Numbered from the stretch's first letter, positions 1 through 64,000 are shown. The stretch: 64,000 bases of DNA from an uncultured delta proteobacterium (GCA_963842085.1 CAWJET010000001.1:3008001-3072000); one strand, 5' to 3'. Notes: generated from the letters alone by a model not told the origin. Numbers and translations: made by a program.

Positions 1-475
1 TCAGGTAGTCGTCCATCGCCGCGCGCCGCGTTTTCTTGAGCTTGTTGAAAATGTGATAGTCCGAGGCCGACGTCAGAATTCCGGTCTCGCGCAGGCCCAT
101 TTCCTTCACCAGCTTGAAGTCCGCTTTCACCGCGCGAATCCATCCGGTCACCTCGGGGAATTCGTAGCCGCGCACGACGCACCGATTCACCGCCTCGCGA
201 TCGACCTTCGAGTACAGGAAAAACTCCGTCTGCCGGATTACGCCGTTGGGACCGCCGAGCCGATGCAGCATGTCGAACATCGCGACGATTTGCCCGGCGG
301 TGTACGGCGGACGCGCCTGTTGTCCGTCGCGGAAGGTCGTATCGGTGATGAACAAGTCAGGCGCCGGCTCGGGCTGCTCGAACTGGCGGTCGAAGATAAT
401 TCGCGGCACCGCGTCGTAGGGGAACTGCTCGCGCAAAAGGTTCGGCTCGGCCACGTCGACGAGTTCGTGTTTCAT
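1..475 (-). CDS. DRE-TIM metallolyase (Re-citrate synthase / 2-isopropylmalate synthase family), 5' part; runs off the window start
   Basis: Manual minus-strand translation from ATG at 475: MKHELVDVAEPNLLREQFPY...FITDTTFRDGQQARPPY...EFFLY...EVTGWIRA...ETGILTSASDYHIFNKLK. Contains the DTTxRDGxQ motif. Absent from the ORF track because it is truncated. Confidence 0.8.
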   Translation of the reverse strand, partial: MKHELVDVAEPNLLREQFPYDAVPRIIFDRQFEQPEPAPDLFITDTTFRDGQQARPPYTAGQIVAMFDMLHRLGGPNGVIRQTEFFLYSKVDREAVNRCVVRGYEFPEVTGWIRAVKADFKLVKEMGLRETGILTSASDYHIFNKLKKTRRAAMDDYL

Positions 476-654
476 ATCGGAGGTCCTCGACTCCGATCTA
501 AACCGCATGAATCAACATATGTCAAGCTATATACAGCACCATTTATGCTGCACGAGGAATTGAGGTGGTACGTCCGCCGCAGAACCCTCGCCTGCCGGCC
601 GCGCCGCGGCCGGCGCCTCTCCCGTGAAATAACGGGCGAGGTAAGAAGGAGCCG

Positions 655-691
655 GGATTCTTCGCTACAGCAACTTTCGCTCTAGAATGAC
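655..691. repeat. REP-like palindromic intergenic repeat (GATTCTTCGC...AGAATGAC)
   Basis: gattcttcgctacagcaactttcgctctagaatgac resembles gattcttcgccgcggcggctcagaatgac near 2987. Confidence 0.5.
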
Positions 692-750
692 GCAAAGATG
701 AAATGACGGAAAAGAGAGATCAGCTTCCGCCCCGAACGAGTTCTAACAGG

Positions 751-876
751 GGCGAAGTCCCGCATCTTCTCTTAACGTTGGGTGCAGGGGTCACCCCTGC
801 CCAAGGAGGTGCGGAACCCACGGTGGGTTCCGCATTCAATAAAGTGATTTACCCTTCCCACTCGCGGGACTTTCGA
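751..876. repeat. Small structured intergenic element: two strong hairpins inside imperfect terminal inverted repeats
   Basis: Hairpins gcaggggt-c-acccctgc (778-804) and tgcggaacccac-g-gtgggttccgca (810-834); flanks cgaagtcccgc / gcgggactttcg. Confidence 0.5.
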
Positions 877-922
877 TCTCCCCGCGATTGCGCTAAACGA
901 ACGGTATGCTGGAGGTAAAGCC

Positions 923-2035
923 ATGAAATTTGGCCTCTTCTATGAAATCTCGGTACCGCGACCATGGGGGCGCGAAACCGAAAAAACCGTTTACGACAAC
1001 TGCCTCGAGCAGGTCGCCCTCGCCGAGTCCCTCGGCTTCGACTCCGTGTGGGCCGTCGAGCATCACTTCCTCGAAGAGTATTCGCACTGCCCCGCGCCCG
1101 AACTGTTCCTGACCGCGTGCGCGATGAAGACCAAAAAAATGCGCGTCGGTCACGGCATCGTCGTGTGCGTGCCCGAGTTCAATCATCCGATCAAAATCGC
1201 CGAGCGCACCGCCGTCCTCGACATTCTCTCCGGCGGTCGTCTCGACGTCGGCACCGGCCGTTCCGCGACCTGGACCGAGCTCGCGGGCTTTCGCGCCAGC
1301 CCCGACGAGACCAAGAAAACCTGGGACGAGTTCGTCCATTGCCTGCCCAAGATGTGGACGCAGGAGCGCTTTTCCTACCAGGGACGCTCGTGGTCGATGC
1401 CCCAGCGCACGATCGTTCCCAAGCCCTACCAGAAGCCGCATCCTCCGCTGTGGGTCGCGGTCACCAGTCCCGGCACCGAGATCGACGCGGCCGAGCGCGG
1501 CATGGGCAGCCTCGGACTGACCTTCGGCGGATTCGCCGAGCAGGACGAGAAGGTCAAGCGCTATCGCAAGATCATCCGCAATTGCACTCCGGTCGGCGAG
1601 GTCGTCAACGAAGCCGTCTCGACCGTGAACTTTCTCTATTGCCATGAGGACGACGCCGAGGGCGTCAAGGTCGGCCGCCGTCTCACCGGTACCTTCAACT
1701 ATCTCGCCGCCCAGTTGCTCGCCGCGCGCGAGGCGTATCCGAGCAAATCGTATCCGTCGCTCGGCCTGCTGCCTTCGCTGCGTCAGGAGGCGTCGGGCCC
1801 CGGCGACGCTTCCGGCGCGCCCGAGGGTATCGCGATCGGAAATCCCGCGCGCATTACGCGCGAGATGAAGAAGTGGGAGGCCGTGGGCGTCGATCGCGTC
1901 AACTTCCTGCTGAACGCGCTCGAGACCGTGCCGCAGCAAAAGGTGCTCGACTCACTCCGCCTGTTCGCCAAGGAAGTGATGCCTCATTTTCAAGGTGCGA
2001 GCGATTCCGCTTCCGCCGCCGCAGGAGGTCGCTGA
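923..2035 (+). CDS. LLM-class flavin-dependent oxidoreductase (luciferase-like)
   Basis: MKFGLFYE start, AESLGFDSVWAVEHHF, HPIKIAERTAVLDILSGGRLDVGTGRS, PKPYQKPHPPLW; RBS ggaggt. Confidence 0.9.
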   Translation: MKFGLFYEISVPRPWGRETEKTVYDNCLEQVALAESLGFDSVWAVEHHFLEEYSHCPAPELFLTACAMKTKKMRVGHGIVVCVPEFNHPIKIAERTAVLDILSGGRLDVGTGRSATWTELAGFRASPDETKKTWDEFVHCLPKMWTQERFSYQGRSWSMPQRTIVPKPYQKPHPPLWVAVTSPGTEIDAAERGMGSLGLTFGGFAEQDEKVKRYRKIIRNCTPVGEVVNEAVSTVNFLYCHEDDAEGVKVGRRLTGTFNYLAAQLLAAREAYPSKSYPSLGLLPSLRQEASGPGDASGAPEGIAIGNPARITREMKKWEAVGVDRVNFLLNALETVPQQKVLDSLRLFAKEVMPHFQGASDSASAAAGGR

Positions 2036-2790
2036 TGCCGCCGCGCTACGGAAAGCTCGATCTCGCCGCATGGGCCAAGTCGGTGCCGACAATCAACGGT
2101 CTCAAAACCGAGCCGTGGACCCTGAAGGGCGCTAAAATCCTCTCGATCAATATCGAGGTCGACGACGACCCCGCGGACTTCCTGCTGCCGGCCACGATGC
2201 ATCCGTCGATTCCCGAGTACGCGATCTTCAACGTCACCTCGTATCCCGACAGCCCCGTCGGCGCATTCTCGATTGCCGAGGTCCGACTCTCGGGCCGCAC
2301 CGGCGTCCGTCCGCGCGGCTTCGTGCTCCGCAGTTATTGCGACAACGAAGATGCGCGCCGCGAGCTGGCCGCGCGATGGGGTTATCCAACCGTCGCCGGC
2401 GAGGTTAAGCTCGACATCCGCCACGACCGCGTCGTCGGCCGCGTCAGCGCCGGTGGCAAGCCGGTGCTCGAATGCGAGCTGCTCGATCGCGACATGATCT
2501 CCGGCGGCGATATCCAGTACATCGCGAGCATGCATCTGGCCCGCAACAAGGACGACGGCAAGCTGGTGCTCGTGCAAGTCGATCCCGAGTTCGTTTTCTC
2601 CAAAGCGGAGCGCGGCAAGCCGCGGATTATCCTGCTCGACAACGACGCGTTCGGCGCCGGCAACTACCTCCGCCTCGCCAATCCCATCTCGGCCACTTTC
2701 ACAACCGCCGACGTAACGCTGCCGAAGATCCGCTACATCTGCAATCCAGAGTTGCCGGCGATGCAGGGCACGACGAAGGTCGCCGCCTGA
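2035..2790 (+). CDS. Acetoacetate decarboxylase-family protein
   Basis: ATG overlaps upstream TGA (tgatg); LLPATMHP...DSPVGAFSIAE...ARRELAARWGYP pattern fits the ADC fold. Confidence 0.65.
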   Translation: MPPRYGKLDLAAWAKSVPTINGLKTEPWTLKGAKILSINIEVDDDPADFLLPATMHPSIPEYAIFNVTSYPDSPVGAFSIAEVRLSGRTGVRPRGFVLRSYCDNEDARRELAARWGYPTVAGEVKLDIRHDRVVGRVSAGGKPVLECELLDRDMISGGDIQYIASMHLARNKDDGKLVLVQVDPEFVFSKAERGKPRIILLDNDAFGAGNYLRLANPISATFTTADVTLPKIRYICNPELPAMQGTTKVAA

Positions 2791-2811
2791 TCGGGTCGCG
2801 GAGTCGCAGTC

Positions 2812-3016
2812 TGCATCCTGAGCGCAGCGAGCAAGGCGCACCTTCTATCATCCTGACGATGCGAGCAACAACGAAAACGAGCTGAGGAACGGATCTCGGA
2901 CAGCTTCGCGCCAGCGAAGCCGGCTCCGGTTTCGTGATGCGCGTTAGCTCCTCCTTAATAATGCTGGACGTAAGAACGTCGATCCAGATTCTTCGCCGCG
3001 GCGGCTCAGAATGACG
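2812..3016. repeat. Degenerate REP-like palindromic repeats (catcctgagcgcagcga / ggatctc / gattcttcgc...ctcagaatgac)
   Basis: catcctgag near 2814 pairs with ctcagaatg near 3005; related to the 655-691 motif. Confidence 0.45.
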
Positions 3017-3024
3017 GAAGGAAA

Positions 3025-3918
3025 ATGCCCGACCCCTGGCACTTCGAACGAATCAAACTCAAAAGCGGACTCACCCTCCGCATTGCACGCGCCGGCGGCG
3101 GACCTCCCGTCATCATGCTGCACGGCTTCCCGGAATGCTGGTACTCGTGGCGTCATCAAATGCGCGCGCTGTGCGACCGCTACGATTGCGTCGCGCCCGA
3201 GATGCGCGGTTATGGCGAGTCCGACGCACCGATCGGCGTCGGCTACTACACGCTCGACAAGCTGGTCGGCGACGTCGCCGATCTGATCGAGGCGCTCGGC
3301 CACAAGCGCGCCACGGTGATTGGCCACGATTGGGGCGGCGCCGTAGCCTGGGCGACCGCGCTGATGCGTCCCGACGTTGTCGATCGTCTGATCGTCATGA
3401 ACTGTCCTCATCTCGAGCGGATGAGCCGCGCGCTGCGCCGCAATCCGCGCCAGATGCTTCGCAGTTGGTACATGCTCTTCTTCCAGATTCCCGGTATTCC
3501 CGAGTGGCTGTTCCGCCGGCGCAACTATCAAGCGCTCGTCGATGCGCTGAGCAATGGCACTTTTCAAAAGAACGTCTTCACCGACAGTGATCTCGACTAC
3601 TTTCGCGCCGCATTTCGCAATCCATATTCGATTACCGCCGCGATTAACTACTACCGCGCCAACTTCCGCTCCGGCTTTATGGCCCGTCCCGGCTCCAGCC
3701 CATGGATCGATCGCAAGATTTCAGCGCCCACGCTTCTCATCTGGGGCGAGCAGGATTTCGCACTCGGCAAGGAGCTCACCTACGGAATGGAGGGCCTGTT
3801 CACCGGGCCCTTCGCGATCAAGTACATCCCGGACAGCGGGCATTGGGTGCAGCAGGAAAAGCCCGACCTCGTGAACCAGTACGTCCGCGAGTTCCTCGAT
3901 TCCCATCCGCCCGCGTAG
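3025..3918 (+). CDS. Alpha/beta hydrolase, epoxide hydrolase family
   Basis: HGFPE motif, GHDWGG nucleophile elbow, NYYRA, GHWVQQE. Confidence 0.9.
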   Translation: MPDPWHFERIKLKSGLTLRIARAGGGPPVIMLHGFPECWYSWRHQMRALCDRYDCVAPEMRGYGESDAPIGVGYYTLDKLVGDVADLIEALGHKRATVIGHDWGGAVAWATALMRPDVVDRLIVMNCPHLERMSRALRRNPRQMLRSWYMLFFQIPGIPEWLFRRRNYQALVDALSNGTFQKNVFTDSDLDYFRAAFRNPYSITAAINYYRANFRSGFMARPGSSPWIDRKISAPTLLIWGEQDFALGKELTYGMEGLFTGPFAIKYIPDSGHWVQQEKPDLVNQYVREFLDSHPPA

Positions 3919-4084
3919 TTCGCCGACGCATTTCCCGCCGCGACTTTACTCCGCTTCGCGCCGCGCTTATCCTTTAGGTCAGGATCGAAACGCCTCGGAC
4001 GCCGCCTTTCTCACGAATCCCGGCCAAATTCCGGATCGTCGTCTGTATAGGAGCTTCCCGGCAAATTCAGAAGGAGGGGCTTTT

Positions 4085-4435
4085 ATGCCCACTAAGTTGT
4101 ATGTAGGCAACCTCGCCTACGCGGTTACGCAGGAAGACCTGGCAGAGCTCTTTGCACAGGCCGGGAAGGTCGAGAGCGCGGTAGTAGTCACCGACAAATT
4201 CTCGGGGCAGTCGCGCGGCTTCGGTTTCGTCGAGATGGCGGAGGCGGCCGACGCGGCCACCGCAATCTCGACCCTTAATGACACCGACCTGAAGGGCCGG
4301 CGAATCAAGATTGACGAGGCGCGCGCCAGCACCGGCGGTCCGCGCGGCGGCGGCGGCGGTGGAGATCGCCGACGCGGCGGCGGCGGTGGCGGCAGAGAGG
4401 GCGGTGGCGGCGGCGGAAATCGCAATCGCTGGTAG
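4085..4435 (+). CDS. RRM RNA-binding protein with Gly/Arg-rich tail
   Basis: RNP2 LYVGNL, RNP1 RGFGFVEM; RBS aggagg. Confidence 0.95.
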   Translation: MPTKLYVGNLAYAVTQEDLAELFAQAGKVESAVVVTDKFSGQSRGFGFVEMAEAADAATAISTLNDTDLKGRRIKIDEARASTGGPRGGGGGGDRRRGGGGGGREGGGGGGNRNRW

Positions 4436-4626
4436 CGCTTCGCGCCAGTGAAATAGTTTAACGATTGAATTGGCGGCGCGGTTGGAGCGAACAGCTCCCG
4501 CTGCGCCGCTCGGGTTTCTACGTTTCGACGGCTTGCGAGCCCCTCCCACACGGGCGCTCTTCTGCTATCGTTATGCGCCGAAACTGAACTGAGCCAACCC
4601 ACAAACTTCTGGATGAATCCGATCGA

Positions 4627-5481
4627 ATGAGAAAAGCCACACTGTCGACTGCGGCGGCGGCCGTCGCGCTCGCGTCCATTCTCGCCATGACCCCGCGCCC
4701 GTGCCGCGCCGACGACACCGGCACCGTCCCTTCCGGAACGCTGCGCAACGTCGCCGGCATCGTGACTCACAGCGGCGGGCGCGTCGTGCAGGTCGGCACC
4801 GCATTTTTCGTCGCCGTGCCCAGCTCGGTGTTTCCCGGCCGCTCGTTCGTCTACCTGGTGACGGCCCATCACAACCTGCTCGACGACAGCGGCAATCCGC
4901 GCGCCGGCCTCCTGCTCACGCTCGAGGACGCCAAGACCGGCGCGATGCGCGAGGAGCCGCTACCGCCTGAAACCCGCTGGGTGCTCGATCCGAATGAAGA
5001 AAAGGCCGACGTTGCCGCGATTCCCTTGACTCCGCAGGGCGCGAGCATCGCGCCGATCGCGCTTGCTTCGTTGCTTGGCAGCGACGACCCGCTCGCCCGC
5101 CCCGAAACCGGCGCGCAGGTGTACTATCTCACCGCCGCAACTGTCGGCGTCAACCAGCGTCGCTTCGAGGCGCTCGCCCGTTTCGGCCACGTCTCGGTTG
5201 CGGAGCCCGCCGACACCGAAGTCATCGGCGCGGGCCTGCAGCGGCTCAGCTACCTCGACGGCGGCGGCGCGCCCGGATTTTCCAGCGGGGCCCCGGTTTT
5301 CGTCAGCGCCGGGCTTCGCTTTGCGCTATGGGGAATACTAGAGGCCAACACTTCGCTCAACACCGATCCGGTTTTTTCCGGCCTGGCAGGCGTTCTGCCA
5401 GCCAAGTTCGTCGCCGAGACGTGCAAGGCGATGGGCGCGGTGCAGGACAAGACGCTGCAAGGCGCCAAGCTGCCCCAGTGA
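4627..5481 (+). CDS. Secreted trypsin-like serine protease domain protein
   Basis: Signal peptide; GTAFFV, YLVTAHH, ADVA and GFSSGAPVF motifs. Confidence 0.6.
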   Translation: MRKATLSTAAAAVALASILAMTPRPCRADDTGTVPSGTLRNVAGIVTHSGGRVVQVGTAFFVAVPSSVFPGRSFVYLVTAHHNLLDDSGNPRAGLLLTLEDAKTGAMREEPLPPETRWVLDPNEEKADVAAIPLTPQGASIAPIALASLLGSDDPLARPETGAQVYYLTAATVGVNQRRFEALARFGHVSVAEPADTEVIGAGLQRLSYLDGGGAPGFSSGAPVFVSAGLRFALWGILEANTSLNTDPVFSGLAGVLPAKFVAETCKAMGAVQDKTLQGAKLPQ

Positions 5482-5509
5482 CCTCGGGCCGGCGCGATGC
5501 GGATTTGAT

Positions 5510-5540
5510 TTGATTCGTACTGCCCGTCTCCAGCTATAAT
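5510..5540 (+). promoter_or_regulatory. Possible sigma70 promoter of tRNA-Asn
   Basis: Perfect TATAAT at 5535-5540; TTGATT upstream at a non-optimal 19-bp spacing. Confidence 0.35.
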
Positions 5541-5635
5541 GGCGAGCGCTGTCAGTTGAATGCTTGATTTCACGTCGATGCGCGTATATCGAGAGTAGTT
5601 CCGGCTTCGCGTAAAGGCCGAACCCAGTAAAATAT

Positions 5636-5711
5636 TCCCCGGTAGCTCAGTCGGTAGAGCGGACGGCTGTTAACCGTCATGTCGCTGGTTCGAATCCGGC
5701 CCGGGGAGCCA
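5636..5711 (+). tRNA. tRNA-Asn (GTT)
   Basis: 76 nt TCCCCGG...CCGGGGAGCCA; D-arm GCTCAGTCGGTAGAGC, anticodon loop CTGTTAA, T-loop GTTCGAATC, encoded CCA. Confidence 0.97.
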
Positions 5712-5714
5712 CTC
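5667..5714 (+). repeat. att core, tRNA-proximal copy
   Basis: ctgttaaccgtcatgtcgctggttcgaatccggcccggggagccactc; one mismatch to 36122-36169. Confidence 0.9.
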
Positions 5715-6918
5715 CTAAAGTGGCGAACTTCAAGGCTTTTTCATTGTTCCGAGCCAAACCAGTGGAGAAGTGAGCAGGCGACTGTGGGGACTTTTGTGGG
5801 GACCCGCTCCTCGGGCCGGAATGATCCGCCGGTATGTCGGGTTCAAGCGCGGCGATCGCATCGCGGCGCGCCTGCGCGCGAATGTGGGCGTACCGCGCGA
5901 GCATTCGCGGACTGACGTGCCCCGCCAGTTGACGGATGGTTTCCTCCGAGACCGTCGGATTCTCTGCGAGCCGGGTAACGAACGTATGGCGGGCGTCGTA
6001 AAAACGGATGTTGACGCCAGCCTTCGTGCGAGCGGTATCGAACGCCGTCCTGTAGCTCGAATAGCTCATCGGTCGGTCGGCATTTACGCCATAGATGTGC
6101 GGGATACGGTCGTTTCCTGCGATCGCGACATGATGGAACGGGAACACAAACGATTCTGCATTGCCGTCCGGAAAACGCGACAGCCAGACCGTGAGCGCAG
6201 CACAAGCTCGTCGGGTCAGTGGGATCATGCGGCCGGTTCCCGCATCCGTCTTCGAGCGTCCCACTACAATTTCGCCCTTTACGATCGCGCCGTCACGCCA
6301 TTCAAGCAGAAGATTCGAGCGGCGCAGCGCGCGAGTCTCGGACGGCCGCAGGCCGGCGTCGATCGAAAGAACGAAGAAAGGATATAGAGAAGGCGAGCGG
6401 CTCTCCCTGATTGCATCAAGAAGCCGCTGCTCGTCTTCTCGGCTAAGTGCCTGGCCCACGTCCGATCGCTGACGCAGCATCTTGACGCGGCCAGAGATGT
6501 GCGGCCAGATACCGAAGTGGCGAAGTATCGCGCGAAGGGTCCCAACTTCGGCATTGATCTGGCGCCCGGAAAGCCCCTCAGCTTGGCGTTTGCGCTGAAG
6601 GTCCGCAACGTCATCAGCCGAAAAGTCGGTAACCAGCCGGCTCCCGAACTCGCGTGAAAGCTTTGTGATGTATTGCCGGTAATAACGTTCCCCGAGCGGT
6701 GAGAGGCCGGTCTTCGATTGAAACCACTGGCGCGCTGCCGTCGGGAAGAGCGGCCGTTCCCGTTTCGTGAGACCGTTGACACCGAGTTCGAGATCGCGTC
6801 GGCGGGCAAGCTCCGCCTGACGGGCAATTGTTTTCGAGTCGGTACGTGTGCTCTCTCGAATTCGAGCACCGTCGAATTCAAACTCGAACCACCAAATCTT
6901 TCCTCGTTTGTAGAGCAT
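5677..6918 (-). CDS. int: Tyrosine recombinase / integrase
   Basis: MLYKRGKIWW arm-binding N-terminus; GLRPSE, SKT, YDARH (HxxR variant), LAGH...RYAH catalytic motifs; stop codon lies inside the tRNA. Confidence 0.93.
   Translation of the reverse strand: MLYKRGKIWWFEFEFDGARIRESTRTDSKTIARQAELARRRDLELGVNGLTKRERPLFPTAARQWFQSKTGLSPLGERYYRQYITKLSREFGSRLVTDFSADDVADLQRKRQAEGLSGRQINAEVGTLRAILRHFGIWPHISGRVKMLRQRSDVGQALSREDEQRLLDAIRESRSPSLYPFFVLSIDAGLRPSETRALRRSNLLLEWRDGAIVKGEIVVGRSKTDAGTGRMIPLTRRACAALTVWLSRFPDGNAESFVFPFHHVAIAGNDRIPHIYGVNADRPMSYSSYRTAFDTARTKAGVNIRFYDARHTFVTRLAENPTVSEETIRQLAGHVSPRMLARYAHIRAQARRDAIAALEPDIPADHSGPRSGSPQKSPQSPAHFSTGLARNNEKALKFATLGVAPRAGFEPAT
5778..5803 (+). promoter_or_regulatory. 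Putative integrase arm-type sites (tandem TGTGGGGA)
   Basis: gcgactgtggggacttttgtggggacc, nearly duplicated at 35965-35990 beside the other att. Confidence 0.6.
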
Positions 6919-7026
6919 GGCGTCACCTGTTTTTCGCGATCCGGGGGAATAGCTCCGCCCTGAAATCACGGAAATGTTAGATTGAAGGAAAATGATTTTC
7001 GGCGAACACGGGTCAAACCATCTCGA

Positions 7027-7260
7027 TTAGTCGACGCTGCTTGCTTCTGCGAGGTAGCGGCGGACTTCGGGATCCAGCACGACGACTCGACGGCCAAAAT
7101 GGGCGGCTCGGAGGCGGCCGCGCTTGATCTCAAGACGAAGGAAGGGAACGGAGACGCTCAGGCTATGAGCTAGATCGTTGAGGGTCCACCCCAGTTTCGG
7201 AGCAACGTGCCGGGCGCCTTCGGAATTGGATGGGATTAGAGAATTGGCATGAGCTAACAT
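7027..7260 (-). CDS. xis: Excisionase-like HTH protein
   Basis: WTLNDLAHSLSVSVPFLRLEIKRGRLRAAHFGRRVVV (HTH_17 pattern), directly upstream of int; start uncertain. Confidence 0.75.
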   Translation of the reverse strand: MLAHANSLIPSNSEGARHVAPKLGWTLNDLAHSLSVSVPFLRLEIKRGRLRAAHFGRRVVVLDPEVRRYLAEASSVD

Positions 7261-7315
7261 GATGACGAAAACCTCGGACAGATTCGCCGAACAAAGAGCG
7301 GTTCGGCTGTTACTA

Positions 7316-7346
7316 GCTACATAGCTATATGCATAAGCTGTGTCAA
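7316..7346 (-). promoter_or_regulatory. xis-int promoter with operator GCTACATAGCT over the -10
   Basis: Minus strand TTGACA-17 bp-TATGTA; operator motif shared with 13466-13491 and 14543-14561. Confidence 0.6.
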
Positions 7347-7731
7347 GGCCCGCTGCACCACGAGGCATCGCGCGTGTAGAACGCGACGGAAGAAGAACGT
7401 GACTTCCGCGCCCGCGTGCCCGAAGGACCAGGGCGTGCTGATGCCTGGTTGATTCCGCAGCATTTTGAAGGCGCCGTTCTCTCAACCAAGTCTGGAGGGC
7501 GGCGCTGGATTCTGAGATGCGTGTGGTGGAGCGCTGCAACCGTGCCGAGCGAAGCGTCTGGCACGTGAGTGCCGGCGGCGCGGTTGCCCGCGGAGCGAGC
7601 GCCACCTTCACAGCGGCGCGAAGCGGAGCGCGAGCGGCGCCTTGCGCCACGTGGCCGAGCGGCGAAGCTTGCGAAGCCCGAGTGCCCGCGCTCATAGCAC
7701 AGTGCCGCTGAGGGGTAGGCCGGGGCCGGAA

Positions 7732-10464
7732 TCATCGCCGCATCCCATAGCTGTGCCCACGAGCGCGGTGCGGTTGGTCGTGAACCAGCGCTAGCTCGTG
7801 TCGAGCCGTTAGAGGCAGTCGCTCCAACGCGACCGACTTTTCGAGATTGCGCCCTGCGGCAAGATCGAGCCGCGCGCGATCGTCAGTGTAAAGGGTCACG
7901 TTGTGCCGCGCGCGGCTGATCGAGACATAGAACTGCTTGCGGTTAACGAGTTCTGCCGAGCGGAGCGTATCGATATTGGCGATCACACGATCAACCGTGG
8001 CGCCCTGGCTTGAGTGGGAGGTCGAGGCGTAGCCGTAGTCGAGGTGCTTCAGACGTTCGATTGCCGCGCTGATCTCGCGCCCGTTGTCGATGCGCAGCCG
8101 CGCTCTTTGATCGTCGATGGCAATGATTGTCGCAAACTCCCCGTTGGCAACACCGAGCGCAGGATCCGGCGCGCGGAATTGAATCCGATCGCCGGCGCCG
8201 ACCAGGCGTCCCTCCTGATGGAAGACTTCGACCCCGGACAGGCGCGAGGGATCGTAACTGATGGCCTTCACTCTTTCATCCCGCACTATGATTCGGTTCC
8301 GTTCCGGATCGATTGCTTCGATCCGGGCGTAACTTCCGCGGTCGATACCGAGCCGCGAACTCCCACGTCGGAAACGGAGCACATCGCCAACCTCGTAACT
8401 CTGCGCTCGTTTGCGCTGAGGCAGGGTCAGATCGCGATTGACGAGCACGATCTGTTCTCGTCCGTCGGAGCTGATGTGCCCGCGTTCCTTGAGGGCCGCG
8501 CGAATTGCGGCGTTCAGCTGTCGGCGCTCGTCGTTGGCCGGGCTGACGACGAGAACCTTTTCACCTGCTTCGTGCGCAGCAAGGTATTCGCGTGCAATCG
8601 CTGCGTTGCGCTCATTCGCATCTACGATCTCGCGTATGCGGCTCTGCCGCTCGAGGAGTGCGATTGCCTGTCCGACCTCTCCACGTGAGGCGAACGTGAC
8701 TGCTTCCCGCAGTCCGGAATCAAGTTGGCGACGGATAGTGTCCAATCGCGCGACGGTCATGCCCGCTTGCTGCATCTGTTGGATGGGTCGGCCGGCCTCG
8801 ATGGCGTGGTGCTGGCGCTGGTCGCCGACGAAGACGACCCGACCGGCCCCGGCCTCTCGCGCCTTGTGCAGCAGGGCATTCATCTGGCGAGTGCCGAGCA
8901 GGCTCGACTCGTCTACGATCCACAGTTCATTTCGCGCGCGGCCGGGTAGCGGGCTGGCGAGCAGACTCGCCACAGTCCGGGATTCGATTCCGGCTTCGGA
9001 GAGCGCTTTCACGGCGCGCGTGGTAGGAGCGAAGCCCCGTACAGTGTAACCAGTGCTTTGAGCGAACTCGTTGAGCGCTCCGACCGTGGTGGTCTTCGCT
9101 GCGCCTGCGCGCCCTTCGATCGAGGTAAGCCAATCGGTAGCAGTCAGCGTCAGCGCTGCGGCCGTTGCCTGCTCGGCGGATAGCGAGCGCGCGGCTGCCC
9201 AACTGCGCGCGTCTTGTTCACTGGCGATTGCTTGGGAGTTCCCTCTGCCGACGCGCATGAGTTCGAGATTCTCGCGCTCCAACGCCACCATCTCCGGGGT
9301 GGTGTAGACGACCCCCGGAAACGAAGGGGAGACAGCGAGGGCGATTAGATCGCCGCGTGATTCCCGAACGCCGGTCTCGCGCCGCACGCTCTCGAGATCG
9401 GCGATTCCCATCGCGTACTGAAGAGCGGTGCGTTCCAGAGCGCGCCGGTCGGTAACGGCTTCGCGTTCGGTGTTGTGAGCTACGCTGAATCTGACCGCTT
9501 CCTCTGTCGCGGCCGGAGAAATTGCCTGCGAGGGGCCGCGTGCGAGCGCGCGTTCCGAAATCTCGGCGAGAGCAATTCGATTGTCATGAGCGCGCGCCTT
9601 CCATTCCGCGCGCAGCTCGTTTTCGTCGCGCTTTTCTTTGGCAAGCCGGCTCTGATGGGCGGCGATCTGGGCCGCCGCGGCTCCGGTCGAGTTTTGGCGG
9701 TTCAGAAGTGCTTCGATGTCCTGGCGTCTGCGCGAGAACGCCATCACCTGTTCGCGAGTGTATCCTTGCAGCTCCCAGCGTCCGTCGGCCGCGGTCACGC
9801 TGATTCGATACCCAAACGCTTGGACCTCGCGGCCAAGTTCCGAGCGGTAAACCGCGGTAGCGAAGCTCTGGCTCCGATAGATCTCGACCGGGTCGAGACT
9901 CCGCCACATGCCGTCCGGCCGAAGGGTCATGTTCGCGATCACGACGTGGGTGTGGAGGTGAGGGTCGGGGCCGTAGCCGTCCTGGGTCCCGGTCTCCGAT
10001 GGTCGCGCGGCGATGTGTTCGAAGCGGGCCGCAACGAAGTTACCGGTGGTAACCCACTCCTGTCCGCGGTGGCGGCGCGCCTGGGCGAACTTTTCAAGTT
10101 CCAAGAGGGCGCGCTCGACCGCATGCCGATGCGCCGCTAGTAGCCGCGAATCGTCACCAACCAGCGCTTGGATGCTGACTGACTTGGGCGCGTTGAAGGT
10201 CGCGTCCCAGCCTGCGCGGCGCTCATCGCGGCCGACGGCGGCGCTGACGAGCACTTCGCCGCTACCGGGTCTCGTTCCGCGCAAGATCGCTCGAAAGTCT
10301 TCCTCGCTGACTGCGCCGCTCAGCCCGAGGGTCTCGGACGCTTTCCCATACCACTCGCCGGTGACGCGGTGGGACTCGGTATAATAGTCGTCCTCGGAGT
10401 ACTTCTCCTGATAGTAGGTCTCGGCCTGGCATACACTGAGCGCGCCTTTCGACATTACCAGCAT
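7732..10464 (-). CDS. trwC: MOBF (TrwC-type) relaxase-helicase
   Basis: YY...DDYY, GWDATFNAPKSVS, DPHLHTH HUH motif, helicase GRAGAAKTT, VDESS, GDQRQH, YASTSHSSQGATVD. Confidence 0.93.
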   Translation of the reverse strand: MLVMSKGALSVCQAETYYQEKYSEDDYYTESHRVTGEWYGKASETLGLSGAVSEEDFRAILRGTRPGSGEVLVSAAVGRDERRAGWDATFNAPKSVSIQALVGDDSRLLAAHRHAVERALLELEKFAQARRHRGQEWVTTGNFVAARFEHIAARPSETGTQDGYGPDPHLHTHVVIANMTLRPDGMWRSLDPVEIYRSQSFATAVYRSELGREVQAFGYRISVTAADGRWELQGYTREQVMAFSRRRQDIEALLNRQNSTGAAAAQIAAHQSRLAKEKRDENELRAEWKARAHDNRIALAEISERALARGPSQAISPAATEEAVRFSVAHNTEREAVTDRRALERTALQYAMGIADLESVRRETGVRESRGDLIALAVSPSFPGVVYTTPEMVALERENLELMRVGRGNSQAIASEQDARSWAAARSLSAEQATAAALTLTATDWLTSIEGRAGAAKTTTVGALNEFAQSTGYTVRGFAPTTRAVKALSEAGIESRTVASLLASPLPGRARNELWIVDESSLLGTRQMNALLHKAREAGAGRVVFVGDQRQHHAIEAGRPIQQMQQAGMTVARLDTIRRQLDSGLREAVTFASRGEVGQAIALLERQSRIREIVDANERNAAIAREYLAAHEAGEKVLVVSPANDERRQLNAAIRAALKERGHISSDGREQIVLVNRDLTLPQRKRAQSYEVGDVLRFRRGSSRLGIDRGSYARIEAIDPERNRIIVRDERVKAISYDPSRLSGVEVFHQEGRLVGAGDRIQFRAPDPALGVANGEFATIIAIDDQRARLRIDNGREISAAIERLKHLDYGYASTSHSSQGATVDRVIANIDTLRSAELVNRKQFYVSISRARHNVTLYTDDRARLDLAAGRNLEKSVALERLPLTARHELALVHDQPHRARGHSYGMRR

Positions 10465-10467
10465 GGC

Positions 10468-12261
10468 TCAGATCCGTTTCCTTCGTTTGCTCGCGGCTGC
10501 GGGATACAGCGGGATCGCCTGCGCCCGTCGCGGTGGCTTCACCGGCGCAGGCAGATTGACGCGCGGGATGAAACCTTCCTGTCGGACTTGGGGCGCGAGA
10601 TAGTCGAAGCGCACGAATGAGCGGTGATGACCGGTGATGCAGAGGTAGCCCGACAGCGGCTGGAGCAGCTGCATCTGGGCAGGCATCACCGCCGGTTCCG
10701 TCGTTCGCTCTTCGCGAATACCGAACGAGTATCGCTCTCCGTGACTCGCGTTAGCGCTCAGATGGCCGCGCTCAACTTCGCGCTCGCCGATCTGCGCGCT
10801 GCACCATTGGGCTGTCTCAGGCTCTCCGGTTCTCAGAATCAGCTTGGTGGCGGGCGAGGCGACCAGCGTGGCGGCCTGATTCGCGCCGTAAATGGTTCGC
10901 AGTTGCGTGATGGCCTGAAAGCCGAGCACGACCGCCAAGCCGCGCTTGCGCCCGCGGACGACCAGATCCTCGAGCTTCGCCTGGCGTCTCAGCACCGCAA
11001 GCTCGTCGGCCACGATCCAGATTTGCTCACGTCTGCGTGGACCAAGTTCGCTGCTCATCAGGCGGTGGATGATGCAGTCGAGCCAGACGCTTTGCAACTG
11101 CAGAGCGGCGTCCTTTGATTCTTCCGACGAGGTCAGGAACAGCCAGCCCTGGCGCTCCGCTGACCACTCCAGTGCGCTCCATCTTCGCGACGCCTGGACG
11201 GGCAGGTACTGGAACGGCTTCGTCGCGTTTGCGGCGGTGGCGACAATGCCGGCACCCTGCTCGTGCGCTCCGGGATCGATGAGCGCTTCGGCTGGCGTCC
11301 CTGCCAGCGCCTGTCTGAGTTCGGCTCGCGGCAGGGTCAGCAGGCGCGGAATCGAGGCCGCTTCCTTCGGCTCGGCGATCCGGAAGATGCTTGTCAGCAG
11401 CGTCCGGCTGCTCTGACGGAAGAAGAAGCTCGCCCCGCCCTCGTGGTAAGCGTCGGGTGGATCAGGGAGCAGCGAGGCGGCTAACGCCTCGCAGTCTGCT
11501 TCGTGACTTTCATCGCGGAGCTCATACCATGGCGACCAGCGCGGACAGCGGGCGTCGAGCGGATTCAGGATGAAGTCGCCGCGACCGGGCTGATAGAACT
11601 CCGAGACGAACTCGCACTCCGGGTCTACGACGACCGCGGTGTCTCCTCGCTCCTTGATCTGTCGGAGCAGCGAACGTATAGCGACCGACTTGCCGGAGCC
11701 GGTCGAGCCAGTGATGAGAAAGTGCTGGCACCCCAACGCTCGCGGTATCCTAACGCCGGCCACCCGAATGCCTGCGCGACTGCCCAGCTTGCGGGCGAGT
11801 TTGCGCGCCGAAACCAGCGTGATGCCCCGCACATGTCTGGTCTCCGGCGGAGCTTCGAATGTCTGAAGGACCGCCAGCAGACCCGCCTCGATCAGACCGG
11901 TGAGTACCGCGCCCCAGGGCGCGTAATGCCAATACCATGAAGCGAACGAGCCGCCGAGGTAATACTTGTAATTGAGAAAGGCGTACATGCTGCTGATGGT
12001 GTAGCGCCCGCCGCGATAGGGGAGCGACGCGAAGGTCAGCGGAATTTCCTGGGTCAGGAGCCACGCCAGAAACCAGCGGATGAAATAGCGGTGCGCGGCG
12101 GGACCGCCATAATGGCCGGTCCAGTGCCAGACCAAGCACACGGTCATCTCGACCCAGATCACCGCAGTCAGGAGGAGGTAACGGAGCGCCTCTCTGAGTC
12201 TGAACTCCAGCGAAGCACGGAGAGTGTGTTCGTGAATTGCCTGACGAATCGCGGGAGTCAT
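10468..12261 (-). CDS. trwB: Type IV coupling protein (TrwB/TraD-like)
   Basis: Two N-terminal TM segments, GSTGSGKS Walker A, LNPLDARCPRWSPW, ADEL Walker B, GRKRG. Confidence 0.9.
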   Translation of the reverse strand: MTPAIRQAIHEHTLRASLEFRLREALRYLLLTAVIWVEMTVCLVWHWTGHYGGPAAHRYFIRWFLAWLLTQEIPLTFASLPYRGGRYTISSMYAFLNYKYYLGGSFASWYWHYAPWGAVLTGLIEAGLLAVLQTFEAPPETRHVRGITLVSARKLARKLGSRAGIRVAGVRIPRALGCQHFLITGSTGSGKSVAIRSLLRQIKERGDTAVVVDPECEFVSEFYQPGRGDFILNPLDARCPRWSPWYELRDESHEADCEALAASLLPDPPDAYHEGGASFFFRQSSRTLLTSIFRIAEPKEAASIPRLLTLPRAELRQALAGTPAEALIDPGAHEQGAGIVATAANATKPFQYLPVQASRRWSALEWSAERQGWLFLTSSEESKDAALQLQSVWLDCIIHRLMSSELGPRRREQIWIVADELAVLRRQAKLEDLVVRGRKRGLAVVLGFQAITQLRTIYGANQAATLVASPATKLILRTGEPETAQWCSAQIGEREVERGHLSANASHGERYSFGIREERTTEPAVMPAQMQLLQPLSGYLCITGHHRSFVRFDYLAPQVRQEGFIPRVNLPAPVKPPRRAQAIPLYPAAASKRRKRI

Positions 12262-12602
12262 GATTGGATCTCCTTGCTCTTGAGCACCTGCCCAACGTGT
12301 TCCTTGGCGGTCTGCTCGGCGGCGTCGATGATCTCGTCGACCACGTCGGCTCCGAGCGTGTGGTCAAGCGAATGCAGGATGACGGAGCGGGTCTTGGAGA
12401 TCTCGAAGATGAGCTGCGCGTACCCATCCACCAGTTCGCCTTGCGGCTGGCGTTCAGTCGTTGCCGGACCGGCGCCGAGGTAGCGCACGACGAGAATCTC
12501 GCGGATGAGATCGCTCTCGGTGACGCTTCGGCGGCGCGCTTCGGCTGCGAGGAGATCGGCAATTTCCTGCGGGACTCGGGTTGAGATCGATCGGGTGCTC
12601 AT
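12258..12602 (-). CDS. Ribbon-helix-helix relaxosome accessory protein (TrwA-like position)
   Basis: STRSISTRVPQEIADLLAAEARRRSVTESDLIRE RHH pattern; first gene of the RHH-T4CP-relaxase operon. Confidence 0.7.
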   Translation of the reverse strand: MSTRSISTRVPQEIADLLAAEARRRSVTESDLIREILVVRYLGAGPATTERQPQGELVDGYAQLIFEISKTRSVILHSLDHTLGADVVDEIIDAAEQTAKEHVGQVLKSKEIQS

Positions 12603-12800
12603 GTCTGCTTCTCCAAAGGGTTCTGTAGACGGGTGTTTACGATGATTTGGCGGAGGCTTGGACGGCTTCGCACGTGTTCCTGCAGACAGCGTCTACGCAA
12701 TGTTTACGGGCACTTGCACAAATCGCGTTCATCCAGGCGATGAGTGACGTGTCAAATGCAGACACGTGCGAAGCACGGCATCGGGGTTTGCATTGAAGGC
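12603..12800. other. Candidate oriT
   Basis: Upstream of the trwABC-like operon; 13-bp inverted pair 12665-12677 / 12762-12774; on the minus strand hairpin CGTGC-TTC-GCACG followed by TGTCT. Confidence 0.4.
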
Positions 12801-12802
12801 AG

Positions 12803-13078
12803 TCACGGTTGTGCCTTGGTGCTGACATCGTTTGAAGGCGGAGTTGGGGCGTGGCGCTGCTGACTGTGAGCGCCAGAGCGCGACCATAACTGGAACTCAC
12901 GGTCAGCTTGCAGGAAGGCACTGAGAATCTCCGGAATCAGCGCCTTCGAATCCACAGGATCGCTATGAACGTGTTCGTAGTAGCGCGCGTAGCTCTCGAG
13001 CGCAGCGTTCAGGTCGCCGGCCAGCGTCACGCGTACCTGTAGGGAACGAAGCGGCTTTGCAATGCGTGCGAGTTTCAT
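12803..13078 (-). CDS. DUF2274-like protein
   Basis: MKLARI...DLNAALESYARYY...LIPEILSAFLQADREF pattern typical of ICE-terminal DUF2274 proteins. Confidence 0.7.
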   Translation of the reverse strand: MKLARIAKPLRSLQVRVTLAGDLNAALESYARYYEHVHSDPVDSKALIPEILSAFLQADREFQLWSRSGAHSQQRHAPTPPSNDVSTKAQP

Positions 13079-13115
13079 ATCGGACCTCCACCAATGGTCG
13101 CTTGGAATGGACTGC

Positions 13116-13445
13116 TCAGAAGGGCGAGAGGAAAATCAGCAAATGGACAGCTATCAGCGCGGCGCAAGCTGCCAATCCGCCAGCCAATAAGTGGCCTGCT
13201 CGCTGATGGCTGCCGACCGCGTACAGGATCGCAGAGAAGACGAAGTTCAGCGCGATTACGGTGTGAGCCACGGGACCGACCAGAATGTCCTGAAGCGCGC
13301 CAAGCGTCTGGTCCCAAGGCAGGGCGCCGGCGTATTGCGCGGCCGGCGACGGCCCGGCTCGAAGCGCGAAGAGGGCGGCGGTGCAGGCGGCGATGAGCCA
13401 TCGGACGTTCGATTTCGGCGCTTGATTTACTGTGATTGGCATCAC
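13116..13445 (-). CDS. TrbC/VirB2-family pilin
   Basis: Signal peptide then GALPWDQTLGALQDILVGPVAH and two hydrophobic helices. Confidence 0.7.
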   Translation of the reverse strand: MMPITVNQAPKSNVRWLIAACTAALFALRAGPSPAAQYAGALPWDQTLGALQDILVGPVAHTVIALNFVFSAILYAVGSHQRAGHLLAGGLAACAALIAVHLLIFLSPF

Positions 13446-13465
13446 GAACAGTCTGCTTGGTTACA

Positions 13466-13512
13466 GCTACATGACTAACTTGCTATGTAGCGACATTCGA
13501 GGCGAGAGTCAA
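13466..13512 (-). promoter_or_regulatory. Pilin-operon promoter with operators
   Basis: Minus strand TTGACT-17 bp-TACATA; inverted gctacat...atgtagc. Confidence 0.6.
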
Positions 13513-13559
13513 GCGTGGAGATCGGTCTGCGCGAAACGGTCGGGAGTCTTGTTGGCTGG

Positions 13560-14225
13560 CTATTCGGTCAGATAGCCGAGCTGGGAGAGGCGCACGGCGG
13601 CGGCCTCGACCGAGACATCGAACGCGAGGGAAATACGCTGGCAGAGCACTGACGCTTCTGGCGATTCCTTGGCAACCGGCGGACGCTCAGAGCGGTTCTG
13701 GAAGTACGCTGTGACCGTGCGCCGCGCGAAGCTCTCCGGCATCAGCAAGGCACCCGAGGCGTAGCCCGCCTGCCACTCAAACCAGTCGAACACCCGCTCG
13801 GTTGGAAGCAGGCTCTGCCAGTAACAGCGGTGCGGACCGCGGGCAACGCCGTACTTGTCGTACAGCCACGTGTGCAGCATCACGTGGCCATATTCGTGGG
13901 TCAGCGTCGTGCGCAATCGATTGTTACGATGCCGTTGCTCCCACAGTTCCCGCGCGATTTTGACCGTTGGCTTGTGGCCGCGCTCAAACTGGGTGAATCC
14001 AAAGACCTCGTGAACGTCATCGGAAAGATTCGTGGCCAAGTCGAGGTCGGCGGCGTCACGCTCGATCAGCATCGTGACCGCCTCGGTCGGCACCGGGATG
14101 CGCTCAAACCCGAAGTGCTGGCGCAGAAAGGAGGTAATGGTCTCCTCGCACATCTGCTCAAGCTCGCGGATCTCCCAGTGTGGGCGCTCCGGAAAGCGCC
14201 CGGTCCTATCCGGTATCATCTTCAC
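13560..14225 (-). CDS. ImmA/IrrE-family metallo-endopeptidase
   Basis: RLRTTLTHEYGH (HExxH), EWQAGYASGALLMP, FDVSVEAAAVRL. Confidence 0.88.
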   Translation of the reverse strand: MKMIPDRTGRFPERPHWEIRELEQMCEETITSFLRQHFGFERIPVPTEAVTMLIERDAADLDLATNLSDDVHEVFGFTQFERGHKPTVKIARELWEQRHRNNRLRTTLTHEYGHVMLHTWLYDKYGVARGPHRCYWQSLLPTERVFDWFEWQAGYASGALLMPESFARRTVTAYFQNRSERPPVAKESPEASVLCQRISLAFDVSVEAAAVRLSQLGYLTE

Positions 14226-14545
14226 GGCTTCTTCTTGCGCTTTACTTCGCGCCGGAACGCCTTCCAGCCCGCGGCGAGCTCCTGCGCACTGTTGACGGTT
14301 GTCGCGCTGAGGTCGGCTGGAAACCGTCCTGCCAGAAAGTAGAGCACATCGGAATCAACCTTGAGAACCTTGGCCAGTTGTTCAAGGACTTCGTCGGAAG
14401 GCTTGCGGCGGTCGTGTTCCAGGTCGACCAGGAACGGAATCGAGATCGGCTTGCCATCGGAGTTGCGCACCTCCGCCACCACCTCGCGTCCCGCCAACCC
14501 CAACTCCTTGCGCCGCTCAACGATAAACTGCCCGAGTGTCTTCAT
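14222..14545 (-). CDS. XRE-family HTH repressor (ImmR-like)
   Basis: MKTLGQFIVERRKELGL...ISIPFLVDLEHDRRKPSDEVLEQLAKVL; coupled to the ImmA-like gene. Confidence 0.88.
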   Translation of the reverse strand: MKTLGQFIVERRKELGLAGREVVAEVRNSDGKPISIPFLVDLEHDRRKPSDEVLEQLAKVLKVDSDVLYFLAGRFPADLSATTVNSAQELAAGWKAFRREVKRKKKP

Positions 14546-14971
14546 GACTAAGCTATGTAGCATAGAAGCGACGGGTACGTAATCCTCGACCTATGCCAAA
14601 CTCGAAAATCGTGTTGGGAGGGCTTGAGTGAGCTGCTCCTGTCAGTCCGCTAGCTGAACCTTGGCTGTCACAATCAGCCATCGAAAGCCGATATGATTGG
14701 CGCCGGAGTCACTCTCGCCCTTTCCGCGTGAGCCGAACACGACGACTTTTGGCGCGCCGTCGGGGGGCCGAAGTGGCTTAATCCGCAGAAACTTGGCGTC
14801 GCGCGCGTCGAGCTGTCAAGGCCGGACGAAAAGTTGGAGTGCGGCCCTTTATCATAGGTCCTTTCTAAGAGCTGCCGAGGCATATGTCGAAAAGCTGCTG
14901 CTACGTGCCGGCCTCACGGAGCGTGGCTATAGCATCGTTCTGCGCAGCGGGCTGTCCACCCGGAATTGATT

Positions 14972-15811
14972 TTAGCGCCCGACTGGGAAGAGGAACGTTA
15001 CGCTCACGCGGGCAATCCATTGCGGGGCGCCATCGGGACGCCTTAGAAGGTCGTAGGCGCCGACCTGCAGACTCAAACTCTGGGAGCCTATCTTGAATGC
15101 CTTACCGATGTCCGCGCCCATCGGGACAGTCCACGCATCGGCGGTATCCGCTGTCCAATCGTACGTAATCGACGGTTCGCACTGGACATACCAGCCGCTT
15201 TCGAAGTTATAGCTGACATCGGGCTCGATGAAAGTCTGATTCACACTGCCGCGCTCGCGATTCCCCGCAAACGACATGAGCTGGTACGCCAGGACGCCGT
15301 TGAACCACGGCCCCTCCGAGTAGATGAGCGCGGCGGTTGGTCCGGCCGACCAGAGGCCGGTGCCCAATTCCGAGCTGCTGGCAGTGGGGAATTGAAATAT
15401 CGGACCCACGCCCCAGATCCAAGTGCTCGCGTTAGCGGGCGTCAAAAAAAAAGAAGTCTGCAAGTCTTGCAGCCCGGATTGTTCCTGGGGAGTGGGCGAG
15501 TATGTGATGGTCAAGCTCGGTTGTGCGATTAGGTCCCAATCCGAGTTCAGCGAGAACGGCACTACCGGTTCGATGTTCACACTATCTCCGACCTTATGAT
15601 CGCGACCCAGTTGAAATCCGGTCGTCGACTGAATCGGAACTTTGACGAAATCCGCAAACGGGTTATGAACGCTCTTCGCGAGCTCCTGATTGCTAAGGAT
15701 GACAGGCGGCGATTGTGTTGGCGTCGAGGCTTGTTGCGCCCGTGCGGTGACCGCCAGAATAGCGCTCAGCAGCAAACCCAGGAGCGAAGCGGACGACGCG
15801 AGTTGCAGCAA
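14972..15811 (-). CDS. Putative outer-membrane beta-barrel protein ('neuromedin U'-annotated bacterial family)
   Basis: ELAKSVHNPFAD, NIEPVVPF, WIWGVGPIFQFPTA..ELGTGLWSAGP, C-terminal FLFP; start estimated. Confidence 0.6.
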   Translation of the reverse strand: MLQLASSASLLGLLLSAILAVTARAQQASTPTQSPPVILSNQELAKSVHNPFADFVKVPIQSTTGFQLGRDHKVGDSVNIEPVVPFSLNSDWDLIAQPSLTITYSPTPQEQSGLQDLQTSFFLTPANASTWIWGVGPIFQFPTASSSELGTGLWSAGPTAALIYSEGPWFNGVLAYQLMSFAGNRERGSVNQTFIEPDVSYNFESGWYVQCEPSITYDWTADTADAWTVPMGADIGKAFKIGSQSLSLQVGAYDLLRRPDGAPQWIARVSVTFLFPVGR

Positions 15812-15834
15812 GCATCTCCGTGCTGAATTCCAAT

Positions 15835-16204
15835 TCAGGCGCCAGTTCGGGTCTGAAATATGTCCTTGTCTCTTGTTGATATCCAAACCAGAAGTACCGT
15901 CAGGATCGCGTGCAGGACGACCGAGGGCCACAGGAGTATGCCGGTCAAACGGCCCATTAAAGCCGACGTAAGCGAAATACAGCGTCACGACCCCGCTGTA
16001 CGTCAACATGCCGACCAGCGGCGGGCCCGGCCAGCAAGCGATGCTCAATCCGATCAAAGCGATACCCGTAACGCGCGCTACCGGTATCGCAACGCCGGTA
16101 AGTTCCTCACCGAACAGCAGCCGCCCGACGAGCGACGGGACCATTAGCAATGCCATGCCGGTCGCGGCTTCGCCAACAGCGGCAAGAAAAAGCCCGCTCT
16201 TCAT
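15835..16204 (-). pseudogene. Small membrane protein, frameshifted near 15955
   Basis: N-half matches the 30562-31005 paralog; the continuation LTGILLWPSVVLHAIL lies in another frame ending at TGA 15835. Confidence 0.6.
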
Positions 16205-16219
16205 AGCGCCTGACGCCAG

Positions 16220-18721
16220 CTAGTCTTTTGCACGGGCGACCGCGTCTTCGATGGCCGGCATGTTCTTGCGATCCTGATCCGTGTACTGAGCCGGGCCGAG
16301 ATTGAAGGTCACCTTGTCAATCTTGCCCGTGAACTTGAACGGACAATCATAACGATACTCGACGAGTGCGACGCCGGTGCGGGTATCCAGCCCGACGTCG
16401 AAGTCTTCGTCTTCGGGGAACGTGATGGGAGTGGTGTGATCCATGTGCTTCCTGTCCACTTCCTTGCCGTCCACCGAGAGCACGCCGGTGCCGCCTTTGC
16501 CGAGGCCGGGGCCGTCGAGCTTGAAGTCGAACACGATGGTGTGTTTGCCGGCGCTCAGTTCCGGTCCTTCCCAAATCGTGCGCTTGAGATCGAGCAGATT
16601 GTAAAGAAACACGACCTTGCCGTGGCGGACTCCCAACTCGCCTTTGGAGAGGAACAAGCCGTAGCCGCCAAAGCGACCGCCCTCGGTGACGATCATGCCT
16701 TCGCCGCCGCCTTCAGGAATATCGACGTTGGCGGTGATGGTGTAGTCCTTGTCGAGGATGTTAGGCGCGGTGCTGGGCGGCACGCCGCTCAATTCACCCG
16801 AATAGGTGAATGTGGTCCGTCCCGCTGTGGCGCTCGGACGCTGCGTGAGGAAGCGTGCAAGCGTCGAGTTGTCGAGTGGCAGCACGTCGTATTTCTTCGC
16901 CTGCTCGTAAAAGACATCCTGCAATTGCTTGAGCTTGTCCGGCATCTTGTCGGCAAGGTCGTTGTACTCGGTGACGTCTTCATTGAGGTTGTACAGTTCC
17001 CACTTGTAACCGGTAATCACGTCGGGCGGCGTGGCGGTGCTCAGCTCCCATGGAAGACTTACCGGCGTCGTGACCGCCATCCAACCGTCCAGGTAAATGG
17101 CGCGGTTGCCGAGCATCTCAAAGTACTGTGTCGTGTGCCGCGTCGGTACATCGGCGTTCTTCTTGTCCCACGTGTACACCATACTAACGCCTTCAATCGG
17201 GCGCTGCTTGATGCCGTTGATCGTGTCGGGAGCTGGGATGCCGGTCGCATCAAGGATCGTCGGGACGATGTCGATGACGTGATGGAACTGATGGCGGATG
17301 CCACCCCCGTCCGTGATGTGGCCGGGCCATGACATGGCCATACCATTGGCCGTCCCGCCGCGATGCGACGCCACCTGCTTTACCCACTTGAACGGGGTAT
17401 CCATCGCCCACGCCCAGGCGGCCGCATAGTGCGGAAAGGTCCGATCCGATCCCCAGAAGGGATACCAGAGAAATTGATCCTTGACCGGCACGGCGACGCC
17501 ATTGAAGGTTGTGAACTCGTTCGGCGTGCCGTTGAGCATGCCCTCCGCGCTCGCGCCGTTGTCGCCGCTTATGTAGATGATCAACGTGTTGTCGAGTTCG
17601 CCCATGTCGTCGACGGCCTGGATGACCCGGCCGATTTCGTGGTCGGTGTAGGCTAGGAACGCGCCGTACACGTCGGCCTGCTTGATGTAGAGTTTTTTCT
17701 GCTCGAAACTCAGGGTATCCCACTCCGGCAGTTCCTTCGGCCACGGCGTCAGCTTCGCATCGGCGGGCATGATGCCGAGACGTTTCTGGTTGGCAAAGAT
17801 GGTATCGCGCAATTTGTTCCATCCGCCGTCGAACAAGTGCTGGTCGCCGATTTTCTTGATCCACTCGGGCGTCGGATGATGAGGCGCGTGAGTACCGCCG
17901 GGAACGTAGTAGACAAAGAACGGCTTGCCGGGCGCGATCTCCTTGAGCTGCGTCATGTAGTGGATGGCGTCGTCAGCCATCGCGGTGGTGAGGTTCCATC
18001 CGGGATGGCCATCGAAGGGGTAGATGGCCGTCGTGTTGCGGAACAGGTTCGGCTGCCACTGGCTCGTATCGCCGCCGACGAAGCCGTAGAAATACTCGAA
18101 GCCCATCCCGACGGGCCATTGATCGAATGGCCCGGCCTGGCTCGCCTGGTAGAAAGGCGTGTTGTGGTCCTTGCCGAACCAAGCAGTCGCGTACCCGTTC
18201 TCCTTGAGGATCTCGCCGATGGTGCCGGTGTCCTTCCTGATTATCGAATCGTACCCCGGGAACCCCGTCGCAGCTTCCCCCACAACCCCAAAGCCGGCCA
18301 CGTGATGGTTTCGTCCCGTGATCAAGGCGGCGCGCGTGGGTGAGCATAACGAAGTGGTATGGAACTGCGTGTACCGCAGCCCGTTTTTCGCGATGCGATC
18401 CAACGCCGGTGTCTCGACAACGCCGCCAAACGTGCTGGGCGCACCGAACCCCTCGTCGTCCGTCATGATGAGCAGAATGTTGGGCGCACCCTTGGGCGGT
18501 ACGATGCGCGGCGGCCACCAAGGCGTCGACTCCGAGGCTTTCTCCTTGATGACGCCGCCAAAATTCGGATCAGGCGGCGGAAGCTGATTTCCGGGGATGG
18601 TGGTGGTGGCGTTAGGTGCGCCCAACTCGCCGGTGACTTGCTGCGCGATGCAGGAGGACGAGGGGAGCGCAAATGCGAGGGCGCAGAGCGCAATCGCGAC
18701 AACATGTTTGATTCGGTTCAT
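16220..18721 (-). CDS. Arylsulfatase (Cys-type, formylglycine-dependent)
   Basis: Signal peptide, PNILLIMTDD, CSPTRAALITG, FGKDH, HAPHH, SGDNG. Confidence 0.93.
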   Translation of the reverse strand: MNRIKHVVAIALCALAFALPSSSCIAQQVTGELGAPNATTTIPGNQLPPPDPNFGGVIKEKASESTPWWPPRIVPPKGAPNILLIMTDDEGFGAPSTFGGVVETPALDRIAKNGLRYTQFHTTSLCSPTRAALITGRNHHVAGFGVVGEAATGFPGYDSIIRKDTGTIGEILKENGYATAWFGKDHNTPFYQASQAGPFDQWPVGMGFEYFYGFVGGDTSQWQPNLFRNTTAIYPFDGHPGWNLTTAMADDAIHYMTQLKEIAPGKPFFVYYVPGGTHAPHHPTPEWIKKIGDQHLFDGGWNKLRDTIFANQKRLGIMPADAKLTPWPKELPEWDTLSFEQKKLYIKQADVYGAFLAYTDHEIGRVIQAVDDMGELDNTLIIYISGDNGASAEGMLNGTPNEFTTFNGVAVPVKDQFLWYPFWGSDRTFPHYAAAWAWAMDTPFKWVKQVASHRGGTANGMAMSWPGHITDGGGIRHQFHHVIDIVPTILDATGIPAPDTINGIKQRPIEGVSMVYTWDKKNADVPTRHTTQYFEMLGNRAIYLDGWMAVTTPVSLPWELSTATPPDVITGYKWELYNLNEDVTEYNDLADKMPDKLKQLQDVFYEQAKKYDVLPLDNSTLARFLTQRPSATAGRTTFTYSGELSGVPPSTAPNILDKDYTITANVDIPEGGGEGMIVTEGGRFGGYGLFLSKGELGVRHGKVVFLYNLLDLKRTIWEGPELSAGKHTIVFDFKLDGPGLGKGGTGVLSVDGKEVDRKHMDHTTPITFPEDEDFDVGLDTRTGVALVEYRYDCPFKFTGKIDKVTFNLGPAQYTDQDRKNMPAIEDAVARAKD

Positions 18722-18909
18722 ACGAAGATTATCCTTTAAGACTTGGCAAATCTTTCCGTGGACAGTTATGGTCGTCTTTCCTTCCGGACGACTTCTGGAA
18801 GATCCGAAGTGTACGGTTCAGGTAGTCGAGCAGATTTGAGCCAGCGCCAAGCTTTGGAGGGCAAATTGTATCTGCGGCCGATGCTTTCGCGTTCCCAGCA
18901 CAGTCGGCT

Positions 18910-19206
18910 TTACTGCTTCATCACGATTACGTTTCCGTCCTGGTCCAGCTTGACGCAATCAACCTGTTGCCCCGAGTAGTATGGCCCGCAGATCGATTTG
19001 TCCACATTCGGGCATTTGTATAGATTGGTGCCAATCTGCTGGCATTGCGTAACGTCGAAATGCAGTCGGGTCTGCAGTTTCTCTTGGGACGCCTGCGAGG
19101 GCGGAAAGATGTAGCATCCCGACAACGCGATCATCGTCGCCAATACCGTGAATGCCCCCACTTTTAACGAGCGCCGGTGGATAGTGCCTGCCTCATTGTT
19201 TTTCAT
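18910..19206 (-). CDS. Small four-Cys lipoprotein
   Basis: Lipobox LSGC; RBS gaggagg; paralog at 31139-31438. Confidence 0.7.
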   Translation of the reverse strand: MKNNEAGTIHRRSLKVGAFTVLATMIALSGCYIFPPSQASQEKLQTRLHFDVTQCQQIGTNLYKCPNVDKSICGPYYSGQQVDCVKLDQDGNVIVMKQ

Positions 19207-19370
19207 AGTTTTGATCCTCCTCGTTTCAAAGACCTAGCGCGCTTTTGATGAGCTTTTCAGGCTAGCACGACTACCATTGCAACCTCGCTGGAGCCAACCA
19301 CAAAATTCGAAGCTCGTTTTGTGCACTCGTATCCACCCTCTGCCCCAGACTGACCACCCTATGGCAATCG

Positions 19371-20300
19371 TCATGGCTGCGAAACTATGTAGACGACCTG
19401 ACTACCGCTATAAAACGGCTTGTAGTAAACCCCATTTGCGCTGTAGTAAGTGCTTCCATTGATAGTCGTAGGGAACGCACCTGCGGGAAGCGAATACACC
19501 GTGGAGCCCACCGCCGGAGTACCATATGAAGCTGGCTGATATCCGTACGGTGGATTGTTCTCGATGATCGTCGTCGACGGAGTCTGGCTCTGCGCATTGG
19601 CTGTCATCATCGAGCCGACTGCCATGCCGCCCACTGCTCCCAACGCAGCCGCGCCCAATGCCTCGCCGGTGCTCGAGCCGCCGTCACCGTCGCTGCAGCA
19701 GTCGTTATACGGACCATAGGAGCCGCCGCCGTAGTAGTTGGTGTCGCCTGCATTGTTGTTGATCGTGGCATCTTGTTTGTTCTGTAGCTGCTTTTCGGTG
19801 TTTTCGTTGTTCTTCTGAAGAGTATTAGCTTCGTTGTACTGGGCCTGCTTCTGGGCCGTCTGATTGGTATCGTAGGTATTGTAAGCGTTGCCATTGCCCT
19901 TCTGATATTCGCTTGACGATTGCGAGCTGCTGTTGGGGTGGTACTCGTTTGACGATGACCGAGAACCGCTATTCTGGTGCTGCCACGAACTGGCACCACC
20001 ATTTGAATGATCCTTAGACGAGCTACCGCTATGGCCGAAGCTTCCGCCGCCGAAACCATCGCCACCAAATCCTTTGAAGCCGCCGCCCCCTCCACCACCG
20101 AAGCTGTGCCCCCCTCCGCCGCCTCCGCCACCGCCAAAGCCGTGGAATCCCCCACCCCCGCCCCCGCCAAAGCGTCCTCCACCGCCGCCACCGCCAAATC
20201 TTGCCGATGCTTGCGGAATGGCGACGAGGGAGATCGCAATCGCCAACATCGTTGTAAGTGTAAACACGCGAGCGAATCGGACATTGCCTCTCGTAATCAT
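19371..20300 (-). CDS. Secreted Gly-rich low-complexity protein with DUF6515-like C-terminus
   Basis: Signal peptide, poly-Gly, C-terminal PAVGSTVYSLP...NGSTYY..NGVYYKP...YIV. Confidence 0.7.
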   Translation of the reverse strand: MITRGNVRFARVFTLTTMLAIAISLVAIPQASARFGGGGGGGRFGGGGGGGFHGFGGGGGGGGGHSFGGGGGGGFKGFGGDGFGGGSFGHSGSSSKDHSNGGASSWQHQNSGSRSSSNEYHPNSSSQSSSEYQKGNGNAYNTYDTNQTAQKQAQYNEANTLQKNNENTEKQLQNKQDATINNNAGDTNYYGGGSYGPYNDCCSDGDGGSSTGEALGAAALGAVGGMAVGSMMTANAQSQTPSTTIIENNPPYGYQPASYGTPAVGSTVYSLPAGAFPTTINGSTYYSANGVYYKPFYSGSQVVYIVSQP

Positions 20301-21082
20301 GGCTTCGACTCCTTAACCGTCATGAACTCGATCCGCTTGAAGTCCTTGGGCACAGCTGGCCGAAAACGGCTGGCCGGTAGTTTTTGCGGAAACTTCCAAT
20401 CTGAAAGCAACGCAATGTATTCAGGCGATCCCGGCAAGTTCCTATAGTTGATCACGACCTTGCGAGGGATTGGCTTTCCCGAGCGATCGAGCCAGAGTTG
20501 GAAATCGGCTTTTGGCGATGAAAAAGCGATGTGATCGCATTCGACACCGTTGACGTCTCCTGGTCCGACGTACCCGCCATAGGTGATCTCTTTGCGGAGT
20601 AACTTGCATGTATCGCTCGCTGCGAAGTCGGACAGAGGAATCGTGAGGTTCATGTCCGCTACGCGATCCAGCATCCCGTCGATGACTGAAGGCACCGCAA
20701 CGGTCGCATAGACCATGCGCGAGGGGTCGAGGATGGTTAGAGTACCGTCGCTGTACCAAAGCTCCTTTGCCCCGAGGTCGCTCTGGTAGTCGACGGCGAG
20801 TTCGTCCGGTCGCTGAACCGAGAAGTCCATGGCGCCCGCGAACTGAACCTTCACGTCGGGAGGCAGCACCTGATCGAACATTATCTCGGCGTGGAAGCTG
20901 AACGCGTCGGCCGAACTGAGCGTCTGGCATGCTTTGGTCAACAGTTTGTCAGCGTATGGGGCGATGCCGCTCGGGGGCGCGGTGGAGGTCGACGCCGGTT
21001 CGGCAGCGAATGTAACGCAAATGGTGCCGAGAACTATGCCGAGAAAAAGCCCGAGGTTAACGATCAAATCTTTGCTTCGCAT
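20297..21082 (-). CDS. DUF2092-family periplasmic protein
   Basis: VQRPDEL, LTIPLSDF, VNGVECDHIAF...DFQLW...P.PRKVVI. Confidence 0.8.
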   Translation of the reverse strand: MRSKDLIVNLGLFLGIVLGTICVTFAAEPASTSTAPPSGIAPYADKLLTKACQTLSSADAFSFHAEIMFDQVLPPDVKVQFAGAMDFSVQRPDELAVDYQSDLGAKELWYSDGTLTILDPSRMVYATVAVPSVIDGMLDRVADMNLTIPLSDFAASDTCKLLRKEITYGGYVGPGDVNGVECDHIAFSSPKADFQLWLDRSGKPIPRKVVINYRNLPGSPEYIALLSDWKFPQKLPASRFRPAVPKDFKRIEFMTVKESKP

Positions 21083-21163
21083 TGTTCGCCTCTGTACCTA
21101 TAAAATCCGATCTCGGTTTCGCACGTCGTCTGCAAATATCTCAAATTACACAATCCGCGGATA

Positions 21164-21179
21164 TTGGACTTTGGTCTAA
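21164..21179. promoter_or_regulatory. TTGGAC-N4-GTCCAA box (1 mismatch)
   Basis: ttggactttggtctaa upstream of the DUF2092 gene. Confidence 0.65.
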
Positions 21180-21348
21180 CGCGGACACCTATGGCTTCCG
21201 GTACCAGCGCAGGCGCCCATAGCGTTCGAAACATTAGAAACAAGTGTTACGTGTGGTTGTGGCCTGTATGCATGTCTCTGCGTTCTCCTTTTCTGCTTTG
21301 CCTCACATGTCGTGCTTAGGAACTTTCGCTGCCTCCCGGAATCCAGAT

Positions 21349-22673
21349 CTAAACTTTCCAGATTACATTGAGCGCGACGAAGTTCAGATAGTCGGTCGAG
21401 TAGTGCCCCTGCAATGTCCCTGCGAGCGATCCGCGGCGAGCACTGAAAGGAGCGGGGCCTGCGTCCACGAACTCCCACGCAACGCCGGCGGTTACGTCGC
21501 GATTAATCTGATATTGGATGCCAGTGCCATATCGTAACTGGCGATCGATGGGTAGGGTGGGCACGCGGTTCGCTCGCGATACCGGCGAACTGTCATATGC
21601 AAATCCCGCCGACCAGAGCCACTTTTCACCGATCCGTAACTGCTGCCCAATCGCGAGCTGAAAGGTGTCGGAGAAATTCAGGTTGACGTCAACGGTCCGC
21701 TGCTTTCTCGCGGAGATTCCGATCGGGAACTCTCCGAACGCAGACCAGTTCTGCCAGCCAACGTTGCCCATCAGGCTCCAGTTCGAGGTGACTTCGTAAA
21801 GTCCACTCAGCATTACCTGCTGCGGCACTTCCATCGGGATATTGATCTTTGCTCCACCGACTCTGTTGCGAACACGGTTGAGGGCGGGACCGAGACCCGT
21901 GAGATGCGGTCGAAAGCCGAACTTGTAATCGACCGGCGATTGATAGGTCAGTCCGACGCGAAGTTTCTTGATAGGTCTTAGCAGAATGCCGACGTTACCT
22001 CCGAATGCCTCATCCCAGGACTCGATCGAGAGGCCACCGTCCGGCACACGCGGAAGTGCGTTGTTGATCTTCGATTGGAAAGCAGACGCCCGACTGAAAA
22101 GCTAAATCCCGCTCCCACTGAGAGCCAGTCATTCACCATATAGGCGATTGACGGATTGACTTGACCGGTGATAAGTGGCTCCTGCGTTACGTAGTATCGT
22201 CCCGTCCATTTCTTTCCGTAGTTGAATGCTGCTACGAAATCGGAATCGGCAGCCACACCGAGCCGAACCTGCTCCGATAGCCTGTACACGTAGAAGAAAC
22301 CTCCGACAGGTAGGAAGACTCCGGCATTGCCGCCGCCTCCGCCGGGTGTTGTCGTTTCCGGGGCGATATCGAAGTTGGTCGAAGGAAGGAGCGCTCCAGA
22401 AGCACCTAGCAGCTGCGAGCGGTCTAGTAGCGTCATTCCGGCTGGATTGGCGGCGGCAGTCGAGGCATCTGCAGCCATCGCGGCTCGTCCGGCGCTTGCA
22501 GTTCCGAGGTCGGGCGCTCCGGTCTCATACAGCAGCAAGCCGGCGCCGCGCGCTGACGTGGCAACTGTCATCAAGATGGCTGTCGCAAGCGAGACAGTCC
22601 TGCGAACCCTGCGCGACGGGGATTGCTTGCAGAGCAATGCGGCGACCACCCGCCCTGCAAATCCACTTTTCAT
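21349..22673 (-). pseudogene. OmpP1/FadL-family outer-membrane transporter, frameshifted near 22080
   Basis: GLLLYETG..DLGTASAG..A.A.DASTAAANPAGM hatch domain; NPSIAY; frame switches to FQSKINNALPRVPDG; could be a sequencing error. Confidence 0.75.
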
Positions 22674-22731
22674 CTACAACTCGCTCCCCGCGTCGTGTGT
22701 TCGTTTGGGTCGATTGTAATCAGCGCCGTGC

Positions 22732-23454
22732 TCAGGAACTCCATCCCTGTCGATTGTAGTAGTTGACTACCTGCTGAACGATCTGGTCGGTGGTCTTATC
22801 TACGAGATAACCGGTTGAAGAGGTAATGTTCTTCACGCCTCCGGCTGCGAGGTTTACGCCGAGCGACGCGGCCGCTGTGGCGCCGCCCGCAGCTGCTCCA
22901 GCTGGTCCGGTGATTCCGGCACCGGGCATGTAGCCGCTATCAGCGTTGGTAGCGAAGTCGATTATCTCGGTCGAGCCTTGATCGGTCTTCTGAATAACCT
23001 GGACCACTGTATCCACCTTCGATGCGCCTGCGCCAAGGCCGATAACCATTCGACGCAACCGGTTTCCTTGGCTAATGTCGGTAAACTGACCATCGAGGAT
23101 GAGCACGTTGTTACCGGTCGGAGCCACACCGCGCTGCAGGCAGGTAGTATTGATGCCCTTTCCCGTTAAGTCCGCCGCGACCTGGACGCAGATATTTTGC
23201 GCAGTCTGGCGAGCGATCTGGAGCTGCTCAGCATCGTCGTTCGCGTCAGTCATGTTGCGGTAGGCTACCTGAAAGATACCAGAGTTAAGGGATACATCGG
23301 ATGCGCTTGCAGCGAACGGATAAACGACCACTGCGGTGGGTGGTGTGGCCGATATGGGCGCCGCGGAACTCGATTGCGTGACATGCGCACCCGCGCAGCC
23401 GAAGGTCGCGACCGCTAAAACCGCGTAGATTCTCTTCAATACTTTGGACTTCAT
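22732..23454 (-). CDS. DUF4410-like lipoprotein
   Basis: Lipobox FGC; GNRLRRMVIGLGAGAS, SGYMPG. Confidence 0.7.
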   Translation of the reverse strand: MKSKVLKRIYAVLAVATFGCAGAHVTQSSSAAPISATPPTAVVVYPFAASASDVSLNSGIFQVAYRNMTDANDDAEQLQIARQTAQNICVQVAADLTGKGINTTCLQRGVAPTGNNVLILDGQFTDISQGNRLRRMVIGLGAGASKVDTVVQVIQKTDQGSTEIIDFATNADSGYMPGAGITGPAGAAAGGATAAASLGVNLAAGGVKNITSSTGYLVDKTTDQIVQQVVNYYNRQGWSS

Positions 23455-23519
23455 GATTCATCTCCTTTAATCTTAGTTGATTCCTTCTAACTCTTACCTT
23501 TATCTCAGGTTTTTGCATA

Positions 23520-23535
23520 TTGGACTTTGGTCCAA
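23520..23535. promoter_or_regulatory. TTGGAC-N4-GTCCAA box
   Basis: ttggactttggtccaa. Confidence 0.7.
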
Positions 23536-23566
23536 CTCGCCGGCTTGGAACGGAATTGCCTTAACC

Positions 23567-24475
23567 TCATAGCTCTAATTTGGGTAACAGCAGACTCACT
23601 CCAAATCTCAGCGTTAATTGCTCAGTCTGAAGGTCAAACTGTCGATAGACCATCCATTCAGCGGAGAACGACGTGTCCATTGCGTAGCCTTCACCGAACT
23701 TCCAGACTTTCCCAAATCCGGCACTGAGTGGTATTTCGGTGGAAGTGTGGTGACGGTAATTGATCTTCCAAGTGGCGTCGGCAGATTTCAGATACCATCC
23801 GCGATCTAGCTGATAGGTAAGGATCGGTTGGATCTGGAGCGAGCTGACCGGAACCGAATGCGACGATGTGTACGCGAACGACGTCGCCTGCTGAAAGAGA
23901 CCCGCAATCTGTAACCGCGGAATTCCTCGATAGCCGAAAGCCCAGGCCGGCCCCACCTGCCACGCACCCTTGCCGGTGAACTGACTGGTGGACGTCGGGA
24001 ATACGAAATACGGCCCGATCCCCCAGCGAAAGCGCGTTTCCTTCGCGTCCGGCCAGGGCATCACGAACAGGTCCAGAAGTTGGAAGTCGTCGAGAGCAGT
24101 GGTCGTTGAGGCGCCTTTGTTACGAGGAACTGTCACGACTTGAATACTCGGACGGATGAGCTGCTCCAGTGGAGCGAACAATTCTGGGCGCACCGCAAAG
24201 AGTGGCCGGAACTGCAGTGTGTTCGGCTGCGCATTCGTACCGAACTCCGCCGGCGTGTAAATGTCCTGGATCTTGAACTGAGTCAGACTCGCGGTCGGAT
24301 CGTTTACCTTCTCCGCCAGGGATTCATCCGGGGCGCTGGCGGACGTGGTCTGCTGCGCGCGAGCGGGTGAAGAGCCGGCCGACAGGATGAACAGCGCGAT
24401 ACTGAGGACGGCGCACGATCGACATGGGTGTCGCGCGGCATCGCAAGCAACGACTCCGCCTGTGAGATCGCTCAC
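23567..24475 (-). CDS. Putative outer-membrane beta-barrel protein, paralog of 14972-15811
   Basis: LAEKVNDPTA, WGIGPYFVFPT...GKGAWQVGP, IPLSAGFGKV. Confidence 0.6.
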   Translation of the reverse strand: MSDLTGGVVACDAARHPCRSCAVLSIALFILSAGSSPARAQQTTSASAPDESLAEKVNDPTASLTQFKIQDIYTPAEFGTNAQPNTLQFRPLFAVRPELFAPLEQLIRPSIQVVTVPRNKGASTTTALDDFQLLDLFVMPWPDAKETRFRWGIGPYFVFPTSTSQFTGKGAWQVGPAWAFGYRGIPRLQIAGLFQQATSFAYTSSHSVPVSSLQIQPILTYQLDRGWYLKSADATWKINYRHHTSTEIPLSAGFGKVWKFGEGYAMDTSFSAEWMVYRQFDLQTEQLTLRFGVSLLLPKLEL

Positions 24476-24479
24476 AGCG

Positions 24480-25208
24480 TTATTGAGCTGCCGGCGTACG
24501 CCCCTGGAGCTCGAGCAGGCGGCTCGTTATCCGCTCTGCCCAGTAGTCCATCGCGGCTTTGGCGTCGCCCCATTCCCATGTCGCAGCCTGGCTGATTGCC
24601 ATACCACCGCTGCGCTTGTCGACGGCGCCGGCGATAAACTGGTTAGTCGCGCCATCGGTCGCCATCATCTCGGCTTCAGCCGAACCAGCGAAAGCGTAAC
24701 TCCCGGTCGCCAGCGACTGGATTCCGTTGAGAGCTCGGGCCTGCGGAATAACGACCGATACTGTGCGCAAAACGGGAGTCGCAGTGGTGGCGTTGACGAT
24801 CGCGACTCGCAGCACCAGCACGCCCGGTCCGGGCTGGTCGACGAGCGTGAAATCCTTTGACAGATCTTCCTTGAGCTTATTGTGGAAGTAGTCCCCCAGC
24901 ATCTGCTGATCCGACGCCGACACTGTAGTGCTTGGGTCGTCCCAGAATTCAACTGGCTGCAGGAAAATCTTGTTGTACTGGCTCCATTGTGCGTTCGGAT
25001 TGGTGTACACCATTGCCGCCTGGCTCCCCGTGCCGGGTTGCAGCAACGATGCACCCTGCCCGAAGAATCCACTGATCACCGGAGCTGGCGTGGCGCCTTC
25101 AACTTGTTGCATGACTGCCGGTTTGCTTTCCACGGTTTGAGCACATCCAGACATGAGCAGACCGCAGAACAGAGTGGCAACTGCAGGCGCTACAATTGAG
25201 ACTTTCAT
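24480..25208 (-). CDS. DUF3313-family lipoprotein
   Basis: Lipobox MSGC; SGFFG...LLQPG, YNKIFLQPVE, PGPGVLVLRVAI, WAERITSRL. Confidence 0.75.
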   Translation of the reverse strand: MKVSIVAPAVATLFCGLLMSGCAQTVESKPAVMQQVEGATPAPVISGFFGQGASLLQPGTGSQAAMVYTNPNAQWSQYNKIFLQPVEFWDDPSTTVSASDQQMLGDYFHNKLKEDLSKDFTLVDQPGPGVLVLRVAIVNATTATPVLRTVSVVIPQARALNGIQSLATGSYAFAGSAEAEMMATDGATNQFIAGAVDKRSGGMAISQAATWEWGDAKAAMDYWAERITSRLLELQGRTPAAQ

Positions 25209-25299
25209 AAAGCGCTACCTCCCGCACGGTTTCGTTCGGCGGCAAACCTTGGTGGCTCCACCCGGAATCACTTTTGCGTGTCTTCCGTATGCAAGTAAA

Positions 25300-25315
25300 T
25301 TGGACTTTGGTCCAA
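25300..25315. promoter_or_regulatory. TTGGAC-N4-GTCCAA box
   Basis: ttggactttggtccaa. Confidence 0.7.
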
Positions 25316-25451
25316 TAGAAGCGCGAAGGCATCTTTCTCCTTGTTCTGAACGCGATGCTGTCCTTTCTCTACTGAAGAAGAAGTGCGATCGGAATCGGTG
25401 GCAAACGGCCCCGAGCGCCAAAAGCAGACCGAGTTGCGGGCGCGCGGAGCG

Positions 25452-26108
25452 TTACGAGGACAACTTGCCTTTTGCTTTGGAGAAGTCGGTTCCCGTCGGA
25501 CGAACACCAAGACGCTCCGCCATCACGACGAGATGAGCAAGCGACTCCGCTCTCATCTTTTCCATCACCCGCGCTCGATGAACCTTGATTGTCTTTTCGC
25601 CCGTTCCGAGCTCGTGACCGATCTGCTTGTTGAGCAAACCACTGGTCACCAGCACTAACACTTCCCGCTCGCGGGGAGTCAGAAACTCGTATCGACGACG
25701 AAGTTCTTCGAGTTCACCGTACGAGGTTTTCTGCTTGCGGCTGCGTTCGGCGGAACGCCGAATTGCCGCGATGAGAGCTTTGTCATCGACTGGCTTCTCC
25801 AGGAAGTCCACCGCGCCAGCCCGGATCGCGTTGACCGTCATGGGAATATCGCCGTGGCCCGTTATGAAGACGACGGAAAGGTAGGGCAAGGTTTCAGCGA
25901 GAGTCTCCTGCAGCTTGAAGCCATCAATTCCGGGCATGCGGACGTCTGTCACGGCACAATCGAACTGATCGCGCTTTAAGCTTCCGAGAAACTCGTTTGC
26001 TGAAGAAAAAGTAACTACCTGGATTCCGGCCGTTTTGATCAGCCGTGCCAATGAGGTCCGCGCTGATTCGTCATCATCGATTAGGGCGATTTTGATCGAG
26101 GCAGGCAT
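25452..26108 (-). CDS. FixJ/NodW-type response regulator (REC + LuxR HTH)
   Basis: IDDD, DVRMP, ITGHGDIPM, DFLEKP, LTPREREV...NKQIG..LG..EKTIKVHR. Confidence 0.92.
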   Translation of the reverse strand: MPASIKIALIDDDESARTSLARLIKTAGIQVVTFSSANEFLGSLKRDQFDCAVTDVRMPGIDGFKLQETLAETLPYLSVVFITGHGDIPMTVNAIRAGAVDFLEKPVDDKALIAAIRRSAERSRKQKTSYGELEELRRRYEFLTPREREVLVLVTSGLLNKQIGHELGTGEKTIKVHRARVMEKMRAESLAHLVVMAERLGVRPTGTDFSKAKGKLSS

Positions 26109-26127
26109 CGTGCCGGCGCTGTCCGAA

Positions 26128-27513
26128 TTACGCGTTGCTCCCAATACTCGATTCAATCGGCAACGCAAACTCCATTGTTGCGCCACGGTCGGGATTCTGC
26201 CTCGCCCAGACTCGGCCGCGATGGTTCTCGATGATTGCGCGAACGATGGCGAGCCCCATTCCCATTCCGGTCGACTTGGTCGTGAAGAAGGGGTCGAACA
26301 GACGAGGCATAACTTTGGGATCGATGCCCCTGCCCGAATCGCGGACCGAGATATGCACATGGCCCGGTTCGGTTAAACCAGCACAAATGACGACCTCGCG
26401 CGCCCCCCCGGCCTCGCACACAGAATCGAATGCGTTGAGGACCAAATTCAAGACGGCTTGCGTCAATTGGGTCTTGTCGCCCAGCACCGTTGGCAGCGAA
26501 TCGGGCACTTCAATCGACAAAGAGATGTCTTTCATTCTCGCGTCGGCGCTCAGGATGCGATTGACGTCCAGCAGGAGCTCTCTGACATCGACGGGAGATG
26601 TTTTCGCTTCACCTCGTCGAAAAGTCGCGCGAACATTTCGGACGATTTCGACCGCTCTGGCATCGTCGCGGACGATATCGTCCAGCGCGCTATCGACTTC
26701 GGCCAGATCTGGAGTTTTGGAAGCGAGGAGTCGCCGCGCGGCCCTCGCATTGTTCAGGATTGCTCCGAGCGGTTGGTTCAACTCGTGCGCCAGGGAGGCG
26801 GTCAGCTCTCCCATGGTCACAACTTGTGAAACCTGACGCAATTCCTCCTCCAGGCGGCGATGCTTCGCGAAGGCGCGCTTTCGCTCCAGCGCGTTTCCAA
26901 CGATCTCGGCGACCAGTTTCAGACGCTGGACATCTTTCTGAATCCACGCTCTTTCCACCCAACTGGTGAACGACACGGAGCCAATGACCGCTCCGTTAAT
27001 CTTCAAGGGGATGCTCACGTGAGCCTTGATACCATGAAGACGCGCTGTCGCCAGGTCTTTGGGAGCTTCAGGTGGAAGCTCCTCGACCCGCGAGAATAAT
27101 ACAATTTCGCCCGAAAGGACCTTGTTGGCGAGCCAAGGAAACGACTGAGTGCTGTTAACCCTCGTCCCCAAGAACGGTGTCGTACCTCCGTTTCGCGCCG
27201 CCTGATGCGTGATGTACAAAGCACCGTCGGCCGGGTCCAGCTGGGTCACTATGCCCCGATCTACCTGCATCGCAAGCACAATCAGGCGGAGCCATCGCTC
27301 TATTTCGTCATCGATCTCTTCAACCGGTATGCGAATGAAAGTAGCGGACAAATCACCCAGAAGGTTCTCGAAATCCGCGGCTTCCGAGGTTCCAAGGATG
27401 TAGGCGGGCGAAGCAGCGGTTGAAACCGCGCGGCCGTTTTCCTCTTCGGGGCGACTAGCCATGATCGTTCGGCGCGGGTCGGAAAGCTGACGCGGGGCAG
27501 ACCCAGATGACAC
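26128..27513 (-). CDS. GAF-domain sensor histidine kinase
   Basis: GAF-like N-terminus; AHELNQPL H-box, [25 protein letters not shown]. Confidence 0.92.
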
Positions 27514-27527
27514 TTCAGGTTTCGTCC

Positions 27528-27947
27528 TTATACGCCAGATCCACCTCTTGTGGATAGAGCAAGCGCACGAGCGATTGCGTCTAGCAGGGGCTCTTCGTCG
27601 AACGGCTTGAAGAGCACGGCGACCGCATCCGATTGCGCTGCCAGCGAGCGAATCTTGCTGTCGGTTCGGCCGGTGATTAGTATCGCAGGCAGGCCGCGTC
27701 CTGCTCGTTTCAGAACCTCACACATCTCGATTCCGTTCATTTCGGGCATATCAATATCAACCACCATGCACGCGTTCGATCTTGGTGTCTCACATGCTAG
27801 CAATTCAGATGGCCGGTCGAAGGTTTTGACCTCAAAGCCAGAAGCAGAAATCAGGCGCCTCAACGAGCGAAGGACGGACGGATCGTCGTCCACCACAAGC
27901 ACCCTTGCCCGGGTCCCCGTATCAATTGTTTTTGCCTCTCCAGCCAT
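27528..27947 (-). CDS. Single-domain response regulator
   Basis: VVDDD, DIDMP, ITG, FKPF; start uncertain. Confidence 0.85.
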
Positions 27948-28118
27948 TGACTTGACACGTTTGTACTTTCGCCCAGCTCGGGTGGCGGCCACCTTCCTCG
28001 CCGAACTCTCTGCAGTTCTCATTTCAGATTTATTTGGGACTCCTCTTGAGGCAGGACGCATTGTAGAGCGCGACATGCTACCCGCTTTCATTGTGTTACG
28101 AACTGTGAAATAGCGCAA

Positions 28119-28134
28119 TTGGACCAAAGTCCAA
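28119..28134. promoter_or_regulatory. TTGGAC-N4-GTCCAA box upstream of the two-component operon
   Basis: ttggaccaaagtccaa. Confidence 0.7.
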
Positions 28135-28229
28135 TACGATTGTCGCGATTCGCCACGAAAGTTTCGGGTCGGGGGCTGGTACCTTACGACCCAGGCACTC
28201 GAGGTCTCACGCTAAATGCACCTCCCAGG

Positions 28230-28964
28230 CTACTGCGACGGTACTTCGCCTGACGTTAAGTGAACTTCACGCTCATCCAAGATGGCGTGGACGGCGGCCG
28301 TTTGGGGGAGGTTGACAGCCGCCGTCTCGCCATTAGCAGCCTCGGTGGGGCTGCCCAAGATCGCCAGATTCTCGCGCGCTGGCTCGTAGTCCGGAACGTC
28401 GCGCACGAGATCACGCCAGACCTCCGACGCGCTGGCAGTCTTTCCCTCCTGCGCGTAGATGAAGCCCAGTAGGTTGCGCGCGTCGGGTTGCTGAGCATTC
28501 AGGCGCAGCGTTGCCAGCGTCTGGTGCTCCGCATCGGCAAGCATTCCGCGCTCGACGTCTACGAGGGCAAGATTGTAATGCGATTCGCAATGATCCCCGC
28601 CGAGGAAAACTGCGCGTCGAAGGCTCTCCGTCGCTGCGTCCAGGTCAGCGCTTTCGAGTTGTGCCAGTCCTAGGTTTAGAAATAAGTCCCAACTTCTATG
28701 CCCAAGCGCTTCTGCTCGCTGATACTCTCTGACTTCCGCTGTCCTGTCGCCGACCATTCCCTCGGCAAACCCCAGATGATAATGCGCGAGCGCGTTGGTC
28801 GGATGCTCGCGTATGACTTCTATGTGAAGACGAATCGCCTTCGAGTAATCTTCGACGCCGAGGAAATAATCGGCGCTGACATCACAGACTTGCTGTTCGG
28901 CCCCGCCCTCGATTGCATCGTTCGCAATCCAAACTGAGAGCAGCAAAACAGGCGCTGCGATCAT
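28230..28964 (-). CDS. TPR-repeat protein
   Basis: AHYHLG, LFLNLG, SHYNLA, ARNLLG, ARENLA repeats; N-terminal hydrophobic anchor; start estimated. Confidence 0.8.
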   Translation of the reverse strand: MIAAPVLLLSVWIANDAIEGGAEQQVCDVSADYFLGVEDYSKAIRLHIEVIREHPTNALAHYHLGFAEGMVGDRTAEVREYQRAEALGHRSWDLFLNLGLAQLESADLDAATESLRRAVFLGGDHCESHYNLALVDVERGMLADAEHQTLATLRLNAQQPDARNLLGFIYAQEGKTASASEVWRDLVRDVPDYEPARENLAILGSPTEAANGETAAVNLPQTAAVHAILDEREVHLTSGEVPSQ

Positions 28965-29044
28965 TACTAACGAGATACTTCTCACGGTTACGCTCCTCGG
29001 ATTATCAGCCACCCGACAGTGCGCCAAATCGAAGTGTAGTTCTA

Positions 29045-29090
29045 TTGGACTATGGTCTAATTCACCTTGGTCCAATGGACCAAGGTCCAA
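29045..29090. promoter_or_regulatory. Triple tandem TTGGAC-N4-GTCCAA boxes in a divergent promoter
   Basis: ttggactatggtctaa-ttcaccttggtccaa-tggaccaaggtccaa, 15-bp period. Confidence 0.7.
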
Positions 29091-29185
29091 TTGCGGCAGT
29101 TTCGCTCGTGGCGCAAAGTCGGTGAATGAAACTTCCGTGCAATCGAAACGGGCGATTGTTAACAGCGAGAACGGAGCACATTCTG

Positions 29186-29614
29186 ATGACTAGGACCTTT
29201 GGATTTCTGGCGCTCGCGATAGCGCTTGCAGGGTGTTCGGAGGTCACGGTCCGGCCGCAGCAGGGCTGCGATCTGATGACCGCGGAGATTTGTTCACATG
29301 CTGCCGACGCGCAATTAAATAGCGGGGCGCTAGCTGTTAGCTATGCATTCGAGCCGGAGGATGCCCGAGTCGTACCCTTTGTCGTACCCGTGCTTAGACC
29401 GGACGGTGCGCTCGCTGCGGAAGTAGACTGCTACGCCAATACTGATTCTCACTCCTACTCGATAATTCGATCAGACCTCGCGATTCCGCCCGAATCTGAG
29501 CAGTCAGTTGACTTCCTGCGCGAGCGACACTTGTGCGCGGATGAGGGGTCTTACGTACAAGCGGGGCATCAGCGAGTCCAGACTGCATCAGCACTGCCAC
29601 TACTCTCGCGATGA
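29186..29614 (+). CDS. Hypothetical lipoprotein
   Basis: Lipobox LAGC; four further Cys; RBS ggag. Confidence 0.6.
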   Translation: MTRTFGFLALAIALAGCSEVTVRPQQGCDLMTAEICSHAADAQLNSGALAVSYAFEPEDARVVPFVVPVLRPDGALAAEVDCYANTDSHSYSIIRSDLAIPPESEQSVDFLRERHLCADEGSYVQAGHQRVQTASALPLLSR

Positions 29615-29698
29615 ATGGTTGCAGAGAGGACAGCTTCAGTGGTTACAACACCCATATAGGCGAGATAAACCGCTTAATCGGGTAAACAGCCGGGAGGG

Positions 29699-30565
29699 AT
29701 GGTAATGAGGTCAAGACTTTGTTCCGCGAGAACGCGACTGACAGGCGCAGGGTTGACCGTCGCGCTCATGTTGATAGTGGGCGCGCCCGCCCCCTCGATG
29801 GCGCAGGAGGGCTTCAGCAAGGATTTGGGGATCGTCCGAGCATGCGGCGGCGACATCTGGAGTCTCTGCTCGGACGTGCTGCCCGATGTCGGACGCATCA
29901 AGAGTTGTGTACAGAACAAGATGGGCCAGCTCTCCAAAGGTTGCCTCGATAAGCTTCTCGACGCGATGGCCGGCGCGCAATTCAAGATCTGCAAGGATCA
30001 GACTTACGCGCTTTGCGCCGCGGCGCGCTGCAATGTGTTCGACGGCGTTGCCTACTGCCAGTGCGACGTGAAGCACGGTGATAGCATCAGCCTGCCGTTT
30101 CCGATGGGCAAGGATGAGGACGTCTGTTCGGTCAACGCCGCGGGCGCAGCAAACAAATACATGGTCAGCACCTACAGCCTACCTGAGTCGATCGCCTCTC
30201 CGCAGGGAGGTGGCGCGGTCTACACCTGCCAGGGCGAGGAGGGCGGCGCTTACGCTCAGTGCGACGGCGGACTTTGCTTCAGAAGCACCGAGGTGACGAC
30301 GTTCCCGGGCTTCGACCAACCGGTGCCGAAAGGACAGATCATCTGCTCCTGCCCAATCACCCAGTCCACTGGCGACAACGCCCAAAGCTACCAGATCCTA
30401 GGGCCTTACCCATGCGATAAGTCCTTCTTCAAATATTGCAAAGGCGCCACCGCGACTAGCAAAACGGGTTCGACGATCTACGTCGGCGCCCCTGTAGGCA
30501 CGGCTGCTGCGCTGGCTGTCCAGCTCAACGGAAAGGTCCCGCCCCTCAACCAGTGCTCGCCGTGA
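29699..30565 (+). CDS. Secreted cysteine-rich protein
   Basis: Signal peptide; N-terminal ACGGDIWSLC..V.PDVGRIKSC......LSKGC cysteine-rich repeat; 18 Cys in the mature part. Confidence 0.7.
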   Translation: MVMRSRLCSARTRLTGAGLTVALMLIVGAPAPSMAQEGFSKDLGIVRACGGDIWSLCSDVLPDVGRIKSCVQNKMGQLSKGCLDKLLDAMAGAQFKICKDQTYALCAAARCNVFDGVAYCQCDVKHGDSISLPFPMGKDEDVCSVNAAGAANKYMVSTYSLPESIASPQGGGAVYTCQGEEGGAYAQCDGGLCFRSTEVTTFPGFDQPVPKGQIICSCPITQSTGDNAQSYQILGPYPCDKSFFKYCKGATATSKTGSTIYVGAPVGTAAALAVQLNGKVPPLNQCSP

Positions 30566-31005
30566 AGCGGTACAAAACGATATCGATAGCGGTCGCTGCC
30601 GCTATCGAAGCGGGCACTGCGCTCGTTCTGATAAGCTTCCCGTCGCTTTTCGTTCGGCTCCTGCTAGGTGTCGAACTCTCCGAACCGGGGCAGGTTGTCG
30701 GTCGGCTCGCCGGATTCGCCCTCCTCGCTTTGGTGTTGGCATGTTGGCCTGGCGCGGGGACGGAAAGCAAAGCCGCCTCGTCACTTCGAGCGCTGCTGGT
30801 CTTCAGCGTGCTCGTTGCGTTCTACCTAGTTTATCTGGGGCTCCGCGGTGGCCTAGAGGGGCCGCTGCTCTGGCCCGCGGCGATCCTTCATTCAGTCGTG
30901 GCGATATTCCTTGCTCGAGCGTGGGTCAACAATTCACTAGACAGAGGAGAAATATCAGACGAAGCAGGCTCGCCTTCTAAGGAACTGTTTGACCGACATA
31001 CATGA
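30562..31005 (+). CDS. Four-TM membrane protein
   Basis: Hydrophobic; ACWPG and LLWPAAILH motifs; paralog at 15835-16204. Confidence 0.7.
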   Translation: MKRYKTISIAVAAAIEAGTALVLISFPSLFVRLLLGVELSEPGQVVGRLAGFALLALVLACWPGAGTESKAASSLRALLVFSVLVAFYLVYLGLRGGLEGPLLWPAAILHSVVAIFLARAWVNNSLDRGEISDEAGSPSKELFDRHT

Positions 31006-31022
31006 AGCGGAACAGTAGCTGA

Positions 31023-31038
31023 TTGGACCAAAGTCCAA
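31023..31038. promoter_or_regulatory. TTGGAC-N4-GTCCAA box
   Basis: ttggaccaaagtccaa. Confidence 0.7.
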
Positions 31039-31138
31039 CTTACAGTCTGTGCAGAAAAGTGATATTCGAATCTCTGTTGGCTGGCAAAAGAGGATCATCG
31101 CAAACGTGGAAACGCGAAACTGTAATGGAGGCACTTCA

Positions 31139-31438
31139 ATGGTAAAGCAAGATTTGAGCGGAAAGGCAGATCAGGCGCGAAAGCTGCGACGTTCGACGAT
31201 AGCAATGCTGCTACTCGGTGGCTGCTCATCATCCGAACCATCGTCGGCGCAACAAGCATCATTGGCAAAGACCGAGCTACATTTCGATATCAACGCTTGC
31301 CAGCAGATCGAGCCGGGCTGGTACAAGTGCCCGGCCGCTGACAAGCCGATCTGCAACGCCGACTACAACGGACAAGCCGAATGTGTCCGAATCGGACCGA
31401 AAGGCAGTGTGTTCGTCCAGAGTGGTTTTGCCAACTGA
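31139..31438 (+). CDS. Small four-Cys lipoprotein
   Basis: LGGC lipobox; LHFD...CQQI....YKCP..DK.IC shared with 18910-19206. Confidence 0.65.
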   Translation: MVKQDLSGKADQARKLRRSTIAMLLLGGCSSSEPSSAQQASLAKTELHFDINACQQIEPGWYKCPAADKPICNADYNGQAECVRIGPKGSVFVQSGFAN

Positions 31439-31487
31439 TCGGCGTTGCCGCTATAGCTTCGCACTGACATGGAAGTAGGAACCCCGA

Positions 31488-32249
31488 ATGAGAGTGATCA
31501 TAACTGTAACTATCGGCCTCGTGCTGCTCGCGTCCGGGTCTGTCCGCGCGCAAGGCGTCGTGCTGCCGCTGCCGGCTCAGGATCAGCAGAAGATAACCGC
31601 CCAGCTCGGACCGGGTGTCGTGGGCATCGCATTACCCAGCCAGCCAATCAGCGATCCCAGAGTCTTCTTTCCACTCCAAAACAAGTCCTTGACCTACCAG
31701 GTCATGGCTGGCCCGAACGCTGGCAAATCGCAGTCTCTGGAACTCGTGAAGACGCGGCGTCCGAGCGGGGCCTCGGCGTGGCGCTTTCAACTTTCGCCGT
31801 CGCTCGCGGGGTTCCTTCGTCAGACGGCGGAGGGCGATATCATAATGCCTGCCCTGAGCGACGCGGGCGAAGGTGTAGTTGTGGTGACTACGCCTGCCAA
31901 TCCCTTCGTGCCCAAGGGTATGCAGCCGGGCGAGACACGGACCTATTCGCAGCAAGTGTCGGTAAACTATCTCGACGATCCGTCGGACCAGAAATATTCC
32001 GGCTCGGTTACTGGCAATTACACCTACGTCGGCACCTATCAGGTTACCGTACCCGCGGGCACTTTCCCAGCTGTGCTGTTCCGCGTCTATTGCGATGGCA
32101 AGGTTGGCCCTGCTCATACGGTGAACACCGGTTACAACTTTTTCGCACCTGGCGTCGGCATGGTCGCGATGATTCTGCAGGAAGACGTGACGGCTTTCTG
32201 GCTCTTCAACATCGACACCACGACAGGCAAGGTTCTGATGTCGAACTGA
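31488..32249 (+). CDS. Secreted hypothetical protein
   Basis: Signal peptide; QVTVPAGTFPA...FFAPGVGMV motif. Confidence 0.7.
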   Translation: MRVIITVTIGLVLLASGSVRAQGVVLPLPAQDQQKITAQLGPGVVGIALPSQPISDPRVFFPLQNKSLTYQVMAGPNAGKSQSLELVKTRRPSGASAWRFQLSPSLAGFLRQTAEGDIIMPALSDAGEGVVVVTTPANPFVPKGMQPGETRTYSQQVSVNYLDDPSDQKYSGSVTGNYTYVGTYQVTVPAGTFPAVLFRVYCDGKVGPAHTVNTGYNFFAPGVGMVAMILQEDVTAFWLFNIDTTTGKVLMSN

Positions 32250-32426
32250 AAATGTGGTTGCGCATCAAGTCCAATTGCGGCAATTTGCTGAAAGCGAAAA
32301 GGCGGCCGGCGCCAAGGTCGCTGTCGCGCGGTCTTGAATCGCGCGGTCAAGGCCAATCGGCTGGTGATTCTCGATGAGACGCTTCCGGCTCGTGCAGGCG
32401 GTATAAACTTTCGATCCGGGACAAAA

Positions 32427-32897
32427 GTGAATCCAACGAACGTCGGCACATGGATCGACGACTGGGCTTGGAGCTTACCTTTGATTGTGGTGACCGTGGT
32501 GACTCACGTCTGCGGTCTCGCTCTCATCGGTGGAAAATTCGTGGCTGTTCTCAGCGAACCATTGGATCGTCGCAGCTTTATCCCCAGATTCGGAGTGGTG
32601 ATTGGCGGTACAGCTTTGCTGGCCACCCTTCTCCACGGAATCGAGGGGGCCATTTGGGCTACTGCGTACCGGATTCTCGGCGCGCTGCCAGACAACCGAT
32701 CCGCGATGCTTTATTCGCTCAGCGCGATGACTAGCTACGGTCACGCGAACTTGTTTCTGAAGGATCGCTGGCAGTTGATGGGCGCTTTGGAGGCGCTAAA
32801 TGGGATGCTGCTATTCGGATTAACGACGGCCTTTCTGTTCGGCATGATCCAGAGGGTGTGGCCGCTCGGTACCAGAGAACGGCACCGGAGCCTGTAG
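32427..32897 (+). CDS. Small ion-channel-like membrane protein (K+ channel pore-like)
   Basis: LHGIE..IWA..Y, YSLSAMTSYG pore-like loop, LEALNGMLLFGLTTAFLF; start estimated. Confidence 0.65.
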   Translation: MNPTNVGTWIDDWAWSLPLIVVTVVTHVCGLALIGGKFVAVLSEPLDRRSFIPRFGVVIGGTALLATLLHGIEGAIWATAYRILGALPDNRSAMLYSLSAMTSYGHANLFLKDRWQLMGALEALNGMLLFGLTTAFLFGMIQRVWPLGTRERHRSL

Positions 32898-33026
32898 CAC
32901 ACCAAAATCTTCGCTACAAAGCAATCTCCTTCAGGCGTCGGCCTGCTTATAAGAGTTGCGACATTAGAAACTACCTCACACTTCGCGGTTCAGATCATGC
33001 TGACAGCGCAAACAGAATTGTACTCG

Positions 33027-33593
33027 TTACGGAGTCTGGTCTTGGATCGCTATGTTGATACGGCGATTCTGGGCACGCCCTTCCGGCGTGTCATTTGGCC
33101 CGATAGGACGATATTGACCGAATGCCACCGCAGAAAGCTGATTCGGATCGAGACCCTGAGCCACCAGGAAGCGAACCACTGAGATCGCGCGCGCGGCAGA
33201 GAGGTCCCAGTTGGTCGGGAAACGCCCAGAGAGCGGTGGCAGTATTGGCAGGTTGTCGGTGTAGCCCTCGATGACGATCTGTTTGCCGGCTACTCCCTGT
33301 AAGGCAGGGACGATTTTGTTCAACTCCTGCTGTCCCTGCTGATGTAGCTCCCATCCGCCCTCTGGGAACAGAATAGCATTGACCATCGTCACCTCTAATC
33401 GGTTCTGCAACTGTCTGACCTTTACCTGATCGGAATTAACTTCAGTCTGCAGACTCTGATTGAGTTGCTGATAGGTCGAATTCATGTATTGGAGCTGCTG
33501 AACCTGTTGGACCTCCTGATTATATTGTTGTTGTGGAACGCACCCAGCGAATGACAGCGCCCCGATCATTATAATTACTCTCGTCCTGGTCAA
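33027..33593 (-). CDS. OmpA/MotB-family lipoprotein
   Basis: FAGC lipobox; IEGYTDN, NWDLSAARA, NDTPEGRAQNRRI. Confidence 0.85.
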   Translation of the reverse strand: MTRTRVIIMIGALSFAGCVPQQQYNQEVQQVQQLQYMNSTYQQLNQSLQTEVNSDQVKVRQLQNRLEVTMVNAILFPEGGWELHQQGQQELNKIVPALQGVAGKQIVIEGYTDNLPILPPLSGRFPTNWDLSAARAISVVRFLVAQGLDPNQLSAVAFGQYRPIGPNDTPEGRAQNRRINIAIQDQTP

Positions 33594-33667
33594 TGTGGCT
33601 CTCCTTCGATTTATTTGTGGAGCGAAATCTCCTTCCGCATAGTGCCATAGGCAGGCATCGGAGGAAA

Positions 33668-33683
33668 TTGGACCTTGGTCCAA
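33668..33683. promoter_or_regulatory. TTGGAC-N4-GTCCAA box
   Basis: ttggaccttggtccaa. Confidence 0.7.
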
Positions 33684-34025
33684 TCTCCAGAGGCAGCACA
33701 TCCAGCCAAGCTAGGCACTAACATCACCAATATTGGGAATTCGAACTCGGCGCGGTTGCTGATGGTGTTCATCACCCTGCTGGAAAGTCTCCCGCCGGAA
33801 GCTCCTCTTAGACCTTCAACGCACCAGATGATCACCTCCCAATTCCGAGAGCCTTTACCAAGAAGACAGGAATGCTTGAAGGCAGCTGATTCGATAGCAT
33901 GGACATTGACGACACTCAGGACCTGTCGCCGTCTCTGACCGATACTAACTCCTACGCCCGATTTATCGCCTTCGGAGTTTCGGTTTGACTAAGCAAAACC
34001 CTAGGTTAGGCGCTCGGCCTCCGCG

Positions 34026-34322
34026 TCAATCCGGGGAGTCTCTTTGCATTTCGTCATCGCTATGCGTCGACCCAACTCCGGTCGCGCGGAACAATAGCTT
34101 GGCGGAGAAGAGCTTTTCGCTAATGCGTCCTTGGGATTTGAGTTGGCCGCCACGCCGTTTGCAATGCGGACATGTCATTGGATCGCCCAGGAGGCTCGCG
34201 TTTTCGGGCGTTATTTTGAGGTCAAACTGGAACCCGCAGCCCGGATTCCGACAAACCGTGCGGTACACGATTCCCTGGCTGTCGGTTGCTCGAGATTCAT
34301 GTCTGCTCACCGTTGATTGCAT
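34026..34322 (-). CDS. Small putative zinc-binding protein
   Basis: CRNPGC and CPHC; RBS ggagga. Confidence 0.55.
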   Translation of the reverse strand: MQSTVSRHESRATDSQGIVYRTVCRNPGCGFQFDLKITPENASLLGDPMTCPHCKRRGGQLKSQGRISEKLFSAKLLFRATGVGSTHSDDEMQRDSPD

Positions 34323-34539
34323 TTTTCTATCCTCCTCCGTCGGGTGATTCTGCTTGAGAGTCGCTTTGGACTAAACACATTTCTATCGACTTGGCCTACT
34401 ACTCATTGACCGGACTCTTCGCCCACTACGTGCGATCGCGCGCCTCATTGCGAGAGCACGCAAGCAAGACATTGGCTCGCTCCGGATTTCTGATAAGTCT
34501 CATGCAGCGAGTTTGCGCCACTAATATTAACGAGCGCAA

Positions 34540-34585
34540 TTGGACCTTGGTCCATTGGACTAAGGTGCATGAGACTATGGTCTAA
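34540..34585. promoter_or_regulatory. Triple tandem TTGGAC-N4-GTCCAA boxes in a divergent promoter
   Basis: ttggaccttggtccat-tggactaaggtgcat-gagactatggtctaa; near reverse complement of 29045-29090. Confidence 0.7.
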
Positions 34586-34689
34586 TGGAACTACCCGTTG
34601 GATTTGGGATAGCGTTCAGAGGCTACTCGGATTGCCAACGATGGGGCCGTTTTTCGCGGGTCACATCTTCAACCTGGAGGAAGATTGCT

Positions 34690-35103
34690 ATGAAGGGATT
34701 TGTGACATTGATTGCAACTGGCATCTTGATGGCCTCGGTGAGTACAGGATTCACGAAAGATCTCAGCACGGTTGGGATTGAAGAGGCGTTCATCGACGCA
34801 GTCGGGACTTGCGGCCCTTCGAGTCACGTCGCCGGTTCACTAGGCAAGAGCGAAGACCCGCAGGTAAAGATCGAACTGCGCGACGCATTGATTACCGAAG
34901 CTGCCGACGATGCCGCAGGAGTCGCCGGATCGAACAAAGCGCACAGCGAGTGCATGAAGAAAGATTTGTCGGCGCGCGGATACAGCGAAACTGATATGGC
35001 TGCGCTGCCCTATTGCGTCAAACACGACTGGCCGGATCCGTTCACCAGCCTTGGCCAATGTGTGAAGAGTCACAGCCGCCTCGAAGGCGCCATCAAGAAG
35101 TAG
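34690..35103 (+). CDS. Secreted hypothetical protein (4 Cys)
   Basis: RBS ggagga, signal peptide. Confidence 0.6.
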   Translation: MKGFVTLIATGILMASVSTGFTKDLSTVGIEEAFIDAVGTCGPSSHVAGSLGKSEDPQVKIELRDALITEAADDAAGVAGSNKAHSECMKKDLSARGYSETDMAALPYCVKHDWPDPFTSLGQCVKSHSRLEGAIKK

Positions 35104-35189
35104 CCGTGTAGAGCGCTTGCTTGCATACCGGCCGTCCCGGAGCGCCTCGCCCGCCCTTGTCAGCTATTAACTGGTGATAGATCTCGGCC

Positions 35190-35870
35190 GTGAAGAAGCG
35201 GGTCTTTGGGCACTCCTGCAGGAGGCAGTCGAGAATCGACTTCGGCGAAGCGCGGGGAGTGATCGGCGGAGTGGAGCGGAAGACCCACTTCTTCGCGATG
35301 GATCTGCCGCACAGCGACGGCTGCCTGGTGCAGACCTGCCCGGTCGAGAGAGGCGAAGCCTTCTGCGAGGGACATCGCGTCGGCTTCGAGTTCTTCGGCG
35401 GCGTGCCGCGTTCGATCGTGTACGACAACCTCAAGCTGGCGGTGGCGCGCATTTTGGGGGACGGCCGGCGGCTCAGGGATCCGGTCTTCAGCGAGTCGCA
35501 GTCGCACTACCTGTTCGCCGATCGCTTCTTACGACCCCGGAAGGGCAACGACAAGGGCAAGGTCAAGGATTGGTGGGCGCGCGGTGCAACTTCATGGTGC
35601 CGATCCCTAACGCGACCAGCTTCGATCACCAGCTCGTGGACGTAACCGCGTACCAGCACTCGCGGTGGCCGTAAGCGGTGGGCACCGAATAGTCTTTGCC
35701 CGTAGCGTACCAGAGAGAGCGAGCTGACCCAGACTGCTCTTTTCTCGCAAGCTTCATAGGGAGTGGCCGGCAACGGTAGGAAGGCCCCGCGGTCTCGCAC
35801 CAAGCGCTTGCCGATGGTCTCATCATGGCCGCGCAGCCGGTCGTTCAATCGGCGCCGTCAGCGGTTCGCA
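35190..35870. pseudogene. IS21-family IstA transposase remnant in two oppositely oriented pieces
   Basis: + strand: DFGEA, MDLPHSD, FFGGVPRSIVYDN, GNDKGKV. - strand: RLRGHDETIG...LPLPATPYEACE...VSSLSLVRY...YSVP. Confidence 0.8.
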
Positions 35871-35964
35871 GCGAACAACTCTGTTTTGTGCCGCCCCGTG
35901 GCGCCCAAAAGCGTCTTTGCAATACATTCCTTCTACAATCTCAGGAAGACATGAGGTCGGAACG

Positions 35965-35990
35965 CGACTGTGGGGGAATTTGTGGGGACC
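35965..35990 (+). promoter_or_regulatory. Putative integrase arm-type sites
   Basis: gcgactgtgggggaatttgtggggacc, direct near-repeat of 5778-5803. Confidence 0.6.
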
Positions 35991-36121
35991 CTCGGTCACA
36001 TTCGATACCACTGGGTAGCAGCAGTCGTCCTTTTCAAAATACCGGAGAACCCTTCGCGCACAATGACTTCATACCTATCTGGTGATACTGAGCAATACCC
36101 GTGAAAACCTGCCCTCAACGA

Positions 36122-36169
36122 CTGTTAACCGTCATGTCGCTGGTTCGAATCCGGCCCGAGGAGCCACTC
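36122..36169 (+). repeat. att core, distal copy (3' half of tRNA-Asn)
   Basis: ctgttaaccgtcatgtcgctggttcgaatccggcccgaggagccactc. Confidence 0.9.
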
Positions 36170-36267
36170 TTAGAGTGGCTAATACCAAGGCTTTTTCATC
36201 GAGCTCGAATGACGGCCAGCACATCCACCTGTTGCCGTAGGTTGTTGCGAGCGGACTGCTCGCCCGG

Positions 36268-36453
36268 CTACTCGCGAATTCGCAGAGCTTTCGAAGGACA
36301 GGCCGCCACTGTGGTCCGCACCTCTGCCTCGCTCGCTGCGCCGGGATCGATAACGAATTTGCCGTTCTCGATCTTGAAGACCTGCGGCAAAGTCTTCACG
36401 CAATTTCCTGAGTGGATGCAGATCTTTGAGTCCCAGATTACTTGCAAAGCCAT
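36268..36453 (-). CDS. Small Fe-S (Fer4_19/YjdI-like) ferredoxin
   Basis: WDSKICIHSGNCVKTLPQVF...ACPSKAL. Confidence 0.8.
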   Translation of the reverse strand: MALQVIWDSKICIHSGNCVKTLPQVFKIENGKFVIDPGAASEAEVRTTVAACPSKALRIRE

Positions 36454-36557
36454 CGTCCTTGACCTCCGAGGCAGCATTTATCGCGCCGACGACGGTCCGT
36501 CCGGCGCAGCCACCATATTTCGTTTCGCACGGCGGAAGGAATCCAAAATGCCGCAAG

Positions 36558-37823
36558 CTAGATGACTTTCTCTGCCTCCAGGCGCCGCATCTCTTCGTCA
36601 CTGATGCCGAGCAGTCCTTGGTAGACGCGCCGGTTGTCGTGGCCTACTCTCACGCAGCCGCGCCAGATCTTCCCTGGGGTCCGCGAGAACTTGGGAATTA
36701 CTCCGATTCCTTTCACGCGCCCTACCAAGTCGTCGTCCCATTCCGTGTGTACATCGCGCGCCTTGTAGTGGGGATCCTCGGCCAAGTCCTTGCTGTTCAT
36801 GATCGGGGTACAGGCAACTTCTGCGTCGTTCATCAGTTTGACGACTTCGGCGACACTCCGTTCACATACCCATCCGCGGAAGATGGCGTCGAACTCGATT
36901 CCTTCCATCGACTCGACTTCAAACTGTGCCTTGCGCCACTTGGGATCGTTGCTGTCCAACCCCACCACCCGCAGTACGCGCTCGAACACCGGCCAACTCA
37001 CGGCACCGATGGCCACCCATCCATCAGTTGCGGCAAAAGTGTCATAGGGTTGGAAGGCGGTTGCCTTGTTGCCTGAGCGTTCCCGAATCACCTGCTTGTG
37101 AAAATACTCAATCATCGTGCCGCCCAGGGTATGATGGATTGCCTCGAATTGCGCGACATCGATTACCTGGCCCTGGCCCGTGGAGCGCGCGTAGAGCAGG
37201 CCCGCCATCGCCATGCCGAAACACATGTACGCGGTAAGGTAGTCTCCGGTCCACGGAGCGGCGCGCGTGGGTGGATTATCCGGGAATCCGGTCTGGTTCA
37301 TCATGCCGCCGAACGCCTGGCCAATAAAATCGTAGGAAGCACGACCAATGTAGCCGGGCGCGCCCGTTTGGCCGTAGCCCGACACGTGAGCAATCACCAG
37401 GCGGCGGTTCGCCTTCTGGAGAGCGAGATCGTCGAGATTCCACTTTCGATAGGTCCCCGGCTTGGAACTCTCCATCAAAAGATCCGCGCGGCTCACCAGG
37501 CGCAGAAAGATCTCACGCCCTCGCGCCTTAGACAGGTCCAGACTGATACAAAAGACGTTGCGCCGCTCCTGAATCCACGTGGCTGAAACTGGCGGGCCCC
37601 CGTCGCGAGCCTCGAGGCGGACGCCGATGGTCCTCCACGCGGCGTCACCTTCGCCCGGTTGCTCGATCTGCAGGACTTCAGCTCCGAGTTCGGCTGCCAG
37701 CTCGGCCGCGAACGGTTGCGCGACAATTCTGCCGGTCGAGATGATTCTCACTCCCTGCAGAGGCCCAAACGGTTCCCCCACCAATGTCTCCTGTCCCATT
37801 ATTGCTTCGGCCTCCCGGTTCAT
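36558..37823 (-). CDS. CaiB/BaiF family III CoA-transferase
   Basis: GPLQGVRI, ELGAEVLQIE, SGYGQTG, GDY active-site Asp. Confidence 0.9.
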   Translation of the reverse strand: MNREAEAIMGQETLVGEPFGPLQGVRIISTGRIVAQPFAAELAAELGAEVLQIEQPGEGDAAWRTIGVRLEARDGGPPVSATWIQERRNVFCISLDLSKARGREIFLRLVSRADLLMESSKPGTYRKWNLDDLALQKANRRLVIAHVSGYGQTGAPGYIGRASYDFIGQAFGGMMNQTGFPDNPPTRAAPWTGDYLTAYMCFGMAMAGLLYARSTGQGQVIDVAQFEAIHHTLGGTMIEYFHKQVIRERSGNKATAFQPYDTFAATDGWVAIGAVSWPVFERVLRVVGLDSNDPKWRKAQFEVESMEGIEFDAIFRGWVCERSVAEVVKLMNDAEVACTPIMNSKDLAEDPHYKARDVHTEWDDDLVGRVKGIGVIPKFSRTPGKIWRGCVRVGHDNRRVYQGLLGISDEEMRRLEAEKVI

Positions 37824-37859
37824 GATGCTCGGCCACGAGGATTACTCGGGCGCCCACAC

Positions 37860-40340
37860 CTATCCGCTTGACGATTTTTTCTGCGTTCCCCTGTCGCGAC
37901 TACGCGCGGCCAGACGTTCAAAGATGCGCAAGGGCGTAATCGGCAATTCACCAAGTTCGATACCCAGCGGCGACAGCGCGTCGTTGATCGCATTGGCGAC
38001 CGCCGCCGGCGCGCCAATCGTGCCAGATTCACCTACTCCGCGGAATCCGCCCAGCGAAGTCGGCGATGGAATATCCAGATGGCAGACCTCGATAGGCGGG
38101 ATATCGGTCGCCGTCGCAACTAGATAATCCATCAGGCTTCCCGTAATCAGTTGACCGCTCGGATCATAAACGACTTCCTCGAGCAGCGCCCCTCCAAGTC
38201 CCTGCGCCACACCGCCGCAGACCTGCCCGTCGACAATGAGAGGGTTGATCATCCGCCCGCAATCATCAGCCACGACATAACGCAAAACTGTTATGCGGAA
38301 GGTATCTGGATCGACTTCGACGACGGCGCCGTGAGTGGCGTAGCTCGCGGTGCCGTAATACGGATCGTAAAAGCAAGTCGCCTCGAGGCCCGGTTCCATT
38401 CCCTTCGGCAACCTTTTGAGCCCTGCGTACGCGGCCTTCGCGATTTCCTTTAGGCCGGCGCGCGGCCCCGTACGGTCGCCGATCACCGGCCGCGGCTCCG
38501 TGGCGCTGCTCATGGGCGATGCCGTCTCGAGGAGATGCGCCGCTATCCTCCGTACCTTTTCTCCGACAGCACGCGAGGCCATGATCGCGGCCCCGCCTCC
38601 CATCACAGCGCCGCGGCTTGCATAACTGCCGGTCCCGTATGGCGCAACGTCGGTATCGCCCCATAAGACCCTCACCTCTTCGAGCGCGACTCCCAACTCT
38701 TCGGCCACGATCTGACCGAGAGTCGTTTCCAGACCCTGACCGTGTGCGGCAACTCCAAAGATTGCGGTTATCGTTCCCGATGGGTCGACCCGCACAGTGG
38801 CGGCCTCCGTGCCGGCAGGGAGCTGCATGCCGGGAGCGGCGGACGTAGCCGAGCCGATTCCCGTGAGCTCGACGAACGACGCGAAGCCAATCCCTACCAG
38901 CCGTCCCCGCTGACGCGCTTGCGCCTGCTGTTCGCGCCACATGACGTAATCGAGCAGGTCTCTCGCCTTGAGGAGTGAGCCCGCGAAGTCGGCCAGGTCC
39001 CAAACGATCCCGGTCGGCGCCTTGTACGGGAACTCGCCGATGCGGATGTAGTTGCGCAGGCGGATCTCGATCGGATCGATTCCGAGGCGGCGCGCAGCGC
39101 GCTCGATCAACCCCTCCATCACGAAGGTCGAGATAGGACGACCCACACCTCTATACGGGCCGGTCGGAGCCTTGCACGTCGCAACCGCGCGGGCGCGCGC
39201 CCAATAGTTCGGCACGTGATACGGTCCGGGGAGAAAGCTCACCGTCTGCACGGGCTCGATACCCGCCGTCCACGGATAGACGGAGTAGGCGCCGACATCG
39301 GCGAGCACCTCGGCTTTGAGTTCAACGATCACCCCGTCACGCTTGACGGTAAGCTCGGCGTCGATGACCTCATCCCACGCCTGCGAGGTCGCCATCAGAT
39401 CCTCACGCCGGTCGCCGGTCCACTTGACCGGCCGGCAAAGCATCCGGGCGAGCGCGCAAATCGTGACTTCCTCGGGATAGACGGACGACTTGGCGCCGAA
39501 TCCGCCGCCCACGTCAATCGAGATGACCCGGACCCGGTGCTCAGCCATCCCCAATAACTCCGCCACCGCCGTACGCACCACCCCTGGGCATTGGGTTGTC
39601 GAGTGGAGCGTGAGCGAGTCTTCGGCGGGATTGAACTCAGCAATGTAGCTTCGCGGCTCGATGCATACGGCCGCATGGCGGCGGAACCTGAAACGATCGC
39701 GGAGCGTGAGCGTCCCAGCGGCATCGGGGCCCGCAGGGGGACTTGGCTCATGGTCAACGGCGTCTGCGCGCGACAGGCAGGATATTGCGGAGCCGTGTGA
39801 AAACTCACGCGAGAGCAGCACGTTGCTTTCCGCTGCTTCGTGCACGAGCGGAGCCTCGGGCTCAGCGGCCTCTTCAACATTGAAAACAGGCCCGAGCGGT
39901 TCGTAATCGATGCCAATTAGTTCCGCGGCGTCCTCGGCGATGTAACGAGTTTGCGCAACGACTGCTGCGACTGCCTCACCCACGTAGCGTACCTTGGCGA
40001 CCGCGAGCACGGGCCAGTCGGTCACCCGATAGCCGGGTGTGGTCGAGATCGCTCGCATCGGCTGCACAGACCGCGCAAGCTCCTCTCCTGTCACGACCGC
40101 AACCACGCCAGAGACGGCGCAAGCCTGAACGGTGTCGATCTGAACTATCCGCGCGTGAGCGTACGGTGCCCTCAAGAAGGCCACGTGAAGCAGACCTGGC
40201 GGCCGGTAGTCGTCGGTGAAGGAGCCGCGCCCGGTCAGAAGACGGCGATCCTCGACCCGCTTTACCCGTGCGCCAACCAGCTCGGCGCGTTGCGAATCGA
40301 GAGAAGGATGTATTGACTCAGACACGCCGCTTCTCGACAC
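37860..40340 (-). CDS. Xanthine dehydrogenase/CoxL-family molybdopterin large subunit
   Basis: RVEDRRLLTGRG, DVGGGFGAK, PYRGVGRP, HGQGLETT, GQVCGG, GVGESG. Confidence 0.9.
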   Translation of the reverse strand: MSRSGVSESIHPSLDSQRAELVGARVKRVEDRRLLTGRGSFTDDYRPPGLLHVAFLRAPYAHARIVQIDTVQACAVSGVVAVVTGEELARSVQPMRAISTTPGYRVTDWPVLAVAKVRYVGEAVAAVVAQTRYIAEDAAELIGIDYEPLGPVFNVEEAAEPEAPLVHEAAESNVLLSREFSHGSAISCLSRADAVDHEPSPPAGPDAAGTLTLRDRFRFRRHAAVCIEPRSYIAEFNPAEDSLTLHSTTQCPGVVRTAVAELLGMAEHRVRVISIDVGGGFGAKSSVYPEEVTICALARMLCRPVKWTGDRREDLMATSQAWDEVIDAELTVKRDGVIVELKAEVLADVGAYSVYPWTAGIEPVQTVSFLPGPYHVPNYWARARAVATCKAPTGPYRGVGRPISTFVMEGLIERAARRLGIDPIEIRLRNYIRIGEFPYKAPTGIVWDLADFAGSLLKARDLLDYVMWREQQAQARQRGRLVGIGFASFVELTGIGSATSAAPGMQLPAGTEAATVRVDPSGTITAIFGVAAHGQGLETTLGQIVAEELGVALEEVRVLWGDTDVAPYGTGSYASRGAVMGGGAAIMASRAVGEKVRRIAAHLLETASPMSSATEPRPVIGDRTGPRAGLKEIAKAAYAGLKRLPKGMEPGLEATCFYDPYYGTASYATHGAVVEVDPDTFRITVLRYVVADDCGRMINPLIVDGQVCGGVAQGLGGALLEEVVYDPSGQLITGSLMDYLVATATDIPPIEVCHLDIPSPTSLGGFRGVGESGTIGAPAAVANAINDALSPLGIELGELPITPLRIFERLAARSRDRGTQKKSSSG

Positions 40341-40378
40341 CTTCAGTAATCACCGCTCATCCAGGGGCAGACTCTATC

Positions 40379-40861
40379 TCAACGGGAGGGCCGAAGACGG
40401 GTGGCCGCTGCGTCAACCGCCTCTACGATGCTCTGGTAGCCGGTGCATCGGCATAAGACCGCCGATAGCGCGTGTCGGATTTCCTCTTCATTAGGGGACT
40501 GGGTCGTGCGCAGCAGATCCAGTGCGACAATCAGCATGCCCGGTGTGCAAAATCCGCATTGCAGCGCATGATGTTCCCAGAATGCCTGCTGCAACGGGTG
40601 CAGCTTGCCCTCGTGGGCAAGACCCTCGACGGTGAGCAATTCCGCGTCGTTGGCCTGCACCGCGAGCATCAGGCAGGAACGCACGGCCTCGCCGTTGAAC
40701 AAGATGGTGCACGCGCCGCATATCCCGTGTTCGCAGCCCGTATGGGTGCCGGTCAGGCCGAGGTCGTCGCGGATAAAGTCGACGAGTAGCCGGCGCGGCT
40801 CGGCCCATCCCTCGCGCAGTTCGCCGTTGACTTTCAGCTGGATCTTTCTGTGCTCCGCCAT
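40379..40861 (-). CDS. 2Fe-2S small subunit (CoxS/HmfC-like)
   Basis: GCEHGICGACT, QCGFCTPG, LCRCTGY. Confidence 0.93.
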   Translation of the reverse strand: MAEHRKIQLKVNGELREGWAEPRRLLVDFIRDDLGLTGTHTGCEHGICGACTILFNGEAVRSCLMLAVQANDAELLTVEGLAHEGKLHPLQQAFWEHHALQCGFCTPGMLIVALDLLRTTQSPNEEEIRHALSAVLCRCTGYQSIVEAVDAAATRLRPSR

Positions 40862-41731
40862 CTACCTTCCCCCGGCGCGATCAGTGGCGCGCACGAGGGC
40901 GCGTCGCGTCAGTACGCGCGTAAGATGCCGTCGAAAGTCGGCGGAGGCGTGAAGGTCGCCCGCTGGGTCGACGATTTCCGCCGCGCTTGCGGCCGCATTA
41001 TTGATAGCCTGCTCGCTGAGTCCTTCGCGTTCAAGAATTTCCTCCGCCGCCCGCAGTCTCATCGGAATCGGTCCGACCCCGGCGGCGGCGAGTCTCGCCG
41101 CCCGGCATCGAGCGCCGTCTACTACCACCATGGCGGCGACCGCTACAATCGCGAAGTCACCATGGCGGCGGCTGAATTCCTCAAATGCCCAACCGCTGTT
41201 GGGAGGTGCGTCCTGGAGCCGCACCTCGACGAGGATCTCATCGGGACCGAGCGCGGTGCTCATGACTCCCTGGAAGAAGTCATGCGCGCGAACGACCCGG
41301 TCACCCAGAGATCCTCGAATCACTAATTCTCCGTCCAGCGCAGTGATAACAGTCGGATACTCCGCGGCTGGATCGGCATGGGCGAGGCTGCCCCCGATAG
41401 TGCCCCTGGTGCGCGTCGGAAGATGCCCCACCAGGCGTGTTGCCTCGGCCAGCAGCGGCAGACGCTGGAGTACCACCGGAGAAAATTCGATCGCGCGCTG
41501 GCGGAGCATCGAGCCGAATCGGAGCGTGCCGTTTTCTTGCCTGAGGTACGACAGTTCGGCCACCCGATTCAGGTCTATGAGCGCGGCCGGGGCGCTCAGG
41601 CGGAAGTTCAGCAACGCGATCAGGCTCTGGCCGCCAGCCAGGATTTTCGCTTCCGGGCCGTAGCGCCGTAGCAACTCGAGCGCCTCGTCGACCGTGGTAG
41701 GATCGTGATACTCGAATGGCGAAGGTTTCAT
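40862..41731 (-). CDS. FAD-binding medium subunit (CoxM/HmfB-like)
   Basis: MKPSPFEY, AGGQSL, GTIGGSLAHADP, RRHGDFA. Confidence 0.93.
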   Translation of the reverse strand: MKPSPFEYHDPTTVDEALELLRRYGPEAKILAGGQSLIALLNFRLSAPAALIDLNRVAELSYLRQENGTLRFGSMLRQRAIEFSPVVLQRLPLLAEATRLVGHLPTRTRGTIGGSLAHADPAAEYPTVITALDGELVIRGSLGDRVVRAHDFFQGVMSTALGPDEILVEVRLQDAPPNSGWAFEEFSRRHGDFAIVAVAAMVVVDGARCRAARLAAAGVGPIPMRLRAAEEILEREGLSEQAINNAAASAAEIVDPAGDLHASADFRRHLTRVLTRRALVRATDRAGGR

Positions 41732-44154
41732 CGCGCAGTTTCCCGCGAGGCTTCCATGAGATGCCATAGCCGGCTCGGGGTGATGGGCAATTCGTCGATC
41801 TGGATACCCAGCGGTTTCAGTGCGTCACTGACGGCGTTGGCGAGCACCGCGGGCACAGTCATCGAGCTGGCCTCGCCAAGTCCTTTCGCGCCGAGCGTGG
41901 TAAACGGCGATGGCGACTCCATGTGTGCGATCTCGATGGTCGGGGCCTCGCTGGCAGTAGGGACCAGGTAGTCCATAAAGCTGCCGGTCAGCAACTGGCC
42001 TTGCTCATCATAGACGAGCTCTTCGTAAAGCGCTCCGCCCAGTCCGTGTAGCGCGCCGCCGTAAATTTGGCCTTTCACGATCATGGGATTGATGATGGTC
42101 CCGGCGTCGTGCACCGTCGCGTACCGCAAAATCTTGATCGCCGCGGTTTCAGGATCAATTTCCACCGCCATCACTTCCGCGATGAAGCCGTAGGTGTTCG
42201 ACGCATTTACCCGGTCCTGCAGGTCGGGCGCCTTTGACTCGGGGAACGCGAACACCGCCGTCGCTTCGAGCGACGGCTCCATTCCTTTTGGGAACGAATC
42301 CGGGTTCCAGTGCGCCTGCCCGGCCAGCTCTCGCAGCGAAAGTGGGCGGCCTTGGCCCGATTGCGTGCGCACCATGCCGGCGCTGTAGTTCAGGCTCTCT
42401 CTGGGAACTTCCATCAGGCGGGAAGCGTAGTCTATGAGCTTCTCTTTGAGTTTCCGTGCGGCCAGCGCCGCGGCGCTGGTGCCGACGGATGCGAAGCGGC
42501 TCGAGTAGGTGCCCGATGACACACTCCACAGCCTGGTGAAGGTGTCCATGTCGTCGATCACCGCAATCTCCTCCGGAGCGATCGCCAGTTCGTCGGCGAC
42601 CACTTGCGCTACCACCGTCCGATGGCCCTGGCCCTGAGGTGCGGAGCCCATGACCACCGTCACCTTGCCGAGCGGACCGACTTTGACTGTCGCCGACTCG
42701 AGCGCCCCAGACTTGGGATGATAATCGGGACGGCCGCGCACTTCGGGATCGAGTGCCACCGTTATGTAGCCCATGTTCGATACGGATGGATCGACGGCTA
42801 CCGCGAGGCCGATCCCAAACAGCCGCCCCTGGGTGCGTGCGCGAACCTGCTCCTCCCGCAATTCATCGTAACGTGCGGTCTCGATCGCCTTTTCGAATGC
42901 CAGTGGGTAATTGCCGGAATCGTACAGTCCGCCGGTCGGTGTGCGATATGGGAATTCGTCGGCTTGGATGAAATTCCGTCGCCGCACTTCCGCCGGATCC
43001 ATCGCGAGCTTCTCCGCCAGCAGGTCAACCATACGCTCCATTTCAAAGTACAGGTGCCCGCACCCGTATCCCCGGTTCGGCCCGGTCAGACTCTTGTTCG
43101 TCATGACCACCGAAGCGTCCGCCTCAAGATTCTGGAATCGGTACGGGCCAACCCAGTTGCTGATCGGGCGGAACGCGCATCCGGGCTCGGGGCTGCGTAT
43201 ATAGGCGCCGACGTTGTCGAGCCATCGCGAGCGCATCGCCAGGATCGTCCCGTCCTTGCGCGCCGCAAGTTCCCTGTACGCGATGCGGTCGGTCCCGCTC
43301 GAAGATGCCATCAGATGCTCGCGTCGATCTTCGAGCCAGCGGACCGGGACTCCCGTGTTCATTGCTGCCAGGCCAATCAGCGCGATGTAAGGGTAGACAC
43401 CGGTCTTGATCCCGAAGCTGCCACCGATGTCAGGCGGAGCTACGAAGCGCAACCGGTTCTCGGCAAGATTGAGCGCGCGCGCCACAATCGAGTGCATTAC
43501 GAACGGGCCCATGAAATTCGACCACACGCTGAGCACCCCGGTGGTCGGTTCATAGGACGCAATCACGCCGTAGGTTTCAATCGGTGTAGAAGAGTACTTC
43601 GGAAAGCGGAAGCGCCCGCGGATCACGACATCGGCCTCCAAGAAGGCGCGCTCGGGATCGCCGTAACGCAGCTTGCGATGACACGCCAGGTTGGAGCCAA
43701 CTGCCTCGTGAAGCAGCGGCGCACCGGACTGCAGCGCAAGCTCCGGATCCACCACCGCCTCGAGCGGTTCATATTCAACCTCGATGAGATCCAGCGCGTC
43801 TTCGGCCAAATAGCGGTCTCGTGCCACTACTACGGCTACTGGTTCGCCGACATAGCGGACCTTGTCGACCGCCATGCAGTAGTACTTGACGGAAGCTTCC
43901 ACGCCGACCGCGAAGGGACCTGTCAGGCGGGCGGCGTCGGCACCGGTTACGATTCCCAGTACGCCCGGCGCGCGCAATGCTTGCGCAGTATCAACGTTGC
44001 GAATCCGCGCGTGTGCGTGCGGGCTTCGCAAAATCGCGGCGTGACACAAGTTCGAAAAGGGAAGGTCGGCCACAAACGAGCCGCACCCCGTCAGGAGGGT
44101 TGGGTCCTCCGTTCGCTTGAGCGGCTGGCCTACCCAATTCTGCGAAGCCATCAA
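41728..44154 (-). CDS. Molybdopterin large subunit, 2-furoyl-CoA dehydrogenase (HmfA)-like
   Basis: GGSFGIK, GPNRGYG, DPSVSNMGY, QGQGH, SGTYSSRF; directly downstream of the hmfE-like gene. Confidence 0.75.
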   Translation of the reverse strand: MMASQNWVGQPLKRTEDPTLLTGCGSFVADLPFSNLCHAAILRSPHAHARIRNVDTAQALRAPGVLGIVTGADAARLTGPFAVGVEASVKYYCMAVDKVRYVGEPVAVVVARDRYLAEDALDLIEVEYEPLEAVVDPELALQSGAPLLHEAVGSNLACHRKLRYGDPERAFLEADVVIRGRFRFPKYSSTPIETYGVIASYEPTTGVLSVWSNFMGPFVMHSIVARALNLAENRLRFVAPPDIGGSFGIKTGVYPYIALIGLAAMNTGVPVRWLEDRREHLMASSSGTDRIAYRELAARKDGTILAMRSRWLDNVGAYIRSPEPGCAFRPISNWVGPYRFQNLEADASVVMTNKSLTGPNRGYGCGHLYFEMERMVDLLAEKLAMDPAEVRRRNFIQADEFPYRTPTGGLYDSGNYPLAFEKAIETARYDELREEQVRARTQGRLFGIGLAVAVDPSVSNMGYITVALDPEVRGRPDYHPKSGALESATVKVGPLGKVTVVMGSAPQGQGHRTVVAQVVADELAIAPEEIAVIDDMDTFTRLWSVSSGTYSSRFASVGTSAAALAARKLKEKLIDYASRLMEVPRESLNYSAGMVRTQSGQGRPLSLRELAGQAHWNPDSFPKGMEPSLEATAVFAFPESKAPDLQDRVNASNTYGFIAEVMAVEIDPETAAIKILRYATVHDAGTIINPMIVKGQIYGGALHGLGGALYEELVYDEQGQLLTGSFMDYLVPTASEAPTIEIAHMESPSPFTTLGAKGLGEASSMTVPAVLANAVSDALKPLGIQIDELPITPSRLWHLMEASRETAR

Positions 44155-44960
44155 CGCCCCTCAAACTTGGGCTTGCGCCGTTGCTTGAAAGACTCGACGC
44201 CCTCAGCGAAATCGTAGGTGCCGCGCAGCCGGCCGTAAGCTTGGCCCTCGAGCTCTATTCCAGCGTGCAACGTGGCGTCCTGCGCGGCGTTGATCACGCT
44301 CTTGGCAGTTCGCTGAGCAAGCGGCGAGAAAAACTTGAGTTCCTCGACCAGGCTCGCGACCGCCCCATCGAGTTGGTCGTCCGGAACCACCGATACCGCG
44401 ATGCCCCAAGCGAATGCTTCCTCACCCGAGATCCGCCGCGAGCGCATCACGATGTCCTTTGCGCGACCGATGCCGATCATGTGGAGCAGACGAGCCGACC
44501 CGCCTGAACCGGGAATCATCCCGATCCGCTGCTCCGGGAAGCCCAGCAAGGCTGACTGCGTGACGATTCGGAAATCGCACGCGAGCGCCAGTTCAAACGC
44601 AACTCCAAAGCAGTAGCCGCGAATAGCCCCGATCACCGGCTTGTGGCAACGCTCGGGAGCGGCCACGTTTCGCGCAAGCTCGGAGAGCCGCTCGGGGGTC
44701 TGGGTCATGAAACCGGGGATATCGCCGCCGCTGGAAAAGTTCTCGCCCGCTCCGCGGAGCACTATCACGCGCAACGCGGGATCGCCGTCCAGCTCGGCAA
44801 AGACCGCGGAGAGCTGGTCGCGCTGCCTCATCGTTATTACGTTCAAGGGCGGATTTTCGAGCACGATGTCGGCCCTTTGTTTTTCCGCGTCGATTTCCAC
44901 GCGAAAGCCGTCCAGGGACTCGAGCAGCTCCGGCAGTGTCGTTGAAAATCGTTGAGCCAC
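44151..44960 (-). CDS. Crotonase-family protein, 2-oxoglutaroyl-CoA hydrolase (HmfE)-like
   Basis: LDGFRVEID...RADIVL..PPLNVITMRQRDQL, FSSGG, PGSGGSARL, KDIVMRSRRISG, SPLAQRTAK, IELEG; recalled similarity to HmfE; GTG start after ggaggt. Confidence 0.75.
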   Translation of the reverse strand: MAQRFSTTLPELLESLDGFRVEIDAEKQRADIVLENPPLNVITMRQRDQLSAVFAELDGDPALRVIVLRGAGENFSSGGDIPGFMTQTPERLSELARNVAAPERCHKPVIGAIRGYCFGVAFELALACDFRIVTQSALLGFPEQRIGMIPGSGGSARLLHMIGIGRAKDIVMRSRRISGEEAFAWGIAVSVVPDDQLDGAVASLVEELKFFSPLAQRTAKSVINAAQDATLHAGIELEGQAYGRLRGTYDFAEGVESFKQRRKPKFEGR

Positions 44961-45146
44961 GGCTTTTCTCACCTCCGTCTGCGGTTCACGTCTCGCCGTT
45001 GGCGGCCCCCCACCGATGTAAGACTGCTGTTCAGTGCGAGTCTGAATCAGGATTCAAAATGGAAATACCGCTTGAACCGGAATTTCCGCTTTGACTTAAG
45101 AGCGGCAAATGAAAGCGTCGCGCTTCGACGCTTTTCGATTGCCTGA

Positions 45147-45497
45147 CTACCCTAGCGCACCCCACTTTTTCCAAGTGTCCATGGGTCCGTGATCGGGAGT
45201 CGTCATCTTCTGATAGTTCGGGCTAGTAGGATTGTTGCACCATCCCAGCCCGGTGACAGTAATCGTCTTTCCGTCCGATGAGATTCGTCGCGGCCCGCCC
45301 CAGAATTCGCAGGTACCACAGTGTTTGCTCATTCCGGTCGACATCACATAGCCGTCCGCTTCGCCGTGACCCATCGCCCCCATGGACTCCTGCCCCCGCG
45401 CAATCGAACCCAGGGTTGCCGAGGCGAGTACGGATCCGACAACCACGGCTGTGCTCTTGACCAGGAAGCCTCTGCGATTCACATTGACTTCGTTCAT
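45147..45497 (-). CDS. Tat-exported small HiPIP-like protein
   Basis: NRRGFL Tat signal; CGTCEFW...GWC; only three Cys. Confidence 0.55.
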   Translation of the reverse strand: MNEVNVNRRGFLVKSTAVVVGSVLASATLGSIARGQESMGAMGHGEADGYVMSTGMSKHCGTCEFWGGPRRISSDGKTITVTGLGWCNNPTSPNYQKMTTPDHGPMDTWKKWGALG

Positions 45498-45603
45498 TTT
45501 CTCTTCCTCCATTGTCGTCGCGTGGGCGACTATATTACTGTTAGCGCGAAACTTAAAGTGAAGACCGGCTGCCAAGCCGCGTTGGAAAGCCTCAGAAGAG
45601 GAA

Positions 45604-46317
45604 ATGATCGCGACGGTGAAAACGTCGGAGTCTGGCACGTCCGCCCGGGTCGTCCTCGAATACTCGCGCGAACGCCGCCGACTGGAGACGGTCGGCGTCG
45701 CCATCGTCGTCATACTCGCGGCCATGAACGCCACGAAAGTCGTTTTCACGATTCACGAGCACCGCGCCGTGCCTTGGCCGTGGCTTGCGGTTCTAGGCGG
45801 ATGGCTCGCAGCGGACTTTGTTTCCGGCTTCGTCCACTGGCTGGGCGATACCTGGGGACGCGAGGATTGGCCCCTGGTTGGCACCAGCTTGATCCGCGGC
45901 TTCCGGGAGCACCACCTGGATCCGGTGGCGATCACGAGGCACGATTTTGTCGAGACGAACGGCTCGATCTCGCTACCGCTCGTTCCCGTGTTACTGGTGG
46001 CGCTACTCGCGCCGCGCGAGGCGATGCGCGGAGGGATCGCGGTGATCTTCCTTACGATCTTCTCGATCGCGATGTTGCTCACGAATGAGATCCACAAATC
46101 GGCGCATCGCGAGAAGGTCTGCCGTCCAGTCGCATGGCTGCAGCGCGCAGGCCTGATTCTCAGCCCCGCGCACCATGCGTTGCATCACGCCGCGCCGTTC
46201 GACCGCTGCTACTGTATCAGTGCGGGTTGGTTGAACCCGCTCCTCGACGCGGCAGGCTTTTTCCGCACGCTCGAACGCTCTATCACCTTCGTCACCGGGT
46301 CCGAGCCTCGCAGCTAG
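45604..46317 (+). CDS. CarF/TMEM189-family fatty acid (plasmanyl) desaturase
   Basis: ADFVSGFVHWLGDTWG, FREHH..P, IHKSAH, HHALHH, YCISAGWLN. Confidence 0.85.
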   Translation: MIATVKTSESGTSARVVLEYSRERRRLETVGVAIVVILAAMNATKVVFTIHEHRAVPWPWLAVLGGWLAADFVSGFVHWLGDTWGREDWPLVGTSLIRGFREHHLDPVAITRHDFVETNGSISLPLVPVLLVALLAPREAMRGGIAVIFLTIFSIAMLLTNEIHKSAHREKVCRPVAWLQRAGLILSPAHHALHHAAPFDRCYCISAGWLNPLLDAAGFFRTLERSITFVTGSEPRS

Positions 46318-47207
46318 GCCTCGAAAGCGACGGGCTTCTCCGCGAACACGAAAACGTATTCCAGAAGTCCGCGCTGGAACAGGCGGTACGTGAAGTAATC
46401 GATCCAAAGGCTCGCCTGTGTGACCCAAAAGCCGCGGATTGCGCGCATGCGCCGCACGTTGGCGGGCTTGCGTCCTTCCTCGAAATAGCCGGGGATGGTG
46501 TTCTCGCCGGCCTCCTCGATGCGCACGTCGCGGAACCCGACTCGCTCGAGGGTCCGCGCCAGCTCGCTCGAAGTACACACATTCGCTCTTGGAACGTGCC
46601 ACATTCGTCGGACCAATTCAGCAAGCGTGACCTCCGGCCAGCGACGCGGCAGCCGCTTGGCCGTATAATCGGCGAGGCCGATGCGCCCGCCGGGCTGCAG
46701 CACGCGAAACGCCTCGCGCAGGAACTTCTCGCGCGTATTGAAGTGCTCACCGCCCTCGATGCAGATGATGTGGGTGAAGGAGAGGTCAGGAAACGGCAGC
46801 GCAATCGCGGTCCCGTGCTGGAACTCGAGACGGTTGTCGAGGTTCGCCCGGCGCGCTCGCTCGCGCGCGACCATCACGTGCTTCCACGTGACGTCGAGGC
46901 CGGTGATCGAACGGCACTCAGTTTCCTCGGCAAGGACCACGTCCTGCGCTCCCATGCCGCAAGCGACGTCTAGGAGACGACTCTGCGGACCGAGGACGAT
47001 CGATTGCGCCATGTGGCGGACAAGATTTCTCGATGCGGTGAGGTAGTCACTGGCCCCGTCCTTCCATAGACCGAAGTTCAGCATCCCGCCGTGATAATCG
47101 CCGTATGCCTCTATCCCGTGCTGATAGAATGACTCGACACTTCGTTCCTGAGATCCGCGAGGCCAGAGGAATCTTCCGCCTTGGTCCGATGGAACCGTTG
47201 TCTTCAC
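46314..47207 (-). CDS. Class I SAM-dependent methyltransferase (sterol/tocopherol MT-like)
   Basis: LNFGLW, LLDVACGMG, LPFPDLSF, EAFRVLQPGG; GTG start estimated. Confidence 0.85.
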   Translation of the reverse strand: MKTTVPSDQGGRFLWPRGSQERSVESFYQHGIEAYGDYHGGMLNFGLWKDGASDYLTASRNLVRHMAQSIVLGPQSRLLDVACGMGAQDVVLAEETECRSITGLDVTWKHVMVARERARRANLDNRLEFQHGTAIALPFPDLSFTHIICIEGGEHFNTREKFLREAFRVLQPGGRIGLADYTAKRLPRRWPEVTLAELVRRMWHVPRANVCTSSELARTLERVGFRDVRIEEAGENTIPGYFEEGRKPANVRRMRAIRGFWVTQASLWIDYFTYRLFQRGLLEYVFVFAEKPVAFEA

Positions 47208-47333
47208 GCGTCCTCTACGGCGCCGATCATTCGCGAACGGCGCCGACCGCGCAACACACCGGAACACTCGGCCGGGGCACGTGCACGAAAGTCAGCGATC
47301 CGGGCTCGCCAAACCACCGAGTCTCTCTTCGTG

Positions 47334-47621
47334 CTACATCGCCATCGGCGCTTTCTTGCCGACGTGACCGCCCTTGGCCTCACAGGATTTGGCGTCGGCC
47401 GTGATGATGTAGCCTTTACCTGCGCACGAATTCTTGCCTTGGCAATCGTTTGTGGCTGTCTTGCACGCGCTCTGCCCTTTGCACGCATTCGCGCCCAGGC
47501 ACTTGATTTGCGCCGCCTGGGCCGACGGGCTCGGCGCGTCCGCTGCATTCACTGCGATCCCGGTGAATGCCAATGCGACCGCTGTCGCGAGCATTGCTCC
47601 TGCTACCGTCGCTGTCTTCAT
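47334..47621 (-). CDS. BufA2-like Cys-rich periplasmic metallophore precursor
   Basis: Signal peptide; CLGANACKGQSACKTATNDCQGKNSCAGKG...CEAKGG; RBS aaggag. Confidence 0.7.
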   Translation of the reverse strand: MKTATVAGAMLATAVALAFTGIAVNAADAPSPSAQAAQIKCLGANACKGQSACKTATNDCQGKNSCAGKGYIITADAKSCEAKGGHVGKKAPMAM

Positions 47622-48040
47622 CGCGTTAGGTCTCCTTTCGAGTTGTGCGGATCTCCGACCCCGTCAGATTTACGCACCTCCTTTCCAAACTTGAAGAGGT
47701 GAGCAAGAACCTACCGAACCTGGTGAGTCCTAAGCAAGCCCGCAGGTACGGTACTAAGGACTCCGCACCGAGCGAATAGGATACACGATTCGTTGCCATA
47801 TCCTCGCCGAGGAGATGGATGATGCGTTCGCCGATGCGAATGCCGAGGACTGCGTGCGGCTCTGGCGCCGCAAGCGCGAGACCGCGATTAGGATGGCTTT
47901 GCCATCGCTGGAGCATTTCCCAATCACCCGAACCTTCGCGATCGACGTCGAGCGTTCCATAGGCCCTAGCTTTTGCCTCGGATTCAGAGTTTTAAATCGT
48001 TAGGAACAGGCCTGATTCCACGACTTGGAGATTGGGAGAC

Positions 48041-48604
48041 GTGAAAAGAACGTTGCTCTATATAATCATGTTGACTGCCGCCGAAGTGATCGGCGCGTTG
48101 ATGGTGACACTCTTCGCTCTGCCATCGATGAACTGGAGCGCGACGAATAGGCCCGGTACGCTTGAAACCAGAATTGCAAATTATGCAATCTCGCACTGGG
48201 TGCGCCGGAACGCCAACAATCAGTCAAATCCGTTGCCGGACACTTCTGAAAATCTAAAAACGGCAAAGGCCGAATTCAGCGAGCACTGCGCGACATGCCA
48301 CGGACTGGACGGCAGCGGCGCAAACAGAATCGAAGCGGACTTTTACCCACCGGTGCCGAAACTCACCGGCAAAATTCAGTCGTGGTCTGACGCCCAAATC
48401 TACTATGTGATTGCCAACGGGATCGCATTGTCGGCAATGCCGGGGTTCTCGAAAAATCATGAATCCCAGGACATTTGGGACACTGTGCTATGGATTCGCC
48501 ACCTCGCAAAGCTCACGCCGGACGAAAGGGCTCAACTGGAAAACGAGATGAAAGCAGAATCCGAGGAGCACGAGCGTACAATGCACGGCAACGGCGAGAA
48601 CTGA
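48041..48604 (+). CDS. Membrane-anchored cytochrome c
   Basis: CATCH heme motif, NGIALSAMP axial Met. Confidence 0.85.
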   Translation: MKRTLLYIIMLTAAEVIGALMVTLFALPSMNWSATNRPGTLETRIANYAISHWVRRNANNQSNPLPDTSENLKTAKAEFSEHCATCHGLDGSGANRIEADFYPPVPKLTGKIQSWSDAQIYYVIANGIALSAMPGFSKNHESQDIWDTVLWIRHLAKLTPDERAQLENEMKAESEEHERTMHGNGEN

Positions 48605-48657
48605 TTACGATCCACGCTGCTCCCCGGCCAGTCTCTCTGAGCGGCGGCATGCGCGTT

Positions 48658-48784
48658 CTAGCAGGTTGCGGAAAAAGGGTTTTTGACTCCTGATGACATT
48701 GATCCAAGACGCATTCTCGTGATCGTAGTAATGCTTACTCTTCGCCGAAATCGTCTTTCATTGAGTTTTTCCGCAACCTGCTAG
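48658..48784. mobile_element. MITE-like element, 15-bp TIRs flanked by CTAG duplications
   Basis: ctag-caggttgcggaaaaa ... tttttccgcaacctg-ctag, perfect inverted repeat, no ORF. Confidence 0.75.
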
Positions 48785-49683
48785 GCGCGGTACGCTTTGA
48801 ACTCAGATTTTAAGAAGTCGACCAGGCTCTTCGTCTTCGCGGCAAGGTAATTTCGATGCGGAAAGACTGCTGCGATGACTCCCTTCTTGAGTTGCCAATC
48901 TCGCAGCACCTGCACAAGGCGCCCGGCCTTTAGTTCCCGCTTCACGGCGTAGTCGGGTAATAAGCCGATGCCGGCGCCCAGCATAACCAGCTCGCACGCC
49001 GCGATGCCGGTGTTGGTCTTGATCGACGGACGCAGCCGCACGGTGCGCCGCCGGCCGTCGTGATGCTGCATGGTAATCCGCTCGGGATGGGGAAGCTGCG
49101 AAATGCTTATCCATGGATGATCGATCAAATGTTCCGGCTCCTTGGGCTGTGCTCGCTTCGAGAAATACTTCGGTGCGCCGCACACAATCATTTCGAGCGG
49201 TGCGAGCGCAATCGCATGCAACCGGCTATCCACTAGCCAGCCGGCCCGCAGGGCGAGGTCGAAGCCTTCCTCGACAATGTTCACAATCGAGTCTTCCAGG
49301 ACCAGGTCGAAGTCGACTCCTGGGTTGAGCTCCCTGAACTTGCCCAGCGCAGGCAGGAGAAAAGTGAGGCCCAGATTGTAAGGCGCGGTGAGTCGAATGG
49401 TGCCGCGAGGCTGCGTCTTGTGTTCGTCGATGTCAAAGTGAGCCGCCTCCGCTTCGTGAACGACGCGAAGACAGGGCTCATAGAACCTTTGGCCTTCCTC
49501 GGTCAGGGACAACGAACGCGTGCTGCGGTTAAGCAGGCGCGTTCCAAGGCTTTGCTCGAGCGCCTGAACGTGGTGGCTGACAACTGATTTTCCCAACCCG
49601 AGCGCGACCGAGGCAGCCGAAAAGGAACCGCATTCGACTACCTTGGCAAAGATCGCCATGCGGTAGAGATCTTTCAGCATCAT
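48781..49683 (-). CDS. LysR-family transcriptional regulator
   Basis: FAKVVECGSFSAA...LEQSLGTRLLNRSTRSLSLT, FDLALR. Confidence 0.95.
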   Translation of the reverse strand: MMLKDLYRMAIFAKVVECGSFSAASVALGLGKSVVSHHVQALEQSLGTRLLNRSTRSLSLTEEGQRFYEPCLRVVHEAEAAHFDIDEHKTQPRGTIRLTAPYNLGLTFLLPALGKFRELNPGVDFDLVLEDSIVNIVEEGFDLALRAGWLVDSRLHAIALAPLEMIVCGAPKYFSKRAQPKEPEHLIDHPWISISQLPHPERITMQHHDGRRRTVRLRPSIKTNTGIAACELVMLGAGIGLLPDYAVKRELKAGRLVQVLRDWQLKKGVIAAVFPHRNYLAAKTKSLVDFLKSEFKAYRA

Positions 49684-49840
49684 TGTCCAATATTATCGCA
49701 CAGAGTTTATTGAGCAACGATATTGTCCTCTTGCACCGAACTGCCTAGATTACTTGGCCACAGACCCTTTCGCGGTTGTGGAATTGGTCGAACCTCGAAG
49801 GGTAAGTTCGCTCAGCTTCAATCGCGGCTGGAGGAGCACG

Positions 49841-51070
49841 ATGCGCGGACCTCTGGATGGTTATCGAATTCTCGATACCACCACCATGCTGTCCGGTCCT
49901 TGGGCGACGATGATCCTGGCGGACCAGGGCGCCGATGTAATCAAGATCGAGGCGCCCGAGCGTGGCGATCACGTCCGCCATCTCGGCAACCGCCGCGGGG
50001 GGATGTCCGCGATGTTCCTGAACATCAATCGCAACAAGCGCTCGGTCGCGATTGACCTCAAGACCCGGGACGGAGTCGCGTTGCTGAAGCGAATCGCTAT
50101 CAGTGCCGACGTCTTCGTGCAGAACTTCCGGCCGGGAGTCGTTGAACGGCTCGGGATTGGAGAGCGTGACCTTCGCAAAGTCGCGCCTGAAATCATCTAC
50201 GTCTCGATCAGCGGTTTCGGCGAAAACGGGCCTTGGGCTCATAAGCCCGCCTACGATCCGATCATACAGGCGCTGTCGGGTCTTACCACTGTCCAGGGCG
50301 GCTCCGACGCCGAGCGCCCGCGTCTGATTCGCACCGTGTTGGCGGACAAGCTCAGCGCAGTGGTTGCGTCACAAGCGATTACCGCCGCGCTGGTCGCGCG
50401 AGAGCGAACTGGTAAGGGGCAGCACGTCAGGGTCTCGATGCTGGACGCGATGCTCTACTTCCTTTGGGCGTCGGACATGAGCATGCAGACCTACCCGGAT
50501 AATCGTCAGGGGTCTCAAGCGGCGGCGAGCTTCATCGATCTCATTTACGAGACCAGAGACGGTTACATGACCGTAGCGGTAATGAGCGACAAGGAATGGG
50601 CCGGGCTGACCCGCGCGCTGGAGCGCCGTGAATGGCTCGACGATCCGCGGTTCGCAACACCCGTCGCGCGCGACAAAAATGTCGACGAGCGCCTGCACCT
50701 GACCCAGGAAGTGCTGCGCACGCGCACCACCGCCGAATGGATGGAACGCCTCGAGGCTCAGGACGTGCCGTGTGCGCCCGTGTTGACCCGCGACGCAGTG
50801 ACCCGACATCCGCAAGTAATTGCCAGCGACATCGTGGTCGAGCTCGATCACCCAGCTGCCGGGCGTCTCAGGCAAACCCGCGCCCCGGCACGATTCGACA
50901 AGACGCCAGCCTCGATTCGGTTTGGCGCGCCACAGCTCGGCCAGCACACGCGCGAAGTTCTAACCGAGCTTGGGCTGACCGCCCCGGAGGTTCGTGATCT
51001 GGAACTCAAAGGAGTAATCGGCGTCGCCGAGGCGTTAACAAATTCCGAGACCACTACGACTGCGGATTAG
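49841..51070 (+). CDS. CaiB/BaiF family III CoA-transferase
   Basis: GPLDGYRILD, ADQGADVIKIE, NRNKRS, NFRPG, SGFG. Confidence 0.92.
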   Translation: MRGPLDGYRILDTTTMLSGPWATMILADQGADVIKIEAPERGDHVRHLGNRRGGMSAMFLNINRNKRSVAIDLKTRDGVALLKRIAISADVFVQNFRPGVVERLGIGERDLRKVAPEIIYVSISGFGENGPWAHKPAYDPIIQALSGLTTVQGGSDAERPRLIRTVLADKLSAVVASQAITAALVARERTGKGQHVRVSMLDAMLYFLWASDMSMQTYPDNRQGSQAAASFIDLIYETRDGYMTVAVMSDKEWAGLTRALERREWLDDPRFATPVARDKNVDERLHLTQEVLRTRTTAEWMERLEAQDVPCAPVLTRDAVTRHPQVIASDIVVELDHPAAGRLRQTRAPARFDKTPASIRFGAPQLGQHTREVLTELGLTAPEVRDLELKGVIGVAEALTNSETTTTAD

Positions 51071-51118
51071 AGTCCGCGGCCCACGGGCCGGTCGGAACGA
51101 GCGTGAGGAGGAACGCCA

Positions 51119-51793
51119 GTGAGCACAGTACTTGTTGTCGGTGCCGACCGGGGTATTGCGCACGCGATTTGCCTGCAACTGAAGGAGCGCGGAGACGACC
51201 TTATCGCGGCGTGTCTCGGCGAAGGTGCGGACTTGCGCGCGCGCGGCATTCGGGTCGAACCGCAGGTGGATGTTACTTCGGATTCGGCCGTTCGGCGCTT
51301 GGCCGACAGGCTCACGGCTGGGAAAATTCATCTGGATGTGGTGTTTCACGTGGCCGGCGTGCTCGGCCTGGACGAGCTCGGCAAAATCGACTTCGATGAC
51401 GTCCGCCGTCAGTTCGAGATCAACACGCTTGGACCCCTGCGGCTGGTGCAGGCAGTGCTTGGTTGTCTCGGGCCCGGTTCCAAGGTGGGTATCGTGACCA
51501 GCCGCGTCGGCTCGCTCGGTGACAATACGTCGGGCGGCATGTATGCGTACCGAATCTCCAAGGCCGGGGCGAACATGGTAGGCCGCAACTTGTATCACGA
51601 TCTGAAGAAGAAAGGCGTGGCTGTTCTGTTGCTCCATCCAGGTATGGTGAACACCGATCTTACCAGGGGTATTCCCGGCAAATACATTCAGCCCGAAGAG
51701 GCGGCGGCGGGATTGATCAAGAGAATGGACGAACTCACGGTCGAGACTGGCGGCGTGTTCCGGCATGCGAACGGTGAATTACTACCTTGGTAG
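51119..51793 (+). CDS. Short-chain dehydrogenase (CsgA-like)
   Basis: GADRGIA, YAYRISKA, LHPGMVNTD. Confidence 0.9.
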   Translation: MSTVLVVGADRGIAHAICLQLKERGDDLIAACLGEGADLRARGIRVEPQVDVTSDSAVRRLADRLTAGKIHLDVVFHVAGVLGLDELGKIDFDDVRRQFEINTLGPLRLVQAVLGCLGPGSKVGIVTSRVGSLGDNTSGGMYAYRISKAGANMVGRNLYHDLKKKGVAVLLLHPGMVNTDLTRGIPGKYIQPEEAAAGLIKRMDELTVETGGVFRHANGELLPW

Positions 51794-51820
51794 CCATTTC
51801 GTTACACGGGGGATATTAGG

Positions 51821-52540
51821 ATGATTACTATCTATCAATACATTCCTGGCTGGAATGTACCCTGCATTAGTCCTTTCGTCACCAAAACTATTTACTACAT
51901 GAGGATGGCTGGCATACCGCATGAAGTTAAGCGGCAGGATCTCAGCCGGCTGCAGCAGGATGCGCCGTACGGAAAGCTGCCTTTTATTGATGACAACGGC
52001 GTCAAGGTCGCGGACTCTACCGCGATCATTGACTATCTGAGGAAATACGCCGACCTGGACAGCGATGCCACTGCAACCGAAAGGGCGCAGATGCTGGCGT
52101 GGAACCGGATGATCGATGAGCATACCTACTGGTGCGCGGTGATTCAGCCCCGCTGGCGCGAAGAAGCCAATTGGGAAATTTATTTGCCGATCATTTTCGG
52201 TGCGAGCCCGGTTCCTCCCGAGGTGCGCCAAACGCTGGAGGAGTTTCGCAAGCTTATTCTATCGGAGTTTCTCGGTCACGGCGTCGGACGTCTGCCGGAC
52301 AACGTCGTCTATGAGCGCGCGCGAGCCGATATCGATGCAATCTCCGACTTTCTGGACTCAAAGCCTTACTTCATGGGCGAAAAGTTGCGCTCGATCGATG
52401 CGAATTTGCTATCGATGCTCGATCACATCATCTATACGCCATTCAAGTTTGACACCAAGGACTACGCGCTCGGCAAGAAAAACCTGGTGGACTACAGCCA
52501 GCGCATGAACAAGCGCTTCGGGAAACCCGAAGCTCGGTGA
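51821..52540 (+). CDS. Glutathione S-transferase-family protein (metaxin/FAX-like)
   Basis: SPFVTK, PYGKLPFI, ADSTAIIDYL, YFMGE. Confidence 0.85.
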   Translation: MITIYQYIPGWNVPCISPFVTKTIYYMRMAGIPHEVKRQDLSRLQQDAPYGKLPFIDDNGVKVADSTAIIDYLRKYADLDSDATATERAQMLAWNRMIDEHTYWCAVIQPRWREEANWEIYLPIIFGASPVPPEVRQTLEEFRKLILSEFLGHGVGRLPDNVVYERARADIDAISDFLDSKPYFMGEKLRSIDANLLSMLDHIIYTPFKFDTKDYALGKKNLVDYSQRMNKRFGKPEAR

Positions 52541-52679
52541 GCTCGTCATTCGGCTCGAGTGGGTTGCGGTAGCGTCCTATTGGGTTCGCGATCGCAAAGT
52601 CGGCGGGGGATCATCCCGGGGTCCGCACGCTTGACGGGTACGTTTAGACTCCATTATAGGGAAGATAAGGTGCCCTACT

Positions 52680-54689
52680 GTGTCAGAGACTTTTGCGCGA
52701 GGTGATCCTCGTGCGTGGCTAGTATCGCCTTCTGTACGCGATACGTTGGCCCAAATTGCTCGGCAGCGAGATCAATTTCTCTGCGACCTGCCCACCGATG
52801 GCTTGCGGCCTTTGATACGCGACCGATGGAACTTGTGCAAATCAGTCGGAATCGATCCGCATTCTGCGCGTGCGCCTGACGGCCTCACGCGAGAACACAT
52901 CGAAGAAATCCTTCGGGTTGATGATTTTGGACACATCGGCAGGCAAGTCGCTGACGACTTTGCGCGCGTGATCAGCGGCTCGGGACACTATCTGGTATTG
53001 GCTGATCGATCCGGTCGAATCTTTTACGCGGTGGGAGATGATCGCGTGAAGGCGGGCTTGGAGGGGGTTAATTTCATTCCGGGCGGCCTTTGGACGGAGG
53101 AGGCAGTGGGGCCGAATGGAGTGGGAACCGCGTTGGCGACCGCTGCGCCGGTATTCGTGTGGGGTCCCGAGCATTTCTGCGAAGGCTGGCAACCCTGGAT
53201 TTGCTACGGAAGCCCGGTGCGCGACCCTGTCTCCGGTCGCGTGACAGGCGCAGTTGATATTTCGGGCCCGGCTCCAACTAGAAGCGAGATGGCCTTCAAT
53301 CTGACCGTAACCGTGGCTCGAACGATCGAGCGTTCGCTGGGCGCAAGAGCGTTGCAACGGCAGCAAGCGCTGATCGCGGAATTTCTCGCGGCAACCAAAC
53401 GCTGGCCGAACGATGGCATAATCCTGGTGGACGAAAACGGGCGAATATTGGAACTCAATCCCAGGGGCATGGCGCTCCTCAAGCGCGATGTGCGCACCCT
53501 GATGGGGTATCCTTTGAAAGACGCTTCGCCAGAGCTCGACGAGTTCGTTCAACATTGCTGGAAAAATGGCGAGACCCTCGAACGAACAACAGAGCGACAT
53601 GCTACCCAGATTCACGTGCATTGCAGCTTGACGATAGTTGATAGAAAGGCTTCAGGATGTTTGTTGATTTTGCGGTCAGTTGAGCCTTCCCGGCCTCACG
53701 CTTCTCCTCGAGCCGCGAGCGCGATGGCCGTGGAACCGGCAGTGACATTCGCGGACATCAAGGGTCGCGACCCTGCTCTGGTGGCAGCTCTGCACAAGTC
53801 GAGAACGGCCGCGGGAAACGACAAGACGGTGCTGCTCACGGGAGAGACCGGGACCGGTAAGGATCTCTTCGCGCAAGCAATCCATGGTGCGAGCAGACGC
53901 GCCGGCGGTCCATTCGTCGCAATAAACTGCGCGGCGCTGCCGAGCGAGTTGTGCGCGAGCGAGCTTTTCGGATATGCGCGCGGAGCGTTCACCGGAGCAA
54001 AAGCGCACGGCAGTCTGGGTAAATTCGCCCAAGCCAGCGGTGGCACTTTATTTCTCGACGAAATCTCCTCGATGCCATTTGATTTGCAAGCGACGCTGCT
54101 TCGGGCGATCGAGACAAAGAGCGTGACACCGCTGGGATCATCTCGCAGCCAAGCGGTGGACGTCAGAGTCATTGCCGCGGCTAACGAAGAGCTCTCAACC
54201 TTGGTGAACCGTGAGCGGTTTCGAGCGGACCTTTACTACCGTCTCAATGTCATCTCCATCCGATGCCCACCGTTGCGCGGGCGCGCCGAAGACATACTTC
54301 TTTTAGCAAGCGGCTTTCTCAATCAAGGGTGTGGGGAAGTAGGCCGTACGCCTTTGATACTGTCAGAAGAAGTGAAAGATATCCTGGTCCAACATTCCTG
54401 GCCTGGGAACGTACGAGAACTCCAGAATCTGTGTGCCAGATGGATCGAAGAGGTGGAAGCCGACGTTGTATCCTTCTCCGATCTTCCCCCCGAGATGCAA
54501 CCAGAGTCTCCTGCAGTGGCCGCCAAGGAAGTGTCTCTGGCAGACGCAGAAGCTGAATTGATAGTGCGAACAATTAGGGAGTGCAACAACAATATCAGTA
54601 TGGTGGCTCGCCGCCTCGGTGTTTCCAGAGCCACCATTTACAACAAGCTCCGCGTTATACAAGGCGGCAGTGTGAAGAACGGCAACTGA
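52680..54689 (+). CDS. Sigma54-dependent activator, AcoR/DhaR-like (GAF-PAS-AAA+-Fis HTH)
   Basis: WTEEAVGPNGVGTALA GAF, GETGTGKD, GAFTGA, LFLDEI, WPGNVREL, LGVSRATIYNKL. Confidence 0.93.
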   Translation: MSETFARGDPRAWLVSPSVRDTLAQIARQRDQFLCDLPTDGLRPLIRDRWNLCKSVGIDPHSARAPDGLTREHIEEILRVDDFGHIGRQVADDFARVISGSGHYLVLADRSGRIFYAVGDDRVKAGLEGVNFIPGGLWTEEAVGPNGVGTALATAAPVFVWGPEHFCEGWQPWICYGSPVRDPVSGRVTGAVDISGPAPTRSEMAFNLTVTVARTIERSLGARALQRQQALIAEFLAATKRWPNDGIILVDENGRILELNPRGMALLKRDVRTLMGYPLKDASPELDEFVQHCWKNGETLERTTERHATQIHVHCSLTIVDRKASGCLLILRSVEPSRPHASPRAASAMAVEPAVTFADIKGRDPALVAALHKSRTAAGNDKTVLLTGETGTGKDLFAQAIHGASRRAGGPFVAINCAALPSELCASELFGYARGAFTGAKAHGSLGKFAQASGGTLFLDEISSMPFDLQATLLRAIETKSVTPLGSSRSQAVDVRVIAAANEELSTLVNRERFRADLYYRLNVISIRCPPLRGRAEDILLLASGFLNQGCGEVGRTPLILSEEVKDILVQHSWPGNVRELQNLCARWIEEVEADVVSFSDLPPEMQPESPAVAAKEVSLADAEAELIVRTIRECNNNISMVARRLGVSRATIYNKLRVIQGGSVKNGN

Positions 54690-55028
54690 CGACGCGATGC
54701 GTATGAAAGGCAATCTGTCGAGCGCGTCTTGCTAGACGGTCGCAAAACAATCGACCTCTTGCGTTTTTCTTCGAGTTACAGCTTCATCCAATTGAACGTT
54801 AGCGCTGCGGGCATTGGGTTCAGAGCCTGACTTTCGGCCTGGAACGTCCCGGCAATGCCCCTTTCCCGTCGGCTTCGAGTTCCGCCGGCTTCTGTTGTTG
54901 TTCGCTACCTGCCCGGACACGTAGATGTGTAAATGTTCAAAACAGCTGTGAAGGCAGACCGTCAAAAAGCTGGACACTTTGGATCACAATGCGAACTGAT
55001 TAAGCCACCATTGCATAGACAGTCACTT

Positions 55029-55044
55029 CGGCATGACTTTTGCG
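55029..55044 (+). promoter_or_regulatory. Sigma54 (-24/-12) promoter of the aldehyde dehydrogenase
   Basis: cGGcatgacttttGCg with exact GG-N10-GC spacing; adjacent to the bEBP gene. Confidence 0.75.
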
Positions 55045-55169
55045 GTGTCGAACCTGCCGAGGAGATTTCAGGCGACGGAGATTCTCGCCTCACATTTAGC
55101 GGGCGCGGTCTTCGATGTCAGTCGCCAGTGGATAGACGCGACAGCTGAAACATAAGGAGTTGAAGGCAG

Positions 55170-56693
55170 ATGGGAGTGACAGTCTCGGAGGAAAAGAAAG
55201 CTGGTGGAGCGGCACCAGCAGCGATCAGCAACTTACTGAACTCGCCAAGGCGTCTGTTAATAGGGGGCAAGTGGGTCGCGGCCAAATCCGGCAAAACCTT
55301 TGAGACCCTCGATCCCGCCACTGAAGAAGTTCTTGCTCAAGTGGCCGAAGGAGACAGACTCGACGTAGATGAAGCTGTCAAGGCAGCTCGCTGTGCGCTC
55401 GACGACGGCGCTTGGCCAAAACTTTCCCCATCCGAGCGCGGACGGCTCATCTGGAAGCTTGGCGATTTGGTTGAGAAGCACGGCGCGGAATTGGCCCAGT
55501 TGGAAAGCCTCGATAACGGCAAGCCGGTCGCAGTGGCCCAGGGGGCTGATGTTCCGCTTTCCGCAGACACTCTCCGCTACATGGCTGGATGGGCGACGAA
55601 GATCGAGGGAAACACGATACCTCTCTCCGTTCCCTACACGCCCGGAGCCCGTTACCTGGCGTACACGGTTCGCGAACCGGTCGGCGTTGTAGGACAGATC
55701 ATTCCCTGGAATTTTCCCTTACTCATGGCCGCATGGAAACTAGGACCAGCTTTGGCCGCGGGATGCACCGTAGTACTGAAACCCGCGGAGCAAACCCCGT
55801 TGACGGCTCTGCGTCTGGGCGAACTTATCATGGAAGCGGGGTTCCCTGATGGCGTCGTAAACATTGTGACCGGATACGGCGAAACGGCCGGCGCGGCGCT
55901 GGCAGCCCACCCCGGAGTCGACAAGGTGGCATTCACCGGTTCGACCGAGGTCGGAAAGTTAATCCTGAAAGCGGCGGCGGGAAACCTGAAAAAAGTCACG
56001 CTGGAGCTCGGCGGAAAGTCGCCCAACGTGGTCTATGCAGACGCCGATCCGGAGTTGGCAATTGCTGGAGCCTCAAGCGCAATTTTCTTCAATCACGGCC
56101 AGTGCTGCTGTGCCGGCTCGCGGCTCTACGTGCAGGAGCAGGCCTTTGATCAAGTTGTTGACGGAGTCTCGAGAGAAGCCAAACGCATCAAGCTGGGCCG
56201 CGGTCTCGACCCGGAGACGCAGATGGGTCCTCTAGTGTCGGACGAACAATTGAAGCGGGTGACCGGGTATATTGCATCCGGACTGGAACAAGGTGCGAAG
56301 GCGGTAACCGGCGGAGGCCGGATCGGACGCTCGGGCTATTTTGTTGAACCCACGGTGTTGGTGAACACGCGAGCCGACATGAAGGTTGTCCAGGAGGAAA
56401 TCTTTGGGCCGGTGGTATGCGCTATCCCATTCAAGAGCGAAGAAGAGATCGTTCAGGCTGCGAACGATACGATCTACGGGCTCGCCGCCGGAATATGGAC
56501 CCGCGATGTAGGTAAAGCGCATTCTCTGGCCGCGAAACTGCGCGCGGGCACCGTCTGGGTCAACTGCTACAACATTTTCGATGCAGCAATGCCGTTCGGG
56601 GGCTACAAGCAATCCGGATGGGGCCGGGAGCAGGGTCACGAAGTGCTTGAACATTACACTGAGAGCAAGTCGGTCTGCGTCCGGATCGACTAG
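55170..56693 (+). CDS. NAD-dependent aldehyde dehydrogenase (ALDH1/2, phenylacetaldehyde DH-like)
   Basis: IIPWNFP, KPAEQTP, FTGSTEVG, LELGGKSP, GQCCCAG, EEIFGP, PFGGYKQSG. Confidence 0.95.
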   Translation: MGVTVSEEKKAGGAAPAAISNLLNSPRRLLIGGKWVAAKSGKTFETLDPATEEVLAQVAEGDRLDVDEAVKAARCALDDGAWPKLSPSERGRLIWKLGDLVEKHGAELAQLESLDNGKPVAVAQGADVPLSADTLRYMAGWATKIEGNTIPLSVPYTPGARYLAYTVREPVGVVGQIIPWNFPLLMAAWKLGPALAAGCTVVLKPAEQTPLTALRLGELIMEAGFPDGVVNIVTGYGETAGAALAAHPGVDKVAFTGSTEVGKLILKAAAGNLKKVTLELGGKSPNVVYADADPELAIAGASSAIFFNHGQCCCAGSRLYVQEQAFDQVVDGVSREAKRIKLGRGLDPETQMGPLVSDEQLKRVTGYIASGLEQGAKAVTGGGRIGRSGYFVEPTVLVNTRADMKVVQEEIFGPVVCAIPFKSEEEIVQAANDTIYGLAAGIWTRDVGKAHSLAAKLRAGTVWVNCYNIFDAAMPFGGYKQSGWGREQGHEVLEHYTESKSVCVRID

Positions 56694-56807
56694 CGTCACT
56701 AGAACTTGGGGATTCATTTCGATTGGTCATTCGGCATCCCCAGAAGGGCTGCGGTCACCGGAGTCAAGAAGCTGAAACCCGGGTATAGAGCTTTGGGCAA
56801 ACTTTCT

Positions 56808-57617
56808 TCAGAGCTGCGAATCGTAGTAGCCGCGTACCGTACGGTCGGGAAGTTCAACCACTGGATGGGCGCACAGCGCACCCAGCGTCATCGCGGAATC
56901 AAATCGATCGATGTGGTACTGGCAGATCATTGCGACCTGCGGATATTTGTCTGCCAAGCGGTTGAGCCGTCGTTCGTAGTCAAGAATCCCCGATACCCCA
57001 TTTGCACCCGAGCAGTACCAGGACATCTCGCCCGTAATCAGCGCCTTGCTTTTGCCTCCCGACAGCATTTCCTGGACGGATTTCTCGACGAACGCGAGCA
57101 TCGCGTCCGCACAGAAGCCGCCGTCGCGCAGATAGGCTTCGGAGGAGGGCACCGCTCGCAACACACCTCGGCGAGTCAGCTCGTCGGGGTCCGTCCCTTC
57201 CGAACGCAACAGGCTCATCAGGCGTGCGCGGGGAGTGCTGTCGTAGATATAGAGAATCGGCGCTCCAAGGCGCACGTACTTAAGCAGGTACGGGCGGAAC
57301 ATCCGGAACTGCTCTTCCTCACTAGAGTAATGCAGACTGATGTGGCTGTCGTTGCTCGGCTGCTGCAAGCCAACCTGCGGCCGAGGCCCGTCGATGGCGA
57401 CGGTGGGCGTCGTCGATTGACCACAATTGGCGCCTCCGGGGGCCAAAAAAGCTTCCAATTCGGCCTTTGCGAAGCGCCTTTCGCCGCGGAGGCCGACTCG
57501 AAAGCATCGCAGGCGGCCAGTGTTGGTCCAACGGCGCAACGAGATCTTACTCACTTTCAGAAAGCGCGCGGCTTCTTCGATGGTCAGTATGTTCGAATCT
57601 TCCAGCATCTCGATCAC
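56808..57617 (-). CDS. Excisionase-type HTH + MEDS (DcmR-like sensory) domain regulator
   Basis: LTIEEAARFLKVSKISLRRWTNTGRL...RRF then HISLHY..EEE...AYL.DGGF...TGEMSW...YE..LN...ICQY...F...HP. Confidence 0.85.
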   Translation of the reverse strand: MIEMLEDSNILTIEEAARFLKVSKISLRRWTNTGRLRCFRVGLRGERRFAKAELEAFLAPGGANCGQSTTPTVAIDGPRPQVGLQQPSNDSHISLHYSSEEEQFRMFRPYLLKYVRLGAPILYIYDSTPRARLMSLLRSEGTDPDELTRRGVLRAVPSSEAYLRDGGFCADAMLAFVEKSVQEMLSGGKSKALITGEMSWYCSGANGVSGILDYERRLNRLADKYPQVAMICQYHIDRFDSAMTLGALCAHPVVELPDRTVRGYYDSQL

Positions 57618-57694
57618 ACAAGCTCTGCTAATAACGACATTGGAGCAATTTAACCCGAACTGCTAACCTCAAGCAAACTGCGAATGACCAAATT

Positions 57695-57790
57695 CAGCAA
57701 GAATAAGCAAGATGATGCAATCGCATGTTTGACATTTCGTCGAAAGACGGAGTATGAACATTAAGATTCATCGAGATTAATCAAGATAGC
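57695..57790 (+). promoter_or_regulatory. Divergent promoter with 10-bp-phased direct repeats
   Basis: TTGACA at 57729; GCAA at 57697/57707/57717; AGAT at 57764/57774/57784. Confidence 0.55.
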
Positions 57791-57881
57791 CCATGTTATA
57801 TCATCGGTAGTTCGTGAGGCAAGAAGAAGAAGGCAGCACCCGGGGAAAGCGACTTTGAGACTGCAGGGAGGGACGAACTTG

Positions 57882-58859
57882 ATGAAGACGACGCTACGGC
57901 AGGTTCAGATTTCGTGGCTGGCTGCAACACTCTTAATCGGGTGTTTGCTTTTCCCGACGGGAGCACGCGCCGGCAGCGCCGCAGGGGATCCGAGTGTGAA
58001 GCAAATGCTGCGGCAGGTGGAGCAAAGGCTCGACACAGTGGAGCAGGAGAATCAGTCCCTTCGGCAGCAGGTCCTCGAATTACGGCAGCAGGTCAATACG
58101 CAGGCTCCCACTGTCTCCGCGATGCAGCAACATATGACGCAGGTAATGCCTCAGACAGAACAGCGTGTCGCCAACATGGAGAGAGAGCAGGAAGCTTCGG
58201 ACCAGCAAGTTGCGAGTCTGAAGCAGAAGGTTGAATCGCCGTTCAAAGGCAGCGCGCTCGGGTTTAGGGCCGGATGGTCAGAAGTACCATTCGACCTGCC
58301 CGGCGGTTTCTTTTGGGACATGCATCTCGGCCATCGATTATTCGAGCAGCGGGACGGAATCCCGTTTGGCGATATCAATGGCGAGCTCGCGATCGGCCTG
58401 ATTCAGGGCAATCATGAGCCGATAACACTGAGCACGCTTGCCGGCACCCCTCTTGCGCATCCCGTGAATACTCAAGCTGATGTGTCGCTGGTTACCGTCG
58501 CTCCGACCGTTCGGTACACGCTCAGGGCCTTGGAGCCATTTGAACCTACCGTGTTTGCTGGTCCTGAAATCCTTATCAATCTGTTCGAATTCAGCCCGCT
58601 AAATGCGGGTCAGCTGCCGATACCGCCCCAACTCAGTCAGAGGGGTATCCCTACTATCGGTAGCGGGCACGTTTTTGCGGGTGCGGTATTCGGCGCGGAT
58701 CTTCAGTACCGGCTGTCTGATATCGCTTCTGCGCTGAATATTCCAGCGTCTGAGCGGTTTTTCTCGAAAATCACGGTGGGGCCGGAATGGCGGTACCACG
58801 CAATGGAGAATGGCGAGAACTTCCAATCTTACAGCGGTGAGATTACCATTGGTTTTTGA
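57882..58859 (+). CDS. Outer-membrane beta-barrel protein with N-terminal coiled coil
   Basis: Signal peptide (ARA), Gln-rich coiled coil, amphipathic strands, C-terminal Phe. Confidence 0.65.
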   Translation: MKTTLRQVQISWLAATLLIGCLLFPTGARAGSAAGDPSVKQMLRQVEQRLDTVEQENQSLRQQVLELRQQVNTQAPTVSAMQQHMTQVMPQTEQRVANMEREQEASDQQVASLKQKVESPFKGSALGFRAGWSEVPFDLPGGFFWDMHLGHRLFEQRDGIPFGDINGELAIGLIQGNHEPITLSTLAGTPLAHPVNTQADVSLVTVAPTVRYTLRALEPFEPTVFAGPEILINLFEFSPLNAGQLPIPPQLSQRGIPTIGSGHVFAGAVFGADLQYRLSDIASALNIPASERFFSKITVGPEWRYHAMENGENFQSYSGEITIGF

Positions 58860-59040
58860 GCAAGATTTGTGATGGACCCCGTAAACGGGCAGAACGGTAG
58901 ATAAGCATTGGTAACCCGGGGAACATTAGGAATGATGAATCGTTGGTTAAGTAGCGCTAAAAAGGTTAGATTAAATCAACACCGGAGCGTGAGGGACAAT
59001 TGATTGCCGGCCCGGATGGGCTCGAAAGCAGAAGATGTTA

Positions 59041-59088
59041 AATCGCCGCCGCAGACTGACCATTCCGTCGGTCTCTGGGTGGCGGATT
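59041..59088 (+). other. Imperfect stem-loop in the xmoC leader
   Basis: aatcgccgccgcagactgac...gtcggtctctgggtggcggatt. Confidence 0.45.
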
Positions 59089-59129
59089 GAAGACGAGAAT
59101 TTTTCGCGAGCTAAGGAGGCTAAACGAAA

Positions 59130-59969
59130 ATGGCGACTGAATCGGCAAGAGCGGAACTAACCGAAGTTAAGAAGAGTGACAAACTGTCCTGGAACTGGAT
59201 TAACCCGAAAATCATGATCGTGGGCGTCGCAGCGCTCACCGTGTTCTATGTTTCACTGCGGCTTTACCAGCAGAAGTTTGCATGGAGCATGGGACTGGAC
59301 TCGACCTCACCTGAGTTCAAGACCTACTGGATGAATCTGCAGTACGCGCTTTGGGCGTTTGAGATGCTCTTGGCGGCGTCACTGTGGAGCTGGGTATGGT
59401 TGACTCGCCCTAACGATCTAGATCGGCTCGAGCCCAAGGAAGAGATGCGGCGGCTGGGCGTATTGATAGCGATTATCGCTGTGTATGTGTTCGCGGTGTT
59501 CTGGGCCGGCAGCTTCTTCGCCGAAGAGGACGCGGTCTGGCATCAGACCGTTGTTCGCGACACCTCGTTCACGCCCAACCATATAATCCTCTTTTATACC
59601 ACCTTCCAAGTTTATATCGCTATCGGCGTGACGGCTTACCTGTACGCGAGGACGCGGTTGCCGCGTTTCGCGGCCCGGCATTCAATTCCGTTTGTAATCG
59701 CTGTTGCTGGACCTTTCATGCTGCTGCCGGTCGTCGGCTACAACGAGTGGATGCATTCCTTCGTTATTCTCGAGGAGCGTTTTACGGCTCCGGTGCACTA
59801 CGGGTTCGTACTTTTCGGGTGGACGGGGTTCGGTCTTGGTGGTCTGCTTCTTCAGATCTGCGACTACATCTATGAGCTGACCACCGGAAAGGCGCAGACC
59901 TACAACAAGGGCGAACCGGCATCCGATCCGGCGCTCGATTTCGAGACCGATGTTCCAAAGGTTGCTTAA
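59130..59969 (+). CDS. xmoC: Copper membrane monooxygenase subunit C (PmoC/AmoC family)
   Basis: GLDSTSPEFKTYW, WAGSFFAEEDAVWHQTVVRDTSFTPNH, GPFM, NEWMH...EE.F.APVHYGFV.FGW; RBS taaggagg. Confidence 0.95.
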   Translation: MATESARAELTEVKKSDKLSWNWINPKIMIVGVAALTVFYVSLRLYQQKFAWSMGLDSTSPEFKTYWMNLQYALWAFEMLLAASLWSWVWLTRPNDLDRLEPKEEMRRLGVLIAIIAVYVFAVFWAGSFFAEEDAVWHQTVVRDTSFTPNHIILFYTTFQVYIAIGVTAYLYARTRLPRFAARHSIPFVIAVAGPFMLLPVVGYNEWMHSFVILEERFTAPVHYGFVLFGWTGFGLGGLLLQICDYIYELTTGKAQTYNKGEPASDPALDFETDVPKVA

Positions 59970-60008
59970 AGGCGGTTTCAACTGATCTGAGCACCACTGA
60001 TTGATTTT

Positions 60009-60037
60009 GGGTCCGGGCCGATACTGGTCCGGACCCC
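60009..60037 (+). other. Stem-loop between xmoC and xmoA
   Basis: gggtccgg-gccgatactggt-ccggaccc. Confidence 0.5.
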
Positions 60038-60096
60038 AGCAGACGCGAACGGTTTGGCTCTTCGAACACACGAGATTTGACTCGGGAGGAATAATC

Positions 60097-60861
60097 ATGG
60101 CGGCTGGACTTCAGGCTCGCACAAAGACGGCATTCGACACGCCTGAGGAGATGCGGAAAGCGTATCGCCAGTTCGACTTGGTCGTGGCGGTCATCCTCTT
60201 CTTCCTGTTCATAGCGCTTTACCACATAACGGCGATGCTGACGATCGGTGACTGGGATTTTTGGGCGGATTGGAAAGACCGGCGGTGGTGGATCACTGTG
60301 ACGCCGACTCTTCTAATCGCCATGCCCGCAGCAGCTCAGTACATCTTCTGGGGCAAGTTCCGTCTCCCGTTTGCTGCTACGCTTCTGACCTTCTGCCTGG
60401 TCAGTGCCGAATGGCTGAACCGGGTGGCCAACATGCACGGTTGGGCGTACTTCCCCATCGATTTCGTATGGCCGGCGACGCTGATTCCGTCGGGAATAGC
60501 ACTTGACTGTGTCCTGATGTTGACCGGCAGTTACGTGATGACGGCGATAATCGGGGGTGGGATTTGGTCGTTTTTGTTTTACCCAACGAACTGGGTGATG
60601 CTGGCGCGGTACATGCAGCCTACCAACATGCACGGGTTCCTGATGTCGCTGGCCGACGTAATGGGCTATCAGTTTGTGAGAACCGGAACCCCCGAATATT
60701 TGCGCTACATCGACCGCGGGACGCTGCGCTCGTTTGGCGAGGATCCGATCTATATATCTATGGCCTTCGCGGCGTTTGCCTGCATGCTCATTTACATGAT
60801 CTTCGTCGGCGTGGGATATCTTTTTACGAGAAGTCAGTTCAGTTGGCTTAAGCGCATATAA
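60097..60861 (+). CDS. xmoA: Copper membrane monooxygenase subunit A (PmoA/AmoA family)
   Basis: YHITAMLTIGDWDFWADWKDRRWW, EWLNR, FYPTNW, RTGTPEYLRYIDRGTLRSFG; RBS ggagg. Confidence 0.96.
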   Translation: MAAGLQARTKTAFDTPEEMRKAYRQFDLVVAVILFFLFIALYHITAMLTIGDWDFWADWKDRRWWITVTPTLLIAMPAAAQYIFWGKFRLPFAATLLTFCLVSAEWLNRVANMHGWAYFPIDFVWPATLIPSGIALDCVLMLTGSYVMTAIIGGGIWSFLFYPTNWVMLARYMQPTNMHGFLMSLADVMGYQFVRTGTPEYLRYIDRGTLRSFGEDPIYISMAFAAFACMLIYMIFVGVGYLFTRSQFSWLKRI

Positions 60862-60917
60862 CCTATCGATCAACATCGCGAAGCGGCCATCAACTTCAGA
60901 GAAGCGCGGTTAATCAA

Positions 60918-62204
60918 ATGCATTCGAAAAGGTTAGGTTGGAAAGCTTTGGCGGTAAGCGCCTCAGCACTGTCCTTTATCCTGGCACTGAGCATGGCAGT
61001 CGTGGCGGTGCCTGGAACGGCTGCTGCACACGGCGAGCGCGCTGAGCCTCCGTTTCTCAGGATGTCCACCATCCAATGGTACGATACGCACTGGTCCTCG
61101 ACCCACGTCAAAGTGAACGAGGAGATGACCATAACCGGGCGTTTTCACGTCGTGAAGAACTGGTCTTTCGCGATCGCCGCGCCCGACCTGGCGTTTCTGA
61201 ACGTGGACGTGCCCGGGCCGGTTATGGTCCGCATGGCCAGCACCATTGACGGGGTCAACGGCGCCGCTTCGACGCCGCTCGAACTCGGCAGGGACTACGA
61301 ATATACGATCGTCCTTCGCGGCAGGATCCCGGGACGCTACCATGTTCATCCGATGTTGGACGTGCGCGACGCCGGTCCGCTTCTGGGTCCGGGTGATTGG
61401 GTCACAGTTGACGGAGATGCGGCGACTTTCACAGACCCGATTACGACGCTCACGGGTGAAAAGCTGGACTTGGCGCACTACGGGATGAGTGGCGTCGTGA
61501 GCTGGCACGTGCTGTGGGGATTGATGGCGGTGGCATGGCTGCTGTACTGGATTGCCAAACCGTTGTTGATGCCCAGATACGAAGCTCTGCAGCACGGCGA
61601 GGGTGAGAAACTGGTAACCCTTACCGATAGGATCGTGGCTGTTGGGTTTCTCGGCGCGACAATATTGATCGTACTCTTCGGCGCGATGGTCACCCGCGTG
61701 TGGTATCCAGTGACCATCCCATTGCAGTCCACTTGGCTGCGGATTCCTCCTTTGCCCAAGCAGCCGGATACCATTACCATGACTTCGGATAGCGTGATCT
61801 ACTACATTCCCGGCCGCACCGTGGAATTCTCGGTAAAAGTCACTAACAATGGCACCAAGCCGGTACAGATCGGCGAGTTCACCACGGCGGCGGTGAGATT
61901 TCTGAATTCATCGATCCGCCAGCCCGAACCTGACTATCCTCCAGAACTGATTGCCCCGGCCGGCCTGGTGGTCGAGCCGAATGAACCGATTCAGCCGGGA
62001 GAGACCAAGGCGCTTCATATCCTGGCCAGCAGCCCGGTCTGGGAAACCGATCGACTGGCGTTGCTGATAGCCGATCCGACCAGCCGAATCGGCGGGCTGT
62101 TCATGTTCTTTGATCCGGACAACAACCGCACTATGGTGGAGTTCGACAGCGAGATTATGCCGACCTTCGTCCGTCCACCGGCTGCGGCGGCGACGACGAG
62201 CTAG
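60918..62204 (+). CDS. xmoB: Copper membrane monooxygenase subunit B (PmoB/AmoB family)
   Basis: Signal peptide then HGERAEPPFLRM..IQWYD, YHVHP, TIPLQ, YYIPGR, GEFTTA.VRF, PIQPGET, RIGGLFMF. Confidence 0.96.
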   Translation: MHSKRLGWKALAVSASALSFILALSMAVVAVPGTAAAHGERAEPPFLRMSTIQWYDTHWSSTHVKVNEEMTITGRFHVVKNWSFAIAAPDLAFLNVDVPGPVMVRMASTIDGVNGAASTPLELGRDYEYTIVLRGRIPGRYHVHPMLDVRDAGPLLGPGDWVTVDGDAATFTDPITTLTGEKLDLAHYGMSGVVSWHVLWGLMAVAWLLYWIAKPLLMPRYEALQHGEGEKLVTLTDRIVAVGFLGATILIVLFGAMVTRVWYPVTIPLQSTWLRIPPLPKQPDTITMTSDSVIYYIPGRTVEFSVKVTNNGTKPVQIGEFTTAAVRFLNSSIRQPEPDYPPELIAPAGLVVEPNEPIQPGETKALHILASSPVWETDRLALLIADPTSRIGGLFMFFDPDNNRTMVEFDSEIMPTFVRPPAAAATTS

Positions 62205-62238
62205 GGGTCAGAGTGCTGATCGATCCAGGGAGGCAACG

Positions 62239-62835
62239 GTGAGCCGCAAAATCAGTTTGGTCGCGGGTTTGCTGTTAGGCTTGGCGTACGCTGGATCGGC
62301 GTGGGCGCACGGCGGTGGCCCTGGACTCAGCTACGACCCCTGCGCGCAGCGGGTCGGCTTGTACTACGTCCACATGGCGGTCTACCAGCCGCAGGTTGAC
62401 AGTAGTCAGGAATACTGCGGCAAGATACCGCGTGGTGGCGACACTCTCATGGTATTCGACCTGGTGGGAACCGAGATGCGCCACACACCGGTAGCAGTTA
62501 ATATACTCGAAACTGGCGGGCGCTCGGGAAGCTACGTGGTGGCCTCGGTTCCCGAGGGCGAACATGTATCCGGCGTCATCGACATCAACCTTCCGCTGCA
62601 AGCAGGGCACAGTTATCAGGCGGTCGTCACGGTGGGTGAGGCGCCGGCGAATTACACTATTACCTTTCCAATCAGCGTCAACGCCTGGTGGAACGGGCTT
62701 GAACTGCCGGGGCTGCTGGTTCTCGTCGTACTCGGGGGTTCGATCTTTTACGGTCTCAGGCTCCGACGGGAGCATTTGGTCACGCAGCGCAAGGCCGAGA
62801 TGCGCACCCGTATTCGCGCTGTCGGCAGCGGCTGA
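62239..62835 (+). CDS. PmoD/AmoD-like periplasmic membrane-anchored protein
   Basis: AWAHGG...DPC...HMAVYQP...EYC..IP..G.T.MVFD, C-terminal TM; immediately after xmoB; GTG after ggagg. Confidence 0.75.
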   Translation: MSRKISLVAGLLLGLAYAGSAWAHGGGPGLSYDPCAQRVGLYYVHMAVYQPQVDSSQEYCGKIPRGGDTLMVFDLVGTEMRHTPVAVNILETGGRSGSYVVASVPEGEHVSGVIDINLPLQAGHSYQAVVTVGEAPANYTITFPISVNAWWNGLELPGLLVLVVLGGSIFYGLRLRREHLVTQRKAEMRTRIRAVGSG

Positions 62836-62885
62836 GAGCTGTTCAATTGATTCTTTTGGACGATCGGACGACCAGGACGGTTTTT

Positions 62886-63536
62886 ATGTCAGAACGAGTT
62901 GTTTACATCGAATCATTGTTGTCTGTGTTGAGGCCACGGATGGCAAATGCTCTAGCGCTTGCAATTCTGCTGTGTTGCGCCGCTTGCTCTCCTCCTCCAA
63001 CGGACTCGGCGGCGCCGCTGGGGCCGGGCCTGTCCGGCGTGTCGCCGAAGCTGTTGCTCTACAACCAGAACGCGCAACCGGTGGAAGCGGGATCAATGAC
63101 GGGACGCCCCATAATAATCGCGTTCATCGATACATCTTGCACGGGAATGTGTCGGCTTACCACGAACAAACTACGCCGGGTGGCAGACGACCTCGGAGCG
63201 GAGCAGAAGCAGAAAGTTCAATTTGTGCTGGTAACTTATAACCCGGTATTCGACGGTCCCAAGCGTCTCAGACAGTACGCGCAGGACATGCACCTCGATA
63301 CCCCGCACTGGATGCTGTTGACAGGCACGCCTGCCAATATTGACTGGATGCTTGGGCGCTTCGGGTTGCCGGCGGTCGGGAATTTTGAGGAGCCGGCGCA
63401 ACTGATGGACGCACTTGACTACGTGTTCCTGGTCGCGCCTGACGGCAAGATCGTGAAGAAGTACAAAGGCGGGGATTTCGTAACCACCGCAGTTGCGCAG
63501 GACGCGCGCCAGGTACTGAACAAAGGCGCCTCATAG
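62886..63536 (+). CDS. SCO1/SenC-family protein
   Basis: FIDTSCTGMC (CxxxC), VTYNP..DGP..LRQY, W.LLTG; start may be 62940. Confidence 0.8.
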   Translation: MSERVVYIESLLSVLRPRMANALALAILLCCAACSPPPTDSAAPLGPGLSGVSPKLLLYNQNAQPVEAGSMTGRPIIIAFIDTSCTGMCRLTTNKLRRVADDLGAEQKQKVQFVLVTYNPVFDGPKRLRQYAQDMHLDTPHWMLLTGTPANIDWMLGRFGLPAVGNFEEPAQLMDALDYVFLVAPDGKIVKKYKGGDFVTTAVAQDARQVLNKGAS

Positions 63537-63648
63537 AAGCGCATCTCACTACTCAGTACTTCTTTAAGAATGGCTATTCTGATTGGCTAGTGCATCTGAC
63601 TCATCTGATACTCACAACACGAATCCTAACGAAAATGGGTGACTAATT

Positions 63649-64000
63649 ATGAAAGCGGCAGTAATTAAAACATTCGGCAAGCCACTAACTATCGAGGATC
63701 TCCCGAAGCCACAACCCGGCCCCGGCCAGGTGGTGGTCAAGATTGAGACTTCCGGCCTTTGCCATACCGATATCCACGCCGCCCACGGCGACTGGCCCGT
63801 GAAGCCCAAGCTCCCGCTGGTGCCGGGGCATGAAGGCGTTGGAATCGTTGAGCGGCTTGGCCCCGGGGTTTCGGAGGTGAAGGAAGGAGATCGCGTCGCG
63901 ATTCCGTGGTTGGGCTACGCGTGCGGCGCATGTGAGTACTGTGGGTCGGGTCGGGAGACGCTGTGCGAGCAGCAACTATGCACTGGCTATTTCATTGATG
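63649..64000 (+). CDS. Zinc-dependent alcohol dehydrogenase (AdhP-like), truncated by the window end
   Basis: Manual translation MKAAV...[31 protein letters not shown]...ACGACEYC...ETLC. Confidence 0.92.

Follow-up and report, generated by a model that had tools for sequence, protein, structure and literature searches.

The locus described here occupies positions 52680-64000 of a stretch of 64,000 nucleotides (the window) from an uncultured delta proteobacterium (GCA_963842085.1 CAWJET010000001.1:3008001-3072000). The host is a soil bacterium of the class Binatia, family Binataceae, whose own genome is 100% complete. Gene calls and Pfam/NCBIfam profiles recover every gene listed by the first-pass annotation, in the order and on the strands claimed:

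52680-54689, plus strand: sigma-54 activator with GAF, PAS, AAA+ and HTH_8 domains (Pfam)
55029-55044, plus strand: candidate sigma-54 -24/-12 promoter (GG-N10-GC, own scan)
55170-56693, plus strand: aldehyde dehydrogenase, ALDH (Pfam Aldedh, 606 bits)
56808-57617, minus strand: HTH_17+MEDS regulator (Pfam MEDS 119.5 bits, HTH_17 46.8 bits)
57882-58859, plus strand: secreted 325-residue protein (translation)
59130-59969, plus strand: xmoC (Pfam AmoC, 279 bits)
60097-60861, plus strand: xmoA, 254 residues (Pfam AMO, 290.5 bits)
60918-62204, plus strand: xmoB, with signal peptide (Pfam Monooxygenase_B, 465 bits)
62239-62835, plus strand: xmoD, pmoD-like (sequence, profile and fold match to PmoD 6CPD)
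62847-63536, plus strand: ORF of a Sco-like lipoprotein (Pfam SCO1-SenC, 70.8 bits)
63649-64000, plus strand: zinc alcohol dehydrogenase, Zn-ADH, truncated by the window end (ADH_N, ADH_zinc_N)
L002:1832-6629, beyond the window: CoxS, CoxL, CoxM, CoxG and SCO4226-like genes (Fer2_2, MoCoBD_1/2, FAD_binding_5, CoxG)

The locus thus extends past the window end, and its CoxS/L/M/G-type genes lay outside the view of the first-pass annotation. An xmoA start at 60001 was rejected in favour of the ATG at 60097, which has GGGAGG just upstream and yields the 254 residues also found in homologues. The Sco-like gene probably starts at ATG 62886 or 62940. An overlapping ORF (62564-63241) is probably not a gene, as relatives do not conserve it. 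Synteny was compared with 12 metagenome loci whose XmoA is at least 71% identical, and with a 60-65% subclade made up of 17 loci plus L120, L121, L122, L005 and L007.

XmoC, XmoA and XmoB match the AmoC, AMO and Monooxygenase_B families far above the Pfam cut-offs, and their adjacent genes follow the CAB order of copper membrane monooxygenases (CuMMOs) on one strand. In alignments, H38, H142 and H144 of XmoB coincide with the CuB histidines of solved PmoB, and XmoC, aligned to solved PmoC, keeps D134/H138/H151 and N205/H209/H223. We take these groups to be the CuB His-brace in B and the CuC (Asp/His/His) and CuD (Asn/His/His) sites in C; all nine ligand positions of this presumed set are retained. 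The claim of a complete CuMMO locus in a non-canonical (Binatia) host is borne out by the three subunits, their order and their ligands. The solved structures that best match the Xmo subunits are pMMOs: XmoA scores 262 bits against solved pMMO versus 215, 204 and 202 against solved AMOs, and XmoB 388 versus 355, 335 and 324. The NCBIfam models AmoA/B/C_BACT are also passed (306, 506 and 319 bits), but the AmoA_BACT name is generic, because PmoA of the methanotroph Methylogaea oryzae bears it too.

Members of the PmoD/AmoD family possess a signal peptide, a periplasmic cupredoxin-like domain with two invariant cysteines and a C-terminal membrane helix (Fisher 2018). XmoD is a true member of this family, as sequence, profile and fold agree. 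It exhibits a signal peptide, a cupredoxin-like domain and a C-terminal membrane helix, and it matches PmoD 6CPD with E-values of 8.8e-6 (single sequence) and 2.2e-16 (profile). Its AF2 model (pLDDT 87.3) comprises a signal helix, a β-sandwich and a helix spanning residues 149-195, and Foldseek ranks 6cpd first (E 2.8e-9, TM 0.74). The gene lies directly 3' of xmoB in all eight whole comparison loci and in 9/9 aligned sequences; C34 and C59 (alignment numbering) are invariant in the nine sequences, as is a histidine right after the predicted signal cleavage site. The Cx7MxH...C motif of the CuA-forming PmoD subclass is absent from XmoD, which has Cx7YxH instead; its relatives harbor Y, S, L or D at the position of the methionine, some with a longer spacer.

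The Sco-like lipoprotein has a thioredoxin fold and a CxxxC that aligns with that of B. subtilis Sco. Its designation as a SCO copper helper holds for the SCO1/SenC family and this motif, but the canonical distal copper-ligand histidine of SCO1/SenC chaperones is missing: an aspartate aligns with the B. subtilis Sco histidine, and all six relatives have D, N or S there. The gene likewise follows xmoD in L128, L131, L135, L137 and L119.

The secreted protein possesses a signal peptide, a long coiled coil and a β-rich C-terminal part ending in GF, and has only 10 close homologues (53-97%). The first-pass annotation called it an OM barrel, a reading drawn from a low-confidence AF2 model (pLDDT 58.8; helix 37-117, then about 10 strands) and from Foldseek matches, all weak (E no better than 3e-3), to the 8-stranded barrels Ail, OmpX, NspA and OmpW. 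With an atlas feature match ('porin family', 0.95), these point to a probable outer-membrane barrel (OMP below). Its gene lies upstream of xmoC in L128, L129, L130, L135 and L136. Paralogues at 32-38% identity occur in other Binataceae genomes.

The MEDS match of the divergent regulator spans profile positions 2-161 of 161 and follows an N-terminal HTH, the architecture of DcmR-type regulators. Divergent from the OMP-xmo genes, the HTH-MEDS gene is kept at 80-88% identity beside the OMP gene in L128, L129 and L130. The sigma-54 activator (Pfam Sigma54_activat 215.7 bits, with AAA_lid_14, HTH_8, PAS_4 and GAF) reaches the cut-off of no NCBIfam equivalog, the best being DhaR (318 versus 551 bits); it is present in L129 and L130 (90%) and absent from L128. 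The candidate promoter (55029-55044, CGGCATGACTTTTGCG) lies about 125 nt before the ALDH start and agrees with 8 of 11 letters of what we take to be the -24/-12 consensus. L129 and L130 carry the same element in the corresponding position; it is not recovered at two or fewer mismatches, a stringency at which the window shows no enrichment of the pattern (30 matches, 28.6 expected).

The whole Zn-ADH gene encodes 337 residues (L002:650-1663). The protein scores 415 bits against the solved tetrameric ADHs 1rjw, 3pii and 6iqd and 383 against 3s1l and 1llu, which by sequence places it closest to NAD-dependent ethanol-type ADHs; homologues at 95-96% identity occupy the same place in L128 and L131. 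The ALDH is an NAD(P)-dependent, class 1/2-like enzyme. Among solved structures it scores highest with phenylacetaldehyde dehydrogenase 4o5h (618 bits) and next with ALDH2-type enzymes; with a StyD-type model it scores 694 bits, under the cut-off of 850. L128, L129 and L130 have no ALDH in this position, and in L135 a 76% homologue comes after the Sco-like gene. Both the sigma-54 activator and the ALDH, variable even between relatives at 92-93% identity and missing in some, are accessory parts of the locus. The Cox-type enzyme has S, L and M subunits, and its large subunit carries AYRGAGR at residue 360, presumably the active-site loop that marks a form II CoxL-type molybdenum hydroxylase. This form-II CoxSLM-type enzyme, not the ALDH, is the constant aldehyde-side partner.

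The XmoA/B/C phylogeny proposed earlier was run for XmoA as a quick tree of 127 rows; named actinobacterial HMO, Haliea, betaproteobacterial, AOB and TUSC references are not among the rows, and the TUSC/Cluster 2 reference clones AJ579663, AJ868246, EU723743 and KC122308 lie outside the comparison. XmoA falls in a 22-row clade (SH-aLRT 99, stem 0.6) of solely Binataceae-titled or metagenome rows, with identities of 60-93% inside the clade and at most about 54% to anything else. A strict pMMO would nest in the canonical pmoA clade (35 rows, those of Methylococcus, Methylobacter and Methylocapsa among them); XmoA does not. On the other hand, its clade is sister to no characterised hydrocarbon CuMMO in this tree, being sister neither to the Cycloclasticus nor to the verrucomicrobial rows, with weak deep forks. 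A far branch holds the Binatia types at 36-44% identity, which probably match the Actinobacteria/SAR324-like type of PMC8262859.

In the parts of the literature consulted, Binatia (Binatota) MAG CuMMOs are already published as 'putative pmoA' of uncertain function (Murphy et al. 2021, PMC8262859; bioRxiv 10.64898/2026.02.02.703227), in agreement with the earlier statement that they had been reported and not functionally characterised. The enzyme clade is known from metagenome surveys, to which this locus adds one member. As described in the portions seen, the published systems share with it the host class, a contiguous xmoCAB in CAB order, pmoD in part of the genomes, a lack of convincing methanotrophy modules and a position near hydrocarbon monooxygenases. 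Unlike the present analysis, those sections treat genes and whole-genome modules, and no description of a MEDS, OMP, Sco-like, ADH and CoxSLM neighbourhood was found in them. The clades they name are TUSC, 'Binatales' and bmoA-like, TUSC being assigned to the Binatia order JACPRU01 (bioRxiv 10.64898/2026.02.02.703227); the family of the window host is Binataceae.

Hydrocarbon-oxidising CuMMOs comprise the actinobacterial hmo/bmo, the Cycloclasticus pHMO and the betaproteobacterial xmo systems. Like these, the locus resides in a non-methanotroph host and has NAD-linked alcohol and aldehyde dehydrogenases alongside, the adjacency expected of an HMO-type locus, although the tree does not make its XmoA sister to the Cycloclasticus rows and holds no named actinobacterial sequence. 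The locus most likely works in the same way. With a probability of about 0.6, we regard it as a working Binataceae-clade copper monooxygenase whose most likely substrate for hydroxylation is a small hydrocarbon other than methane, with C2-C4 alkanes as the leading guess. The first-pass proposal of a non-methane, non-ammonia substrate agrees with the XmoA placement, with AMO scores below pMMO scores and with the lack of MDH and HAO matches, but the substrate itself is unproven.

The substrate may instead be a small molecule other than an alkane, for which acetone, ethylene, halomethanes and methylated heteroaromatics are candidates; such chemistry would then be reflected in the MEDS regulator and the molybdenum hydroxylase. 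We consider this unlikely, if worth keeping in view. HTH+MEDS regulators have precedents, in the portions seen of PMC11507031, beside dichloromethane and epoxyethane genes and are linked to the sensing of such compounds: DcmR of the Methylobacterium dichloromethane dehalogenase and the HTH-MEDS protein of the Methylohalobius crimeensis epoxyethane cluster share the one-component architecture and a position beside genes for small hydrocarbon derivatives, whereas the putative regulator of the window is paired with a CuMMO. An acetone-oxidising CuMMO homologue, PmoCAB3 of Methylacidiphilum, is described in the part seen of PMC8630023. The form-II CoxL type is one without a known substrate, and a GST gene lies immediately upstream of the locus in the window, as in L128 and L129. 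Against this, the verrucomicrobial rows are not the sister group of the clade, no epoxide or CoM genes were found in the locus, and terminal alkane oxidation classically runs through an ADH and an aldehyde oxidiser.

It is rather improbable that xmoCABD merely has the ADH, Cox, ALDH and regulator genes as neighbours and shares no pathway with them. Only the nearest subclade (XmoA 72% or more) repeats the core MEDS-OMP-xmoCABD-Sco-ADH-Cox. Within the set at 71% or above, the OMP gene is upstream in five of the seven loci with enough upstream DNA, the Sco-like gene downstream in four of the five with enough downstream DNA, and an ADH or ALDH downstream in three of four. The 60-65% subclade has bare xmoCABD cassettes in unrelated contexts (amid flagellar genes in L121), with no ADH, ALDH, MEDS or OMP gene beside them and a sole Sco-like match (29%, L138, about 8 kb downstream). 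The linkage to these genes is therefore lineage-specific. These lone cassettes favor mere neighbourhood, as does the coming and going of the sigma-54 activator and ALDH. However, two independent arrangements, ADH-Cox (L128, L131) and ALDH-ADH' (L135), put an alcohol/aldehyde dehydrogenase straight after xmoD-Sco, so that the dehydrogenase pairing recurs in these three loci and not in the 60-65% subclade; the genes also share one strand with short gaps. The description of a 'self-contained module' accordingly holds for the nearest subclade but not for the ALDH and the sigma-54 activator, nor for the bare cassettes. In a same-genus genome, xmoC and the 5' part of xmoA are lost, and the locus is therefore dispensable.

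That the enzyme is a methane monooxygenase, serving an unconventional and perhaps atmospheric-methane oxidiser, is quite improbable. Methanol would be oxidised by the Zn-ADH or an Fe-ADH, formaldehyde and formate by the ALDH or the Mo enzyme, and CO2 fixed via the Calvin cycle, the route by which verrucomicrobial and NC10 methanotrophs obtain their carbon. Such a lifestyle is kept formally possible by a form I RuBisCO operon, complete with FBPase, PRK, aldolase, both RuBisCO subunits (large and small) and CbbX, and the genome also has one Fe-ADH (98.5 bits); moreover, the locus resembles proteobacterial PmoCAB-PmoD (3RGB, 7S4H, 6CPD) in its CAB order, complete CuB/CuC/CuD ligand positions and PmoD-fold fourth gene, and pMMOs are its best solved relatives. 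According to the parts seen of PMC4678205 and PMC8262859, it has long been suspected that related soil clusters oxidise methane. Yet the complete genome yields neither a PQQ methanol dehydrogenase above cut-off (TIGR03075 best 22.5 versus 480 bits) nor any Fae match, the C1 partners of a strict pMMO. The locus further differs from proteobacterial pMMO in an XmoA only about 44-49% identical to the named pmoA-type rows and outside their clade, and in an XmoD that lacks the motif's Met. Its ADH is of the ethanol type. The 2026 preprint (bioRxiv 10.64898/2026.02.02.703227), in the part seen, found neither methanol-oxidation nor assimilation modules in Binatia MAGs carrying genes of this kind, which it placed among hydrocarbon monooxygenases. 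Ammonia oxidation is very improbable despite the generically named AmoA/B/C_BACT models, given solved-AMO scores below solved-pMMO scores and no match to the HAO family (PF13447) in the complete genome, a search whose positive control was also silent; two 8-haem ORFs, identified independently of that search, belong to other cytochrome families. The proposed genome search for xoxF, mxaF and hao turned up no matching MDH or HAO pathway.

The preferred hydrocarbon reading builds on observed gene identities, metal ligands, clade placement, recurring synteny and missing MDH, Fae and HAO matches; its substrate, its enzyme-to-enzyme flow and all its regulatory links are inferred, as follows. XmoCAB with its PmoD-family subunit would hydroxylate a small hydrocarbon to an alcohol, which would enter the cytoplasm. 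There the NAD-dependent, ethanol-type Zn-ADH would convert it to an aldehyde, which the form-II CoxSLM-type molybdenum enzyme encoded after the ADH would oxidise to an acid, the extra ALDH offering a second such route in this genome. The acid would reach central metabolism as acyl-CoA; the genome has three methylmalonyl-CoA mutase matches, and family III CoA-transferases recur near the locus. An isocitrate-lyase superfamily match in the genome is weak and partial (41 bits), which leaves a route for assimilating C2 units doubtful, and no soluble di-iron monooxygenase match was found in the complete genome. The Sco-like lipoprotein and PmoD may handle copper or thiols in the periplasm, and the coiled-coil outer-membrane protein may provide a passage for copper or substrate. 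The DcmR-like HTH-MEDS protein would sense a small hydrocarbon derivative and control the OMP-xmo genes, and the sigma-54 activator would drive the ALDH through the -24/-12 promoter.

A bolder and tentative proposal, doubtful as it stands, is that the nearest subclade (XmoA 72% or more) represents a distinct functional CuMMO type, with its own OMP, MEDS regulator, His-less Sco-like protein, non-CuA PmoD, ethanol-type ADH and form-II Cox enzyme. It would belong to soil Binataceae living on traces of hydrocarbons from the atmosphere or from soil gas (ethane, propane and the like, even methane) together with Calvin-cycle CO2 fixation. If true, this Binataceae type would give a function to one long-unassigned 'pmoA-like' soil cluster.

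A complete copper membrane monooxygenase (CuMMO) locus in CAB order, as the first-pass annotation had it, is borne out by the gene calls, the family scores and the copper ligands. The host genome, G000, an uncultured member of the Binataceae, measures 4.93 Mb in two contigs, is 100% complete and contains one xmoA copy. The genes of the locus are listed below.

Genes of the xmo locus (window positions unless stated; scores are family scores)
52680-54689, + strand: sigma-54 activator (GAF-PAS-AAA+-HTH_8)
55170-56693, + strand: aldehyde dehydrogenase (ALDH), 606 bits
56808-57617, - strand: HTH_17+MEDS regulator
57882-58859, + strand: secreted 325-aa protein (OMP), with signal peptide, coiled coil and beta-rich C-terminal part
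59130-59969, + strand: xmoC, 279 bits
60097-60861, + strand: xmoA, 290 bits, ATG behind GGGAGG
60918-62204, + strand: xmoB, 465 bits
62239-62835, + strand: pmoD-like gene, GTG behind AGGGAGG
inside 62847-63536, + strand: SCO1/SenC-family gene, 70.8 bits
from 63649, cut by the window end, + strand: zinc alcohol dehydrogenase (Zn-ADH), whole protein 337 aa
L002:1832-6629 (DNA continuing past the window), same strand as the ADH: CoxS-, CoxL- and CoxM-type subunits, CoxG and a SCO4226-like gene

In alignments, the CuB histidines of solved PmoB fall on H38, H142 and H144 of XmoB, whose signal peptide ends at AAA/HGE. Both metal sites of PmoC are likewise matched in XmoC, by D134/H138/H151 and N205/H209/H223. 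As far as the sequence tells, the CuMMO is intact in G000 and nothing there suggests decay. The large subunit of the Cox-type enzyme contains AYRGAGR, which we take to be the form-II CoxL loop. An Rfam search found no match in the xmo locus, and an ORF at 62564-63241 was dropped as a gene for want of conservation. The G+C content of xmoCAB is 56.5% versus 61.5% for the genome (5th percentile of its 5-kb windows, 57.1%), and its GC3 is 0.69-0.72 versus 0.84 in rpoB.

An XmoA search of a 5.8-billion-protein database yielded 1082 candidates, and 123 proteins passed. Homologues P0001-P0026 are 60-93% identical to the window protein and subsequent full-length proteins at most 55%; partial ones further down the list (P0048, P0116 and one other) reach 73-76%. 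In a quick IQ-TREE phylogeny (127 rows, thinned at 88% identity, SH-aLRT support only, without named AOB, actinobacterial or TUSC references), the window XmoA belongs to a 22-row clade (support 99, stem of 0.6 changes per column) composed solely of Binataceae-titled and unnamed metagenome rows, and inside it to a 7-row subclade (support 98). This clade lies outside the 35-row clade of Methylococcus, Methylobacter and Methylocapsa (support 99) and is also separate from the Cycloclasticus rows and from a clade with a Methylacidiphilaceae-titled protein. The expected position outside the canonical pmoA clade is thus recovered in the XmoA tree, the one tree built, whose deep forks are open. The sole named AMO comparison is with solved structures: XmoA scores 262 bits with the best pMMO and 215, 204 and 202 bits with AMO entries, and XmoB 388 bits versus 355, 335 and 324. 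The window subunits pass the NCBIfam 'AmoA/B/C_BACT' models, a name also borne by Methylogaea oryzae PmoA (P0056) and therefore uninformative on ammonia.

The pmoD-like gene is a genuine gene. It directly follows xmoB in all eight whole comparison loci, and its profile matches PmoD 6CPD with an E value of 2.2e-16 over the entire periplasmic domain. In the predicted model (pLDDT 87.3) a signal helix is followed by a beta-sandwich and by a long helix at the C terminus, and 6cpd ranks first in Foldseek (E 2.8e-9, TM 0.74). Both family-defining cysteines are kept; whereas CuA-forming PmoDs exhibit Cx7MxH, the window protein has Cx7YxH. A histidine directly behind the predicted signal cleavage site (AH-GG) is found in 9/9 aligned members. 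The protein encoded downstream has a lipoprotein-type signal and CxxxC, but Asp stands where B. subtilis Sco has its histidine ligand, a position occupied by D, N or S in the six relatives (6/6). As this ligand is absent, the protein is named only Sco-like, and it may handle copper or thiols.

The 325-aa protein possesses a coiled coil (residues ~37-117) behind its signal peptide and a GF end to its beta-rich part. Its model is poor (pLDDT 58.8) and Foldseek relates it only weakly to small outer-membrane barrels, so that an outer-membrane barrel is accepted as probable only; an atlas feature search named porins. Ten near homologues (53-97%) were found, together with paralogues at 32-38% in about 18 Binataceae genomes, mostly without the window's xmo type. 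The 33% paralogue of G000 itself (G000:C1:1309546-1314769; L218:3546-8769) adjoins DUF1326, a PpoB2 'copper chaperone' and a COX1-like gene; the latter two neighbours give a weak hint that the family may serve copper supply, not substrate entry.

The window proteins were compared with 29 metagenome loci, 12 with XmoA at least 71% identical and 17 in a 60-65% subclade. The OMP gene precedes xmoC in five of the seven loci with enough upstream DNA (L128, L129, L130, L135 and L136; not L133 or L137), and the Sco-like gene follows xmoD in four of the five with enough downstream DNA (L128, L131, L135 and L137; not L133). An ADH or ALDH lies downstream in 3/4 loci with XmoA at or above 71%: L128 and L131 harbor a 95-96% identical ADH and then Cox genes, and L135 a 76% ALDH and then another ADH. 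That the same chemistry occurs in two different arrangements speaks for a functional link. Less constant are the sigma-54 activator and the ALDH: both are absent from L128 (92%), and L129 and L130 (93%) have the activator without the ALDH. The 60-65% subclade (the 17 metagenome loci plus L120, L121, L122, L005 and L007) exhibits a bare four-gene xmoCABD cassette in unrelated surroundings. The earlier view of a self-contained module therefore stands for the nearest subclade, where the ADH/ALDH pairing recurs, but not for this bare cassette. In L121, from a same-family genome, xmoCABD (9293-12992) is set among flagellar genes, between a group for FliP, FlgE, FlgD and a FliI-type ATPase and another for MotB, FliN and flagellin, which suggests that the cassette is mobile as a unit. 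A family III CoA-transferase is often found 3' of the cassette (L140, L142, L144, L145, L147 and L007). To note, L138 (9164-16801) carries tandem CuMMO operons, one of the window-clade type (65%, short xmoB match), then a distant one (30-36%), followed by a Zn-ADH.

On the analogy of DcmR and of the M. crimeensis epoxyethane cluster, the MEDS protein is the likely local sensor. A candidate sigma-54 GG-N10-GC element, CGGCATGACTTTTGCG (55029-55044), about 125 nt 5' of the ALDH gene, is also found in L129 and L130; these being close relatives, its conservation is weak evidence. Genuine enrichment of the sigma-54 pattern was not seen (30 matches with at most 2 mismatches versus 28.6 expected, no intergenic site in the locus), and a sigma-70 consensus scan of 54600-64000 gave 0 sites versus 3.9 expected. 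By eye, a TTGACA-18-TATGAA stretch lies 5' of the OMP gene.

Upstream, an integrated conjugative-element-like island of ~30.5 kb occupies 5636-36158 and encompasses the low-G+C stretch at 14-36 kb.

Features of the tRNA-Asn island
5636-5711: tRNA-Asn, start of the island
5677-6969, - strand: integrase
7732-10464: TrwC relaxase
10468-12261: TrwB/T4CP
13116-13445: TrbC pilin-like gene
36122-36158: closing repeat, 37 nt, directly repeating the 3' part of the tRNA

The xmo locus as cargo of this island is ruled out, since the repeat at 36122 ends it 16.5 kb before the locus. Inside the island, two overlapping ORFs at 21349-22673 (- strand) correspond to the two halves of a FadL/TodX-family outer-membrane transporter (profile positions 2-166 and 200-395), a split or frameshifted gene. 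Beyond it, at 37860-44154 (- strand), lie two more large subunits of molybdenum hydroxylases, accompanied by FAD and 2Fe-2S subunits; an enoyl-CoA hydratase and family III CoA-transferases (36558-37823, 49754-51070) flank this set. Counting the Cox-type set after the ADH, three Mo hydroxylases lie within 30 kb.

The locus is read, with a probability of about 0.6, as a module for a non-methane, non-ammonia hydrocarbon, C2-C4 alkanes taking roughly two thirds of that weight. The periplasm-facing CuMMO would hydroxylate a small hydrocarbon, the Zn-ADH would oxidise the alcohol, the Cox-type Mo enzyme (with the extra ALDH in G000) would oxidise the aldehyde, and the acid would be taken up as acyl-CoA. 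Among solved structures, tetrameric NAD-dependent ADHs come nearest to the Zn-ADH (1rjw, 415 bits); enzymes of this kind favour short primary alcohols such as ethanol. The ALDH belongs to the broad class 1/2 type. The search for xoxF, mxaF and hao suggested at first pass turned out as anticipated, with no PQQ methanol dehydrogenase above cut-off in G000 and no match to the HAO family (PF13447), a search whose control was also silent. A motif count picked out two 8-haem ORFs, both members of other cytochrome families. Fae has no match in G000, nor has SDIMO (PF02332), again with a silent control; one Fe-ADH, three methylmalonyl-CoA mutase matches and a single weak isocitrate-lyase-superfamily match are present. 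Methane as the CuMMO substrate is improbable, and is kept in consideration for the pMMO-like copper ligands and for a complete Calvin-cycle operon (G000:C1:691800-697800; L211:1800-7800) with glpX FBPase, PRK, class II aldolase, form I RuBisCO large and small subunits and a CbbX-like AAA protein.

Among 401 sampled genomes of the host's class, a tally that takes in the unpublished G590, 88 encode any XmoA homologue and only five the window's type: G000, one same-genus genome (84%) and three same-family genomes (61-64%); the remaining types are 48-53%, 41-46% and 36-41% identical. XmoA of any type occurs in 3/29 other genomes of the host genus. The best three titled genome records are each 'Candidatus Binataceae bacterium' (61-64%), and an NCBI protein titled Candidatus Binatus sp. 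(P0016) is 85% identical. L119, the same-genus genome, retains a remnant of the same locus: a 9.3-kb deletion, equivalent to window 50961-60262, takes GST, the sigma-54 activator, ALDH, MEDS, OMP, xmoC and the 5' part of xmoA, and the surviving xmoB, Sco-like, ADH and Cox genes match only brokenly (tblastn). The locus thus appears accessory, and decayed in that sister species. Eight runs carry it, all soil-metagenome DNA from two studies (one possibly the source), and no RNA run is among those eight listed.

Binatia CuMMOs, their CAB order, their pmoD genes and doubt on methane are published (PMC8262859; bioRxiv 10.64898/2026.02.02.703227). The texts found in a literature search gave no account of the MEDS-OMP-xmo-Sco-ADH-Cox neighbourhood, which their figures or supplements may already show. 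The window clade may equal the published 'TUSC', 'Binatales' or another clade.

For two decades, upland-soil pmoA-like genes have been regarded as possible methane sinks without known function. The ADH, ALDH, Mo enzyme and one-component MEDS regulator are soluble, expressible handles on the substrate that bypass the hard-to-express membrane enzyme. Should that substrate prove to be a C2-C4 alkane instead of methane, marker surveys scoring such sequences as methanotrophs would need correction.
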